Assembly: GCA_025594325.1 (NCBI GenBank) | Contig: JANHCV010000002.1 | Span: 2,542,001-2,606,000 of the forward strand | Direction of reading: 5' to 3' | From: Blastocladiella emersonii ATCC 22665 | Taxonomy: Eukaryota; Fungi; Blastocladiomycota | Length of the DNA: 64,000 nucleotides | Shown: positions 1 to 64,000 of the stretch, one piece after another | Position numbering within the stretch: the first letter of the stretch is position 1 | Layout of the letters: each line of letters begins with the position of its first letter | Notes under the pieces: model-generated | Database searches by the model: none | The model's input: only the letters and a program-made list of their open reading frames with translations | What the model was told of the DNA's origin: nothing | Translations under genes and position numbers: made by a program

Positions 1-630
1 GACAGGATCGAGCAGCTGCAGCACGCGGTAGTCGGTCTTGGCCGCGAGGTACGGCCGGTCAGGGCGGAACCCGCCCGGCTGCCCGTGGGACGGTGGGAGC
101 GCTGCAGTCGGCGGAACGAGCGTGCGCGTCGGGGTCACCGTCACGTTGACGACCGTGTCCGTCGTCGGCAGAAGCTCGGCGCCGTACGCGGCGACGGGGA
201 GGAACGTCGACGTGATGCGCTTGAACAGCGACTTGCACGGATCCGCCGGGCCTACTCGCTTTCTATCAGCATTTGCACCCATCATAGGAAATGAAAGAAT
301 AAGTAGCATACCAAAGCCGGAGAACGAGCCCTGAGCGGCAACCTTGGCCTCAATGTCGCTCGACGTGCGGCGGTTGCGGTACCACACCTTCCCGTCGGCC
401 GTGATCTCGAAGCGGTGCACCATGCTGAACCCGTCAAACCAATGTCGGATCTGCACGTCGCCCGCGTCGAATGTGACGGGACCCATGCGGTACAGCGCGC
501 CGGCGAGCCATGACGGGAGGCCTGTCGTGCCCGACTTTGCGGCGACGGGGAGCTTAATGGGCTCGCGCTGCTCGGGAACCGAGACGAACCCGGCGCGCAG
601 GCCAGTCGTTGGTGCTACTTTCGTTGGCAT
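1..630 (-). CDS. Carotenoid oxygenase (RPE65/CCD/BCO family), 5' part; runs off window start
   Basis: Manual translation from ATG at 630: MPTKVAP...GLPSWLAGALYRMGPVTFD...HWFDGFSMVHRFEITADGKVWYRNR...FG|PADPCKSLFKRITSTF...NVTV...KTDYRVLQLLDPV. These are hallmark CCD motifs. A 60-bp GT..AG intron lies at 252-311 (in frame, stop-free). Absent from the ORF track because no stop is reached inside the window. Confidence 0.9.
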   Translation of the reverse strand, partial: MPTKVAPTTGLRAGFVSVPEQREPIKLPVAAKSGTTGLPSWLAGALYRMGPVTFDAGDVQIRHWFDGFSMVHRFEITADGKVWYRNRRTSSDIEAKVAAQGSFSGFGMLLILSFPMMGANADRKRVGPADPCKSLFKRITSTFLPVAAYGAELLPTTDTVVNVTVTPTRTLVPPTAALPPSHGQPGGFRPDRPYLAAKTDYRVLQLLDPV

Positions 631-1997
631 TGTGATCTGACCCAAGTCGCTCAGATTGCGGCGTTGGTGCGTGGCAAGGGAGATGCGACGGATCCAGGCA
701 GTTGATATCGTTCCCAGGAGCCAATTCATTGCATCAAGTGCGAGAGCTGGGCATCGAGCTCCGCGTTGTCCCCGCGGTCTCGCCCAGGGAGCGCGCCAGG
801 AGTGCTCCACGACGCGTCGCGCCACACTCGCTGGCCAGCGAGCGGGCTGGAGATCACCCGCGCCGGTTAACGGTGGAATGGATTTCTCGTTTTTGGCACC
901 ACGTCGGGTCAGCGGTGGACGCGAGGTTTATCACCGCGTGAGGCGCCGCCCGCTTTCCCACTGCCGACCACCACGAAGCGAATGGAAGCACAGTCTAGAC
1001 CACGACGTACAACTTGATGCAACGGGTGTTTACCGCTGATTTGAACGAGCCTTGGGCGCCACGAGTGAGTCTTCGAGTACGCGACGCCACTGCAGTCAAC
1101 CGTACGCCGCCGCGGGGTTGCTTACGGCCGCCTCCACCTCGCAGGAAGCGGATCGGTTGCCTGAATCCTAAACGAAAGATGCAGGTTGAGCCGGATGACT
1201 TTGATAAATACGAGGCGTGCCGAGCGACGCTGTGGGCCGATCGGGAGAGCCTCGCGTTTTTCAACCGTTGACGCTGCTGTATGTGCTCCTCCGCTTCAAC
1301 TGTCCGAGTGACAGGAGACGCTGATGACCCACGCGTTTGGCGGGTAGGACCCGAGCGGCTCACACGATGTGCACGGCAAGCAAAGCCACACAGGATGCGA
1401 CAGGCAACCGAACAGCTTTCGATTGCCTGCATGTTCTCCTGTCGCCCTCGCTGATGTCGACCTGATCTGTACACCGCGTATGCGGCTTTACGCCCGTCCT
1501 GTTAACGAGCTTTCCTAGTGGAGGGTCTCCGCGTCGCACAAGACAAGCAACAATGTGCGTGTGCTCGTGGGTTTCTGCGCGACACAGAGTGTTACACAAT
1601 TGCGTTACCGAGAAGAAACGCTTTGGCTGCAGCTCAACTCTCACCCACCTTCCTGCACCGCGCTGTGTAGGCCGCACTCGCTCGGGCGCCGTGAAATGAC
1701 CGCGTCGCCCGCGCGAGTGCGGCCCTCTGTACAATCTCATGGTCGCAGCGCGGTGCACGCTGGTTGCGGTGGGAGCTTTGGGCGCGGGGCGGCGTTTGTC
1801 GATTGCGTGCTCCTACCATGATTTGGAATATAGAAAGCAGGGTACTCGGAGCGGTACTCGAGGAGATCGGTGCGCGCGTCTGCAGCAGCAGCCAAAGACG
1901 CGTCGCGCCACTCACGTTCTGCTTCCTCGCACGAATTTCGAGAAACTCGCCGCGAAAACAACTCAACAACTCACTACATAAGGTTCAAAACTACATC

Positions 1998-4900
1998 TCA
2001 CATGGCCCACGGAAGCAGGCCCTCCATCTTGACCGTCTCGCCCTCGGGCGTGCGCCGCTCGCTGAGGTGGACGCGCGCGAGCGACCCGTCGCCCGCGGGC
2101 CGCAGCTGCATGACGGCGACATACCCCTCGCGGTGCGCGAGCTTCTGGATCTCGTTGTTCGGCCCGCCCATGGTCGCGCGGATCGCCGCGCGGTCGTCGG
2201 CGTAAAGGTGCCAGAACGCCTCGTCGTACACCGCCATGACGATCACGCGGAACGCGGGCGCCGTCTTGCCGTCGACGAGCGACTTGATCGTGTCGATGAG
2301 CGACGTGCGCCACACGGTGCTCGTCAGCGTGCGGTGCGTCGGGTCAGCGGCGCCGTCGTGGTGGATCTGCCACGCGTCGCGCACCCGCTCGTGCGTGTCG
2401 AACAGCCAGTGCTGGACCGCCGGCTGGTGCTGCGCGTCGGGCCCGTTGCCGCCGCTGACAATATCAATGGCCACGACGTGCAGCCCGCGCCACACGGACC
2501 GCGTCGCGTCGACCTGGTTCTTGACGTCGACAATCGCGATATCGTTGACGGCGACCACCACGTCGCCCTGCTTGCGCGCCTTCTCGCTGAGCCCCTGCGA
2601 CAGCACGCGCAGCTTGTACCGCTTCGGGCACTCGAGCGCGCAGTGGTTGGGCAGGTCGGTCGACTCCATTTCCGCGTCGCACATGGGGCAGCTGACGCGG
2701 TGGAACTTGCACTCGTGCTGCAGGTGGTGCTGCACCGACCACCGCTTGACCGACGCCTCGCACCCGGCGCGCGCGTTGGGACACGGCCAGTCAAAGTCGA
2801 GCTGCTTGCACGGCGGGTGCTTGGCCGTCCCGACCACGAGGTGCTCCATGAGCCGCCCGAGCGGCATGTCGGGGGAGCCGCACCGCATCGGGCACGGCAC
2901 GACGACGGCGTCCGAGGCGCCCGCGAGCGACAAGGTCTTCATCGTCGTGGTCGTGTTGGGCGTCTGGGAACCGCACGCGTGTGAGTTGGCGGGTTTGCAA
3001 TCGCCGCCGACGAGGTGGGCGAGCCAGTCCCGGTACGACGCAATGGCGCCCGAGCTGCACCGCGTGCACATCGCCTGCTTCTTGGCGGCACCCAAGAGCA
3101 GCGACGACTCGCATGCGTGCAGCCAGTGGTCGACGAGGTCCGCCGAGGCCACGAGCGCGGTGCACGACCCGACGCCGCACGGCACCCTGCGCGCCGGGCA
3201 GCCCAGTACCAGGTGCTTGACCAGATGGCTGCGCGGGAACGTGGCCGCGCACTGGTCGCACCGCGCGGGCGCGTGGCGCTCGGGGCAGGCGAGCCGCATG
3301 TGGCGTCCGAGCTTGCCGCGCGACTCGCGCGCCGGGCAGAACCAGCACGCGACCGTCGCGTACGCGCACTCAACGACCGCGTGGTGCGTCGTCATGAGGA
3401 GCGGGACCGCGTCGGACTGGGAGGCGGGGCAGACGGCCGTGTGCGGGCACGGCACGCGCGCGTCGATGCACTCGGTCACGGCGTGGATGTGGTGCGTGCC
3501 GGGCGCGTACGCGATGTCGCAGTTTGGGTGAGGGCATCGCACGATGCCGAGCGAGCACTTGAACGCGACGTGCAGCGCCTCCTCGTGCGGCGCGTCAAAC
3601 GAGTGGCCGCACAGGTTGCGGCACGGCAGGCCGACGGTGGCCGGCTCGCGGACGAGCAGCGAGCCCGCGACGAGGCGGTGGACGGCCTCGAGGTACAGCG
3701 GGTGCGACGGGTCCATGCCGAGCCGCGCCAGCTCCGACGACAGCGCGCGCGCCGGGTCGCTGCCGAGATCGAGGTCGTGGCCCACGATCGCGTCCGGGTC
3801 GACGGGCCGCGCGAGCGGCGGCAGCAGAATGTGGTGCGCGACGAGGTGCTCAAACTCGTCCATCTTGACGTACTCGGGCGCGGGACAGCCCTCGATCGAA
3901 CAGGCGACGCGGTACGCGGGGCAGTCTTGGTTCAGGTGGCGGACGAGCCCGCCGACCACGTTCTCGGAACAGTGCGGGCAGCGCACGACCTTGGTCGCGC
4001 ACTCGAGCAACAGGTGTGCGTTGAGGTCCTTGATCGGCAGCACGGCGTCGCACCCGGGCGAGGGGCACGGTGCTGTCACCGTCGTCGCGTTCGGGCAGGC
4101 CGTGAGCAGGTGCGTGAACATGGCGCTGGTCGCGCCGCCCACCACCAACACGCCGCAGCCGGGCGTCGGGCAGCGGCGCTCAAAGTTGGCGCACGTGTCG
4201 AGGTGCGCGCCAAAGGCGCCCCACGACTTGATCAGCGCGCCGCAGCCGTGCGGGCACGGCACGGTAGCGTCCTCGGCGATCGTGACGGCGGAGGGGTCGC
4301 ACACCGCGAGCAGCGCGGGCGAGCCGTTGGCGTCGCAGCAGCCACCACCGGGCAGCACGATTTTGGGTGTCGTCCCGTCGGGCCCGTGGTGCAGCGAAAG
4401 GGCGCCGCACGCGCTGCCCGTCGCGGGCGCGAGCAGGGCCTTGGCGCAGGTGCGGAGGTGCGCGACGAGGGCCTCGTCGTCGGGCAGCGACTCGTCGCAG
4501 AACCGGCACCGCCCGCTGTACACGTTGGGCAGGATGCGCGTCTTGAACAGCTGGCGGACACACCCGGGCACGTTGCACGGCACCGACGGCTTGCACTCGC
4601 GGCGGTGCGCCTCCTCGTTCTGTCGGAGGTAGATGCCGGTGCACCGCGCGCACGTCGTCCAGCACGCCTCGCGCGAGTGTCGCAGCAGCCGCGCCTCGAC
4701 CGTGTCACCGTCCACGTACGGCACCATCTCGGCGCACCGCGTGCACTTGATGTCGCGGCGGGCGCACTCGTACGTCTCGTGGACCTCGCGGTCGCGCGCG
4801 ACGACCGACGCGCGGCAGAAGGTGCACGCGACAATGTTCTTGGCGCACACGTGCTGCAGGTGCGCGGCCATGGCGCCCGCGGGCACCAGCGCGCCGCACC

Positions 4901-7900
4901 CGGCCTTGGCGCACTTTTCGACGGACTTAACGACGGCGGGGCAGTCGACCTTGAGGTGGAAATTGACGTCGAGCACCTCGGTCGCGCAGTGCGGGCACGC
5001 CGTGCGCGTGCGCTCGTCGAGCTTGGCCATCTCCTTGCACCCGCTCGCGCGGTGCGAGTCCACGGCGTCGCGCGCGACCATGCCGTCGCACGCCACGCAC
5101 CGCACGAGCGCCTTGGGGCACACGGCCGAGTGCGCGTCGACCGTCGGGTCGGCACTCACGACGGCCTGGAAGCACGCGGGGCACCGCGTCGTGGGCGGGG
5201 CGCTGGCCGGCGGCGCGGGCGGCGCGCTCGCCATGGCGTCGGTCGCCTCCTGCAGCTCCTTGCGCAGCTCGGCCGCCGCGTCCTGCTCTTTCGCGGAGGC
5301 GCTGTTCGGGAGCATGGGGATGCGCGAGCCCGGCGGCGTCTGCACCTTGGGCGGCTCGGGCTCCGTCGAGCACTCGCCGTCGACCCACGGGTAGTACTGG
5401 CCGACCGATGCCGCCGCGTCCGTCTTCTCGCTGTAGTCGGCAGCGAGCAGCGTCACGAGCACGTCGGCGAGGACCCGCAGGAAATTGCCGCTGGTCGACA
5501 CCTTGAGCCCAAACTTGAACTCGGTGCCCAGAATCACGGCGTGCACGTTGAGGTACGCCTGCGCGCCCGCGTCGCCGCTCGCCGCGTCGACCTGGATGCC
5601 GCCCCCGAAATGGATCGAGTGCACGTCGATGAGCGCGGCCGTGAGCTTGGCGAGGACCGACGTGACGAAGCTGATGGCCTTGCCCGCAAGGTCCACGACA
5701 AACGACACGGCGCTCAGGAGCGCGCTGCCGAGCGCGTAGAAGAACCCAATGCTCGAGTTGCGGCGCTTCTCGTCCAGCTTGTCCTTGGCGGCCTTGAGCG
5801 CCGCCTTGCTCGTGTCCACGAACCCCCTGCACGCGTCGCCCAGAATCTGGAACAGGCACTGCACGAGGCCGGCCGACCCGAGCGTGCCGTCGGCGTTCTT
5901 GGTCGCGCCGAACAGGCGCAGGTTGAGCCCGATCTCGGACGGCACCATGAGCAGCCGCGCCGGCGGGAACGCCTCCTCGACCATGGGCTGCACCGCGGGC
6001 GGGACGAGCGACTGGAACCCGAGCACGAAAAAGCCCGACAGGCAGATGGCGGACTGCGCGCCCGACAGCATGATGGTGGCGGCGAGCGTGAACCGCGTGC
6101 GGCCCGTCTTGGGGTGCCGCTTGAGCTGCGCGCGGCACTCGACGGCGAGCTTGACGAACAGGTCGAGGTGGATGTAGGCGGCGAAATCAAACTCGAGCAG
6201 GCCCTTGGCCGTGTCGAGCTCGAGCGTGCACTTCATGGCCGCGGCGAGGTCGTGGCTACTGCCCGCGAGCACGAGGCGCCCGCCGAGCCACTTGACGGCC
6301 GACAGCGTCGCGTCGAAATGGACGAGCGCCGTGGGCAGCGACGCGAGCGACACCGCAGACTTCTTGGGATCGAGACCCGTCGCAATGGCGCTGCCCTCGA
6401 TCTTGGCCTCCATCCCGAAAAACGACAGCTCGCACCGCGCGGCAATCGCCATGCTGCCCGCCTCGAGCGCCTTGTTGTCGATGAGGTACTGGCGCATGCT
6501 GCCCTTGTCCGAAGACGTGCTGCCGCTGCTCATGTCGGGCAGCGCGCTCACGTCGGCGTGGGCCGTCGGGTCGAGCTTGAAGAAAAGCTCGAGGTGCTTG
6601 ATGCCCGGCAGCACCCGCTCGACCCACGCGAGCCCGCGCAGGAGCGCGCTGTTCTCGCCGACAAACGGCGCGAGCAGGCCCGTGAACGACACGTCCTTGG
6701 CAACCGAATAAAAGAACTTGAGCGGGGGCAGCTTGAGCGACACAGCGCCCAGGACGGGGTACGACATGGCCGGGTCGTGGATCTTGAGCCCGCCCGAGAA
6801 GCACACGCTCGGCTTGGCCTCGCCCAGCTCGATGCCGAGGCGCAGGCCCTTGAGGTAGATGCTGCGCAGCGCGTCGGCGAGGTCGCCCAGCGCGATCCAC
6901 GCCTTGGCCGCCGCGGGCTCGAGCGAAATGTCGGCCTTGAGCACGAGCGGCGAGACGCCCAGCGTGGCGGCGAGCGAGCCCGCGAACCGCGCCCACGGCT
7001 TGCCGTCCACGCGGATCGTCATGGCGACGGCCACGTCAATGTCGGTCCGCGTCAGCGTGAGCTTGTTGGCGTCAAACTTGATGCCCTCCCCCAAATCGAT
7101 GGGCGGCAGGAACCCGTGCACGGCAAACACCTCGCCGAGCTGCAGCACGCCCTGGACGGACTTGCCGTCGAGGCCGAGCGGCTGCCACAGCGCGCCCTCG
7201 AGCCGCAGGCGCAGGCTCGACTGCACGTTGAAGCCCTTGCCCGTGTACTTGCCGCCGCCCTTGCCCGCCTTGGCGAGCTCCTCGGCCGTGACGAGCGGCG
7301 GGTCCTGCTTGGCCGACCACTTGGGCAGCTGCTTGAGGATGATGTCCGTCACGTCATCGTCGTCGATGTCGACCTTTTTGGCGGCGTCCTTTTTCTCGAC
7401 GGCGGTGGTTGCGGTCGTGGTGGCGGGATCGCTCGGCAACGACAATGGCTCCTTGGCCGAGTCGGCGGAGGCGGCGCTGCTCGCGGTCTCGATCCAGTTG
7501 TAGCGCATGTCGAGCCACACGAGGTCCAGCTGGACGGGCGACATGTCGAGCACGTCCTTGACCACGTCGGGGAGCGACGCGTTGACCAGGTCGGTGAGCG
7601 CCGTGGACCCGTCGGCGGCCGCCTCGGGGAGGCACGCGACGCGTACGCCGAGCTTGCCGTCCTGGACGCGGCACATGACGGCGACGGGCACCTCGAGGTG
7701 CGAGAGCGTGCACCCGACGACGAACGTGAAGGTCGACTTGGACAACTTCGCGACATCCTCGGCGGCGGCGGTGCCGCGGTCAAAGGCGAGGCCGATCGTG
7801 TAGATGCGGACCGAGAGCAGCTCGGACAGCAGCTTCTCGACCGACGCGTCAGCCGTGAAACTCGAGTCAATGGCCTGGATGAGCATGAGCGCCGTGAGCG

Positions 7901-10900
7901 GCTTGGGCTTGAGCGCGCGGCCGAGGATCAGCACGTTGCCCGCGGTCGTGACGCTGCCGGCGAGCGCAATCTCCTGCTCCTCGAGCGCGCGGCTGTTGAA
8001 CAGCGCGCCCGGGTTGTTGACGAGGATGCCGAACCGCGTTGGCGCGCGCTTGGGCGCAACGGTAGCGACGGCCGTCGGGGTAGACGCGGGACCGGCCGAC
8101 TTGAGCTGGATGTTGACGCACAGCGCAATGGCGGCGCCGTTGAGACGCGGGTGCAGCGCGCCACTCGACTCGGCGAGCGAGACCTGGATGAGGACCTCGC
8201 CGGCACCGGCCTCGAACAGCTTCTCGAGTCCGGGCGGCAGCGACGGCTTCTTGGCGAGCGCGACAACGGCGGCGGCGGCGGCAGCTGCCGTGTCGTCAGT
8301 CTTGTCGGCGTCGTTCTTGGCGACTACGAGCTGCTGCTGCTGCGCCGCGTCGGCGGCGGCAGTCTCCTCCTCCTTCTTGCCGCCCTCGTCCGTCTGCTCG
8401 TCAGCCGATGACTCGCCCTCCTTTTTGCCGTCAGCATCGTCGTCGTCAGTGGATCGGTCGAGAACCGCGAGGTACTTTTTCTGCATGGGCTGCTTCATGG
8501 CGAGGATGCGGAGGTTGGCCTTGGCGCCGAGGCCGTCGAGGACGGGCGCGATCTTGACCAGCTTGGCGTGCGACACGACGGCCTGCCCGCGGAGCGCCCA
8601 GTCGTCGAGCGAGCCCTGCACGCGGAACATGGTGGCGGCGACCGAGAACTTGATGTCATCGAGCAGCGTCAGCTCGCCCTCGGCCTGGTACACGTCCACG
8701 GGGATCTTGGCGGGCGCGGCCGAGTCGGCGCCGGCGGCCGTCTGCTTCTGCTCCTTGGCCGACGCGGTGCTGGCCGACGACTCAGCTGCCGACGTGGTCG
8801 CCGCAGACTTGGACTTGGACTTGGACTCGGCAGGATTCGCGGCGGCGTCAGCGGCGCCCTCCTTCTCAGGACCTGCAGCGGCAGCGGCGTCGGGGTCCTT
8901 GACCTCGTCGAGCTGCTTGTACGTGAGCCGGACCTTGTCGAGGGACAGCTGCACGCTGTCGCCGATCCCGAACAGCACCGCGAGGTCGACGTTGCTGATC
9001 TCGGCGACGAACGCGTTGCCCGAGGTCGGCGAGCGGAGCACGAGCATCGAGAAGGCGGCCTTCTTACCCGTGTCGTCGTCCCACTTGGTCGCGAGGTCCG
9101 AGGTGGCGGCGTAGGTGATGGCGAGCAGCGACGAGCGCGGCGGGAGGTCCTCGGCCTCGTCGTCATCGGCCTTGGCGGGCGCATCAAGCTGCCCCGCCGC
9201 AGCCGGACGACGGGCGATCGCGTTGGAGCGCGGGCGCGTGACATTGTCGATCGAGCGGTCCACGGCGTTGGCGCGTGGGCGCGTCAATGTCGCAGTCGCG
9301 GTCTCGTTGGCGGCGGGCGAGGACGAGGATGAAGAGGTCGAGGAGGTCGTGGGCGGCACCGAGGAGCTGCGCGGGCGGCGTGCCACCGATTTCTGCAACG
9401 AGGGGTCCGACGACGGTTCGGCGGCGGGCGCGATGCTCGGCGCGTCCGTGTCGCTGCCGGTCTGCTTGTCAGCCTCGCCGACCTGCTTCTCGGCGGCAGC
9501 CCCGGCCTCCTGCTCCTGCTTCTTCTTCTTCTTGGCCTCCTGGTCGTCGTCATGGCTGGCGATCAGCTTGAGCAGGCCCTCGGTCGAGATCGGGTCGGTC
9601 GCGTCCTTGATAATGAAGGGCTTCTTGGGGTCGGCGAGCTTGAACCACGACAGGTACCGGACCACGAGCTGCGCCTTGCCCTTGGGCAGGAGGAACTGCA
9701 GCCACTCGGGCGACACCTCGTACAGGTTGGCGCCCGCAACACCGAACGACACGTCGAGCATGCGGCGCGGGACCCAGCACGCGCGCGCGGCGACAGCAAC
9801 CTGGTGCGGATCAGCCGCGACCGTGGTCTTCTTCTCAATACTCGTCTCCTTGGTCTCGGTCAGCGAGCTGATGGCGGTGGTGGTCGCCGAGGTGGTCGAG
9901 GTCACGACGTGCGGCGCAGCGGCAGCGACAGCGTCGGCCCACGCGAGCTCAAGCATGCCGTTGAACTCGGCGACCGTCGGCCCGTCGAGCGGGACCGCGA
10001 TGGTCGCGTTGGCGGCGCCGTGCAGCGACATGAGCGGGTGCCCGTCCTGCAGCGCGATCGTGTGGTCGAACTCGACCTCGGCGCGGCCGGCACCGCGGAC
10101 CTTCCACAGGCTCTCCTCCTGCTTCTCGGCCGCCGTCGAGCTTGCGGCCGCGTCGACCGTCTTGGCCAGATTGGGCTCGGGCGACGCCGCAGCCGAATTT
10201 TCGGCGGTCTCCTTCTGCTTGTTGGACGCCAGGCGGACGACGTCGATCTCGAGGCTCGCGGCCGTGAGGCGTAGGACCTCGCTGCTTGAGGGCACGGCGA
10301 GGTTGACGGAGCCAAAGCGCTTGAGTGCGCGCGCGACGGCCTTGCTGCCCTTGGCCTTGAGGGACAGCGACCAGTGGTGGTCCTCGCCCTCGTCGGGCGC
10401 GTAGGCCAGCATCACCGTGGCGGCGTGGACCGCGCGCGTCTTGGGTTTCTCCTCCGACTGCTGCTCCGTGTCCGACGTCTTGGCCACCGCAGCGGGCGAT
10501 GACGAGGCGAGGGACTCGTCGTTGGCGGGCGGGAGCGAATCGGGCGGCTTGGCGAGCGAGGGCGACTCGGGCTTCTCGTTGTTGGTGGACTCGAGCGCGG
10601 GCGCAGAGGTGGGCGACGAGGGCGACTTGGCGTCGCCGTCGCCGTCGTCCGAGTCGGGCTCGGCGATCTTGAGCGTCAGCTCGGCGGCGGCGAGGCTCGG
10701 CTTGAAGCTCTTGAACACGAAGCGCGCTGAGCCGCTGCACTCGTCGAGGCCGAACGTCGCGGGCGCGTCGTCGCCGCCGCTGCCGTCTTTCTTCGTCTCG
10801 GCCGACGGCAACGACGCAGATGCCGTTGCGTTCGGCTCGGCGGCGTCGACAGAGGGTGGCGCAGGCGCGGGAGCACTCGGCTCGCCAGCGGCCGACGGCG

Positions 10901-13230
10901 GCGTGGGCACGGGAGCGTTGGGCTCGACGGCGGCCGGCCCTACGGCCTTCTCGTTGATGCGCTTGCCGTCCGACTTGCCCTGGTCCTTCGGATCCGAGCC
11001 GGCGGCCGAGGAGGTCTCGCGGTTCTTGCCCTTGTCCTCGTCGGCCTTGGGCGGCGGCGCGACCTTGAACTCAATGAGCAGCTGCGTCTTCTCGCGGACG
11101 GCGAGGACGGCGGCGACCGAGTCGAGCGAGAGCGGGCCCAGCGGGCAGCCCGGGAAGAAGAGGATCGGGTTGGACTTGCCAGGGAGGTATTCGAGTTCGA
11201 TCGAGTACGGCGCCCACTTCTGCTTGGGCTTCTCCTTCTTCTTGTCTTCGGCGCCTGCGTCGGCGTCTGCCACAGCGGACGCAGCGGCGGGCGCAGCGGC
11301 GGTGGCGGCCTCAGACTCGGCGGGCGCAGACGCGCTCTTGCCCTCGCCAGCCCGCGAGCCAGGCTCGGCGGCGGCCGCAGGGACCGGCAGCGAGGGGTCG
11401 AGCTCACCCAAAACGCGAGCATCGGCGGACGAGGAGCGCTGCTTGCGCGGCGCGGCCATGGCCGGGTCAGCGTTCGAGGACGACGCGGTGACCTTGGATT
11501 CGGCGGGCTCGCGCACGGCGCCGGTAGCCGACGGTGTGGCGGGAGCAGATGCGGCCGAAGGCGCTGCGTCGGCGGACCGACCGGCGGGCGCCGTCACGAT
11601 GGCCTTGGCGCGCGGGCGTGTTGTCGACGAGCTGGTGGGCGTGGTCTCGGGCTGCTGGCCGGCGGTCAACGACTCAGTCTGCTTCCCGCTCTTCTCGCCG
11701 TCGGCCGAGTCGCCACTCTTCTCCTTCGTCTCGACGGGGACCTTGACGAGCATGATCTTGGCCTTGAACGTGTGGCCCTCGAGGAAGCCGAGGCCGTCGG
11801 GCGCTGACGAGACCGTGTAGGTGGCGACGATGCCAGCGCGCGCAATGTCCTTGCGCTCGAGCGGCTCGAGCTCCTTGTCCTTGTCGTCGGCGCCCTTGCT
11901 GCCCGACTTGTCCGTCTTGGCGGCAGGCTTTGCGCCCAGCGCATCTGTGTCCGCCGTCGCGTCGCCGTCCGAGATGCCCGCGTCCGACGGCGCGTCGTCG
12001 CGGTCCGAGTCGCGCGCGTCAGACTCCGCGTTGCCCGCTTCGGCCGCGGCGGCCGCAGCAGCAGCAGGGAGGACAGCTTCGCCGGCCGGCGGCTCCTTGC
12101 CGTTGTCGTCGGACTTGGACTCGAGCTCCTTGCCGTTGGCGTCCTCGGAGTCGGCCTTCTGCTTGTCGGCGGCGACGGCCGACTCGTCCTTCTTCTCGGC
12201 GGCATCATCGTCATCTTCATCATCATCGTCGCCACCCTCGTCGTCCTTTGTCTCCTCATCGGTAGGCGGGCCGGCGACGAGCACGTTGACGACGTCGAGC
12301 ACGCCGCGCAGGTGGTACTTGCCAATCATCTCATCGAGCTTGGTGCGCGGGACGATCTTGTCGAGGCGCTTACCGGCAGGCTCGGACGGTGAGAAGGGCT
12401 GGTGCCACTTGATCTTGGCGAAGCGCGTGGGCGCGACGGGCTTCTTGTCGGTCTACACACACGAGAAACGAGTGAGCGGATGGACAAACGAGCGTGCCGT
12501 ATCGGCGCAGGCGTACCTTGGCGTCCTTGGACGCGTCGCTCGAGTCTTTGGCGGCGCTGGCTGCGTCGGCGGAGCGAGAACTGGCCGCATCGGACACGGC
12601 GGCGGTGGCGGTCTTATTGTTGGTCTACACACGCGAGTACAGAGTGAGTGGACAGACCATGGATCGAGTGCTGCGCGTGATAGTGTACCTTGGCGTGCTT
12701 GGACCCGTCGGTCGAGTCCTTGGCGGCGCTGGTCGCGTCGGCGGGGCCGGGGTTGGCCGCGGCCGAGGCGACGGCGGCGGTAGGAGCGGGCTCGGGAACA
12801 GGAGCAGTGGTTGAGGCCGACTAGTTGGCGCAATGGAGCGAGTGAGCACGCAGTGACCTACGTCAGGACGTGAGCCGACGCGTACCGGCTTCGCGACAGG
12901 AGAGCGGCTCGGAGCGCCATCGTGCGAGTTGACGGATGTCGCCGATACAGGATCGCGTCGAGGAGGTGCGAGTGCAGGTGCAGGTGCAGGGGTCGAGGGA
13001 GCAGCAGCGCTCACGGGTGGAGCAGCGCGAGCCGCCGACGGGGCGGCGGGAGCAGGCGCGACGGCAAAGTCGACGCCCGAGTCGGCGCGAGCGTGTATCG
13101 GTGCATGGGTCGATTCATGGTGGCGATTGCGTGGAGTGCCGGGTGCCGATGAGGTCGGCGAGGGAGGGCCTGAAGGCGGAGCAGCCGCGGCGGCCGAAGC
13201 GCGTGCCGCCGGAGACGCGTCACGGTCCAT
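1998..13230 (-). CDS. Giant (~3,680 aa) protein: low-complexity N-terminus, long beta-rich region, hydrophobic helical segment, ~23 TRAF-type Zn fingers, C-terminal ILEI/PANDER-like domain
   Basis: The 3443-aa ORF extends upstream through three phase-0 GT..AG introns (12453-12516, 12625-12688, 12821-12885) to ATG 13230 (MDRDASPAAR...). Exon lengths 345/132/108/10455 are all multiples of 3. Repeated C-x2-4-C...H-x3-4-C units lie at ~2620-5190. C-terminal WRGLHVVAID...FDT...RVIVMAVYDEA...IQKLAHREGY motifs are ILEI-like. Confidence 0.85.
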
Positions 13231-13805
13231 TCCGGGTGGTCGCCCAACTAGGCAAGGCGGGGCGCGTGGGTCAGCCAGACGAGATCGGGGGACGTGCGAG
13301 ACGCGCCGCACGCACAGTTGTTGATGCGAGCGCTGACCGAGGAGCACACGACGGCTGCTTGGACACAGGCGGAGCAACGGCGAGGACGTGAAGCGGCGCG
13401 CCGAGTGGGCCGGATGCGTGGAGACCCGAGAGCCCGCGACGGCGTGAAGAGGTCGGCGAGGACGAGAGAGCGAGCGTGAACGGCGGTCCGTCGAAGCCGA
13501 TCTGACTTCCGCGACTGCGCCATCTCGCCGGCCCGCAGATCCCAGCGCTTCCCTGCTATTGGGTTTCGCTGTTCCCGAGCGCCCCCAAACCCGGCGCCTT
13601 CTCGAACCGCGTGCACATCCGTTGTTCCGCCGAATCCTGTGGCTGGAAGCGGCCACTTTGCCCGAACATACCCTTCGGATTCTCCTCCAGGACCAGCAAG
13701 CCCGTCGCTCAACCTTCGCCGCGCTCCCTCTCCCGTCTCCCCTCCTCGATCGTCCGGTAATCGGCCGCGCGACCCGACCTGCAGCACTCGTCACGCACCA
13801 CTACC

Positions 13806-16190
13806 ATGGCCACCAAGCAGCAGACGCGCCGCGTGCACTCGCCGCTGACCGACACCATCACGACGCTGCAGGACCTCACGTCCGCGCGCGCGTGGCCGTC
13901 GTGGCGCGCCCGCGTCGAGGACATGCTCGCCGCCGACGGGTGCAAGTTCCTCATGCCCGCGCGCGGCACCGATCCCGCCGCCGTGCCGACCGAGGCCCTC
14001 GTCACGCAGCTCGCCGCCCGCCTCAAGTCGCTGCACAAGCTGAGCTCGGACGCCGACGCCCGCGCCGAGGCCCGCGACCTGCAGTTCGCCTACTGCGCGC
14101 TGCTCCGCTCGACGCTCGCCAGCGACTGGTACGCGGTCGTCGCCGACGCCGAGTGCCCGACGGCTCTGATCGCCGCGCTCGAGGCCCACGCCGCCGCCGA
14201 GTCGGCCAAGGCCGCCGCTCTCGCCGCCAAGAACAAGTCGTCGTCGTCGTCGTCGTTGGGCGGCGTCAAGGCCGAGAAGGTCATCCCGCTCATCCTCCAG
14301 GACAAGAACAACGCCTTCAACCACGCCGAGCTGACCCAGCTCGTCGACCAGCTGTGCGGCTCGCTGCTCGACCGCGACGAGGCCGTGCGCGTGCTGCTGC
14401 TCAGCGTGCTCTCGGGCCAGAACGTGCTGCTGCTCGGCCCGCCCGGCACCGCCAAGTCGTACGCCGTCAACGAGACCATGAAGCGCATCGTCACGCCGCG
14501 CCCGCACTTTTCGACCACGCTGCACGCCACCTCGACCGTCGACGACCTGATCGGCCCGATCGACGTGCAGTCGCTGACCACCGTCAGCGTGTCGCAGCGC
14601 AACCTCGGCGGCATGCTCGCCGACACGGAGCTGGCCTTCCTCGACGAGATCTTCAAGGCGTCCAAGGCGACGCTGTCGTGCCTCATGACCATCCTCAACG
14701 AGCGCCGCATCGCCAACGGCTCCACCATGGTCGACACGCCGCTGCACGTGTGCTTCGGCGCGTCCAACGAGGTGCCGCTCGAGGCGTCGCAGGCCGCGCT
14801 CATGGACCGCTTCCCGCTGCGCGTGTTCGTCGACTACGTCAGCCCGACCACGCGGCTCGCGCTGCTCGGCTTCCTCGGTACCGACACGTCGTCGTCGTCG
14901 TCGCCCGTGCTGCGCATCAACCTCGGCGACGTGGCCGACGTCAGCAAGCGCGCGCAGGCGCTCGGCAACGTGCTCGCCGACCCGGCCATGCTCGCGCTGT
15001 TCACGGACCTGCACGAGTACATCAACGGCGCCCTCCTGCGCGAGGCCGAGTACCGCGCCGCCGGTCCTCCTCCCGCCACCGCTGCATCTACTTCAACCAG
15101 CACCGCCTCGACGGGCGTGCGCAAGGGCGGCTCGGCGTGGATGGACTCGCTGTTCGCGGGCGGCAAGTCGGGCGTGTTCGGCGCGCAGTCGCAGCAGACG
15201 TACGGCGGGTGGCTGCTCACGGACCGCGGCATCGTGGTGCTGCTCAAGGTGCTGCGCGTCGTCGTGTTCGCGCACGGCCGCACCAAGGCCAACCCGCTCG
15301 ACGTGTACCCGGTCGTGTACGTGGCGTGGCAGACCAAGGACCAGCACCAGTGCCTCGTGCAGTGGCTCGAGGCCCGCCTCGCCAAGGAGCTCGCCGCGCT
15401 CGCGCAGATCAAGGGCCGCGACGCTGTCGCCGCGACGGTCAAGGCGCACCTGTTCGTGCCCGACGCCGCCAAGCAGCGAATCCTCAACGGGTTCATGGGC
15501 CCCGCTCCCGCCGTCGAGACCAAGCCCGCTCCCGCGCTGGCCCCTGTGGCGCCAGCTGCCGAGCCTGCACCCGCCGTCGAGCAGAAACCCGCGGCCTCCG
15601 AGGTCTCGCTTCGCGTCGTGTCCATGGGCTTCAACGAGCGCACGGGCGAGCAGGGCACGTTCCGCGTCAGCATGGGTAACGCGGCGCCGTTCATCGACAT
15701 TAGCGGTCCGCGCGGCACCAACATGCAGTTCACCGGGCTGCACATCGTATCCATCGACGGGTTCACGGGCGGCCGGCCGACTGGGATTCAGCACTGGCTC
15801 GTCAACACCAACTCGCCCAAGCGCGAGGTGACGCGCCTGCAGTACTACGGCGATTCGGAGCCCGTTCGCTTTGAGCAGAAGACGATCGCCGAGGTCCTCA
15901 ATGACCTGGCGAATCCCGCCAAGGCGCTGGTGGGTCGTGTCGTCGTAATCGGCGTGTTCGACGAGGCGAGCGAGAACCTGGTCGACTTCAGCCGCATCAA
16001 GATCCAGACCGCGTCGGGCCGCGGCCAGCGTTCCCGGATCAGCGACCTTCGCTACCGCTCCGGCTACGCGTGTGCAGTTCAGATGCGGACTGGCGCCGAC
16101 GGGAACCTCACGCGCGTGTCCCTTGGCGAGGAGCTCTCGCCCGCGGGCGAGGTCGCTGAGCTTCAGTGTTCGGCCCTGTTTCCCAACTAG
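13806..16190 (+). CDS. RavA-like MoxR-family AAA+ ATPase with C-terminal ILEI/PANDER-like domain (794 aa, intronless)
   Basis: Motifs: LLDRDEAVRVLLLSVLSGQNVLLLGPPGTAKS (Walker A), LAFLDEIFKA (Walker B), TILNER, GASNEVP, ALMDRFPLRVFVDYV, and lid TDRGIVVLLKVLRVVVFAHGRTKANPLDV...W. All parallel RavA-subfamily motifs. Codon bias is strong and GC3-rich. Confidence 0.9.
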   Translation: MATKQQTRRVHSPLTDTITTLQDLTSARAWPSWRARVEDMLAADGCKFLMPARGTDPAAVPTEALVTQLAARLKSLHKLSSDADARAEARDLQFAYCALLRSTLASDWYAVVADAECPTALIAALEAHAAAESAKAAALAAKNKSSSSSSLGGVKAEKVIPLILQDKNNAFNHAELTQLVDQLCGSLLDRDEAVRVLLLSVLSGQNVLLLGPPGTAKSYAVNETMKRIVTPRPHFSTTLHATSTVDDLIGPIDVQSLTTVSVSQRNLGGMLADTELAFLDEIFKASKATLSCLMTILNERRIANGSTMVDTPLHVCFGASNEVPLEASQAALMDRFPLRVFVDYVSPTTRLALLGFLGTDTSSSSSPVLRINLGDVADVSKRAQALGNVLADPAMLALFTDLHEYINGALLREAEYRAAGPPPATAASTSTSTASTGVRKGGSAWMDSLFAGGKSGVFGAQSQQTYGGWLLTDRGIVVLLKVLRVVVFAHGRTKANPLDVYPVVYVAWQTKDQHQCLVQWLEARLAKELAALAQIKGRDAVAATVKAHLFVPDAAKQRILNGFMGPAPAVETKPAPALAPVAPAAEPAPAVEQKPAASEVSLRVVSMGFNERTGEQGTFRVSMGNAAPFIDISGPRGTNMQFTGLHIVSIDGFTGGRPTGIQHWLVNTNSPKREVTRLQYYGDSEPVRFEQKTIAEVLNDLANPAKALVGRVVVIGVFDEASENLVDFSRIKIQTASGRGQRSRISDLRYRSGYACAVQMRTGADGNLTRVSLGEELSPAGEVAELQCSALFPN

Positions 16191-16611
16191 GTGACTTCCG
16201 AACTGATCAATATAGTACGCTGAGGCCTTTAATAGTCGCAAGAAATCGCACTTCACATCAAGTCCTCAAGCGGATGGCGTCGTGAGAGACGCGTTGCTCA
16301 AACGCACGTGGTGGCACAGCCGAGCGCTGTTCCGCGAGCCGAGCGACCCGCGAGGCGTCGGATGCCTCGCGCATGCTGCTCTCGAAACCGTTGGTTTCAA
16401 CCAACCAAAGTTTCCGTCGCTGCTGCCGGGCAGAGCGATTCATCTACGGGTCAGTCGACGCGTGTGCCGCCCGCCCTCGTTAGACCGGCGATGCTGACAT
16501 TGATTGCACTACGCGTTCTTGAGCGCGTCAAGAGTGCTCAACGTCAGGGCTCGACCAGTTTGGGTTCACACTTAACTCTGTTTATCGAAATGCCACATGA
16601 CCATCGCGCGG

Positions 16612-19560
16612 CTACACATCCTCGGTGCACTCGCGCGCAAGTCGCTGCACCTCCTGGATTCCCACGCCTGCGCCCTCGAGCACGGACTCGACCTGGAACG
16701 CGACGCACCCGGCCTCGAGCCCGACGATCAGGATTGACTCGTCGGGCGAGACCGTGAGCCGCGAGATGAGCCCGCGGCCGACGTTGAGCGCGCCCCACGC
16801 GCCGCGCGGACGGTGGCCCGCGTCCATGTCCTCGGCCGAGTACCGCACGACCTTGCCAACGGGTAGCGGCGGCGCGCCGTCGAGCGCGTTGGGCCCGAAC
16901 CCATACAGCGCCTCGGGCGGGATGGTCGCGCCGTGCGACCACACGTCGTCGACGTCGAGCTTGCGCTTCCAGAGGTAGACGTCGTCGACGAACGGACACT
17001 GATCGCGCACGCGGATCAGCGACGAGGTCGAGGCGGCCAGGATGTCCTGCTGCGTCGGGACCGACTGCCGCGTCGACTTGAGGTCGACCGGGGTGCTGGC
17101 GCTCCGCGACGCGCAGGCGAGCGTTGGGCGGTACGCGTGCAGCAGCGGGATGTCCCAGAACCGGATCACGCCGTCGCGACCCGCCGTTGCGAGCAGGTCG
17201 CTCCCGCGCAACCACACGGCGTCGATGATCCCGACGCTCGTGTCCGCGTGTGCCACGGTGTCGTCTACACGCGAGCGACGCGAACTGTGAGAACACGCGG
17301 CGCGGATGGCGTTTCGGGCGGTCCGAACCCGAGTGCGGCAGAATGCCCAGTGCGCGCGTCTTGTCCGAGACGTCGATGACGACGAGCCGGTTGCTGCACC
17401 CGCCCGCGTACGCGTACCGGCCACACGGACTACACGGCGAGGGTCAGCCATGGTCGCGGAGCGGCCGCGCGTGTCGCGTACCTGAACCCGAGGACGTCGC
17501 AATCGGTCAGCCCGGTCCACCACGCGCACTCGACGACGGGATCTGCGATGCGCCGCGGGCTGAACTTGGTAGCCTCACCGATGGGCGCGAGCTTGACGAA
17601 CCACAGCCGCTGGTCGCCTGAGTTAGCGCCCGTGCGCCTGGCTTTTTCGCGCGGCGCCGTGATGAACGCGGCATACGGGCCGTGCGTGCCGTCGACGGCG
17701 GCCACGTCGACGATGGGGAACGGGTGCGCGATGGAGTGGCGCAGCGGGCCCGCGTCGGTGGGCGTGCGCCACGCCGCGTTGCCCGTCCCGGCGCAGCACA
17801 GCTCATTGATCTGGCGCAGGTCCCACACGATCAGCGCGGCCCACTGCGTGCCCTTGAACGTGTCGCACCCGGCCACGAGCCGGTGCGCGCCCGCGAACGC
17901 GAGCCGGTTGACGGGGCGCCGCTCGGCGTCGAGCAGCGCGAAGGACCGGCGGAAGTCGCCGCGCACGATGCGGGCCAGGTTGAAGACGATGAGGTTGCTA
18001 CATGAATGCGTGCGAGAAGGGCGTCAGTCGGCCGACCCTGAGACCCCGCGCCGCTAGAGAGGCCTACCTGTCCTGGTCGCCGACGGCAATCATCCACGGC
18101 GCCTCAGGCGACTGCGCGATGGCGATCGCAAACTCCGAGTCGCTGAAGGTGGGAAACTCGGGCGGGAGCGGGACGGGCGACCCGTCGTCGATGCGCGACA
18201 CAGCGAAGGTGCCGTTGACGCCGCCCGAGACGACCCAGTCGCGCCACACGACGACGGCGGCGACGGTGAGCGAGCAGCGCGGGGCGAGTGGGTTGGCGCC
18301 CGCGTTCGGGTTCGGGACCGAGTGAAGCTCGCGTTCCATGCGGTACGCGCGCGCCGTGAGATCGACGAAGATCAGGTTGCCCTCGCGGTTCTCCGAGTCG
18401 CCGGGTTTTGCGGCCGCGGCAACGACGAGGAGGCGGCTACACACAGAATCGAAAGTTAGCGCGCGAGTCGAGGGAGCGCTGGGTGGGTACAGGGCGCACT
18501 TGTTGGGCATCACGAGCATCTCCGTATCGCCACTCGTGGTCGGCAGGTTGAAGGCGAAGTTGAGCGACGCGAGCACCTCGCGGTTCATCCACTGCCGCAT
18601 CCCGCGCTGGTTGCCCGTGATCTCGGTGCGGAAGCGAAGATGCAGCCGGTTGATGCCGCCCGCGAGCGCTGCGTTGCCAGCCAGCGGAGCTTCAAATGCC
18701 AGTCTCCGCGGCGCAGGCAAGCTGCTCTCTGGCACCACGACAGCAATGTGTCGCTGCGGCGGCAAACCATTTTCGCCGGGCTTCTCGACGATGAAGGCAC
18801 CGACTGGCGCGCCACCGAGCCGAGCGTAAGCATCGAGCGCCGCTGCGTCGACCACGGGAAGCTCTGGATGCGGCGCCTCGGAGTCGGAATAGGCGGATAA
18901 GGCACCGTTCGTGCCCGCCTGAAGGATCGCGTGGTGGATCATGCGAAGCTGCTCCACGCTAAGCAAGTCGGTAGGCAACGTATTGGTGTGCTGCGGCGCG
19001 GGGTGCCGGTGCCTGCCCACACTCACGAGCTTGCCCGCGTGCAAGTGTCTGCTCCTGCGCACGAACAGGCTCGGGTTGTGACCGACCCCGTGCATGTCCC
19101 ACTTCTTCCAGTGTAACTGGACACGATGAGCGTCGCCGCGCGTGCGGATGGCAGGTCGCGACTTCGTTGGCGGCGGCTTAGGGATCTGCGGGATGAGACC
19201 GGCAACGAGCTCGTCCTCCAGGACCTCCTCGGCTTCACCCCAGTCGCCACTGGTCGTGTCCACATCCATGGCCGAGTCGTCCTCGTCCTCGTCGTCGCCG
19301 TCGCCCGTATCCGAGTCCGAATCCACATCCATGCAAGCGGTGCTCGACGTACGCCGCGCCCGAGGACGTGAGGGCGGCGGCGGAGCACGCTGGGCGTTCG
19401 AGGCGCCGCTCGACATGCTGGACACGCTCGAGACGCCGGAGTTACCCGAGCCGGGTCGGGACTCGGGCGTCGGCGACGACGAGGCGATGGTGATGACCTC
19501 ACGCGCGGGTGGGCGGCCTGCCGCGCCCGCTGCGCCAAGTGGGGCGCGGTTGCAATTCAT
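16612..19560 (-). CDS. WD40-repeat protein with acidic/low-complexity N-terminus (3 introns)
   Basis: ORFs 18064-19560, 17430-17966 and 16612-17529 join via GT..AG introns (first 17998-18067; others near 17430-17480 and 17265-17330). WD-like segments: WVVSGGVNGTFAV, ALIVWDLRQI, FSPCGRYAYAGGCSNRLVVIDV, LLATAGRDGVIRFWDI, ISRLTVSPDESILIVG. Confidence 0.75.
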
Positions 19561-19744
19561 ATGCTATGCATTAGCGGCGACGCATGCGCTCGTTGAGGGA
19601 GCGGGGAGTCGGAGCACTCCAGTCGTGAGTCATGGCGGCCGCCTCCTCGGCGCGCTCACGCGTGGCGGCGCGACGCGTCCGCGACGTGTTGCTCGGCCGC
19701 TTGCTCTCTCTCTCGTCGATGCAACCCCGCCCTCACCATCTGCA

Positions 19745-20921
19745 ATGTTGTCTCCTCACTCGCCGCAGTCTCCCGCTGCCGCCGATGCATCTGCGCCACC
19801 AGCGCCCACGCCCGCCGAGGTGAAGCTCGCGCGGTCGGGTGCCTCCGCGATCGGCGTTCCCACCTTCCGCTTCATCTCGCACGGCGACCGGCAGCCACTC
19901 GCCATCTCTCCGAGCACCTCGAACGCGCGAGTTAATGCGCGTCGCGGTGCCACCGAGTCGCCCGAGGCCACGGCGCGCAAGCTCATGGACAAGTGGTGCG
20001 TGTCCTCGCGCGACGACGTGCGTTGTCAGGGTTGCTGACTTGACGACACGGGCGTGCAGGGGATTCACGTCCGAGAACTCGTACCTCCGCTGCTTCTCGT
20101 ACGACCAGTTCGTCGCGCCGCACCAGTACGAGGCGTTCCTCAAGCAGTTCTTTGCGGATCCCGTCGTTCGGGGCGATCTACAGGTACTATTCCTCGATCA
20201 AACGATTACTCGACTCGCGTTAACATTAATCACGCGTCTAGCTGGTCGGCTCCACGGACGCGTTGCGCCCACTGTCCGGCTCGACCGGTAACCTCGCGTT
20301 CCACCCGCTTGCCGTGACGCGGTGCGACATGTCCATCTTCGACGGTCTCTTTGACTCGGGCGTCGTGCGGCGTAACGGGGCCATCGTCAAGTGCTTTGAC
20401 GACTACTACTCGCCCGCTGCGGTCCCGACTGCACCCTCGGCCGATTTGCACGCCGAGCCGGGCGACACGCTGATCCCCGACGAGCTGCGGCGCGCGATGC
20501 TCGACGCGAGCTCCGACCACTTTGACTCGGCCGTGACGACGACTGACCGTCGCGAGCTGCTGTACCACCTATTCGCGCACCTGGTCCTCGGCGGCCGCGT
20601 CAACCAGTTCGAGGACGAGATCGCGCCGTACTTGACCGTCGCCAAGCTCATTTACAAGAAGATGATCAGGTACGCGATGCGTTCGCCTATCACGTGCAAT
20701 GTCGAGTGCTAACCTTGGTCATTCGTAGTGCCACCCGCTCTCAATCCGACCCGAACGTGATCCAGCTGCACGGCGCCGCGTTCGCCGTCCTCCCGCGCAA
20801 CGCCGACTCGACGGCACCGCTCTTTCCGATGCGGCACCGCCAGAACTTCCTCATCGCAGCCATCGACCCGCTGCGCCGCCGCGTCACGCTGTGGTACCAC
20901 GCATCCACGGCCTTTTACTGA
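19745..20921 (+). CDS. CFAP300: Cilia- and flagella-associated protein 300 (dynein arm assembly factor, C11orf70/DUF4498)
   Basis: The spliced product (3 introns, first 19996-20059) reads KW|GFTSENSYLRCFSYDQF...FLKQFFADPVV..., CDMSIFDGLFDSGVVRRNGAIVKC, IPDELRRAML, RRELLYHLFAHLVLGGRVNQFEDEIAPYLTVAKLIYK, IDPLRRRVTLWYH. This is collinear with CFAP300. Confidence 0.9.
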
Positions 20922-21384
20922 GTCTGAATGACATCAGATGATTATTGGAGCGTATGTGTGAAATGGCAGTACCAGAGCCGTCTTGAGCTGAGAAAGGCTT
21001 TCAGGTTGCCACCCGCCCGCGATGAGTTGAGTCGTGGCCGCATCGCCGGTCGCGCGCGCTGTAGCCAGGCGGTTCTGGAGGAGCGCCGTGCGCGTGCGAT
21101 AAAAGGTACCCGCTTGGCTCGGTCGTACTGACTCTGCGTTCCGGCCACCATGGTCGTGGCCGCGAGGACGATGGCCACGGCCGCGGAGACGCGTTTCGGC
21201 TCGGCGCGTGGATCGCGTCGTGTCTCCGCCCCGACCACGTGTCCCAGCCACTGGAACACAACGCGTGTGTCTCCCACCCGCTCGCGATTGACTCGTAGGC
21301 ATCCCCGCGTGCATGGTTGGTGATGACAGGGTCCGCCGCGCTCTGCTCTCCCTCGCCCGAGCTCGAACTCAACAGCGACCAGTA

Positions 21385-22844
21385 TCAACGCCAATGCCCT
21401 CCTCGTCCTGTCGCTCCTGTGCGCCGGTACCGCCCGCGGCGCCGAGGTCGAACGCCGTGGTACGCGTCACGCGCGTGCTCGCATCACGTATCACTCGCGC
21501 CGGCGCTGACGCGTCCGCGGCGACGTGTAGAGCCGGTACAGCCGGGCGGTATCCCCGCGCCGGCGACGTGGCCTGGGACCGAGTACTCTGGCCATACCCA
21601 GCTGAAGCCGGACTCGTGGCACGGGTTCCTGGCCTGCACGGACTCGCGCAGTCTGTGGTCGCTGCGGCTCGACAGCCCGGTGGCGACGCGCCGCGCGACG
21701 TGACGGTCGACCTCGTTGTGTCGTACGAGGGCGCGAACATCAACCACGACACGCCGCACGCGTACCTGTGGGCCAACGGCCAGTGGGTCGCGCAGACCGA
21801 GGCGGCCGACCCCGTCAACGAGAAGTGCGCCGACACCCACGAGCAGTCGCCCGAGGTCGACACGCTGTGCCTGGCCAACCCGAACGCGCCCAAGCTGACG
21901 GCCACGCTCCCCGCCGGCACCGAGCGCTTCGCCTTCACGCCCATCACCGGCACCAAGTGCATGATGGGCATGTTCCGGTACCGCTTCACCTCGCCGCCCG
22001 CGTACTGCACCCCGACCAGCGCGCCCGACTACGTCGTCCCGCGCACCGCGGCCGGCACCGCTGCGGCGGCCGGGCTCCACGTCACGCAGCTCGCGTGTGC
22101 TCAGGTCAACCCCGATCTCGCCGACGTCATGTCCAAGAACGCCGTCGACGTGGCCAAGGGTACGCGCGCGAGTCACCTCTACGCCGTTGCGATGCGGTCC
22201 CTGATCCTCGACCGCCGCGTGTAGCCGGCATCGAGTGCATCGGTCTCGGTAAGCAGGCGCTGGTCGCGAGCTGGGAGGGCAACTCGTACGATCAGCCCGG
22301 GCTTCTCCTCGCGCTGCCTCGTGTCGCTGGCAAGGTACGCGTGTTCCTTCCTCATCCTCGCATAGCTCTCTCGCTCACGCTGCTCGACGCGTAGCTTCCC
22401 TCGGTCAATGTCGCCGAACCGTCGGCCTCGCTGCCGCCCATCTGCAAGCTGCGCAAGACCGGCGAAACCGAGTTCGGCCTGGTCCCGGGCACCGACTCGC
22501 CGATCCGCGTCGTGCGCGTCGCCGAGGACGTGGACGGCGCGTCGGCCGCCGCCGTGTGCACGCGCCACGGGTACACGCTCGCTGACATCAAGACGGGCGA
22601 CACCTTCACCGCGGCGTCGGGCATCGTCCACCAGGCGCTCTGCAAGAGCGGCACCGCGTGGATCCACTCGTACGACGGCGACTCGTACACGGGGTCGTGC
22701 GTCGCGCTCACGGCCGGCGACGCGGGCGACAAGCTCGGCAGCGTCACGGTCCCCGCGGGCGGGTGCACGGCCAAGCTCGGCGCGGTCCTGTGTCAGACGG
22801 TGGCGGCCGCATCAGCTCCGATGCAGCGCCGCAGCGAGCTCTGA
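21385..22844 (+). pseudogene. Secreted Cys-rich protein with two C-type-lectin-like modules, copy 1; disrupted (no in-frame ATG, 1-nt frameshift)
   Basis: Collinear with 23623-25104, including three identical intron positions. The signal-peptide frame (NALLVLSLLCAGTARGAEVERR) has no ATG after an upstream TGA TGA. The reading frame shifts at ~21678 (stop TGA 21701-21703). An assembly indel cannot be excluded. Confidence 0.6.
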
Positions 22845-23622
22845 GCTGTGCTCCAATTCTGAGCGCGGTCGGTGTTGCGCATTGCGAGGATGTGAATACC
22901 AGGTTTGATTGTTCCGCCCGCGTCTATCACGAGTAGTTCACTTGGCGGGGAAGGCGACGATCGAGTTGCGTGAGAGCGGTGCAGATCAAGCGAGAGCGGT
23001 CAGGCTTAACGGACGACCATGTTGGAAGCGGCACGGTGCGCTGCAACGTGGCGTGCCAGTAGGGCGGCATGTGGCAGTTAACGTCGGCCAGCTCGAGGCG
23101 AAATGCTCAGCTTACCGCCAGCCGGCCACGACTGGACGGGGCAGGGTAGCGGAGCGAGAACGCACAGCAGAAGCTCGCTGTCCGGCTCGCTGTCGTCCTC
23201 GACGTGGCGCGGATGCACCTGCCGGCGACCCACCCGAATCCCGGGCGCTGCATCAACCAGTTGCATCTACTGCATCGTGTATACATGGTGTGAGGGCTGA
23301 GCGGTCGCAAGTGCGAGGGAGGACGGACGAGGTTTGACGGGCGAGCGCGCCCCACCGAAAGCGCGGCGCGCGACTTCGGCGCAGCCGCGCACGTGGGTCG
23401 CGTCGCCCCGCCGTTCCAGACCTTCCAGGCCAGGCACGTCGGCAGAGGGTGCGCCGTGACCAACGCGTGCGCCCTGGCGTGCGCCCGCGAAGCGTGGGAA
23501 CCTGCCAGGGAACCTGCACTCGCCAGCGCGCAGGGCGGGCGAACGCACTCATGTCCGAGGTCCCTCCTCCGCGCACTCGCTCGACCGGATTCGGCATCGT
23601 GTGGCCTGTCGCAGTACCCGCA

Positions 23623-25104
23623 ATGCAGCTCATCAACGCCCTCCTCGTATTGTCGCTCCTGTGGGCCGGCACTGCGCGTGCCGCCGAAGTCGATCGCCGC
23701 GGTACGCATCGCGTTCGCATTCGCGCACACGCGCGACGCCGGCTGCTCACTAGAACCACGGCCACGACGCGTAGCGCCTGTGCAGTCGGGCGGCATCCCC
23801 GCGCCCGCGTTCTGGACGGGGTCCGAGTACCCGACCGACCCGTCGCTCAAGGGCATCATCAAGGAGAACACATGGACCCCGTTCACGGCGTGCGCGCGGG
23901 ACCCGTACTGGTCGGTCCACCTCGACCACCCCGACGCGGTGGCGCGCGGCGCGACGGTCGACGTGCTCCTCACCTTCTACAACGTCGCCGTCGAGCGCGA
24001 CTCGTTCCACGCCCTGGTGTGGGCCGGCGGCAAGTGGGTCGCCCAGACCGAGGCCGCGAGCCCCGTCAACGACCACTGCGCCCCCATCTACGCGCAGCCG
24101 TCCGAGATCGAGGCGCGGTGCGCCGGCAACCCGAACGTACCCAACCTCTCCGTGACGCTCCCGGCCGGCACCGAGCGCTTCGCGTTCCAGCCCATCACGG
24201 GCAACAAGTGCACGGCGGGCTTCTACCGCTTCCGCATTCCCGCGGCGCCCAAGTTCTGCGCCTCGACCGCCGCCCCCGACTACGTCGTCCCGCGCACCAC
24301 GGCTGGCGACGTTATGAAGGCCGCGCTCCCCGTTGCACAGCTCACGTGCAACCAGATCGGCGCCGATCTCGCCCCCGTCACGTCCAAGAACGCGGCTGAC
24401 GTCGCCAAGGGTACGCGACTCGTGCGCGTGTCGCTCATGCTCGTATGGTTCGTTACTGATCCCCAGACTCCGCATGTAGCCGGCATCGAGTGCATCGGCG
24501 CCAGTAAGCAGGCGCTCATCGCGAGCTGGGACGGCAACTCGTACGACCAGGCCGGTCTGCTACTCACTCTGCCCAGCAAGGCGGGCAAGGTATACCATAT
24601 TCAGCATATCCATCGTGCCGTCCAGTCGGCTAACCTTCACTGGTCCGCGCGTAGCTCCCCTCGGTCAACGCGGCCGACCCGTCGGTCTCGCTGCCGCCCA
24701 TCTGCAAGGTGCGCAAGGCCGCTGAGGTCGAGTACGGCCCGATCACTGGGACCGACTCGCCAATCCGCGTCGTGCGCGTCCTCGACGGCGTTGATGGTGC
24801 CTCGGCCGCCGCCGTGTGCACGCGTCGCGGCTACACGCTCGCCGACCTCAAGACGGGCGACACCTTTACCACGGCGTCGGGCATCACGTACCAGGCGCTC
24901 GGCAGCGGTGGTGCCGCGTGGATCCACTCGTACGACGGCGACGCGTACGCCGGCACCTGTGTCGCCCTCACGGTTGGCGGCTCGGGCACCCAGGCCGGTA
25001 GCGTCACGGTCCCCGCGGGCGGGTGCACGGCCAAACTCGGCGCGGTCGTGTGCCAGACGACGGCGCCCGTGTCGGCTCCCATGCAGCGCCGCAGCGAGCT
25101 TTGA
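23623..25104 (+). CDS. Secreted Cys-rich protein with two C-type-lectin-like modules, copy 2 (intact, 3 introns)
   Basis: Signal plus propeptide MQLINALLVLSLLWAGTARAAEVDRR; an uncharacterised N-terminal beta domain; then two A-x-x-C...LA(D)...A-W/L-I-x-S-W/Y-DG-x-x-Y modules. Ends PMQRRSEL*. The GT..AG introns keep the frame. Confidence 0.8.
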
Positions 25105-25411
25105 TTGATCGCGGGGATCCGCTGATGCTGGCCTCGAGCAAGCGCGTTGATGGGCTGGTCGAGTTCTCTGGGCCCGTTTGTCGTGACTCGCAGATATATC
25201 AAAGCAATTGTGGTTCACACGTTCGAGGGAATGCGTCAGCCTCTCAGTGAGTTGCTCGTCCTCATCGCGTGATTCCGAGCTAACCCGTCACAGGCGATCA
25301 GCTCGAGCGCGTTGCGCCACAGTATGGCCTCACGTGCCCGTGTTCGAACTTTTGTTTGCCCGGCTTCCCTCACGGCGCGGAAATCGGCGTTCGCGAAACC
25401 ACTTTTCGATG

Positions 25412-27342
25412 CACACCAAAAACGCACCCAGCCACCGCCGCCGGACCACGGCCGGATTCCGCTGAACCCCGCCACCCCTCAGCGAGGCAAGCCGGATCCC
25501 GCTGTCCGCCCACCCCAGCCGGATCCTCCTGCCGCCCGCCATCCCCCGCTCGCAGGAATCCGCCTCCCCTCCGCCACGGCTGGCCCAACTCACCTCCCTT
25601 CGCTCATGCGCACCCCCTGCCGCCACCTCGCGACTCCCCATGAATACACAGCTCTTGTCTGAACTTATCGCAACGTGGATTTAAAGTCCTTGTGAGCCTG
25701 CCGCCGTCGCGGGGTTGCTGCCCGCTCCCACCCGACGCAGGGCCGTGCTTGCCCACTCCCCCCTCGTTCCCCGCGCTTGGAGCGGTCCCCTCGCGCGTAT
25801 CACATCCCCTTGCGCGCGTCACGGCAGCAGCCAACCACCTCTCCTTGAGCTCGTCCAACGCCGCGACGCGCTTCACGCAGCCGCCCAGTCCGCCCACGCC
25901 CGCGCACGCCCACCTCGGCCCTCGTGCCCGTCGCCGCCTGTCGTGACGCACGCGCTCGTCCTCCTCCGCACGTTGACGCCGGGACTTGTGCTCGCGACGG
26001 CTCGGCGCGCAAGGGCCTCTGCCTCGCGCGATGCAAGCGACGTGCAGTCCGCGTGCAGCCATGTGAGCGATGGCGATCGAAGGTTGGGGCGACCCGGCCC
26101 CTAAAGGCCGGCGCACCGCCGCCCGCCTTCTCGCTCCCTCCGCGCCGCGCTCTGCTGCTGTCCCTCACCCTCACAACCCGCGGTGCCGCCAGCACGCCCC
26201 CGACCCTCTGCTCGACGACAGCACCACGTAACCCGCCACGTCCTTCGATACCGCAGCGCTCGCTGGCCGGCCGCGCGAGGACCATCTCGCCGTCCGTCAC
26301 CTTGTTCGCCCGCGCCATGCGTCGACGCACGTTGACGGCGGCCAGTGTGACCATGGCGCGCTCGGATCCTCCCACGGTGCACGTTGCTCGTGCTCACTCG
26401 AACCGCCGCCGTGTAGTGACGCTCGCCCACATCCCCTCGCGCAGTACACAAGACCCACACGGCCACATCCCGCCAGGTATGTGTGCCGCTCCAACTCGAT
26501 CACGACCGTCCTCGCTCCGCGCCGACTGACTCGACAGCATTGCGACAGCACGGTTCGCCGACCTCAATCAGCTCGCCGCCCCGCTCACTGTTCGACTCTT
26601 GCCAACTCTTCACGCCTCCTCGCCCCATCTCATCGTCGTTAGCCGTACGCCCTCACTCCTTCGCTTTCTCTCGCACAGCTAGCGCCAAGTTCGACGAACC
26701 CGCGCTCCGACCTAACGGTGATCATGTCCGCGTACGTGTGTGCTCCGTCGGTCTTGCCGCTCAGCACAAGTCCCTGGGCCACCTCTCCGCGCGACTCACT
26801 CGGTTTCCTCCTCGCTCGATCTCGACCAAGGCCGTCATCCCGCCCGACCAAGGTGTCGTATCCGCCGCAACAAGCTCCAGGTCGCTCCGCGCATGCTCCC
26901 GCCCAACTCGTCGCCAAGGCCTCGTTCTAACGGCCCGTTCACTTACTGCTCCACCTGTCGACTGGACGCGGCCTGCCGCTCGTCGCGATCCCGTCGGTCT
27001 CCTGTGCCAGTAGCAACTGGCGGACTCGTATATCATTAATAAACTCGCCCACAGCGGCTCTTCATGTCTATCTCATCCGCCTAATATTGAGGGAGCGCGC
27101 TGACTGAAGGGAGCGAACCCGCTTTTATCACGCTGTTTAAGTCAGAGGATTTATGGCGGAGTCCGTTGACGTGAGAAGCCGGATGCAGGGCAGTTTCCGC
27201 CTTCCAGCGGACGGGCGGCGGATTCCGCTGAGGCGCGCTCAGCCCGGATCCGCCTGAGTTTCAGCGGATCCCGGCGGCGGTCCGGTGACCCCTCCGGAAG
27301 GCGGATTCCGCCGGCCATCCTGCTGGGTGCGCTTTTGGTGTG
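25412..27342. mobile_element. Non-autonomous TIR DNA transposon, CACTA/CMC-like (1,931 bp)
   Basis: CACACCAAAAACGCACCCAGC (25412-25432) matches the reverse complement of 27322-27342 (CACACCAAAAGCGCACCCAGC) at 20/21 positions. ATG flanks both ends (25409-25411, 27343-27345). Subterminal CGGAT(T)CCGC(TGA) repeats cluster at both ends. No transposase was recognised. Confidence 0.75.
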
Positions 27343-27556
27343 ATGGGGAGATGACCATCAGATTTACCCGGCGCGTGGAACTTGGGGCCACACGTGCGGA
27401 TGGGAGAGAAGCCGCGCCGCGTCCTTGGCCCTTGTTTCCTCCGGGGAACAAGAAAGTTCGAAACGAGGCGCGTCAGGGGTGACGCGGACACGAATAGAGT
27501 GCCGAGCGGCGCGCCGACCTGCTCGCCCTGCCGCCCGCCGACCGAATCCGACGAGA

Positions 27557-27562
27557 TATAAA
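27557..27562 (+). promoter_or_regulatory. TATA-like box upstream of subtilisin
   Basis: TATAAA 90 bp upstream of ATG 27647 in otherwise GC-rich DNA. Confidence 0.4.
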
Positions 27563-27646
27563 CCGCGACGTCCCCTCGCTCGCCACCCTCTCTCGCTCCC
27601 GCATCGACGAGCGCTAGAGACATCATACAGACCCTACTCGCACACG

Positions 27647-28855
27647 ATGCAGATCACGCAACTCGTCGCGACGCTCGCGCTCCTCGTCGCCGCCGTGGCC
27701 CCGGGCTCCCACGCGCTGCCAAAGCTCGCCGCGCGCGAGCCCGTGTCGGTGCAGGACAAGTACATTGTGACGCTCAAGCCGGACGCCGACATCCGCGTGT
27801 TCACGCAGGAGCTGCTCGCCGTCGTCGGGTCGGAGAACAGCCGCGACCCGACCTTCAACGGCGGCCTGAGCGTGGTTTCGGCGATCGGCTACAAGTACGA
27901 CATGGGCCCCGACTTCAAGGGCTACTCGGGCACCTTCTCGAAGGGCGTCATCAACCGGCTCCTCGCCAACCCGAGCGTGGCGGCCATCGAGCCCGACGCC
28001 ATCGTGTACGCCGCGGCATCGCAGTCGCCCGCCGGCTCGTGGGGCCTGACGCGCGTCGGCCAGCGCGACCTCGACCTCTCGGCGGGCTACACGTACCCGG
28101 ACTCGGCGGGCGAGGGCGTCACCAACTACGTCCTTGACACGGGCGTCATGGTGTCGCACCCGGGATTCGAGGGCCGCGCGCGGTTCGGCTACAAGGCGGT
28201 CCGCACTTGGGCCGACGGCGACGTCAACGGGCACGGCACTCACGTCGCGGGCACGATCGCGTCCAAGACGCATGGCGTGGCGCCCAAGTCGATGGTCGTG
28301 TCGGTCAAGGTGCTCGGCGATGACGGCGTCGGCACCAACGCGGCGCTGATCGCCGGCATCAACTGGGTCGCGGGGCAGGCCAAGGCCGCGGGCAAGACGT
28401 CCGTCGCCAACCTGTCGCTGGCCGGTGGCAAGTCGCTGGCCGTGAACGCGGCCGTCAAGGCGCTCGTCGCGTCGGGCGTGGTCACGGTGGTGCCCGCGGG
28501 CAACTCGAACCAGGACGCGTGCCGCCAGTCGCCGTCCTCGGAGCCGTCGGCCGTGACGGTCGCGTCGTCGGCCAACACGGACGCGCTGTCGCCCTTCTCC
28601 AACTACGGCAGCAAGTGCGTCGACATCATCGCGCCGGGCAGCGCCATCACGTCGCTGTGGAACAAAGGCGGCACCAACACCATCTCGGGCACGTCCATGG
28701 CTGCGGCGCACGTCGCGGGCGCCGCCAGTCTTGTGCTCGGCGCCAACCCCGCGCTGTCCGTGGCCAACGTCGTGGCGCAGCTGATCAACAACGCTACGCC
28801 CAACAAGATCACCCTCAACAAGACTTCCCCGAATAAGCTCGTCTACGTCAACTGA
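27647..28855 (+). CDS. Secreted subtilisin-like serine protease (S8A, proteinase K type) with I9 propeptide; intronless
   Basis: Signal peptide MQITQLVATLALLVAAVAPGSHA; I9 prodomain (KYIVTLK...IEPD); catalytic YVLDTG, NGHGTHVAG and SGTSMA; oxyanion AGN. Confidence 0.97.
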   Translation: MQITQLVATLALLVAAVAPGSHALPKLAAREPVSVQDKYIVTLKPDADIRVFTQELLAVVGSENSRDPTFNGGLSVVSAIGYKYDMGPDFKGYSGTFSKGVINRLLANPSVAAIEPDAIVYAAASQSPAGSWGLTRVGQRDLDLSAGYTYPDSAGEGVTNYVLDTGVMVSHPGFEGRARFGYKAVRTWADGDVNGHGTHVAGTIASKTHGVAPKSMVVSVKVLGDDGVGTNAALIAGINWVAGQAKAAGKTSVANLSLAGGKSLAVNAAVKALVASGVVTVVPAGNSNQDACRQSPSSEPSAVTVASSANTDALSPFSNYGSKCVDIIAPGSAITSLWNKGGTNTISGTSMAAAHVAGAASLVLGANPALSVANVVAQLINNATPNKITLNKTSPNKLVYVN

Positions 28856-29512
28856 GACGGCGGCACAAGGTCTTCTGTGCTTCGCACAGCGAGCCATTCG
28901 CTTCTCCGGTGGTCGACCTCGCGCATATCCCGCTTTACCTCTCCGTTCTTGAGTCCCTTATTCACCCCATATCACTCAACATGAACATACCTCTTGCTGT
29001 TGCAACCGCTTGCTTTCACTCGCCGCTCGCGACTCAGGCTGAGTTGAAGGGCCGCCATGTCGTGCATCGTTTGATGTAATCGTTGCGGGGTTGCTGACTG
29101 GTAGCGCTAGCATACATAAGTTAAAGAATTAAACGTTGCACCCGAGGGGTTCGAGCGAATTGTGTGCGCGGGCAGCCGTCGTGTAACAAACACCCCGCGG
29201 CGAAGCGAGCGAGGGCGCTGGTCTCGTCACGCTCGCAGCGACAGTAGTCGAGTACACCTCGAAGTTGGTGCTCTGCATTTAATCTACCTGCGACGTAACC
29301 TAGCACCGCGATGCGTCGCCCGCGAGACATCTGCGAGGGACGCGTCGATCAAACACGTGACACGTGAGACACGACGCGGCGAGGTGGCCTCGGCGCTCGG
29401 CGCTTGGCGCTCCATTTATCCCACGATCCCTCTGGCGGGCAAGATGCATCAATCTCAGCTTCCCCTCACAGCTTACAAGGATAGACAATAAACGGGTATA
29501 GAATAATCGTGG

Positions 29513-30659
29513 TCAGTTAAACGAGAGCGGCACGCCCGACCAGGACGCCAGCTCCTCGGGACAATGCCCGAATTCGGGACCAGGCGCACCGTCCGCGACG
29601 TGGACGAGCGCACTCAGATCAAATGTGCACGCCAGCGCCGGATTCGACAAAGGCGCCGTGCTCGCAGCAGCCAGCGAAGAAGCAAAACACGTCAGCGAAG
29701 CGAGCGCGCTTGCGGAACAGTGAAAGAGCGGATCGCTGGCAGTCACCGCTGCAGCGACGTGTTCCACAGCGACGGGTTCCCTCGCCGCCGGCGGGGTCGC
29801 GACAGTCGTCGAAGCACCGGGTAGCGGCTCTTCCGCCAGTTTCCCAACCTGCGGTACTCGCTTCGGGCGGCGGGAAATCTCGCTCATGAGCAGCGACACG
29901 AGCTCGTGCTTGGGGACGGACTCGAGCGCGCGACTTCTGAGCGAGACGACGGAGCTGAGGATCCACCTCACAAAGAGGAGGCACCGCTCGTCGTCACGCT
30001 CGATCCCACTAAGAAGAGTGGCGCGGCACTTGGCGCTGTCGGCAAGGTGGGCGCGAGCGCGGTGGCTGCCCGAGCGAGCGGTTCAGTCAGTGAGCGAGGC
30101 TGCAACGAGGCGAGCGTATCAAGCAGATCGTACGCCTTGCTGAACATTTTGCTCTTGCAGCCGAGTCCCGACGAGGCCGAATCAGCGGCACGGTTCGGGC
30201 ACTCGTGAGCGTTGCGGAGAATGTAGTGCGCGGTGCCGAGGTGCTCGATCAGCTGCTCGGTGCGGTCCTGAAGCCCTCCCCTACGCAGCAGCGCGGTGAG
30301 CACGGATTCACGGTCAGGCGAAGTTCGGAAGAGATCGGGCCGTACTTGGGCCTCACGGTGCAGGCTACGAAGCGGCCACATAGCGGGCAGGCGTGTCCGA
30401 CGCGCGCGCCGCGAGGGCCACTCGGGTTGCCCTCAACGCGGTACAAAATGGGTTCACGGATGAAGTTGAGAGCCACTTCGAGATCGCTGCAGCTGATGAG
30501 CTCGGCAACGTGCTCGCGGGAGTGGCCTTGTCCGAGCAGGTGCTGTATGTGCGCGTCCGTGAAGAGCTCCGGGTTGAGGTGCTTGATCAGGGGCGGCTCC
30601 GCCCTGGCCTCCGCCCTTGCCTCTGCCTCAGGCGTAGTTTCCAGTTGCATGGGTTCCAT
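29513..30659 (-). CDS. Hypothetical zinc-finger-like protein (~337 aa, 2 introns)
   Basis: Three track ORFs join via introns 30281-30345 and 30066-30133 (GTAC...CTGAC...AG); exon sum 1014 nt is in frame. Product contains CPLCGRF...LIEHLGTAH and HECP...GCKSKMFSKAHRARAHLADSAKC. Confidence 0.6.
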
Positions 30660-31028
30660 GGTGGTTCATGAATCACTCGATGGCGGGAGGGATCGAAGGC
30701 GCGAGCGGATCGGCGACCTGCGGCCAGCGGGTCGCCACCGCAGCGAACCGCGGCCTTGAACGGCGAGCGCTCTGACCGGACTCCGACGCCACAGCACGTG
30801 AGCAGGCGAAATGAATTTCTCTTTTTTTTTTTTCCGCTGTTCTACCGGCTCCCTGCACGCCGAGCTCGAGGATCACGGCTCGCATCAATTGAGTCGTGCC
30901 GAGGATTTTCCTGCATCCGGGGCTCGACCCGGAGAAGAACCACGCACACAAATGGCGCCTACTTAAGCCGACTGGTCCCTGGCGGCGAACGGTTCCTGTC
31001 CCTGCATCACGACCCCACGTAACCTGCA

Positions 31029-32600
31029 ATGACTATCATCGCCTCCCCTCCTACCGCGGCTTCGGGAGCTTCGCGACCAAGCGACGCGCCTCGCATGGCC
31101 GCGCTGGACCGCCTCCGCCATCACCCATGGTCAATCGTCCTCTTCGCCACGTTTACCGTTTTCGTCGACATGGTCGTGTACTCGGCCGCGATCCCGATCC
31201 TCCCCGAGATCGTGTCCAAGGACCTCGGCCTCACGTCGACGCACACGGGCGTGCTCGTCGGCATCTACGGTACGCGTCGCTTGGCTAGCTCTCGCGCGCG
31301 GTCACGACTCACCGCGCCCGCACTGCACGCGTAGCCGCTGGTCTCTTGATCTTCACGCCCATCTTCGGGTACTGGTCCGACTGGCTCGGCACGCGCAAGA
31401 CCCCCGTGATCATGTCGCTCATCGCGCTTTGCGTGACGTCGGCCTTGTACCTCGTCGCGACCGAGTACTGGCACTACCTGCTCGTTCGCGTCGTGCAGGG
31501 CATCGCCGCCGCGGGCAACACGACCGTCAGCTTCGCGCTCGCCGGCGACGTGTTTCCGCAGTCGCAGCTCGGCGCGGCCATGGGCGTGACGTTCACGGGC
31601 TTCAGCCTGGGCAGCATGGTCGGCCCGACCATCGGCGGGCTGCTCTACGACGGCGTCGGCCACCGCGCGCCCTTTGTCTTCTTCATGTCGCTGACGGCGC
31701 TCAACCTGCTGTTGCGCTTCGTGATCGACGAGACCCCTGCTTGCAGCTACAAGCGCGCCATCACGGCTGCCGGCGGCGCGTCCATGGACGCGACTGAAGT
31801 CACGTCAGCGCCGCAGTCGTCGACGTCGCCCGTGTCCCTGCTGACGCTGCTCAAGGCGCGCCCGATCTGGCTCAACACGCTCGCCGTCCTGGTGCTCGGC
31901 ACCGTCATCAGCGGCCTCGAACCCATTCTCCCGCCCTTCCTCACCGCGCTGCACGGCACCTCGGTCGCCGCCAACGGTCTCTTCTTCCTCGCGCTTTCGG
32001 TTCCCGGTCTCGTTACTGGCCCGATCGGTACGCCCCTTCCCCACTCGACGACTCCAACGCGGAGCTTTCTCCCATGGCTCACTCCGAGTCTTGTGAAATG
32101 TAGCGGGCCACCTGTGCGACCGGTTCGGCTCGCGGCCCGTGATTCTGTTCGGGATCATCGCCGTCATTGCGGCGGCGCCCCTGATCGGCCTGCGCGTGAA
32201 CATGGCCGTCACGATCCTCACGCTGCTCCTCCTCGGCGCCGTGACCCCGATCTCCATGACGCCGCCGCTGCCCGAGATGGGCGGGTACGTTGACGTCACC
32301 CACCCGGGATCGAGCGGCCAGGTCTACGCCATCTTCAACATGGCGTACGCGTCGTCGCTCTTCGTCGGCCCCGTCGTTTCTGGCGCGCTGTACGAGGCGC
32401 TCGGCATGGCCGGCTGCATGGGCTTGTTCTCCGGGCTCACCGCGGTCGTCGGTATTCTCTACGCTGTCCTCGATCCCTCGCGCGGGAACCGGATGGAGGC
32501 CGACGACGCGAAGAAGGACGCGGCGGGCGCGGAGGAGGCACAGATCTCCGCCGAGGCGATCTCGTTTGAGGCCTACTTTGCCGCGCACTACCGCTCATAG
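31029..32600 (+). CDS. MFS transporter (SLC18/vesicular amine transporter-like, DHA1 group), 2 introns
   Basis: About 12 hydrophobic helices. Motifs: FVDMVVYSAAIPILP, motif A GYWSDWLGTRK, RVVQGIAAA, GSMVGPTIGGLLY, second motif A GHLCDRFGSR, GQVYAIFNMAY. Introns near 31271-31334 and 32028-32103. Confidence 0.93.
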
Positions 32601-33937
32601 AAGCAGTGCGTCCGATGGATCGTAATACAACAGAACTGTCTCTGGCCTTACCGACGTCCGCCACTACTCGCGCTCTTCTTTCCCGAATCCAAGAAGGGCT
32701 CGCTAAAGAACGCGTTCCGGTCGCAGCGCATCGCGAGCCGCGAGACGCGTTGCGAAATGGCGTGAGGGTCACGCCGAGCGGCGCCGCGCCACTTTCAGCT
32801 CGAAACACGATCCCGGCAGCCGCTCCACCTCGGCTCCCCCAACGATCGCGCAATGCATTCGAATGAACATTCTGCTTGCATAGACTTGCTGCAATGAGTC
32901 GCCCCGAGTCGCAAGCTTGGTCCTGCTGCCGGCCGTGCTCTCAAGACTTCCATTGCGCCAGCGTCTTGGTAATCCATGAGACGTCCGCCGCTCGTGCATG
33001 CTATTGAATGGATGCCACACGGAAATCATCGCGTGTACTCAGAAATAACTGAAACCGAAGCGCACGATGTATGAATCTGCCACGTATACATCCGTAAGCT
33101 GCGTTACCGAGAGCATCGACAGAATGGACGACAGGGCGGCAAAATGATTCTCCCAGATTGCGAAACCTTCGAGCTCACCACATGTTAAAAGCGGCTCGGT
33201 CGAGGCCTCAGTCCCGCGAGTACTTTAGGTGCGTGCCGATCGGGAGGTTGCGCCTGGACACGTCGCGATGCTTGGGTGGTAATGAGTCGGGTGATCTTGG
33301 CCCTCGCGCTGGAAGCGAGAGAGCCTCAGCTCGCATCTCAAATCGCGCGTCGTTGGGCGACAAGCGGTGGCGACTTGGTTCTTATCAACCGACCACAAGA
33401 GGGGCGTGAGCGAGTGCATCCGTCTGATTCGCCACCAGACGCTGCAGATAGCGAGCGACCCCCTCGAGGAACAAGCGGGAAGGCGGAGGCCGGGGAACGG
33501 GTGCCTGTGAAGCTGACCTGCGGGTTGCGCGACCTTTTGTTGTCCGGCTCGGACCGCACGCCACGGAACCTTACGGTCGGGCTATTTTTTGGCCGCAGCT
33601 CCGCAGCTGGAGTCGGGGGAGACGCGTCGCGCCACACTCGGAAGACGCGTTGCGCCACATCTGGCTCGCCGCCTCAGTCATCAGGGGGAGCCGACTCGGC
33701 CTCGATCTGGACATGGCAAGTCCGGATTCCGCGGCGACAGTCGGGTGATTCCAAGTCGTCGAACAGGGCTGATAGGTGTGACAGGGACCTGTCGGTCCCG
33801 CCTGCTCAGTCATCACCTCGCTTCGCCCCGCCCGGATAGTCCAGTAAGGAAGTTGAAACCGAAATGATTCGTTATTACACAGACCAAGATGATGAATACA
33901 GATAATATACAATGCGCGACATCTTCCTCTCTTCTCT

Positions 33938-36637
33938 TCACTCCGTGTCGACCAGCGTCAGGAGGTCCGACACGATCCGGCGCGCCTCGGGGACGCCCTC
34001 GTCTTCCTCCTCCTCCTCGGCTGCCGCGTCGGCACCGTCGGCCTTGCCGAGACCCGCGGCAGCAGCGGGACCGAGCGACATCTCGCTCATCATCCACGCG
34101 AGCTGGGCACCACCACTGCCCGCCGACGCGCTGGGACTCGTCGAACTCGCGGCCGCCGCGGCCGGGGCGATCTCGGGGACAGCGGCCGACGACGACCACG
34201 ACCGCGTCGACGACGCCGTCGAGAACGTGCGCGCGCGCATCGCGCCGACGGGCGGCGACGCGAGGTACGCGGTGCCGGCGCCGGCGCCGCCGGGCGTCAT
34301 GGGCGTGATGGGCGGCGACGGCTGCTGCGGGAGCGGCGAGTGCGTCATGTACGCTGCGGCCGCCGCGGCAGCGGCGCTCGACAACGGCACGAACTCGGGC
34401 GCGGCAAGGAGCGCGGCGCGGAGCCCGTTCGCCGCGGCCGCCGCCGCCGCGGTCGTTGCCGGGCTCGCAGCAGCCCACGGCGCGCTGGCGGCCATGGCGG
34501 CGCCCCACCGGCGTCCCGCGACCTCGGCGTCGACCTCGGCGAGCGACACGTTGAAGTTATGCCGCGCGAACGCGACGCCGCCCGCGAGCTGGACCCCGGG
34601 GACGCCGCGGGCGCCGGCGCAGACCGCGGCGAGGGCGGCCGCCGGGTACCCGAAGTTGACGAACGCCGAGTCGAAGGCGTCGTCGCCATCGCCGCCGGGG
34701 ACCACGCGGCAGTCAGTGACGGGGCCGAACCGGAGAAACTCGCGGCCGAGAGCTCCCGCGTCGAGGCCCGCGGAGCGCGGGATCCCCGTCACGAGCACGT
34801 TGGTGCGGGTCTCCCCCGTGGTGTCGTCACCGACGTCGTACGCGGCGGACCGCGAGCCGTCATGTACCCAGTCGAACGAGGCGGGCGCGGGCGCGGAGGT
34901 CGGCGACCGGCGCGGGCCCGCGGGCGAGGACGACGAGGCCGAGGCCGCCGTGTCGCGCAGCGAGACGTGGTCGGGCGACGGGTAGTGCGCGGCGGCGGCG
35001 GCGGCGGCCGCGTCCGAGCCCGACGTCGCCTGCTGGTACTGCTGCTTGCGCGCGTTCTTCTGGGCGAGCGGGTCGGCGTCGAACACGTGGACGTTGTACG
35101 GGTACTCCTTTTCGGCGAACGAGACGTGGATGCGGCGGCCGTCGATGAAGGCGTTGTGCATGGCCTGGATCGCCTTGAGTGCGTCGGCCGACTCGGCAAA
35201 GTTGACGAACGCGAGGCCCTTGGGTCCCGCCCCACCCGCGCCACCACCCGGCCCGCCCGCGGGCTTGCGCGGATCCCCACCACCCGTACTGCGGTCGCGC
35301 ATGATGCGGACGGACGTGACGCGGCCGTACGCGGCAAAGGTGTTGTGGAGGCGGTGCTCGGGCATGTCGTGGGGCAGGTTCTTGACCATGAGGTTGGTGG
35401 TGTTCATGGGCGCCTGGTCCGACGCGTTGCGGACCGTCAGGATGTACCGCGACCCGTCGAGCGTGACGTGGTGCTGGTGCAGCGCCGCGATGCTGGCGGC
35501 GACGGCGGCGTCGCGGTCAAACTGCACGAACGCGCACCGGTACTTGAGCGGCTGCAGCGCCTCGTTGGGCGTCGGGAGCAGCTTGATCGACACGATCGTG
35601 CCGTACGGGCTGAACAGCCGCGCCACGTCGTCGACCGTGTACACGGGCGGGAGGTACTGTGACGAGTGCCATGGGTCAGTTGCTCGATCTCGAAGGTCGG
35701 GCGAGGCGAGGTGAGAGCAGCGTACCAGAACAAACACCTTGGGCGGTTTCCCGCGCGGTGGGCCCATCCCCATGCCCATCCCCGGCGACGCGCCGCCGCC
35801 GCCGTTCATCGACCCGGGCGCCGGCGCCTTGGGCGACATGACGCTGCCACTGCCGCCGACCGACGACGACATGGACGTGGACGAGTAGGCGCGCGGGCGC
35901 GGCCCGCCGCCGTACATGCCGGCGAGCTCCGATTCGTGGTACGGCTGCTGCTGCTGCGCGTGGTGGTGATGCTGAGCGTGGTGGTGGCCGCGGCGCGCGT
36001 ACAGGGCGCTCGACGCGTCGGGCGGCGCGAGGTGCGGGAACCGCGCGGCGGCGGCGTGCTGCTGCTGGTGCTGGTAGTAGGCGGCCGCGTCGGCGTCGTG
36101 GTGGTGGTAGTTGTAGCTGCCGCGGGCCTGGTTCTGGTACCCGCCGGCGCCGCCGTACTGCTGCTGGTGCTGCATGTGGTGGTACTCCTCGTCGAGGTAC
36201 CCGGCGGGGTTGGGCGACCACGGGAGCTGCTGCTGCTGCTGCTGCGGGTCCTGGTAGTAGTCGGCCGAGGCCCACTGCGGCGACGTCGCGTCATCGCCGT
36301 AGTACGCGGGCGCCGATGCCGACGACGGCGAGCGGTGGGTGTACGAGTCGACGGTCGGCGACGCGTGCGACGCGTGCGCGTGGTAGCCGTACTGGTCGTA
36401 GCCGCTGCTGCCGCCGTGGTAGTAGGGATCGACAGCCGGCGAGGGCGCGGCGCCGCGGACCGAAGCGGAGGACGGCGACGCCATGGACATGTACTGGTGG
36501 TGGAACACGTCGGCGCCGGTCGCGCGCGACAGGCTGCCGTGGCGCGGGCTCGAGGTGCTTGCGGCGGCGACGGGCGAGCCGGTCTGGCTGTAGTATCCGT
36601 GGTACAAGTGGTAGTGGGCGGGGAGTGAGTCCATCAT
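33938..36637 (-). CDS. RNA-binding protein with three RRMs and Q/H/Y-rich low-complexity N-terminus
   Basis: After removing an in-frame 69-bp intron (35657-35725), RRM1 reads KVFVLYLPP...CAFVQF. RRM2 is TNLMVKNLP...LAFVNF; degenerate RRM3 is TNVLVTGIP...SAFVNF. Confidence 0.88.
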   Translation of the reverse strand: MMDSLPAHYHLYHGYYSQTGSPVAAASTSSPRHGSLSRATGADVFHHQYMSMASPSSASVRGAAPSPAVDPYYHGGSSGYDQYGYHAHASHASPTVDSYTHRSPSSASAPAYYGDDATSPQWASADYYQDPQQQQQQLPWSPNPAGYLDEEYHHMQHQQQYGGAGGYQNQARGSYNYHHHDADAAAYYQHQQQHAAAARFPHLAPPDASSALYARRGHHHAQHHHHAQQQQPYHESELAGMYGGGPRPRAYSSTSMSSSVGGSGSVMSPKAPAPGSMNGGGGASPGMGMGMGPPRGKPPKVFVLVRCSHLASPDLRDRATDPWHSSQYLPPVYTVDDVARLFSPYGTIVSIKLLPTPNEALQPLKYRCAFVQFDRDAAVAASIAALHQHHVTLDGSRYILTVRNASDQAPMNTTNLMVKNLPHDMPEHRLHNTFAAYGRVTSVRIMRDRSTGGGDPRKPAGGPGGGAGGAGPKGLAFVNFAESADALKAIQAMHNAFIDGRRIHVSFAEKEYPYNVHVFDADPLAQKNARKQQYQQATSGSDAAAAAAAAHYPSPDHVSLRDTAASASSSSPAGPRRSPTSAPAPASFDWVHDGSRSAAYDVGDDTTGETRTNVLVTGIPRSAGLDAGALGREFLRFGPVTDCRVVPGGDGDDAFDSAFVNFGYPAAALAAVCAGARGVPGVQLAGGVAFARHNFNVSLAEVDAEVAGRRWGAAMAASAPWAAASPATTAAAAAAANGLRAALLAAPEFVPLSSAAAAAAAAYMTHSPLPQQPSPPITPMTPGGAGAGTAYLASPPVGAMRARTFSTASSTRSWSSSAAVPEIAPAAAAASSTSPSASAGSGGAQLAWMMSEMSLGPAAAAGLGKADGADAAAEEEEEDEGVPEARRIVSDLLTLVDTE

Positions 36638-36786
36638 CGTCGTGGGTTACATGGGCAGCGGGGGAGAGCGCAGACTTGGAGCAGCACCCGCCAGGAGTAG
36701 CCCCGCGCGCACAAGAACGCGGGCATGTCCATCGCAGCAACGGCACGCCAAGATCCAAGTCATTGCGCGAGGTGGTGAGGGGAGAG

Positions 36787-38088
36787 TCAGCGGCCGCAAC
36801 GTGCCAAGGCAAGGCGCGATGCGCCGCACGTTTCGCGTGCACCCGTGCGCGCACGCGCGAGCGCGACGCGTGGGCCACGCGCTGCGGTGCGGCGCGCTGC
36901 CGCGACGCGGGACTCGGCGGAAGCCGGAAGGGCGGGATCATGGATCCAATCAAGCAGCAGTGACGAGTGTGGTGAAGCAGGAGGAGGAGAAGGAGACAAC
37001 ACGTACGCAAATTGGTTCTTCATGGTGTCAAGGATCGAGGCAGGTGCGGGGTAGTTGTTGTTGGAGATGTACGACGATGGGGTGGTGGTGGCCCAGGGCG
37101 AGCGCGCGGTCGCGGCGGGGAAACAGGTAGACGGCGAACCAGCGACGGTCGCGGGGGCAGGTAGGGCGACAGAGCGCGCGGATGCAAACGAGGACGCAAG
37201 CGGCGACGCGGCCGGCGAGTGGGTGAGGGTGTAGGGGAAGCTCAAGGCCGGGTCCGAGAGGAGCGACGCCGACGCCGACGCCGAGGTGCCGCTGGCGGCG
37301 GTGCGCTTGTCCGGCGCGTCGGCGAGACTCGGCGCGCGGCCGGCCCAGGGCGCTCCGGCCGCCGGCGGGCCACGGAACACGGCGGCGTGGAGCGGCGATG
37401 GCGCAGCACCGGTGGCGGAGGCGGCGCCGGTGGCGGATGCATGAAGATCACGGGCGGTGCAGGTGGCGGCGCCACTGCTGGCGGGCGTCGTCGAGGGCGT
37501 GGTCGCCGCGGGGTCGGGTCCAGCGGGGCACCGGTCGGTGCGCGCACCGGTGGGCTCGAGCGGGGCGAACACGGAGCCCCACAGGTCAAAGGCGCGTCCA
37601 GTCGATCCGCCGAGGAACCCGTCCTTGAAGTCGTCGAAGCACGACGAGGGCGGCGAGGGCGGCGACGCGGCGGCCATGGGGAGGAGCGGCGGGGAGGGCG
37701 GGGGCGGGAGCCCGAACTCGAGGTTGGCGGCGGGCGCGAGCGCGGTACCACCGAACGACGACGAGGGCACGGTCAGCGTGGCCGTCGCCGCCGCGGCAGC
37801 AGCCGCCGCAGCCTCGGCCTCGGCCTTGCGGCGGCGCGCCTTGTTGTGGCGGACACCGCCGCGGCGGCCGCGCGGGCTGCGTCGCTTCGGGGTCGAGGCG
37901 CCCGAGCCGGGCGGCGAGTCGTCGTCGCCGTCGAGGTCGTCGTCGTACTCGTCGCTCGAGTTGCTGCCGCTTGACGGGGCCGAGGCCGGGCGCGAGTGGG
38001 TCGGCGTGGACGGGAGCGCGAACGCGGGCGTCGACGGCGACGGGTCATCGGCGGCCGGCGGTGAGTCGGAGGCCGTGGTGGTCGCCAT
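36787..38088 (-). CDS. Hypothetical low-complexity (Ser/Pro/Ala-rich) protein with basic RGRRGGVRHNKARRRK segment; 3' end uncertain
   Basis: GC3-biased 433-aa ORF with an acidic-then-basic N-terminus. A GTACGT donor-like site near 37005 suggests the last ~70 codons may be intronic. Confidence 0.55.
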   Translation of the reverse strand: MATTTASDSPPAADDPSPSTPAFALPSTPTHSRPASAPSSGSNSSDEYDDDLDGDDDSPPGSGASTPKRRSPRGRRGGVRHNKARRRKAEAEAAAAAAAAATATLTVPSSSFGGTALAPAANLEFGLPPPPSPPLLPMAAASPPSPPSSCFDDFKDGFLGGSTGRAFDLWGSVFAPLEPTGARTDRCPAGPDPAATTPSTTPASSGAATCTARDLHASATGAASATGAAPSPLHAAVFRGPPAAGAPWAGRAPSLADAPDKRTAASGTSASASASLLSDPALSFPYTLTHSPAASPLASSFASARSVALPAPATVAGSPSTCFPAATARSPWATTTPSSYISNNNYPAPASILDTMKNQFAYVLSPSPPPASPHSSLLLDWIHDPALPASAESRVAAARRTAARGPRVALARARTGARETCGASRLALARCGR

Positions 38089-38555
38089 GCTAGCGGGCGA
38101 GGGGATCCGTGGTCAGGTCGAGTGGGTGCGACGGCAGGGACCGCAAGAGCGAGCGTACGTGTAGGAGGAGCAGGTGGATGAGGATGTGATGGATAGATAG
38201 GCAACTGCAGGGTGAGGAGGGAGGGGACGAGGAGGAGGTGCAACGGCGGCGAGCAGGATCGGCAGCGGGCGCGGCGGGTCTTATACAGGTCCGCGCGGTG
38301 CGGGGCCGAAGAGGCGAAGCGAAACGACGAGAGGAACGCGAAGGCCGCGTGTCCGCGGTGGTGTACGCGGGGCCCGTGGGCGGGGACGGGCGGATGGACG
38401 AGAGGGCTGGGCACTCCCACGACGGCGGCAGCGATGAACGGCGCGGGATGAGCGTGGGAGAGGCGGTCGTCGACGGCGGCGACGCGTCGGCGGTCGGTCG
38501 GATCGGTGCGACGAGCGAACGAGCGAACGAGCGCGAGGAAGTGCGCGCGGGAGGA

Positions 38556-38599
38556 GGGGAGAGCGAGGGGAGAGCGAGGGGAGAGCGAGGGGAGAGCGA
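38556..38599 (+). repeat. Tandem 11-mer (GGGGAGAGCGA)x4
   Basis: Four exact copies, read directly, in the pyrimidine-rich 5' flank of the 38088 ORF. Confidence 0.9.
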
Positions 38600-39032
38600 G
38601 GGCGAGGGCGAAGAGCGCGAATGGAGCCTAGGGGGTCGAGCGCAACGGGCGCCCGCGTCGGCACCGGCACCGGCCCCCGCCCGCCACTGCGCACGCAATT
38701 TCGCGCATTTTGCAAGCGGCGCAGCGGGTGTTTGAGGGAAGGGGAAAGAGGCAGCGACCGCTAGGCTCCAAGCGGTTCAGTGCGGGCGAGTCGGTCGCGC
38801 CGCGTGGGCGACACGGCGAGCTGGACCGCGCGGTCCGCCCGGCCCTGGCCGCGCCCGCTCGGCTCCCCGACTTTGCCGTTGCTGGTCGCGTTGCCTTTCT
38901 CACTGCGCCGCCGCGCGCCGTCGCCTGACCAGACTGCGCAATTTGAAACGTGCATCGGACCGCCAAGTGGGTGGGAACGGGGGGACATGTGTGTGTATTC
39001 GGTCGCTCGCTCACACGCGCGGCGTCGCGCGC

Positions 39033-39797
39033 TTACTCGACCTTCTTGTCAGCCTTCTTCTTGGCCGCCGCCGCGTCCGCGTTCCAGTAGTAGAGCACCT
39101 GGCCGAGGAGCACTGCGTTGAGGACGCCGTTGATGATAAACGACCCGAGGATCAGCGTGTCGTCGACCTCCTTGAGCGTGGTGAAGATGCGGGCGCAGGT
39201 CCCCGCAAAGTACGCGAACACGGTGACGGCCGACAGCGCGCCCGACGACCCGGCCGAGTACACGGCGTAGATGGGCGGCAGCTTGGCCGCGATCCCGAGC
39301 GGCACCGTGACGCCCTGCAGCGTCTTGAGCGTGCCGATCGGCACCTGCGCGAGCAGCGCCGCGCCAACGGCAAAGACCGCGACGAGCACCGCCGCGAGCC
39401 CCGCGCGCTTTTGGATCGCCGCCATCAGGACCACGATCGCCAGGTTCTGCGCCACAATGAACGCCGACTCGCCGTACGTCGAGAACGGGTACGCGTGCGC
39501 CGCGTTGTACGCCACAAAGATGCTCGACGCCACCGACTCGAGCAGGTACCCCGAGTAGCTCAGGCCCTCGGCCGACCACTGGCCCCACATCTTGGCCAGC
39601 TGCGGCACCTTGACGATGGCGCCGCTCACCACGATCCCGAGACCGAGGCCCTTGCTGATGGCCAGCGTCACGCACGGCTTGGTCCACGCCACCACGGGCG
39701 ACAGCAGCTCCACGGTGCACGCGTCGCCCAGACCGACGTAGCTCATGACCGGCTTGAACACGGGGTGCAGCAGTTCGGGCACCTTGACGAGATCCAT
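39033..39797 (-). CDS. MPDU1: Mannose-P-dolichol utilization defect 1 (PQ-loop) protein, intronless
   Basis: ISKGLGLGIVVSGAIVKVPQL...SAEGLS...YPFSTYGES; second loop AKLPPI...SSGALSAVTVFAYFAGTCARIFTTLKEVDD...LGQVLYYW. Confidence 0.93.
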   Translation of the reverse strand: MDLVKVPELLHPVFKPVMSYVGLGDACTVELLSPVVAWTKPCVTLAISKGLGLGIVVSGAIVKVPQLAKMWGQWSAEGLSYSGYLLESVASSIFVAYNAAHAYPFSTYGESAFIVAQNLAIVVLMAAIQKRAGLAAVLVAVFAVGAALLAQVPIGTLKTLQGVTVPLGIAAKLPPIYAVYSAGSSGALSAVTVFAYFAGTCARIFTTLKEVDDTLILGSFIINGVLNAVLLGQVLYYWNADAAAAKKKADKKVE

Positions 39798-40046
39798 GGT
39801 TGCTAGCTATAGGAGCGGGTGAGCTGCTGGCTTCTCGTTGCGCCGAGTCCGTTCATCAGCGTGTACATGTCGTGTGTGCTTCCTCGTTGAGGGCGTGGAG
39901 AGAGCGAGCGTCGCCGCCTCAGTGACCTTGCCGTGGCGGATCGCCACACTCCTGCTCACGCCCACCTGACCGCCGCGTCTGTCTCGCGCGTTGTGACATC
40001 ACCCACACGACATGTATTCCCTTTGATCTCTCTTCGCGTCCCTCCC

Positions 40047-41830
40047 TCACTGGAAACACGCGACAATCGGCGCGCGGTCGAACTGGAACTGCGTCCAGTC
40101 AGCCGCCGCCTGGTGCTGCTGTTGCTGTGGTTGCTGTTGGCGCGCTTGCGACCGCGAGCGGGACCGCGAACGCGACCGGGACCGCCGCTGACGCTGCTGC
40201 GACTTGGCGGGCGACGGCTGCTGCCGCACCGGCGACAACGGGGCGGGAGCCGCCGGGCTCGGCGACCGCGCGGCCTCCGCCACCGCCGCTGCCGCTGCTG
40301 GCGCCGGTACCGCGCCGTGGATCAGGTCGAGCAGCGCGTTCCCCGTCGGCGCCGGCCGCGCGCGCGCCTGCTGCTGCTGCTGCACCTGCGGCTGCTGCTG
40401 CCGCGCGCCCGCCCCGCCGCCGCCCTGGATCAGGAACAGCAGCTGCGACTCGTGCGCGGACCGCGGCTGCGGGTGCTGGTGCGTCTGGTGGTGCGGGTGC
40501 ACCTGATGATGCTGTGGCGACGATGCGGTCTCGAAGCCGGGCGGGACGACAGGCGGCGTTGGGGTGCCGAGGCGACCGATCAGGTCGCGCAGCTCGGTCT
40601 GCGCGCTCGGCGGGCGCGGGGTCAGGCCCGGCGGGGGCGGCGATCCCGCAAAACCGCGGGGAGGCGGGGTAGCGGCCACCGAGACGATGGCGGGGTCGGC
40701 GGGCGGCATGCCGATGCGCAGGAGCGACTTGAGCTCGAGCGCGGCCGTCTCGGGGGCGACCGCGGGCGGGAGTTGCCGCGCACTTGCGCCCGAGGGCGTC
40801 TGCGGGCGGCTGCTCGCCGTGCCGGGACTTGTTCCGCGCTGCTTGCCGCGCTTGGACGGCGAGGGCGTCGCAGGGACGGGCGGGTCGTGCGGTACGGCCG
40901 TGTCGTACTCGTAGTCATCGTGGAGGGCGGGCTTGCGGAGGACCTTCTTGCGCTTGGCGATCCAGGTGCGCAGGGGCGCCATGAAGGGGACGAGCATGTA
41001 AAAGTGCTGCTTGCGGCCGAACCCGTCGTCGACGTGGTGGTGCTGCGCGTACTGCTGCATCTGCTTGGCGGCGTTGGGGGTGCGGGCGTACCCGGGCAGC
41101 GACTTGAGCGGGTGCCACGCGATCTGCGAGATCTCCTTGCGCGTGCGCGTCTCGAAGACGGTGTCGGTCGGGACGCCCGCGGCAATGTAGAGGCGCAGGC
41201 GCTGCTCCTTGATGGTGATCTCCATGTGGTCGGGCTCGCTCGCGTCGCCGCCCGCGGCCGCGGCCGAGGAGTTGGCGGGCGGATGCGTGGTGGTGACGAG
41301 GTAAGGGGTGATGTCAAACCCAATCTCCTCCATGACCTCGCGCACGCCGCACTTGAGCTCCTTCTCGCCCTTGTTGATCTTGCCGCGCGGGAAGGTCCAG
41401 GACCGCGAGTTCCATCCGCGGACGAGCAGCACGTGGTCGTAGGCGTCGTTGACGACGATCGCGCCGCACACGGGCACGCGGAACTTGTACTTCATGAAGT
41501 CGGCAAACGCCTGCTCGTGCACCTCGGCCCACTCGTGCAGCAGCGGGCAGTGCTGGAAGAAGTGCGCGCAGAAGGCCTTGAGCGAGAAGGAAGGCAGGCT
41601 CGGGTTCTCCTCGCGGACGAAATCCTCGTAGAACCAGTGCGCCTGCTCGATCTGGAAGCAGATGCGCTCAATCGACGCTAGCTCCTCCTCGGGCACGTTG
41701 ATGATGAACCGGCTAGGGTGTGGGAGTCGGGCGTCAGCGGTGCGCTGGGCGGGGGTGCGACACGGCGTGTGCGCGCGGACCTTCCCAAGTCGTCGAGGAC
41801 CTCGGACAGGGTGAGGTTGGCAAATGTCAT
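40047..41830 (-). CDS. DCP2: mRNA-decapping enzyme catalytic subunit
   Basis: Box A: LSEVLDDLGS|RFIINVPEEEL...FQIEQAHWFYEDF (intron ~41714-41780). Also FMKYKFRVPVCGAI, and Nudix box WTFPRGKINKGEKELKCGVREVMEEIG. Confidence 0.97.
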
Positions 41831-42421
41831 GGTTGTCGATGGCGTAGCGTTGCGTTGCGTTGCGGGGAGTGTATGCGTTGCGTTGATGATGGAGTGGGGG
41901 AGCGTTCCGGGGGAGAAGGGAGAGCGGGCGCCGGGCGACCCGGGGCGCGAGGCGCGAACAGCGAACACGCGGCCACGGGTGAGACGGGCGGCCGTTTCAT
42001 CGCAGCGGAGCGCCGTGGTGCTGCGCCGCGCCAGTCATCATCACCGCCGACCCCGCCCTCTACAACGCTCCCTGCCCCGCTCCTCTGCCACGAATCGACT
42101 GAGTGCATCGTCCCATCCCGCCCCGTCGCCGACGTGTGCCGACCGCTGCTGCCGCTGCGCCGCCCCCGCCCCCGCCGCCGCCCCGCCACGTCAGCCCGTC
42201 GCATGATCCGGGCGCGGCCGCAGCTGGCCCGTTGAATGAATCAAGTCAACTGGTCCCTCAAACTCGAGCCCGAGTCAACGGATCCGCGTCCTGCTGCCCG
42301 CCCGTTCGCGTCGCCGCGCGCGCTGCGCTCGTCCTCCGCCATCGTCGCCGTCTGCGCTCCTCTCGGCACGCTGCTACCATCAGCTTCACCAACAACAACC
42401 ACCGTCCCACCTCGCCTCGCC

Positions 42422-45400
42422 ATGGTGGCCCCCGCACTCGGTGCAACAAGCGCACCGCCCGACGGCCGCGCTGACACCGCTGCTGCCGTCCCTGGCCTGC
42501 CCGATCCCCCAACCTCATCCTCAACCTCGGGCGGCCCGCTGCCCCCACGGCTCACCGCCCCGCGCCCCGTCTCGCGCACCGCGTCCGAAACCTCGGCCGG
42601 GTCGTCGAATTCGCGCTCGGGTGCCGCCGCCACTGGCAAACCGCACGAGTCGTCTCGCCCGACCCCGTGGGAGGAGCCCGTGCACCTCGTCGCCCTCGTC
42701 CACTTCTGCGAGCTCACGGGGCCCTCCATCGTCTTTGTCTCGCAGCCCGTCCACTCGTGGGAGCTCGACGCTATGGCCGACCCGTCCACGTCGTTTCCGA
42801 CCGCTACGGCGTCGTCTGCTGCGGACGCTGCGGTTCCGCCACCGTCTCCGCGGTTTGCGGCGGGTAGCGCGGCTGCAGTGTCGTCGCAACCGCCCGCGTC
42901 AGTTGACTCGGTCGCGTCGACGACGGCAACCGTCCTCCCGCCGCAGCCGCAGCCGCTCTCGGCCACCGTCGCGGCCGCCGCCGCCACCAGCGTGTGCCCG
43001 GCATGCCACCCAGCGCTCCCGACGTCGCCCGCCGCGCTGCACGCGATCCTGGGCCCGTGCATCCGCGCGTTCCCGAGCCTGGTCCCGGACCCGGCCTCGC
43101 TGCCCGCGGACCTCGAGTGCGTGCCCATCGCCGCGAAACCGGCGCTCGTCTCCCCGCTCGGCGCGCGCTCGAGTACCTCGCCCGACACCGACTCGGACCC
43201 GCCGCTGCACGTCGCCAGCGCGCGGTACCCGCTGCGCCAGGACCTGTACCCGGTGCTCAAGTCGGCGTGCGTGCGCAGCCTGTCGTGCGAGGTCACGCCC
43301 AACCGGCTCGGCCCCGTCCTCTTCACCCTCGAGGTCCAGGGGTTCGCCGCGCCCTTCTACGTCGCGTCACACTCGTTTTCGTTGTCCGACTCGGCGTCCC
43401 GCGGTAATGTGCGCGCGTACGGGCTCCTGTTCCTCACCAACCACGCGATGCACGTCGTCAACTCGTGGGACACGATCGTGCAGTACGTGTTATTGGAGGT
43501 TCGGGCTCCGACGGTCACTGACGCCGTGTACGGTGTGTAGGCGGTTCGGCTCCGTCGTCAGCCAGCTGTCCAAGCTCAGCGAGACCGTCTCGACCTTCGG
43601 CACCGAGGCCTCGCAGGCCGCCGCGACCAACCTGTCCCCTGGTCCGTCCCCTCCCTCGTACCCACTCATACCCGAACCCGCGCTAACGCACCCGCCATCA
43701 CGCGCGGGATCCCCCTTGTCCAGAACAATTCCTCAAGAAACGCGGCAACCCGATGCCGCGCATCAAGTCGCTCGTCGACATTGTCGGCGTCTCGACCATC
43801 TTCGTCTCGCTGCACCTGCATTTCGCCACGCTCCTGCGCGACACGTGGGCGCCCGGACCGCACCTCGCGTCGGTAGTCGGACCGCCGCACGCCATCGTCG
43901 TGGACGGCGTCGCGTACCCGACCCCCGTCCCGCCACTAAGCGGGGGTGCTGTGGTGCCGCCCGCCGCTTCGACGACGCCGAGATCGGCGGGTGGGCCCGC
44001 AACGCCGCTCACCGTGATCATCCCGAGCCGCGCGGGCAGCGGGAACTCGACGCCCACGCCCAAGGTGTCGCCGCACCCCTCGGCCGTATCGGCGCCGACG
44101 AGCGGGACGCGCGTTGCGGCGACCGCGTGGACGACGCCGCCGACGACCCCGACCGCGACCGTCTCCGCGGCGGCCGCCACGCTGCGGACCCCGGCGTCGG
44201 CCCCGCCCATGCTGCTCCCGACGCCCGTCTCGCCCGGCGCGTCGGACGCGGACACGGCGGGCGGCGACGCGGCGCTGTGGTCACTGCTCCACCTCTTCTC
44301 ACGGATGCCGCGCCGCGATTTCTTGGTCCTCACGACGCACCTCGCGTGCGGCAACCAGGTGATCCTGCGAGGCGCGCCGCACCTGACGTCGCCGATCCTC
44401 GCGGGCCTCGCGCGCGTGCTCCCCGCCGGGTGCGCCAGCGTCGTCGCCAACAGCCCCGACTACCGCGACAGCTGGGAGTGCAACCTGCTCGGCGTCGACT
44501 CGTACGTGACGATCCCGACCGCGCAGCTCCGCGAACAGCTCGCCGGGTACTGCGTGCTCGACGTCGACGAGCGCGCCGTGAATCTCGGGTTTCATTACTT
44601 TCCCGTCGTGCCTGGGGGTGCGAACGGCGGGGGGCAGGGCGCGGGGCAGCCGGGCGGGGTGGGCGGCGCGGCAGCGGCCGTCGTCGGTGTCACGGCGATT
44701 GGGCCCGGTCCGCACTCCCTCGCCGCGGCATCGGTCGCGGCAACCACCGTCGTCCCGCCCCCCGCCGCGGGCCCCGGCGGGTCCAGCGCCGGCGTCGTGG
44801 CGCGCGTCGCCGTTGACCTCGCGCGCGCGCTCGACGCCATCGTCGTGCGGCTCGGCCACCCGTCCTCCTCGTCCACCTCCGCCGCGGCGCCATCCCCCGA
44901 CGCGCGCCGCACCGGGTGGCCGCCGAGTGCCTCTTCACTCCGCCTCGTCACCGCACCCGCCGACCGTGCCCGCGTCGCCGCCGCCACCCGGCTCGCCGTC
45001 GCGCGCGTCCAGCGCGCGTGGCTCCGCACCGCGGCCGAGTTCCACGCCATGGTCCAGCACGCCGCACGCGTCGCGGCAGTCGGGGCCGTCGGGACGCCGG
45101 GCGCGGGGACGCCGAGCGCCGGCGGCGGGTCGTCGTGTACCGCGGCGGCCATGGCGGCGGCGCTCCTCCACCCGCACAAGGCCGCGGTCGCCGCAGCCGC
45201 CTCCGCGGACGTGTACCAGCAGCACGCGCCGCCGCGTTCCGCAGGGTCCGCAAGTGCGGCGGCGGTTGCGACGCCGACCCCGCAACGGGAGCGCGAGCAG
45301 CCGATCAAGGTGCGCCGCCAGACGAGTCTCCTGTCGCTGTCGTCGATCCTCGGGTCGAGCTGGCGCCGGTCGTCGACGCTTTCGTCTACGGCGACGACGG

Positions 45401-45849
45401 GCGGGAGCGGGAACGCGAGCGCGACGGGGAGCATCGCCGAACGGTCGCCCGCGACGCCCGCCTCCATGGCGGCGGCGCCCGCACCTGTCACGCCCATGAC
45501 CGTGTACGGGCACGACCCATACGCGGCGCAGTTCCAGGGCGCCGGCGGCGCGCCGCCGCTCGCGTCGTCGCCCGCGCCGTCGGTCCGGTCCATCCTCAAC
45601 GAGCCCGCCTCGGCCGTCGGCCGCCGCGGCGAAGATGGGACCCCCGCGTCGCTCGCGGGCCTGTTCGCGGGTCCCGCTGCACCGCCAACAGCGGCGGCGG
45701 CGGCGATGGTGGTTCCGGACTGGGCGGCCGACGCCAAGTTCCGCGACGAGGTGGATATCCTGGTGCTCAAGTTCTGGGGCCGCGCGGCCAAGCGGCGGCC
45801 GCTCGTGCCCGTGTCGGTGCCCGTGGACCCGGTTGCGCCGGCGCGGTAG
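42422..45849 (+). CDS. FLCN: Folliculin (FLCN/Lst7 family), 2 introns
   Basis: Longin motifs LVHFCELTGPSIVF, LKSACVRSLSCEVTPNRLGPVLF, SHSFSLSDSASRG. DENN part LHLHFATLL, LACGNQVILRG, YRDSWECNLLG. Introns near 43485-43540 and 43641-43722 restore the frame. Confidence 0.92.
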
Positions 45850-46041
45850 CGGTGTGACTGGGAGAGAAACGATTTGTATAGAAGAAACTAGGATCTTTAA
45901 CGAATGAAGAGTCGGGACGGGGTGCAGTCGTGCAAAGATAGGTGGCTACTCGAGGGCCGCGGGCACGTCGCCGTCGCCGTCGTGGCCATCGCCGTCGTCG
46001 GCAGCGGGAGGATAACGATGACGGCGGCGGCGGCGCGCGAG

Positions 46042-47623
46042 TCACAGACCCGGCTTCTTCTTGCTTCCGCTGCTGCTGCTGCTGCTCCCCGCCGCGGTCT
46101 CGCGCAGTAGCGAGCTCGATGACCCCGCCATCAAAGACGAGCCGCCCGCGGCCATCGGCGCGGGCGCCGGTGGCGCGTGGCCGGGGTACTCGATCCGGCG
46201 CAGCGCGACGAGCGACGCGAGCGACCCGTGGGACCCCCTCACCCCCATCCCCGTGGGCGTAGCCGCGCCACTCCCGCGGCGCATCTCGCCCTGCTCGGCC
46301 ATCTCGGCCTGGACCTCGGCGCCGGCGCCCGCGGCGAGGACCGGGATGCAGCACCCGAACATGCACGTGAGCAGGATCAGGGCGATCCAGACGGGGACCA
46401 CGGCGACGGCGAGCGTCACGGACGCGGGCGACTCGAGTTTCAGAACCACGAGCCCGAGCGTCACGTACACGAACGCGTACAGGACCAGCGCAAGGACCAA
46501 CGAGGCGATCAGCGCGCCCCATGTCGGCCGCTCGGACCCGTCGGCGGGCGGGAACGGCGCCCGGATCGCGGACGCGGTGCGGATCGCTGAGATGACGGTG
46601 AAGAGCGGGAACAGGTACAGCGGCAGGAAGACGAGCGCCCAGCTCGCGTCGAGCGCGCCGCACAGTTTCGCGAGCACGAGGCCCGCGGTCGTCGCACGAA
46701 GGATGAAGGGCAGCAGCGAGGTGACGAGCAGGCGCAGGCGGAGCGCGAGTGGCGCGCGCGGGACGGGCCGCGGCGCGGTGCTGTCCGCGTCGGCGGCGGC
46801 GTGGTCGTCGTCGGGCTCGCCGGGAAGCAGCATGGCGGCGAGGATGGTCGGGACGACGAGGTACAGCTCGCAGATGGCGTACGGGATGGCGAGCGGCCAC
46901 GCGGGGATGGTCCCGTCGGCGGCGGCCGCGGTCAAAGCGACGAGCGCGACGAGGGTTCCCACAAAAACGGCGCCGGCGACCTTGAGCGCGCGAGGCGTCT
47001 CGGGCTCGGGCGCGGCGTGCTCGTCTTCGTCGTCGTAGTTGGCGGGCGTCGCGCGTTTGGGCGAGGCGGCCGACTTGGCGCTCGACAGGAACAGCGTGCC
47101 GAAGATCAGGTAGCTCGGCAGCAGGATCAGGTGCCACGACCCGCCAATCATGCCCTCGACGCGCACGCACACGAGCGACAGCTGCACGATCAGCAGGATG
47201 AAGACGAGCGCGACCAGGAACGACAGCGACCCGATGCTGCTCAGCAGGTCCGGCGTCAGCCACGGAGTGCGCTCGAGCATCTCGAGGCCCATCTCGCCGT
47301 ATCTACACTCATGGGAAGTGAGCGCGGGGTGGCACAGCAGCGTACACGCGCGCGTTGCGAACGCACCGGTCGTAGACGCCGCGCTTCTCCTCGTCCGACA
47401 GAATGTCAAAGGCGCGCTGCACCTCGCGGAACTTGTCCTCGTTGCCCGGGTTCTTGTCCGGGTGGTAGCGCAGCGCCATCTTGCGGTACGCCTTCTTGAG
47501 CTCGGCCGCCGTCGCCTCGCGCGGCACCTCGAGCACCTCGTACAGGCCCGGCGCGCCCAGCCCCGACGCCCCGCTCGCCGGGCTGCCGGGCGGCTCCTGC
47601 GAGTAGTGCGGTGTTGATGACAT
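46042..47623 (-). CDS. J-domain (DnaJ) protein fused to a multi-pass TMEM185/FAM11-like membrane region
   Basis: LYEVLEV...[17 protein letters not shown]...[23 protein letters not shown]|YGEMG (intron 47303-47366). Then three repeats of L-x-x-K/R-L/V...W/L-x-x-V-F/L-x-P-x-W/Y-L hydrophobic hairpins. Confidence 0.88.
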
Positions 47624-47943
47624 GGTTTTTCGTGCGGGATGGCGGGAGAGCAGAAGCCATCGGCGAGCGGGCAGTTCTAAAATTTTGCGGGTCACGTTGG
47701 CGCATCGAGCGACTTGGTCGACGTCGACTCGACGCGCCACCGCTCGCGGCATCGGCAACCTCGCGCTTCCTCTCTCCCCCGCTCCCCAACCTGCAGTCGC
47801 ACCCACGCCTGTACCATGTACTACACTCTCTGCCATGCATCTGAACCGGCTGCTGCACCCGTGTCCGCGTTCGCCGTCGCTGACCCCCGCCGCCATGCGT
47901 GCGCGCGCGTCTCGGTGTCTCTCTCTAGACCCCACTCGTCACC

Positions 47944-48662
47944 ATGGCCCAGAAGCGTATCCAGCGTGTACGTGACGCTGTGCGACGCTGCGTGCCTCAC
48001 AGACTCCTCACCGCGCAACCCGCAACCTGTAGGAGTACGCCGACCTCGTCAAGAACCCGCCCGCGGGCATCTCCGTTGCCCTGACCGGCGACGACCTGTT
48101 CAAGTGGTCCGGCACCATTGACGGCCCCGTACGCTCCTCGATCTTGACCGTCGATCGCGTCCTCAAGCCGCTACTGACAACCGCGCGCGTACGCAGGCCG
48201 GCTCGCCGTACGAGGGCGGCGTCTTCAAGTTCGACCTGGATCTCAGCCTCGACTACCCGTTCAAGGCCCCCAAGGCACGCATCGCGATCGTCTCCCGCTG
48301 CTCGCTGAACTGCGCTAACCCGTGCGAACCCTAGCTCAAGCTCATCACCAAGATCTACCACCCCAACGTCGACGACGACGGCTCCATCTGCATGGGCGTG
48401 CTCAAGGCCGAGGCGTGGAAGCCGTCGAGCAAGGTCATTGACGGTACGTCGTCGTGTCTCACTTCCCAACCGCTCGCGCCACGCTGACGCCCGTTTCCGC
48501 GAACTAGTCCTCCTGTCGCTCCAGAACCTCATCGGCGAGCCCAACCCCGACGACCCGCTGTCCGCCCACAAGGCCGAGCAGTACCGCACCAACCGCCCCG
48601 AGTTCGACCGCCTCGCCCGCGAGCACGTCGCCAAGTACGCCAAGCCCTCGGCCGAGGCCTAA
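47944..48662 (+). CDS. Ubiquitin-conjugating enzyme E2 (UBE2D/UBE2L-like), 4 introns
   Basis: Spliced: MAQKRIQR|EYADLVKNPPAG...LFKWSGTIDGP|AGSPYEGGVF...DYPFKAPK|LKLITKIYHPNVDDDGSICMGVL...|...EPNPDDPL. Catalytic Cys present; intron 3 is GC-AG. Confidence 0.96.
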
Positions 48663-48746
48663 CTCCCTCGCCTCTTCCTCTTCTCCGCGTGTGTTTGATG
48701 ATTTCCCGGTCCAAATCTATTGTGCCATGTACGAGTATCACCTTCC

Positions 48747-49533
48747 CTACTTGGAATCGCCCGCCTCGTCCATGTCCTTGTCTGGAGCGGCAAACAGCGA
48801 CTCGGTATCGTCCGTCGCTCGACTCGACCGTGACACCGCGGGCCGCATCCCGCCAGCAAACGTCGGCGACAGCAGCGAGAACTCGCTGCGGTTCGCCGAC
48901 TCGAGGTCGCGCCGCACCGTGCGGTCGTCGGTCCGCGCAAATAGCGCGTCCGGCAGCGAGAGCGGCGACGCGAGCGCGAGCAGGATCTACACCGACCGCG
49001 CATACATGCAGGCGTGAGCTCGAGGACCATCACACGTCCTCCCAAACACGTACCAGCGCCACGTCCTTGCCAAACCAGTACACGGGCGACCGGGGCACCA
49101 GCGGCGCCGGCGTGCTGCCCTCGTCGTCGTCCTGCGCCTGCAACCACGCAACCTCGCTCGCCACGAGCGCGACCGCCAGCGCGAGCTTCCACGCGCGCAG
49201 CAGCGTCACGGACCACCGTCGCCGCCGCTCGTGGTAGATCCACCGCAGGTGCAGGAACAAGTCGACCGAGTACGCGACGAGCCACGCGCTGAGCAGCGCG
49301 AGGGCCAGCACCGGGGTTGTTGGCTGTCCAAGCTGCGCGGAGAGCGAGAGCGAGGTGCATGCCATCCCGGACGTGGCTACCAGCTGTCGGAAACGTCGTC
49401 AGCGGCAGCCGGTAACGGAACGAGGAGGGATCCGCCGGACCAGAAACGCGCTGTGCAGCACCCACCGCGCGGGCGAGATGGCGGCGGCCGGGCGGGTCAG
49501 CGCCTTGTGCGATGATGGCGTGCGAGAATCCAT
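48747..49533 (-). CDS. Orphan four-helix membrane protein, copy A (220 aa, 2 introns)
   Basis: Exons 49441-49533, 49054-49383 and 48747-48986 are all phase 0. Four hydrophobic stretches precede a charged tail. Homologous to 50199-50959. Confidence 0.7.
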
Positions 49534-50198
49534 GGTGCGTCGTCGTTGGGAGCGAGAGCGCGAAGCCGGTTCACGATCGAGGAAAGGACGCCTGCGCTGT
49601 GAGACCCGCCTCGCCGGGTCGCCGGCTCCCGCAATCTCGCCCGAATGAACCACATGGGCGCGCGATCGCGCCGAGTGGTCCCTGAAGCCGGCCCTTCGGC
49701 GCAGCTCCCCCGCGCGCGCCACATCGGGTCTGAAACGGGATCGGCCGGCTGTCGTCACTAGCGAACGTTTGCGGTTGGTGAGAGAGGCGCGTCGCGACTG
49801 ATGAAGTGTGGTATGCACTCGGACTGTGCTTGAACGACAACCCTCAGAGTCGAAGCGACCTGTACTGGCTCAGCTCGCGCGGCGGGGGGAACTCGAATCG
49901 GCGTGTGATCGTTGCGACGACAAGGGGCGTGATGCAAACTTGATCGGTGCGTGGAAAGAGCTTGCCTCACAGCTTACATGGTGCGGCCGTCACGACGTCG
50001 CGGCGCAGCGCGAGACAAGAGGTGAGACGCGCCGAAAAATCACGTTTCTGCGCCACCTCGAACGGATTGCGTCTCACGAGCTCGTTGTCGCTAGGAAGTT
50101 AGCCCTCGGGCGTCTTAGCAGCACCTGAAACATATCTCAATCTATTGCACACCTGGCAGATTAGCCTAGGACTGGCGAGCGGCTCCCGCTCGCCACGC

Positions 50199-50959
50199 TC
50201 ACATCGAGTCCTTTTCGACAAACTGCTCCGTGTCAGCTGTCGAATCGACCTTCATGACACTTGCATGCGCAACTGACCGCATGCCACTCCCGCGCGGCAG
50301 CGACGCAGGCGACAGGAGTGTCTCGTCGTTGCGGCTCGCCAACTCGAGATCGCGCCGCAACGTGCGGCCGTCGATCCCCGCAATCATGCCCTCGGGGAGC
50401 GTGAGCGTTGACATGAAGGCAAGCAGACCCTATGATAGTCGGAAATGTGTGAGACAAACATGTTGCCGCGACGAAGCAGCCACGTACCAGTGCGAGATCC
50501 TTGGCAAAACAGAACACTGGCGATGGCGGCATCAGCGCCGGCTTACCGTCGTCCCCGCGCGCCTGCATCCACGCGACCTCGCTGGCCACGAGGACGAGCG
50601 CGAGCGCGAGCGCAATTTTCCACGCGCGAAGCGCCGTGAGCGACCAGCGCCGGTGACGCGCTTCCCGAGAGGCCCACCGTAGCTGCAGGATCAGGTCGGC
50701 CGTGTACGCGGCGAGCACCGTGAGCGTGAGCACCGGCGCGTCCTTGGCCGTGAGCTGCGCTGACAGCGAGAGAGAAGTTAAGGCGATGCTTACAGACAGA
50801 TGACCTGGACTGCTGATGCGCATAGTTAGCTCATGAAGCCGATCCGCGTGCGTGCAACGAGCCGACCAGAAAGGCGGCGTGGAGAATCCAGCGGCCGCAC
50901 GAGACGCGTGCCGGCTTGGTGGGCGCCTTGCGCATCTGCGGCGACGGAGAAGAGTCCAT
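50199..50959 (-). pseudogene. Orphan four-helix membrane protein, copy B; apparent 1-nt frameshift at start of exon 2
   Basis: Same intron positions and strong similarity to copy A (RWILHAAFL|, TSLSLSAQL, LRAWKIALALALVLASEVAW, FAKDLAL|, RTLRRDLE). No AG acceptor gives an in-frame join; the best acceptor (50805) hits TAA at 50790-50792. Confidence 0.55.
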
Positions 50960-51786
50960 GTCAAGGCAACTGCGGGAGAGAGAAGGAGCTCGAGGGCCCC
51001 CGATCGAGCAAGGTTTTCCGGACACGCTTCGAGCAAGAGGCGGCAAAGCAGCTCGCTCCCACGCAGCAGGCGCTCGATCGGGTCAGGCGGGCCCAGGTTT
51101 GATTCGTGGGAACCGTGGCCCACGCTGAAATGCGATGTGCCATTTTTCGTCCGAAACACGAAAAATTCTACCTTCGACCGGGTCGAGGCGGAGACAGGGT
51201 CTTGCAAGATAAAGTTTGACTCTTGGCCGTGACGGGACGGATCCTGAGACGGATCTCAACCACTCAACCAGGGGCTCCAAGCCAACCACACTCCACGCGG
51301 AGAACGGCCAAGTATTGTGGTTTTATGCAGAACTTGCTGAGTCTCTCAAGCTCAGCATGGTCTCAGTCCGACGCTGAGCCCGAACAATTGGCACTGTGTG
51401 GTGAGCTACGAACGCCGCGCGTGCGTTTATGAGGAGTGCTACAACCTTAAGTCTAAGGCGAGGGCGAGCACAGAGTGTGACCCACGAGCGGTGCATTGAG
51501 GCGCGGACGCGACGCGACGCGAGACGAGATGAGCGACGCGTTCAAATATCACGCCATATCACCTGATGCTGGGCGATCCCGCCCCCGACGCGCTTCGCCG
51601 ACCGCCGCCTCGCCACCGCCACAGGCCGCGAGCCTCGCGCCTCGCGCTCGACCGAACTCGTTGCAACGTCACGACGAACGCTCATGTAAGCTGCTACCAT
51701 GTAAACTGCATCGACTTCGCGATGGTGAGCCGCTGCGCTGACGCCCGCCCCGCTCTCGCGCCGCGCCGCTAGACCCCGCATCCGCC

Positions 51787-52245
51787 ATGGCCCTTACCAA
51801 GCTCGTCCGCTTCCTCCTCTCCACGGTGACCTTCTTCTCGCTGTGGCTCCTCGCCCTCAACGAGGCGATTCCCGTGCCCGAGGCTGTTGCCGAGTTCCTG
51901 CCCGCTGTACGCTGACCTGCCGCTCGCGGCTCGGCAGCTCCTACAACTGACCGCTTCCGACGCGTAGCTGCCCCTGTGGATCATCGTGTCGTTCGGCGCC
52001 TACTCGCTGGGATCGATCGGCTGGAGCCTGGTGACGTTCGGCGACTGCGAGGAGGCGCATCGCGAGCTCATGAAGGTACGCGTCGCTGTCGCGCGGCAGC
52101 CTGCAACGCGTCACAATCACGCGGCAGCTAGCCCCGCGCCGCCGCGCTTGAACGCAACTGACCTCGCTCAAACCGACGCGGGTAGGAGGTGGCCCAGGCT
52201 CGCGACGAGCTGCGCCGCAACAAGATCACCATCGACGACGAGTAG
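51787..52245 (+). CDS. DPM3: Dolichol-phosphate mannosyltransferase subunit 3, 2 introns
   Basis: Spliced: MALTKLVRFLL...FLPA|LPLWIIVSFGAYSLGSIGWSLVTFGDCEEAHRELMK|EVAQARDELRRNKITIDDE*. Confidence 0.95.
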
Positions 52246-53368
52246 GTTTGCCTTGTGCAAAGGCAGTGTCGCCCGAAGAGACGTGTATGATTACGACTCG
52301 GCCGCGCGTCGCAGTGAGGCTGCTGAGAGCGTTCCGTGTCGGTGAGAGCTTTTGGAACTCGGCACCGCCGCCGCCCATCTCGCTGGCGGAGGGGTTCGCG
52401 GGAAGCTGCAGCGGCACAACCCAAAGATGGCTCTCCGGTTCAGGCTCGTTGGCCCACGCAGTTGCTGCGCTCGCTCGCGCTCAACTCCCCCGATGAACGT
52501 TGCATCCACGAGGTCGCATCATCCGACTCGGCACCAACCTGTCAGGCGGCCTAATTATCGGCCGTATTCCCGCCGGAGAAAGTGCATGCTGATGCTGGAG
52601 TGCGGAGTCACGGAAGTGACGGCGACCATCGCGCGTGAAGGCTCGCGCGAACCGTGCCGCTGCCAGGATCACCGAGAAAGCTACGGTGTAAAAATCGCGC
52701 ATTGGCCGCACGCCTTCGTGGCGCGATCATCGCGAAAGCTGAGACGAGGAGCGCCGAGAAGGCCGGCGCGAGGGACGGTGAGAAAGTCGGTCGCGCCGAC
52801 TCGGCGGTGGAAGTGGCGGGGGGTGTTGAGTCGGGTGGGCGCCATGCTGAAACGGCGGGGAACTGTGGCGGCGGCCACGAGGCGGCGCCCGCATGTCCAG
52901 AAACTCTGCGCCCTGGCGGCGGCGGCGCCGCTGGCGTCAGGCTGGCGTCGATGATGGACGCGTGATCTACGCCAGCTGGCGTCCTTGAGCGAGGGAGCGG
53001 CTGATCCGAGTGGTCGGCACTCGACGGAGGGTTGACCCGTCGGCCTTTGTCCGTGAAATTCGAGCGGGCCGGTGGGTGGGTGAGTCGGGGCGCGATACGG
53101 GGGGTATTCGCGGCAACGCCCTGCGGATCCCCCCGCACACGGCGCACGCTCACGAGTGTGGCGGGCGCGCGTGGATGTGATGCGGGCCGTGATCTGGCCG
53201 GGCCCGCGTGGGCGCGCAAGGGCGCAAGGGCGGCGGCGCGTGAGCAAGCGTTGCCCTCGCGCGCGCGCGCAGTTGGTTGGGCGGCGAGCGTTGCTGCCGG
53301 TGCTTGCGGTTTCGCTCCGTGCAAACCGCTGCGATCCCCTCTCGAAAACTAGGGGTGGGGAGCGAGCG

Positions 53369-53375
53369 TATAAAA
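53369..53375 (+). promoter_or_regulatory. TATA box upstream of OPT gene
   Basis: TATAAAA ~140 bp upstream of ATG 53508. Confidence 0.45.
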
Positions 53376-53507
53376 CCGGACGGCCCCCCGCGGAGGGCGG
53401 AAGCTCCTCTCTGATAGATAAACGGTTGGTCGGACGCTCGCTTCACCTCGACACCCCCACCCCGACCACCAACCACCACCCGACCACCAACCACCACCAC
53501 CATCACC

Positions 53508-56500
53508 ATGGGCGTCGTTGTCGACGACACCAAGCCGACCAAGGGCGAGGGCGCCACCGCCGCCCGCGAACAGTCGTCGTTTTCGCTCGACCCCGAGTTC
53601 GAGAGCATCGCGACCACGCTCGCCCCGAACACGGACGACGTCAACACCCCGTCGCTCACGTTCCGCGTCTGGGTCCTCGGGCTGCTGTTCTGCATCTCGA
53701 TCGCCTACGTCAACGAGCTGTTCTCGTTCCGCACGAACCCCTTCGCGATTCCCTCCTATGTCGGCGTGCTCCTGTCGTACCCTCTCGGCAAGGCCATGGC
53801 CCGCTTCCTGCCCTCGTACCGCTTCAACATGTTCGGCCTCGAGATCGACACCAACCCGGGTCCCTTCACGGTCAAGGAGCACGTTCTCATCGGTATCTTT
53901 GCGTCGACGGGCTCGGCCGGCGTGTACGTTTGTTTTGATGATCGAGGCGAGGCGAGGCGAGGCGACGCGGTGCCTGCCCATCACCCTTTCGATCAACTTC
54001 CCACTCACGCTCCTCGACCTCGCTCCCCCTCTCCCCTCGATTCTATAGCTACGGTGTCGACAACCTCGTGGTGCAGGAGCTGTACTTCAAGCTCAAGCTG
54101 CCGCACATTTGGGGAATCCTCTTCCTGTACACGACGTCGATGCTCGGCTTCGCGGTCGCCGGCACGCTGCGCGACTTCCTCATCCGCCCCGCGCACATGA
54201 TCTGGTTCGTTGCTTTCTCGCTCACATTCTCTCTCTTCCTGCTTCTTCCCACTCGAAAATCGATGGCGGTCGAGCTTGTTTGCACGAGTTGAGCCCACCG
54301 TGGCGCTTCGCGTGCGGCCAAAGCTCGTCCGGCTCTCGCTCGTTTTTTCGACTCCCCGTCCATCCCCCCTACTCCCTCGTGCTCGAAAATTGATGGCGGC
54401 CGCGCGAGCGCACTTGCACGGCGCTTGTCCACCGTGGCGCGTCGTGTGCGACCAAAACTCGGCCGTTTCTCGGCCGTTTCTCGCCCGATTTCGCTTCCCC
54501 CACCTCCCAGAGCCTCGCTAACCACTCCCGCACTCGAAAAAATCATTTAGGCCGTCCGTTTTGCCGTCAGTTGCCTTATATACGTCGTTCCACGACGTCG
54601 AAACCGAGGCCGTCAAGGACGACGGCAAGGAGCACTGGTCGCGGTTCAAGGTCTTCGGCGTCGCGGCCACCGCCATGTTCCTCTGGCAGATCATCCCCAA
54701 CTACATTGCCAACATGATCGAGACGCTCCCGCTCATCTGCCTGCTCGCCCCGAACGCGCCCGTCGACGTGATCAAGATGGGTTCGCCAAACTACGGCGTT
54801 GGCCTCCTTTCGCTTACCACCTCGTGGACCAACATCGGCGGTGGCTCCATGAGTTACCCGCTCTGGACCGCCATCAACCTGTTCCTATCCTACGTCATCT
54901 TCCAGTACGTGCTCAGCACCATGTCGTGGTCGGGCAACTGGTTCAACGAGTACGTTTCTTTGAATTTTCTTGCCGAATCCGCCTCATCGCGAGCCTCTCG
55001 ACTCACCTTCCCGCCCCGAATCGCACCTCGCAGCCCCAAGCCGTTCCGCAAGCTCAACTCGGCCGACCTGTACGACAACAAGGGCAACGCCTTTGAGCCG
55101 AGCGAGCTCGTCGACGAGACCAACACGGTGATCGAGGAGAAGTACGCCGAGATGGCCCCGCTCCGCATCACGCCCTTCTTCGCCTGGGCCTACTGCACGT
55201 CCATGATCTCGTTCACGTCCGCCGTCTCGACCACCATCCTCTTCTTCGGCAAGGACATTTGGGCTCGCTTCAAGGCGCCCAAGGACGAGAGCAAGAACGA
55301 CATCCACTGCCAGCTCATGGACAAGTACCCCGAGGTCCCCAACACGTGGTACTACGTCTTCTTCGGCACCACCACCGTCCTCTCGATCGTCTGCAATCAC
55401 TTTAGTGGGATTGGCATGTCGTGGTATTTCACATTGTTGGCCATCATTGTGTCGCTCGTGGGCACCCTGCCCATCTCGGTGGTCCTCGCGACGTCGGGTG
55501 TGTCGCTCTACATGAACGTCATCTCCGAGTACGTAGTTTTCTTTCGTTTTTTCCCCTGCTACTCGCGATCCAGCGCTGACTATTACCCTCGTTCGCTCGC
55601 ACTGCCAGGTTCGTGATCGGCATGATCCTGCCCGGCCACCCCGTCGTCATGATGGCCTTCAAGTGCCTCGGTGTCACCGTCTCGTCGCAGTGCCTCACCC
55701 TCCTCGCCGATCTCAAGCTCGGTCACTACATGAAGATTCCGCCCCGCCACATCTTCATCTCGCAGATGGCGTCGCAGTTCGTCGCCGTCTTCGTCGTCTA
55801 CTTTGCGTATTCGTCGTGGCTCTCGAACCCGCTGCACGCGCAGTGGATTCTCGACCCCTCGACGGCCGGTCCCGAGGGCAAGGAGTGGAAGGGCTCCAAC
55901 ATGGGCGTGTACTACGTACGTTTTCCTCGAATTGTTTTCGCTTGCTCGCCTCGCCGTCACTCGACCTGTTGTCTAACCCCGTCGCCCTCTCTCGCCCCTC
56001 CCTTCCAGTCGGCCTCGCTCATCTGGGGTGCCATCGGCCCCAAGCGCTTCTTCTTCGACACCGTCTACGCCCCGCTCATCACCTGGGGTCTCATCGGCGG
56101 CTTCATCCTGCCCGTCTTCGTCTGGCTCGGCGACCGCTACCTCGGCGACAGCATCATCCCGTGGCGCCTCATCAACGTGCCCCTCCTCGCCTCGTTCTCG
56201 GGCCCGCCCTACACCCAGAACTTCCAGCTCATGTCGCTCTTCAGTACGGATCGCCTTTCCTCCTCACTCCGACTTGTTTGACCGACTTGGCCACTAACCA
56301 TCTCTCGCCCCGATTTCCAGTCTCGATCTTCTTCCAGGGCTACATGTACCGCAAGCACAACGGCTGGTGGCGCCGCTACAACTACGTGCTCGCGACGGCC
56401 TTCGACGTCGGTGCCGCGCTCACCAGTCTCGCCCTCACCGCCACGCTCAAGGCCTACAAGATTCGCTTCCCAATGTGGGCGCTCAACAGCGACGGCTCGG

Positions 56501-56562
56501 ACGAGGCCTACGAGCGCTTCGGCCCGGACGCCGACTGGTGCCACTACCCGGTTGACGAGTAA
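53508..56562 (+). CDS. OPT-family oligopeptide transporter (multi-exon)
   Basis: PNTDDVNTPSLTFRVWVLG, NPGPFTVKEHVLI, KYPEVPNTWY, LKLGHYMKIPPRHIF, IWGAIGPKRFF, YNYVLATAFDVG. Several GT..AG introns. Confidence 0.95.
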
Positions 56563-57649
56563 ACCGAGTTCGACTGCACCGCGCGACCAAGTTTGGTGCT
56601 CCAACAAGCCTGCGTATAGGCTCAGTTTGCCTAGATCCGCTCCACGCTCCGCAAACTGCCTGTCCACCACAGCTCCGAATTTCAATATAGATGGTTCTCG
56701 TCAAAATCGTTCTTTTCGCGCCTTGAGTGACTGTTGCTCGCCATTTCCACCGGTCAAATTGAGCTCGACCTTGCGTGCCATACGCACACTTCGAGCGTGA
56801 TCAGCGCGCTGATCATCAGCACGTGATCCGAGAGTGTGGCGCAACACGTCCGTAAGCGCCAAGTCCTTCAGGATTTCACATCTCCATGCGTCATTGCGGC
56901 GATCATTCCAGGCGTAACACATAAAAATACGATGATTCCCTTGCAGAGCTGCACGCGTTCCTCCAAGTTTGCTCGAAATGAGGTAGCAGAAGGAGCTCTT
57001 TCTGTACGCGTGAGCGCCAAACAACGAGATCCTCTTGTGCGCAAGCCTTGACTGCACACGAGGCACGTTAAGAGTCAGCAGGTAATACACGGACTTTAAT
57101 TTTGGTCGCGCTGATGGGAATAGGCCTCACCTGTTTGATCGACGCGTCTCGCCCGCACGCCTCCGACAATGACTTTCACGCTGCTCAAATGTCCCCAGCC
57201 TGATGAAGTGTACACTCTAAAAAAATCATGCGTAGGATGTCGAGGCGGCAAAAGGAGGAAAAATATGGAATGCGCTCTGACCGAAACGAGCGCCCGTCCC
57301 CCCGGTAGAATCGAACACCCGCCCAATGGAAGCTGAAGCCCGGTATCAGGACACGGTCCTGACCATTTTGCTGACACGCCACGGTTATGATATAGCAAAA
57401 TTCGAATATAACCCTTACCAGTTGCCCTTGGATCACTCGGTGCCTTGATTGCCGGCTCGCACTGACCCACATTCATGCCAAATTCCTCACCCGTCGGCCG
57501 CGTCCATGAATGGACGAAGCAGCACTTCGAACACCTCATACGGTCACGGTCGTGACACTCATAACGGCTGAGAGACACTGAATGGTTCAGTCCATGTTGA
57601 TTGACAATCTAAGAAATACACTCCGTCGCCACCACACACACCACAACCC

Positions 57650-59168
57650 TTATGGTCCGTCCATGATCACGTCCTCCTGCTGCTGCTGCTGCCCTTGTCC
57701 GTGCAGTGGTTGCTGATGCTGCAGTGGTTGCGTCTGGCCCTGCTGGTTCTGGTGGTGCTGCTGCGCCGCAGCCGCGGCAGCTGCCGCCGCGACGAACGCG
57801 GCCTGGACCGACGCGCTGTTGGGTACGGCGCGCCCGGTGCCCGCCGAGCTCACCGCGGCGGCGCGCTGCGCGACAACGGCCTTGGCGACGGCGGGCGTCT
57901 TGCCCGTGGCCCGCGAGATGCGCGCGACGGCCTTGACGACGTTCCCCTTACCCGCCGCGCCCTTGCCGCCACCGCGCGCGGATTTGGAGCCATCAGCGGC
58001 GGTCGCGGGCGCCGCGGCGGCGGCGGATGAGGAAGGCGCCGCGTCGTCGTCGTCCGAGTCACCGACACCCGCGTTCCCGTCGGTGGCGGCGATCAGCTCG
58101 TTGACGGCGCGCTGCTGTGCCGAGTCGGTCTTCCACAGCGTCTCCTTGACGTACGAGAAGAAGATGTCGTCGGACGACTCGAGCAGGTCGGCGGGGAGCT
58201 CGGGGCGGCCGGGGGTTCCGGCGGGGACGAGGGCCTGGAACTGCGCGACGAGGTCGACGAGGCGGCGCTCGCGCGACCGCAGGAACGAGCAGTAGTCGTA
58301 CGCGGACTTGAGCACCATGATCTTGGAGATACCCTTGCCCTCGTTCTTGATCTCGCGCCGCTTCTTGCGGCTGCCGGGCTCGTCGCCGTGCGCGGCGCCG
58401 GGCGGGTTCGGGTTGTTCTTGGTGCGCCGCGTCGTCACCGAGTTCTGCAGGCCCGGGATGAGCCGCCGCAGCTCGTCGAACCCGTCCTTCATCTGGTTGC
58501 GCCGCTTCTGCTCGGCCGCCTTGTGGTTCATCTTCTTGACCTCGGGGTCGTCGTCGTCCTCGCCGTCGCCCGCACCCGCTCCGCCGCGGCCCAGACCCTC
58601 GACGCCGCCGCCGTCCTCAAGGTAGTCGCTCAGCAGCATCCCGCGACCCAGCCCGAGCGTCGTGTACCCGCCGAGCCCCGACAGGTTGACGAGGTGCGGA
58701 TCGTGGTGCTGGTGTGGGTACTGGAACTGGTCGTGCTGGTACTCGGACCCCGACCCCTGCGATGGCGGCGGGATGTACGCGCTCGGGTTGACGGGCGCAG
58801 GCGCGGGCGCCGCGTCCGCGGGTTTCGACACGACGCGCATCGTGGTCCCGGGCCCCTGCGGCACCGCGGGTGGCGGGAGCGGCGGCGGGATCATGCCCGC
58901 GTCCCCACTGCCGCCGCTGCCGCCGTACATCGCGTGCGACGGGTACATGGCGGGCGACACGAGCGGCAGGAACGGCGGCGTGTTGAGCAGGTCGCCGATA
59001 CTCGCCGCCGAGTCGGGCGCGTGCCCGGTGCTCGACCCGGCCGCTGAGCTGGGCTGCAGCGTCTGCGACGTGGGCGTCGGCGGCATGGTCGGCGTTGGCG
59101 GGACCCCGCTCGCCGCCGCCTGCTGCTGCTGTGACTGCTGCTGGAATGACTGCTGGCGGTGGTGCGAG

Positions 59169-59204
<36 letters not shown>

Positions 59205-62141
59205 GAGTACAGGCCGGGCGACTGGGCCGCCGCTACCGCCGCCGCCATGGCGTCGGGCTTGAGCTGCAGGTGCGCCGGCGGCTGCCCGCGGCCCGACGAC
59301 GACTGGCCCGAGCTCGACGAGGACGCGTGCGGTTTGAGCGCGGGCGACTTGAGCATGGCGGCCATGGCGGGCGACATGGGCGCCATGCGGGGCGACTGGC
59401 GCGCGTACGGCGCGGCGGCGAGCTTGGACGCCTTGACGACGGACGTGCTGTTAGACCGGCGCGAGTTGGCGGCGTTCGTCGCCGACGCCGACGACGCGTG
59501 GCCGGGGATCGGGACCGATGGCGGCGGGAGCAGGCCGTTGCCGAGATCCGTCGGGCTCACGGACGATCCCGCGCCGCCACCGCCGCCGCCGCTCCCGCCG
59601 ACACCGAGCCCGGTGCCGCGTGCCGACGTCTTGACGGGTTTCCCGCCGAACATGCCCGCGACGCTCAGCGCGGCGGCCGGGAGGAACGGGCCGGGGCTCG
59701 AGCTGCTGCGCGAGCTGCTGCGGCCGCTCGCCGCCGAGTAGTGGTGCGGCTGGATGTGCTCGGGCACGACGATCCCGCGCAGCGTCGTCTGGATCCGCGG
59801 CGACGGCGACTCGCCGGCCACACCCTGCAGGTGCGGTTGCTGCTGCGGCTGCTGCAGGGGTTGCTGGTGCTGCTGCTGGAAGAACCCGTTGCCAGCGGCC
59901 ATGTTGCCGGGAAGGATCGACGACATGTCGTCGAGGAGCCCCGTGGCCGAAGTCGACGAGGACATGAGCGCGGCCGGCGTCACGGGCAGGATCGGGTTCC
60001 CGGCCGCGGCCTGCGCCATGGCGGACGAGTGCGCGCCGCCGCCGCCGACGGCCGAGCCGTGGTTGCTGATGCCGGAGTCGACGCCGAGCCCCGTGCCGAA
60101 CGCGCGGGTATCGGCGGCACCGCTGCTCGAAAAGTCGGCGCCGAAATCGCTGCCGCCGAACGAGTGCATGAGCGCCATGGCGTCGCCCTGGTTTGCGGTG
60201 CCAGCGCCCATGGCCGAGTTGGACGACTGGAGCAGTCCGGTGCCCGACATGACGGCGACGTTGCCGTGGTCGGCGGCGGCCGCGGAGCCGGCGTCGGGGA
60301 ACCCGGACATGGGGAAGCCCGAGGGCGGGAGCGGCGGGAGCGCCGATGAGTTGTTCTGCAGGGCGGAGGGCTGCTGCAGGAACGACTGGAACACGGGCGA
60401 CGTGAGCGGCGAGAAGGGCTCCTGCGCGGCCTGCATCGACAGGCGCGAGAAGGCGGTCGCCGGCGTGAAGTTGGTGTTGATGGGCGACATGAACGGGTTG
60501 TGCGGCGTCGGGTGCGAGCTCTACAGGTTCGGGAGGGAGGGAGTGAGTGAGACGCGGTCGTTGAGCGAGGGTATCCGCCGGATTCATGCGCACCAGGGCC
60601 GTAAAGTCGACGTCCATCTCCGAGGCGGTGCGCGACGTGGCCATCATGGCGGCCGCAGCCGCGGCAGCCGCCGCGTGCGGGTAGGATCCGTGGTTCGGGT
60701 TGGCCATGATGACGGGGGACGCGACAGCCGAGGGCGCCTGCGAGTGCATGAGGTGGGCGAGCTGGACGGCCTGCTGCTGCTGCTGTTGCTGCTGTTGCCG
60801 GTGCTGGTGCTCGATTTGGGTCTTGGCGGCGAGGGCCTCGCGCTCGCGCTCGACCTCGGCGAGCTTCATTTTGAGCATGGCGTTCTGCTCCTCGAGCGAC
60901 CGCACAATGTGGTCGTTGGACGCCTGCGAGTTGGCGAGCAGCGCCATGACGCGCTCGGCGGCGGCAGAGTCGCTCGTGAGCGACGTGGACCGCTGTGGCT
61001 GGTGCGCGCGGCTGCCGGACGGCAGGAGCGGGCCGGGCGACGGCGTCGGGTCGCCGGGGGTGCTGCCGCCCATCATGGCGGCGGCGGCCGCAGAGGCCAC
61101 GGCGTTGGTGTGCGAGTTCGAGTGGGTGGCCGAGGTTGGCGACAGGAGCGCGGTCAGGTCGGCGTTCTCAGCCCACATCATCATGTCGTGCGTCGGCTGC
61201 TGCTGCTGCTCGTGCGAGCCGGCGGGATCGACCAATGGCTGCTGGTGGTGGTGGTACTGCTGGAACTGCTGCTGGTGGTGGTGCTGCCCCGCCGCGGCCT
61301 GCGACAGCGGCTCGGGCGAGTCAAAGGTGAGGAACGAGTCGACGAGGTGCTGGTCCTCGGGCCGCATCGGGTAGCCCGTCGACTGCTGCTGCTGCTGCTG
61401 CTGCTGCGTCTGCTGGTAGTGCTGCTGGTACGCCGAGGCGTTGAACGAGCCGGCGTTCATGCCCGAGTGCTGCTGGTGCGCCATGTCGGCGGCCGAGGGC
61501 GGGCGAGCCGCGTGGTGGGAAGCGGGGTGGTTTGCGCGCGGGCGATGGACGGCGGGCGAGCTGGCGGGCGACACGGAAGCCGAAGCAGAGGCCGGGCTCG
61601 AGGTGAAGGAGCGCGGGACGGCGGCAGCGCCGTAGCGGAGGTAGTTGGGCCGGTGCTGGTGCGGGTGGTGCGGCGGCGGCTGAGCGTCGCCGTGGGCAGT
61701 GGCAGCAGCGGCTGCAGCGGGTCCCTCGGCGTTGGTGGGGGCAGGGTGCGGCTGAGGGTACGGGTGCTGCGCGAGCGGGTGCGGGTGCGGGTTCGGGTAG
61801 GGCGCGCGGCGCGGATGATGGTAGTGGTGATGCTGCTGCGACTGCGACTGCTGGTGGTGGTGGCGGTGCTGCAGCGATTGGTACGCGAATGCGGCGGCGC
61901 GGGAGTCGGAGGGCGGCGCAAAGGGGCGGTCCGATGCGGCGGAATCAGCAGCGGCGTGTGCGGCCGGGTCGTTGCGGGAAGTGGGGGCGGCGGGCTCGCC
62001 GATTCCGTCGTGATACGTTGCGTCGTGTTGGTAGTGGTGGCGGGAGGGCGGCCGAGCGTCGTCTTGCCGCAGCGGCGGCGGAGCGGTCTCAGCGGACTCT
62101 GCGGCCGCCGGCTGCTGCTGCCAGCCCGCAGAGGCCGACAT
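57650..62141 (-). CDS. bHLH transcription factor, Pho4/NUC-1-like (~1,470 aa, 1 intron)
   Basis: Exon 60594-62141 (516 codons) plus exon 57650-60520. bHLH: KKMNHKAAEQKRRNQMKDGFDELRRLIP...SKIMVLKSAYDYC. NUC-1-like motifs FSPLTSP, PVTPAALM, SPALKP. Poly-Q tracts. Confidence 0.8.
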
Positions 62142-62841
62142 CTGCTCGCCCGCGATACGGAACGTCGCGAGAAAAATGAGATTAGCGACCACGGTCGAAA
62201 AATAAACGGTCGACTCGGAAATTGTCTGACGCGGGTCGGGCTTTGAGCCGCCGAAACCGTCCATTGAGACCCAGCAGCGGCCAGCGCGGCGCGCTGCGTC
62301 ACGGACGGTGACGATGGCCGAGCTCGCCGACATCACACCCAGGCATCACTCTTCGAGCTTCGAGGGCGAACACACGCACCTGTTGGGTATCGGTTGACCA
62401 AGCGTGTCGTTCAAGTGTCTCGCGCTCTTGAGTTCACGGTGACGAAGCAGGCCCGGTTACGCGTGCGGGATCGGCGGGGCGGGAGAGAAGGACGAAGCGA
62501 CTCAGACTCGCTCGCTCGCTCGCGGAGGAGGAGAACCCGCACGCCCATGTCGCGCACCATTGCGGTCCAAGTCGCGCTGCTTCCAGAATCGGCCCGCCTG
62601 ATGCGGGCGGAAAACCTCGAGAGTCGTGCCGAACGGCCGTGCGCTCACGTCGGCGGCGGCCGGGACCGACTTCGATGAGTGCCCCCACGCAGGCCACGAG
62701 GGTCCGAACCATGACGGAACAACGCACTGCGATTTCAGCGGCCCGGTGGCCGTCGCCGTCGGTGGCCATGGAACACGAGGGTCGTGGCGGCGGCGCCGCG
62801 GCGCGTCGCGTGTGTGTGACAGCGTTGGGCCCGCCTCGCCA

Positions 62842-62928
62842 ACACGTTTTCAAGGGATCGGCAGCCAAAACGTGCAGGACCGGCAACACGTTTTCGCGCT
62901 GCGCCACAGCGGGCCGCTGAAAACGTGT
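62842..62928. promoter_or_regulatory. Cluster of four (A/G)CACGTTTT boxes in alternating orientation
   Basis: ACACGTTTT 62842-62850; AAAACGTGC 62867-62875; ACACGTTTT 62886-62894; AAAACGTGT 62920-62928. Confidence 0.55.
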
Positions 62929-63130
62929 GGCGGCCGACTTCGCCACCATGGCGCACGCTGTGGCCCCGATGGTTTCGCCGCGAGGTCGCGACGCGCGCGG
63001 CCGTGGCCATGGCCATGACCACCGTCGCGACGAGGGTCGCGAACAACATGATCATACCAGTCACCGCGCTTCTCCATGGGACAGAATCGGTCATAGTCCC
63101 TGAGTATCGCCCTCGCGGTGACGACGCGAT

Positions 63131-63326
63131 GGGCCAATTTTTTTCGCGGCTGGCGTGACCCGGCTGCCACTCCTCTCCCAGCTTGGCGCCGTGGCGCCCA
63201 GTCCTTGCGGTCCGGCGCCACACCGGAGGCGGCGCCACAGTCCCCGGCCGAGAGCGCTGACCGCCGAGCCGCAAGCTGGGAGTGGAGTGGCAGCCGGGTC
63301 ACGCCAGCCGCAAAAAAAATTGGCCC
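63131..63326. mobile_element. MITE-like element (196 bp) with ~55-bp terminal inverted repeats and AT flanks
   Basis: 63131-63185 versus the reverse complement of 63272-63326 differ at 2 positions. Termini are GGGCC...GGCCC, with AT on both sides (63129-63130, 63327-63328). Confidence 0.8.
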
Positions 63327-63618
63327 ATCAGAGCCCCGATCAAGCTTGGGCCTTGTCGGCTCGATTGCTCCCACTGATACTCTTGCGCAATGGGTCATGG
63401 CTGGACTGCAGGTGTATTTGACGCTACTATGACTCAATTATCTGGGTGTACGTGATATCTACGGCATTTGAACTTCATTCAGCGTATCGAGATGCATTAC
63501 CGCACGTGATGTGTGTCTCCAACCAAGGGATGCGCGTTCGTCGCGCCGCTCGTTGCTTCACTTGCCCTCCTCCAACCATCCAGCCCCGTATCTCGGCGCC
63601 CATGTATCTTAGTGCAAC

Positions 63619-64000
63619 ATGATCTTCATCGAGGACTACATCGACAGTGCGCAGTTCGCCCGCTCTGCCGTCCCGTCCACGGGAGGCCTCACACGGGCTT
63701 CGCCGTCCGTCTAGCCGTCGAATCGCTGTCGCCCAACCTGCAGCGGCTCATCTCGCACCTCCGCGAGCTCGACGCATGCGTCTACCGTACGTTCTCGCTG
63801 CCGCGTAAACCTTCGCCCAGCAGCAGCCATTCACTCCCTCACTGCCACCTCGCAGATGCGCACGCCGAGCTCATGGCCGACATGACCGCCTTCTGTGCCT
63901 CGGTTCACTCGCTGTCGCGCGAAGAGCGCGTTGCCAAGCTGCAGTCCATTGAGGCCCGCATGCGCGAGACCTCCGAGCTCGACCAGGAGCGCGCCCTCGT
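63619..64000 (+). CDS. ING-family (inhibitor of growth) protein, N-terminal part; runs off window end
   Basis: Spliced: MIFIEDYID|TVESLSPNLQRLISHLRELDACVY|HAHAELM..., matching the ING N-terminal helical domain pattern (YLEDYL..IE.LP.DL.R.F...RE.D). The PHD finger lies outside the window. Confidence 0.75.

Follow-up and report, generated by a model that had tools for sequence, protein, structure and literature searches.

Two long genes lie head to head in Blastocladiella emersonii, a water mould-like fungus, within the 64,000-nucleotide stretch of DNA analysed here (the window). The minus-strand gene encodes a giant TRAF-finger protein and the plus-strand gene a RavA-like AAA+ ATPase, hereafter ATPase A. 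The positions and divergent orientation assigned to them by an earlier sequence-only reading (ORFs at 1998-12329 and 13806-16190) were verified, as was the presence in the giant and ATPase translations of every peptide string that it had cited. The intergenic spacer, which had been placed at 13231-13805 (575 bp), was corrected to 12921-13805 (885 bp) on the basis of the public annotation. The gene model of the giant (P0002, KAI9188371.1) comprises 3545 aa, about 102 aa more than the 3443-aa ORF, which derive from predicted 5′ exons; the giant models on the two identical copies of this DNA described below differ by 8 aa. No published description of this giant/ATPase pairing was found in the literature. 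The features of the locus are the following:

1627 to 15539, no strand: one arm of a 13.9-kb inverted repeat (blastn of both arms)
1998 to 12329, minus strand: giant gene, main exon (ORF of 3443 codons plus stop)
2001 to 2621, minus strand: predicted ILEI/PANDER-fold domain at the giant C-terminus (P0002 aa 3339-3545), with the full Arg-Asp-Arg triad (BLASTP, profiles, hhalign)
2640 to 5183, minus strand: about 20 CCHC zinc fingers of TRAF/XAF1 type in a row (P0002 aa ~2485-3316; Pfam and regular expression)
12330 to 12920, minus strand: 5′ part of the giant gene, with short exons and introns as annotated (about 102 aa, predicted; located by tblastn with the P0002 N-terminus against the window)
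12921 to 13805, no strand: divergent intergenic spacer between both start codons (public annotation)
13806 to 16190, plus strand: RavA/bpMoxR-type AAA+ ATPase A (P0001, 794 aa, single exon; ORF, Pfam, RavA structure match)
14328 to 14864, plus strand: AAA+ core (Pfam bpMoxR aa 175-353; AAA_5 aa 206-336)
15213 to 15365, plus strand: AAA lid, AAA_lid_8 (aa 470-520; 24.3 bits against a cut-off of 22.8 in a sub-sequence search)
15483 to 15590, plus strand: Pro/Ala-rich linker, inside which the inverted repeat stops at 15539 (codon ~578; copy comparison)
15591 to 16187, plus strand: predicted ILEI/PANDER-fold head of ATPase A (aa 596-794), outside the repeat, first triad Arg replaced by Thr (BLASTP, hhalign, AF2 model)

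The Giant Protein and the ATPase Body

The TRAF-type fingers proposed for the giant were recovered by Pfam, with zf-TRAF (PF02176) reaching 46.6 bits against a cut-off of 27 over seven stretches, and 20 matches to a CCHC finger regular expression were located between aa 2485 and 3316. CEP104_ZnF was also matched by Pfam in this array, and weak matches in an atlas feature search revealed a resemblance to the fingers of TRAFD1 and XAF1. The giant shares with TRAF, TRAFD1 and XAF1 proteins CCHC TRAF-type fingers above the Pfam threshold, but it differs from them in carrying about 20 consecutive fingers in a 3545-aa protein and in having no coiled-coil TRAF domain and no Pfam match to RING or MATH/TRAF-C. 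Its first ~2300-2400 aa matched no Pfam family, its central region gave only noise-level matches in the atlas feature search, and no effector domain was recognised in it by Pfam-type family searches. A copia Gag-like N-terminus was also considered, and it was unsupported since Pfam was blank on both the first 2300 aa of the giant and the N-terminal 175 aa of the ATPase.

A crude hydropathy test of the N-termini, which for the giant lie in predicted 5′ exons, agreed with the sequence-only reading in finding no signal peptide in either protein; the only hydrophobic 19-mer that it returned for the two proteins lies at aa 2296-2314 of the giant. The giant is probably a cytosolic scaffold.

The RavA-like nature of the ATPase was likewise borne out by Pfam, through bpMoxR (PF20030; E 1e-38, 132.8 bits against a cut-off of 27) and AAA_5 (PF07728; E 2e-19, 70.4 bits), and by a match to the E. 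coli RavA structures 3nbx and 6q7l (E 5e-27), which was confined to aa 176-350. The MoxR catalytic motif set is intact, with Walker A (GPPGTAKS, aa 211), Walker B (FLDEI, aa 278), sensor 1 (GASNE, aa 318) and the DRF arginine (MDRF, aa 333). Between aa 340 and 600, AAA_lid_8 was the sole Pfam match and no LARA domain was present, and no recognised vWA/MIDAS (ViaA-like) partner was encoded among the neighbours at four pair loci or within the giant.

RavA binds its cargo LdcI via the dedicated LARA domain. ATPase A shares with the RavA-ViaA system the AAA+ core, the bpMoxR/AAA_5/AAA_lid_8 architecture and the availability of a non-ATPase domain for a partner. It differs in having neither a LARA domain nor an adjacent vWA gene at the loci examined, and in presenting a C-terminal ILEI head behind a Pro/Ala linker, an extra N-terminal region of 170 aa and a eukaryotic host. 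To our knowledge, the eukaryotic roles of MoxR/RavA ATPases are almost unknown.

A Shared C-Terminal Domain of ILEI/PANDER Type

The homology claimed for the last ~200 aa of the giant and the ATPase was established by BLASTP (E 4e-29, with 30% identity and 50% positives over 206 aa). No third copy of the domain was found by tblastn over the whole window, so the similarity of both C-termini is far beyond chance.

The assignment of this domain to the ILEI/PANDER family was upheld by a profile search, by hhalign and by matches of a structural model to the POMGnT1 stem, FAM3 and TMEM2, and not by Pfam: neither window domain gave a direct match to PF15711 at E<=1 (gathering score 27 bits), and the best score within the family, 18 bits for P0003, was also below the gathering score. 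An exhaustive, library-wide search with a two-domain profile retrieved five proteins with 5-6 PF15711 repeats (E 4e-11 to 4e-4), and the hhalign comparison of eight family sequences with 23 ILEI repeats gave a probability of 97.8% (E 7e-13, 119 columns). Against PDB sequences, the eight-sequence profile matched POMGnT1, TMEM2 and FAM3 weakly (E 0.01-0.3), amid designed armadillo repeats, and the two-sequence profile returned nothing other than a chance match to eIF5A. With the ATPase head as query, the word-based homologue search yielded the self-match only and the atlas feature search nothing over noise.

An AF2 model of the domain, whose input alignment included ILEI repeats, reached a pLDDT of 93.2 and a pTM of 0.90; a model built from the two sequences alone was discarded (pLDDT 48). 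The top 17 PDB matches retrieved by Foldseek were all POMGnT1 or FAM3. VIA-align Z values were 17.6 for the POMGnT1 stem, 13-14 for FAM3A/B/C and 9.8 for TMEM2, with the next unrelated structure at 3.6, and superposition on the POMGnT1 stem aligned 146 of 152 residues with an rmsd of 2.2 Å. Judged by these profile and model comparisons, the shared domain is a genuine ILEI/PANDER fold, with a predicted beta-beta-alpha three-layer arrangement.

Characterised ILEI/PANDER proteins are found outside the cytosol, namely the FAM3 cytokine-like proteins, the POMGnT1 stem and the CEMIP/TMEM2 hyaluronidases. The three-layer fold is common to the present domains, the POMGnT1 stem, FAM3A-D and the CEMIP/TMEM2 GG domain over their full length, as are the motifs S-x-G, (R)G-L-H/N-V, FDT, V-x-DEA and L-x-x-R-x-x-Y/W. 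The domains described here differ by an insertion of about 25 residues past the FDT motif, by a score under the Pfam gathering threshold and by their fusion to TRAF zinc fingers or to an AAA+ motor without a signal peptide, whereas characterised members are secreted or lumenal.

In POMGnT1, GlcNAc is bound by the triad Arg129/Asp179/Arg207 (PMC9802357). With the three B. emersonii pairs described below designated A, B and C, the full triad was found in giants A and B, in Allomyces P0009 and P0003_C, and, as read by eye, in giant C. Its first Arg is replaced in all three ATPase heads (Thr in A, Ser in B and Val in C); moreover, the ATPase B head has Glu at the triad Asp position, and P0003_N has Cys at that of the first Arg. 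The proposal that giant and ATPase target the same glycan is weakened, because the ATPase heads have no Arg129 equivalent while the giants have the whole triad.

Inverted Repeat and Divergence of the ATPase Heads

The twin of the repeat arm in the window lies about 53 kb rightward on the same contig, starting about 4.4 kb past the window end. The arms align over 13,914 bp at 99.885% (blastn), with 13 mismatch positions and 2 indels, only two of these differences falling within the core 1998-15460 and the others clustering at the edges; the unique flanks differ between both arms. Since the repeat ends at the linker inside the ATPase gene, ATPases A and B have identical bodies (aa 1-576) and different ILEI heads, which are 36% identical. 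Such identical bodies with different heads in a 13.9-kb inverted repeat provide a clean natural case of head exchange or retention under concerted evolution.

It is very improbable that the second copy, and hence the same-body/different-head pattern, is an artefact of HiFi assembly. The arm length is close to the mean HiFi fragment length of ~10.5-13.7 kb (PMC9730499), and the orientation of the 53-kb spacer was therefore perhaps unresolved by single reads; against an artefact, the depth of independent read-derived contigs drops two-fold, from 254 to 129.5, exactly at 15539/15540, both junction types are present in contigs (a loose contig end at 15534 leads on to the linker of type B and an A-type contig covers 15500-16700), and the arms differ by the mismatches, indels and flanks given above. 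This depth and junction evidence, for which the read runs came from the same sample as the assembly, led us to reject an artefactual duplicate.

In total, three head-to-head giant/ATPase pairs were found in B. emersonii: A and B, which are near-identical, and an older pair, C, on another contig. Compared with pair A, the giant of pair C is 69% identical, the ATPase body 88% and the head 38%. Over the three copies, body identity was 100% (A-B) and 88% (A-C) and head identity 36-39%, while synonymous divergence was 0.21 for the body and 0.7-0.8 for the heads. The ATPase heads form one clade (support 94/96), and the fold-defining residues and the open reading frame are preserved in all of them. 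Head dN/dS was ~0.8-0.9 by a rough Nei-Gojobori estimate on three heads, a value made unreliable by saturation and the extreme GC3 of the GC-biased codons; it could reflect relaxed constraint. These comparisons of sequence indicate that the ATPase heads behave as a module separate from the body.

Distribution of the Pair

The claim of a functional two-gene unit stood as far as gene order is concerned, which recurs head to head at the three B. emersonii loci and also in Allomyces javanicus, where the giant is a homologue; joint function itself is taken up below. Duplicated genes are otherwise few in B. emersonii, whose BUSCO duplicates amount to 1.2% (PMC9730499). The spacers of pairs A and C share short conserved patches only, and no conserved bidirectional promoter was found in this comparison. 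ATPase C is frameshifted and its Walker A is degenerate (GPPSMTKS), and the neighbouring giant C looks intact, which indicates that a giant can persist without a working neighbour ATPase.

In A. javanicus, the giant is head to head with the MoxR ATPase P0015, which has no ILEI domain; the contig is JADHYU010000308.1. The C-termini of both Allomyces ATPases, P0015 and P0016, are other than ILEI, and P0016 and the giant P0009 are unpaired. No C-terminal domain common to P0015 and its neighbour giant was found in the readable part of the latter, which extends up to its last ~900 aa. On sequence comparison, the ILEI head on the ATPase is specific to Blastocladiella; consequently, the ancestral pairing, if functional at all, does not require the shared domain. 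The family also includes several copies, pseudogenised copies and one Helitron-associated fragment, and a standalone double-ILEI protein, P0003, is encoded near a URGCP-like GTPase.

Proposed Function of the Pair

We infer that the giant and the ATPase act together and that the ILEI head is the coupling or targeting element of the ATPase. In the mechanism proposed, the divergently transcribed partner of a RavA/MoxR-type AAA+ remodelling ATPase is a giant scaffold whose conserved central region (P0002 aa ~1700-2480) is followed by the roughly 20 TRAF-type zinc fingers and, at the C-terminus, by the ILEI/PANDER domain; the Blastocladiella ATPase would have gained a paralogue of this last domain, joined to its C-terminal end by the flexible Pro/Ala linker. 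Through direct ILEI-ILEI pairing or, alternatively, by binding beside the giant ILEI on a common GlcNAc-type ligand, this head would recruit the hexameric motor to its giant partner, and the motor could then remodel or assemble the giant scaffold. To a Blastocladiales-specific two-protein module of this kind, in which the head targets the ATPase to its giant partner or to the ligand of the giant, we assign an about even probability on sequence and model grounds.

The domain homology, the ILEI fold, the intact ATPase motifs, the head-to-head linkage at three B. emersonii loci and in A. javanicus, and the evolution of heads as a module separate from bodies all argue for a two-protein module, for which RavA-LARA-LdcI and the effector-associated domains (EADs) of MoxR-centred systems are precedents. 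The EADs described by Kaur, Burroughs, Iyer and Aravind in 2020 are adaptor domains present on a core component of MoxR-vWA ternary conflict systems and on a second protein, and homotypic coupling was proposed for them (PMC7159879). The same logic of one small domain on two proteins of a MoxR-centred system is seen in all three B. emersonii pairs, not in Allomyces; the small domains of the prokaryotic systems are unrelated to ILEI and belong to the vWA (VMAP) component, whereas here it is the NTPase itself that carries the domain. That study makes no mention of ILEI, FAM3 or Blastocladiomycota.

Against the two-protein module stand the Allomyces ATPases without an ILEI head, the unpaired P0009 and P0016, and ATPase C, decayed beside an intact giant. 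Moreover, the ILEI domains of giants A and B are identical while the heads of their ATPases share only 36% identity, unlike what tight co-evolution of a docking pair would predict, and the head dN/dS possibly denotes relaxed constraint. If the module is real, the presence of the ILEI fold in both an AAA+ motor and a TRAF-finger giant without a signal peptide would extend the biology of this fold to intracellular recognition, and MoxR/RavA ATPases would gain a concrete non-vWA candidate partner. B. emersonii is under development as a model organism, so these predictions are testable.

A possible but doubtful alternative is that the two genes are neighbours by ancestry alone, the ATPase having taken the last domain of the giant by local duplication or exon shuffling, with the proteins now independent and the heads drifting under relaxed constraint. 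The restriction of the ATPase head to Blastocladiella, the head omega of ~0.8-0.9, the decayed ATPase C beside its intact giant, the unconserved spacer between pairs A and C and the unpaired Allomyces members are all consistent with such drift, but it accounts poorly for a head-to-head order kept between Allomyces and Blastocladiella and across two duplication rounds, for reading frames and fold-defining residues intact in three of three heads, and for heads that stay distinct amid homogenised surroundings.

Unlikely, and speculative, is an immune-like or conflict system in which a constant MoxR chassis would carry interchangeable, fast-diverging ILEI sensor heads and the TRAF-finger giant would serve as signalling or effector scaffold; the heads would sense, for example, foreign or damaged GlcNAc-type glycans or proteins and, once activated, engage the giant. 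Still more guardedly, a fungal cytosolic surveillance system might be envisaged, although it appears improbable, in which selection would keep the heads different while gene conversion in the inverted repeat homogenises the rest, and ligand recognition would lead the motor to engage the giant. If true, this would represent an immune-like module built from a fold whose characterised members are secreted or lumenal lectin-like proteins. The immune-like version is at odds with the lack of any recognised effector domain in the giant, with a set of three heads in which positive selection was not seen (dS saturated, omega <1), with heads that have lost one sugar-contact residue instead of varying around an intact site, and with a family known from two genera only. 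In its favour are the constant bodies with variable heads, the multiple copies, pseudogenised copies and Helitron-associated fragment, typical of fast-turnover families, the TRAF/XAF1-type fingers of the giant, the definition of the bpMoxR subfamily in prokaryotic conflict systems (PMC7159879), and the location of the double-ILEI P0003 near a URGCP-like GTPase.

The divergent gene pair

In the PacBio HiFi assembly of Blastocladiella emersonii ATCC 22665 (GCA_025594325.1, contig JANHCV010000002.1; PMC9730499), a giant gene (giant A) and its divergent neighbour, an AAA+ ATPase gene (ATPase A), were located as follows:

1998-12329, minus strand: main ORF of giant A, 3443 aa
Short exons reaching ~12920, minus strand: public model of giant A (P0002/KAI9188371.1), ~102 aa extra, annotation-predicted
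12921-13805: divergent spacer, annotation-based, 885 bp (575 bp in the sequence-only reading)
13806-16190: ATPase A (P0001), single ORF, 794 aa

The proposed homology of the two C-termini was confirmed by BLASTP between the last ~200 aa of giant A and ATPase A (E 4e-29, 30% identity over 206 aa), and no further copy of the shared domain was found within the window. The ATPase had been described as RavA-like, and indeed it matched bpMoxR (132.8 bits) and AAA_5 (70.4 bits) in Pfam and the crystal and cryo-EM chains of RavA at E 5e-27, with the Walker A, Walker B, sensor 1 and DRF arginine all intact. In read-derived contigs of two sequencing runs (X1 and X2), its body showed two full-depth differences, G>C at window 14576 and C>G at 14579, which could reflect a paralogue-derived contig or two assembly polishing errors. 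Giant A presented about 20 CCHC TRAF-type fingers, and its first ~2400 aa showed no recognisable family. Only one 19-mer of this otherwise soluble-looking protein is strongly hydrophobic (IGFFYALGSALLSAVSFVV; aa 2296-2314 of P0002, about 5693-5749 on the minus strand of the window), and it may anchor the protein in a membrane or form a buried helix.

Identity of the shared domain

Neither C-terminus matched Pfam PF15711 directly. When a profile built from just these two domains was run in an exhaustive HMMER search, only 11 proteins out of 1.84 billion were retrieved: the two queries, three other B. emersonii proteins (P0003, 409 aa, with the domain twice in tandem; P0004, an ATPase paralogue; and P0005, a 93-aa fragment), a 3214-aa giant of Allomyces javanicus (P0009), and five bacterial or metagenomic proteins, each composed of 5-6 tandem ILEI repeats according to Pfam (E 1e-73 to 1e-138). 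Alignment by hhalign of eight blastoclad domains with 23 ILEI repeats gave 97.8% probability (E 7e-13); the 119 aligned columns extend from the first strand as far as the R-x-S-Y/W motif. The AlphaFold2 model (pLDDT 93.2, pTM 0.90), whose input alignment contained the ILEI repeats, retrieved exclusively the POMGnT1 stem and FAM3A/B/C as the top 17 Foldseek matches in the PDB, with TMEM2 at rank 25, and POMGnT1/FAM3-type matches again in AFDB-SwissProt. VIA-align superposed 146 of 152 residues on the POMGnT1 stem at 2.2 A (Z 17.6), followed by FAM3A/B/C (Z 13-14) and TMEM2 (9.8) before falling to 3.6. The profile, hhalign and structural matches together therefore establish that the earlier ILEI assignment was correct. 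In the tree, the blastoclad domains were separated from the bacterial ILEI repeats (100/100 support), and the C-terminal domains of the three ATPases, hereafter heads, formed one clade (94/96) apart from those of the giants. The standalone tandem protein P0003 lies ~2.7 kb from a gene weakly matching URGCP-type large GTPases (L009:690-11230, contig 12).

Duplicated pairs and divergent heads

The window pair occupies one arm (1627-15539) of a 13,914-bp inverted repeat with 99.885% identity (blastn), whose twin arm begins about 4.4 kb past the right window end, across a unique spacer of ~53 kb. On this same contig, pair B comprises an 831-aa ATPase (P0014) and, head-to-head with it, a second giant (P0012, 3553 aa), which has one amino-acid change relative to giant A and, on DNA otherwise identical between the repeat arms, a gene model that differs by 8 aa. 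The core of the arms differs at two positions only, 7217 and 15461, the remaining differences clustering at both edges. The inner edge falls at ATPase codon ~578, inside the Pro/Ala linker, and thus ATPases A and B share 576 identical aa and then diverge into heads with 36% identity. Read-derived contigs from three DNA runs of the assembled sample revealed that depth steps down from 254 to 129.5 precisely between 15539 and 15540; one contig spanned into the A head, while a loose end at 15534 ran on into the B-type linker. Both junctions, A-type and B-type, are real.

The 8-aa insertion near the N-terminus of the giant models (window 12330-12920 versus L003, the copy B locus) arises on identical DNA, which makes the 5′ exon annotation unreliable. 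In copy A, comparison of this stretch with pair C showed short internal repeats, 27-45 bp long. Directly downstream of the giant A stop, a 155-bp segment (L004:21140-21294, window 1627-1781) showed 85% identity to a second site in copy B (L003:22479-22631), about 1.2 kb farther downstream.

Pair C, on contig 6, consists of a third giant (P0075, 3700 aa, 69% identity in the compared region) head-to-head with ATPase C. Compared with ATPase A, ATPase C is 88-89% identical across N-terminal region and body and only 38% in the head, and it has a frameshift after its degenerate Walker A (GPPSMTKS). P0004 is a solo near-copy of ATPase C, with a 99% identical head. Both ATPase C copies were modelled as DUF707 fusions across many introns (L002:10001-14836, L008:4147-9269); these models probably run from a frameshifted pseudogene into an adjacent DUF707 gene. 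Moreover, an ATPase fragment (P0023, H9P43_005410, contig 6, L007:10001-12551), covering the lid region with 66-82% identity to ATPase A, is joined to a weakly matching Helitron_like_N domain, which suggests that a Helitron-like element captures or disperses ATPase pieces.

Rough Nei-Gojobori counts, saturated, GC-biased and not to be over-read, gave dS 0.21 and dN 0.08 for the A-C ATPase body, dS 0.7-0.8 and dN 0.6 for the heads, and dS 0.44 and dN 0.29 for the ILEI domains of the giants. By these counts, the heads either predate the homogenisation affecting giant and ATPase body or escaped it. We read this as putative concerted evolution of giant and ATPase body with distinct heads kept, an unusual modular evolution.

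Age of the pairing

In Allomyces javanicus, the MoxR ATPase P0015 (36% identity to ATPase A) ends in a coiled coil without ILEI and is located head-to-head, at 1.1 kb, with a 3874-aa gene whose homologues include the B. emersonii giant and P0009 (the latter about 31% over ~1700 aa). A second MoxR ATPase, P0016, differs again in its C-terminus and has no giant next to it, and P0009 ends in ILEI with no ATPase neighbour. So the giant/MoxR adjacency is older than the Allomyces-Blastocladiella split and the ILEI domain of the giant is old, the ATPase having acquired its ILEI head in Blastocladiella. The three B. emersonii loci and the Allomyces locus showed neither a vWA gene nor another conserved third gene beside the pair. 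The unpaired P0016 lies between two Ifi-6-16 family genes (L006:3252-4061 and 10901-11491), head-to-head with an uncharacterised 572-aa gene.

Possible function and predicted sugar site

Of the functional two-gene unit proposed earlier, the linkage stood: a functional module is the best reading of the synteny, because the head-to-head unit was repeatedly retained, in both genera and through two duplications, in a genome where duplicated genes are very scarce (PMC9730499). Coupling of ATPase and giant is thus plausible and partly backed by synteny. A tight docking pair is disfavoured, as the identical giants A and B adjoin ATPases with different heads, ATPase C decayed next to an intact giant C, and the Allomyces ATPases are devoid of an ILEI head. 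By analogy with RavA, which has a LARA domain, and FAM3C, which forms a domain-swapped dimer, the head would most likely direct the ATPase motor to the giant or a ligand of the giant. The adaptor logic proposed for EADs in prokaryotic MoxR-centred systems (PMC7159879), analogous to the ILEI domain shared by giant and ATPase, points the same way; that paper on conflict systems makes no mention of ILEI, FAM3 or blastoclads, and a full-text literature search for ILEI together with MoxR returned nothing relevant. An immune-like role, in which a constant chassis would bear variable sensor heads, is conceivable, that pattern being its sole basis.

POMGnT1 binds beta-linked GlcNAc through Arg129, Asp179 and Arg207, and GlcNAc binding was also reported for FAM3C and FAM3A (PMC9802357). 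HMMER alignment to chain 5ggj_A, with one consistent offset, placed this triad at the R in RGLH, the D in DEA and the R in Y-R-x-G-Y of the blastoclad domains. The triad was complete in giants A and B, Allomyces P0009 and P0003_C (alignment A4), and giant C carries the same three motifs, whereas the first Arg is replaced in the ATPase heads (Thr in A, Ser in B, Val in C), and in head B the triad Asp is Glu as well. From these residues, the two domain classes are therefore predicted to be non-equivalent at the sugar site known from POMGnT1.

Follow-up and report, generated by a model that had tools for sequence, protein, structure and literature searches.

The 64,000-nucleotide stretch that we analysed (hereafter the window) comes from the water fungus Blastocladiella emersonii ATCC 22665 and carries a RavA-like AAA+ ATPase gene arranged head to head with a giant gene encoding multiple TRAF zinc fingers, the latter lying entirely within one arm of a long inverted repeat that ends inside the ATPase gene (Table 1). 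The ATPase reading frame is free of internal stops and its translation matches database protein P0001 exactly; the gene therefore consists of a single intron-free exon, as the preliminary description of this locus had stated. The annotated model of the giant gene may reach slightly into the intergenic region.

Table 1. Features of the ATPase-giant locus (positions are those of the window)
Feature	Position	Strand	Remarks
Left arm of 13.9-kb inverted duplication or conversion tract	1627..15539	.	partner C11:2624356-2610445, outside the window
Giant multi-TRAF-zinc-finger gene	1998..12329	-	main ORF 3443 aa, annotated model 3545 aa
C-terminal ILEI-like domain of the giant	2001..2630	-	30% identical to that of the ATPase
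Divergent intergenic region, presumed shared promoter	12330..13805	.	
RavA-like AAA+ ATPase gene	13806..16190	+	794 codons + stop, single exon
N-terminal region, residues 1-174	13806..14327	+	without Pfam family, conserved within Blastocladiella only
AAA+ alpha/beta core, residues 175-353	14328..14864	+	PF20030/AAA_5
Walker A GPPGTAKS	14436-14459	+	
Walker B FLDEIF	14637-14654	+	
Core-lid insert, residues 354-469	14865..15212	+	partly helical, partly low-confidence or low-complexity (S/T/A-rich)
RavA-type AAA lid with sensor-2 R474, residues 470-520	15213..15365	+	PF17868
Post-lid helices with clade motif HLFxPDxxK, residues 521-575	15366..15530	+	
Ala/Pro-rich linker, residues 576-600	15531..15605	+	tract end at ~15539 inside
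Divergent ILEI/FAM3/POMGnT1-stem-fold domain, residues 601-794	15606..16187	+	

MoxR/RavA ATPases are usually regarded as prokaryotic chaperone-like motors paired with vWA proteins. Pfam searches matched residues 175-353 of the ATPase to PF20030 (bpMoxR) with an E-value of 1.1e-38, also recovered AAA_5 at 2e-19, and, when the region was scanned alone, assigned residues 470-520 to AAA_lid_8 with 24 bits, while scans of the N-terminus and the tail with Pfam and NCBIfam were blank. Among the sequences of solved structures E. coli RavA was the top match (4.8e-27), and Foldseek with the AF2 model of the ATPase (pLDDT 85) likewise put E. coli RavA in all four top places (~1e-15), followed by a MoxR protein at 3e-11. 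The catalytic residues are invariant in 54 homologues; the ATPase carries G211, P212, G214 and K217 in Walker A, D280/E281 in Walker B, N321 as sensor 1, D334/R335, and R474 of the lid as sensor 2. All elements of a RavA-like MoxR motor, from the PF20030 core to the RavA-type lid, are intact, and the RavA-subfamily motifs reported in the preliminary description are both present and conserved. Judged from its sequence, the protein appears to be an active-looking MoxR-class AAA+ motor of the RavA type.

By the same kind of evidence, it is not RavA proper. The ATPase scored 114.8 bits against the NCBIfam RavA equivalog NF010054, whose cut-off is 681, and aligned with it only over residues 176-347; LARA (PF20265) and RavA_C (PF12592), both of which are found in E. 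coli RavA, were not detected in it at E<=1. E. coli RavA, its best match in sequence and fold among solved structures, shares with it the AAA+ core and the RavA-type lid (PF20030 + PF17868), and each protein ends in an extension whose presumed task is target selection. Unlike E. coli RavA, the ATPase has a 175-residue N-terminal extension, a pre-lid insert of ~110 residues and an ILEI-fold tail, it lacks LARA_dom and ATPase_RavA_C, and its genome has no detected VWA_CoxE gene.

We looked for a vWA partner both at the locus, where the ATPase and the giant were scanned and contained no Pfam vWA family, and genome-wide with the two families VWA_CoxE and VWA_2. VWA_CoxE had no match in the genome, and VWA_2 matched only unlinked positions on C1 and C4. 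An adjacent ViaA-type vWA partner was not found in these Pfam-based searches, in agreement with the preliminary description, which had noted its absence and proposed the genome-wide search. The ATPase does have a conserved neighbour that the preliminary description overlooked: the divergent giant gene is a non-vWA candidate for the partner. The bacterial PF20030 'bpMoxR' ATPases belong to MoxR-vWA(-beta-propeller) systems (Kaur et al. 2020, PMC7159879); an example from Aeromonas is a 684-aa protein with a vWA neighbour. They share the Pfam motor family of the B. emersonii protein and, as here, place a MoxR motor beside a large partner gene. However, their partner is a vWA protein encoded in the same operon, whereas the B. 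emersonii partner is a giant multi-TRAF-zinc-finger protein without detectable vWA, and the two are eukaryotic genes in divergent orientation.

The C-terminal 194 residues of the ATPase are predicted to adopt the ILEI/PANDER/POMGnT1-stem fold. When the model of this tail (pLDDT 84) was compared with the PDB using Foldseek, all of the top 16 matches were the POMGnT1 stem, FAM3B or FAM3C (E 2e-4 to 7e-3, TM 0.55-0.68), and comparison with ESM-Atlas clusters of PF15711 gave TM values of 0.61-0.65. At the profile level, hhalign aligned the tail with the genome's own canonical ILEI domain with 89% probability (E 2e-6), a PDB profile search had POMGnT1 and FAM3C as top matches, and these profile matches preserve the motif order of ILEI/FAM3 proteins (RG-hHhhhhD, FDT, hhhhhh-DE-s-L, LG-R). 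PF15711 (ILEI) itself was not detected in the tail at E<=10 (Pfam cut-off 27 bits), and its sole match in the genome is an unrelated gene on C1. The structural model and the remote profile matches thus point to an ILEI-type fold that lies outside the Pfam ILEI model, in the place where RavA carries LARA, much as the preliminary description had proposed. This divergent domain, of which the genome has at least seven divergent copies, also forms the C-terminal tip of the giant. ILEI/FAM3 proteins and POMGnT1 are secreted or Golgi-lumenal, whereas the two B. emersonii proteins are presumed to be cytosolic.

To place the ATPase, we combined an exhaustive profile search with a maximum-likelihood (ML) tree, in which the protein falls, with support 100/98, into a clade of named eukaryotes and three unlabelled metagenome proteins. 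The named members come from Allomyces, B. britannica, Pelomyxa schiedti, the kinetoplastid Apiculatamorpha and one EukProt transcriptome; just outside lie Vitrella and a metagenome protein that bears ankyrin. The motor lineage is patchy, and every taxonomically labelled member of it is eukaryotic. In this unrooted tree we found no bacterial sister to the eukaryotic clade, and the ATPase was neither nested in nor sister to a bacterial clade that excluded other eukaryotes. Rooting with E. coli YehL, in a quick tree only, gave an outgroup branch saturated at 10, so we draw no conclusion on the root. A word-index search with the profile of the eukaryotic clade returned bacterial proteins only and missed the profile's own Pelomyxa members, and it is thus uninformative on eukaryotic breadth.

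Several relatives in the motor clade, namely P. schiedti KAH3760538, KAH3766681 and KAH3757805, Apiculatamorpha spiralis EP00759_P003441 and Allomyces AMAG_02560, allow a closer comparison. The other eukaryotic RavA-like ATPases resemble the B. emersonii protein in having the post-lid motif, an N-terminal extension and a variable tail, and several of them also have a giant zf-TRAF neighbour. However, their N-terminal extensions are unrelated to that of B. emersonii, and the ILEI-fold tail was not found in any other sampled member of the clade, where the tails are LIM, ankyrin, coiled-coil or RanBP-ZnF.

These results bear on the proposal of the preliminary description that a bacterial RavA was transferred into the fungal lineage and refitted, without a partner, with an ILEI domain. 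The wider RavA-like family is overwhelmingly bacterial in our searches, within fungi only Blastocladiales carry the ATPase in the databases searched, the gene is intron-free and no vWA partner was found, all of which would suit such an event. On the other hand, the nearest relatives are eukaryotic, with Vitrella nearby, the composition is fully native (GC ~70% within the gene as well as on either side of it), and a giant partner gene is conserved. Moreover, since the Pelomyxa genes and one Allomyces paralogue are spliced, the intron-free state is not evidence of recent transfer. We consider the transfer quite improbable: the RavA-like nature of the motor stands, and the tempting reading of a bacterial gene in a fungus is corrected. 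The contrary outcome named in the preliminary description, a widespread and vertically inherited eukaryotic family, is approached by the eukaryotic clade that we observed, although this clade is patchy and not widespread.

The nearest bacterial relatives of the motor lie in RavA-ViaA-type operons, so one would expect a motor of this class to have a partner protein. As local tblastn helped to show, a giant zf-TRAF gene lies head to head with the ATPase at both copies on C11 and again at C18. The same head-to-head pair exists in Allomyces arbusculus, with a giant homologous at 3e-27, and in P. schiedti, where a divergent pair lies 300 bp apart and the alignment with the giant spans 1289 columns at 1e-18; at a second P. 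schiedti locus a zf-TRAF protein is encoded 2 kb from the ATPase. The Pelomyxa neighbours are spliced, and each of their ORF pieces was searched on its own with the exons left unjoined. Within the giant itself, the first 2400 residues yielded only TRAF fingers in Pfam scans (E<=5), a sequence search of the PDB added nothing to these, an ESM-Atlas feature search with the first 2000 gave nothing informative, and a word-index search with the middle region found B. emersonii paralogues only.

It could be argued that this adjacency is coincidental or reflects merely a bidirectional promoter, the ILEI tail selecting other clients such as glycosylated proteins. Indeed, no giant gene adjoins the ATPase gene of B. 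britannica or that of a second Allomyces paralogue, and the ILEI fold binds glycans in POMGnT1. A complex prediction for the ILEI tails of the ATPase and the giant, run without controls, scored 0.00 and weighs neither way. However, both Allomyces and the amoebozoan Pelomyxa also have a homologous giant placed head to head with the ATPase, and gene pairs are rarely kept at such depth in eukaryotes unless they are functionally linked, so that we regard coincidence as unlikely. Instead, we favour, with a probability of roughly 55%, the reading that a RavA-type motor, a giant zf-TRAF protein and an exchangeable ILEI tail make up an undescribed eukaryotic two-protein module. According to this model, the motor lineage would have lost LARA, RavA_C and the vWA partner ViaA of RavA and would carry variable C-terminal domains in their place. 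The ATPase would be a hexameric remodelling motor, the constant part of the module, that works with, or on, the giant, and the tail would be the exchangeable targeting part. By way of their ILEI tails, the two B. emersonii proteins may meet at a shared ligand, which might be a glycan, or may bind each other; since the tail is absent from the other sampled clade members, tail-mediated coupling is not a general mechanism of the pair. The analysis shows what the domains are, that the motifs are intact, that the clade is eukaryotic, that the gene pairing is conserved and that the tail is shared; the oligomeric state, the physical contact, the ligand and the role in the cell are inferred. If correct, LARA and the vWA partner have both been dropped in a lineage that includes eukaryotes.

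The inverted tract adds a further layer to this arrangement. Its two 13.9-kb arms are 99.885% identical, and we rejected an assembly artefact, as the arms have different flanks and their 16 differences are clustered at the edges. The tract ends in the linker of the ATPase: up to this point identity between the copies is 100%, and beyond it only 37%. Because the tract stops there, the genome has two intact copies, this gene and H9P43_002783, with one motor but differing heads, which amounts to a natural experiment in motor retargeting. Altogether we found four full-length ATPase copies, two of which are decaying (a P-loop frameshift, three stop codons), and scattered ATPase fragments, one of them beside a Helitron-like piece. 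Decayed copies and scattered fragments might mean that the gene is dispensable or selfish.

Accordingly, one may ask if the ATPase, either alone or together with the giant gene, was carried by a selfish or mobile element or is what remains of one; mobility, and not a host function, would then account for the several copies, the pseudogenes and the patchy distribution among eukaryotes. In one fragment the lid is joined to Helitron_like_N sequence, although at 23 bits this match is below the cut-off, and the N-terminus shows a weak likeness to copia Gag N-terminal families (language-model scores 0.76-0.80), which we take as a lead only, as Pfam found no Gag family there even at E<=10. No transposase, integrase or terminal repeats were found framing the ATPase-giant pair, the duplicated segment represents a conversion-like tract shared by two old paralogous loci and not an insertion, and even deeply diverged homologues retain the catalytic motifs, which makes a mobile origin improbable.

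Returning to the two-protein module, a bolder version, which we put forward tentatively and think less probable, is that the RavA-like motor and the giant zf-TRAF scaffold form an old eukaryotic machine that Blastocladiales share with Archamoebae, related motors being found in kinetoplastids and chromerids. In this machine the giant would replace the vWA partner, and in B. emersonii gene conversion would keep motor and giant identical between two loci while the heads differ. In that case, an identical motor and giant with different lectin-fold heads would resemble the logic of sensing, defence or self-recognition. The gene pair, kept from a water fungus to an anaerobic amoeba, offers a concrete handle on two unannotated protein families; the other eukaryotic RavA-like ATPases are all unstudied entries labelled 'hypothetical' or 'AAA family ATPase'.

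The preliminary description had read the AAA+ part of this ATPase (entry P0001) as a RavA-type motor in a fungus. The translation of the gene is identical to a full-length entry already in the protein collection, and a paralogue annotated as H9P43_002783 in Blastocladiella emersonii ATCC 22665 confirms that the host is a member of the Blastocladiomycota; the GC content of the gene is about 0.70, like that of its flanks. Pfam assigned residues 175-353 to bpMoxR (PF20030, E-value 1.1e-38), with AAA_5 matching too, and residues 470-520, scanned alone as a segment, to the RavA-type AAA_lid_8 (24 bits). The top match among solved sequences was E. coli RavA (4.8e-27, residues 176-350). An AlphaFold2 model of residues 165-600, built with 54 homologues as input (pLDDT 85), returned RavA chains as its top four Foldseek matches (about 1e-15, about 375 aligned columns), followed by the next MoxR structure at 3e-11. 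The Walker A residues G211, P212, G214 and K217, Walker B D280 and E281, sensor 1 N321, D334/R335 and the lid residue R474 are invariant in the homologue alignment. Given these RavA domains, the RavA-like fold and the invariant motifs, the motor was correctly identified, and from its residues it looks catalytically competent. E. coli RavA consists of PF20030, AAA_lid_8, LARA_dom and ATPase_RavA_C, whereas the B. emersonii protein has the first two without the last two; with the NCBIfam RavA equivalog it reached only 115 bits, the cut-off being 681. At the N-terminus, the surroundings of a W-x3-h-x3-L motif are conserved with B. britannica; this part gave weak language-model matches (0.76-0.80) to copia-type Gag N-terminal families and none in Pfam.

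Features of the ATPase locus and related loci (bare coordinates are window positions, the window being C11:2542001-2606000; C1, C4, C11, C15 and C18 are B. emersonii contigs, L019 and L030 are stretches)
Feature	Coordinates	Strand	Remarks
Giant multi-TRAF-zinc-finger gene	1998-12329	-	3443-aa ORF; annotated model 3545 aa; divergent from ATPase
ATPase ORF	13806-16190	+	794 codons, uninterrupted
ATPase N-terminus	13806-14330	+	
Long ORFs directly downstream of ATPase	16612-17966	-	
Inverted repeat, 13.9 kb	1627-15539 vs C11:2610445-2624356	inverted	99.885% identity, 52 kb apart
Direct repeat, about 1.1 kb	21767-22844 and 24018-25104		78.6% identity
Decaying full-length ATPase copy	C18:634815-637176		Frameshift at residue 220, in P-loop
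Decaying full-length ATPase copy	C18:366483-368589		Three in-frame TAA stops
ATPase fragments	C15:112572-113359, C18:363178-363747, C18:631477-631967		
P0029	C18:260268-260782		Annotated 524 aa
Tandem tail-type domains	C4:146957-148186 (L019:2957-4186)		409-aa ORF made solely of both copies
Canonical ILEI domain (PF15711)	C1:3095123-3095395		79 bits
Locus of P0130 and the giant facing it, P. schiedti	L030:1-5976 (JAHLWZ010000601.1)		Giant of 4057 aa

The ATPase had also been proposed to be horizontally acquired. In a first word-index search the bacterial matches formed a plateau, with Blastocladiella and Allomyces alone standing above it, which would fit a private transfer. Because such a claim depends on relatives being absent, we ran an exhaustive search with a Blastocladiales profile. 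Among the best 150 of 6771 matches, those above the bacterial plateau included B. britannica, three proteins of Pelomyxa schiedti whose spliced genes lie on contigs of 57-164 kb, the prokinetoplastid Apiculatamorpha spiralis (a transcriptome sequence with an N-terminal RanBP zinc finger), a EukProt transcript with ankyrin repeats, and several long metagenomic proteins. An unrooted IQ-TREE phylogeny (LG+C20) was computed on 73 rows. It excludes P0002, whose sequence in the region is identical, P0003 and P0029, which are degenerate or fragmentary, and any bacterial row that shares more than 70% identity with one retained. All relatives above the plateau form one clade with the Blastocladiales (support 100/98), apart from every bacterial row in the tree, E. 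coli RavA included. Vitrella brassicaformis and a metagenomic protein with ankyrin repeats branch beside this clade, and the green-algal proteins (Nannochloris, Polytomella) are placed elsewhere in the tree, among bacteria; in a rooting attempt with E. coli YehL the outgroup branch was saturated. This membership places the ATPase in a patchy lineage whose every labelled member is a eukaryote; three metagenomic members carry no taxonomic label, and the breadth of the clade, drawn from the best 150 of 6771 matches, is a lower bound. This placement does not support a private transfer; the lineage may be ancient, with many losses, or may stem from one bacterial import followed by spread between eukaryotes. 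Because relatives are spliced, the lack of introns in the gene is no argument for recent transfer. We hold the anatomy and evolutionary placement of the ATPase with high confidence; what is added here is the eukaryotic clade, the pairing in Pelomyxa and the conversion tract.

The nearest bacterial relatives lie within RavA-ViaA-like operons, as in Aeromonas, where a 684-aa protein is followed by a 557-aa vWA protein. The reported lack of a ViaA-type partner held genome-wide for the two vWA families searched: VWA_CoxE (ViaA-type) had no match in B. emersonii, and VWA_2 matched on C1 and C4, far from every ATPase copy. The ATPase instead stands head to head with the giant, in which Pfam recognizes only zf-TRAF and CEP104_ZnF. 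Pfam scans and a PDB sequence search covering roughly its first 2400 residues gave nothing other than TRAF fingers, and the giant may conceal a cryptic vWA fold. A diverged second locus on C18 has the same arrangement, with its ATPase frameshifted at the P-loop. In Allomyces arbusculus, a divergent zf-TRAF protein of 4111 aa, homologous to the giant (tblastn 3e-27), is encoded 1.2 kb from P0004. In the amoebozoan P. schiedti, 300 bp separate P0131 from a divergent zf-TRAF protein of 2229 aa that aligns with the giant across 1289 columns (1e-18), and the neighbor of P0132, at a distance of 2 kb, is a protein of 2076 aa with zf-TRAF and CEP104_ZnF. Neither the B. britannica P0124 locus nor the Allomyces P0121 locus has a giant zinc-finger neighbor. 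This conserved gene order suggests, with moderate confidence, that the giant is the functional partner of the ATPase, in the place that ViaA has in bacteria. The third Pelomyxa gene, P0130, faces a giant with DUF3638/DUF3645 instead of recorded TRAF fingers.

The C-terminal domain (residues 601-794) has no Pfam match, even at E<=10. At least seven copies of this tail exist in the genome: besides the tandem pair, it occurs in the second and the decayed third ATPase copies and at the C-termini of the giant and its C18 paralogue. A profile of these copies searched against PDB sequences gave the POMGnT1 stem domain and FAM3C on top (E-values 0.075 and 0.12), with a common motif order. In Foldseek, all 16 best matches of the AlphaFold2 tail model (pLDDT 84) were POMGnT1-stem, FAM3B-PANDER or FAM3C-ILEI structures (E-values from 2e-4, TM up to 0.68), and in the ESM Atlas it matched three PF15711 clusters (TM 0.61-0.65, rmsd 2.3-3.0 Å). 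Hhalign aligned the tail profile to the sole canonical ILEI domain of the genome, on C1, over 124 columns (89% probability, E-value 2e-6). These comparisons therefore uphold, at the level of fold and remote homology, the ILEI domain called by eye, and the tail is a divergent ILEI offshoot missed by the Pfam model. The canonical domain belongs to an open frame of 1212 aa that has no relation to the ATPase family.

The arms of the inverted repeat are 100% identical up to about 15460, and identity collapses at 15540, inside an Ala/Pro-rich linker; beyond it, the ILEI-coding DNA is about 50-66% identical between copies and the 3' flanks are unrelated. Fifteen of the 16 differences cluster at the two edges, no more than about 250 nt away, and the remaining one is in the 13.6-kb interior. 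The repeat has the look of a recent gene conversion between paralogous loci that are themselves old, its tract ending just before the tail. As a result, the two intact giant genes are identical, and the two intact ATPases are identical from residue 1 to about 578, with heads 37% identical. Among paralogues it is the heads on the ATPase that change fastest (34-38% identity between them; the remainder of the C18 copy shows about 66-86%), and the giant-borne heads are comparatively conserved (59%). Tails in other clade members are of LIM, ankyrin or coiled-coil type; an ILEI-like head occurs in none of them. The ATPase C-terminus acts like a targeting module that can be exchanged.

RavA and other MoxR proteins form rings and work as chaperone-like motors, together with a partner protein, on particular target complexes; the ILEI fold is a glycan binder in the POMGnT1 stem, and in FAM3C it dimerizes. 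By analogy, the ATPase would form a ring that would remodel or assemble the giant TRAF-finger scaffold, or complexes on it, and the tails would bring the two proteins to a common ligand or to each other. A role in sensing or of a conflict type would be compatible with the TRAF-type fingers, the variable heads, the turnover of paralogues and the presence of decayed copies; confidence is low for the ligand and the cellular role. The copies and fragments elsewhere in the genome would also fit a selfish element, as would P0029, which combines an ATPase lid fragment with a Helitron_like_N match that stays below threshold (23 bits); we give this reading a low probability, and P0029 may be a gene fragment captured by a Helitron. 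The direct repeat in the window is probably the tandem lectin-like gene pair of the preliminary description.
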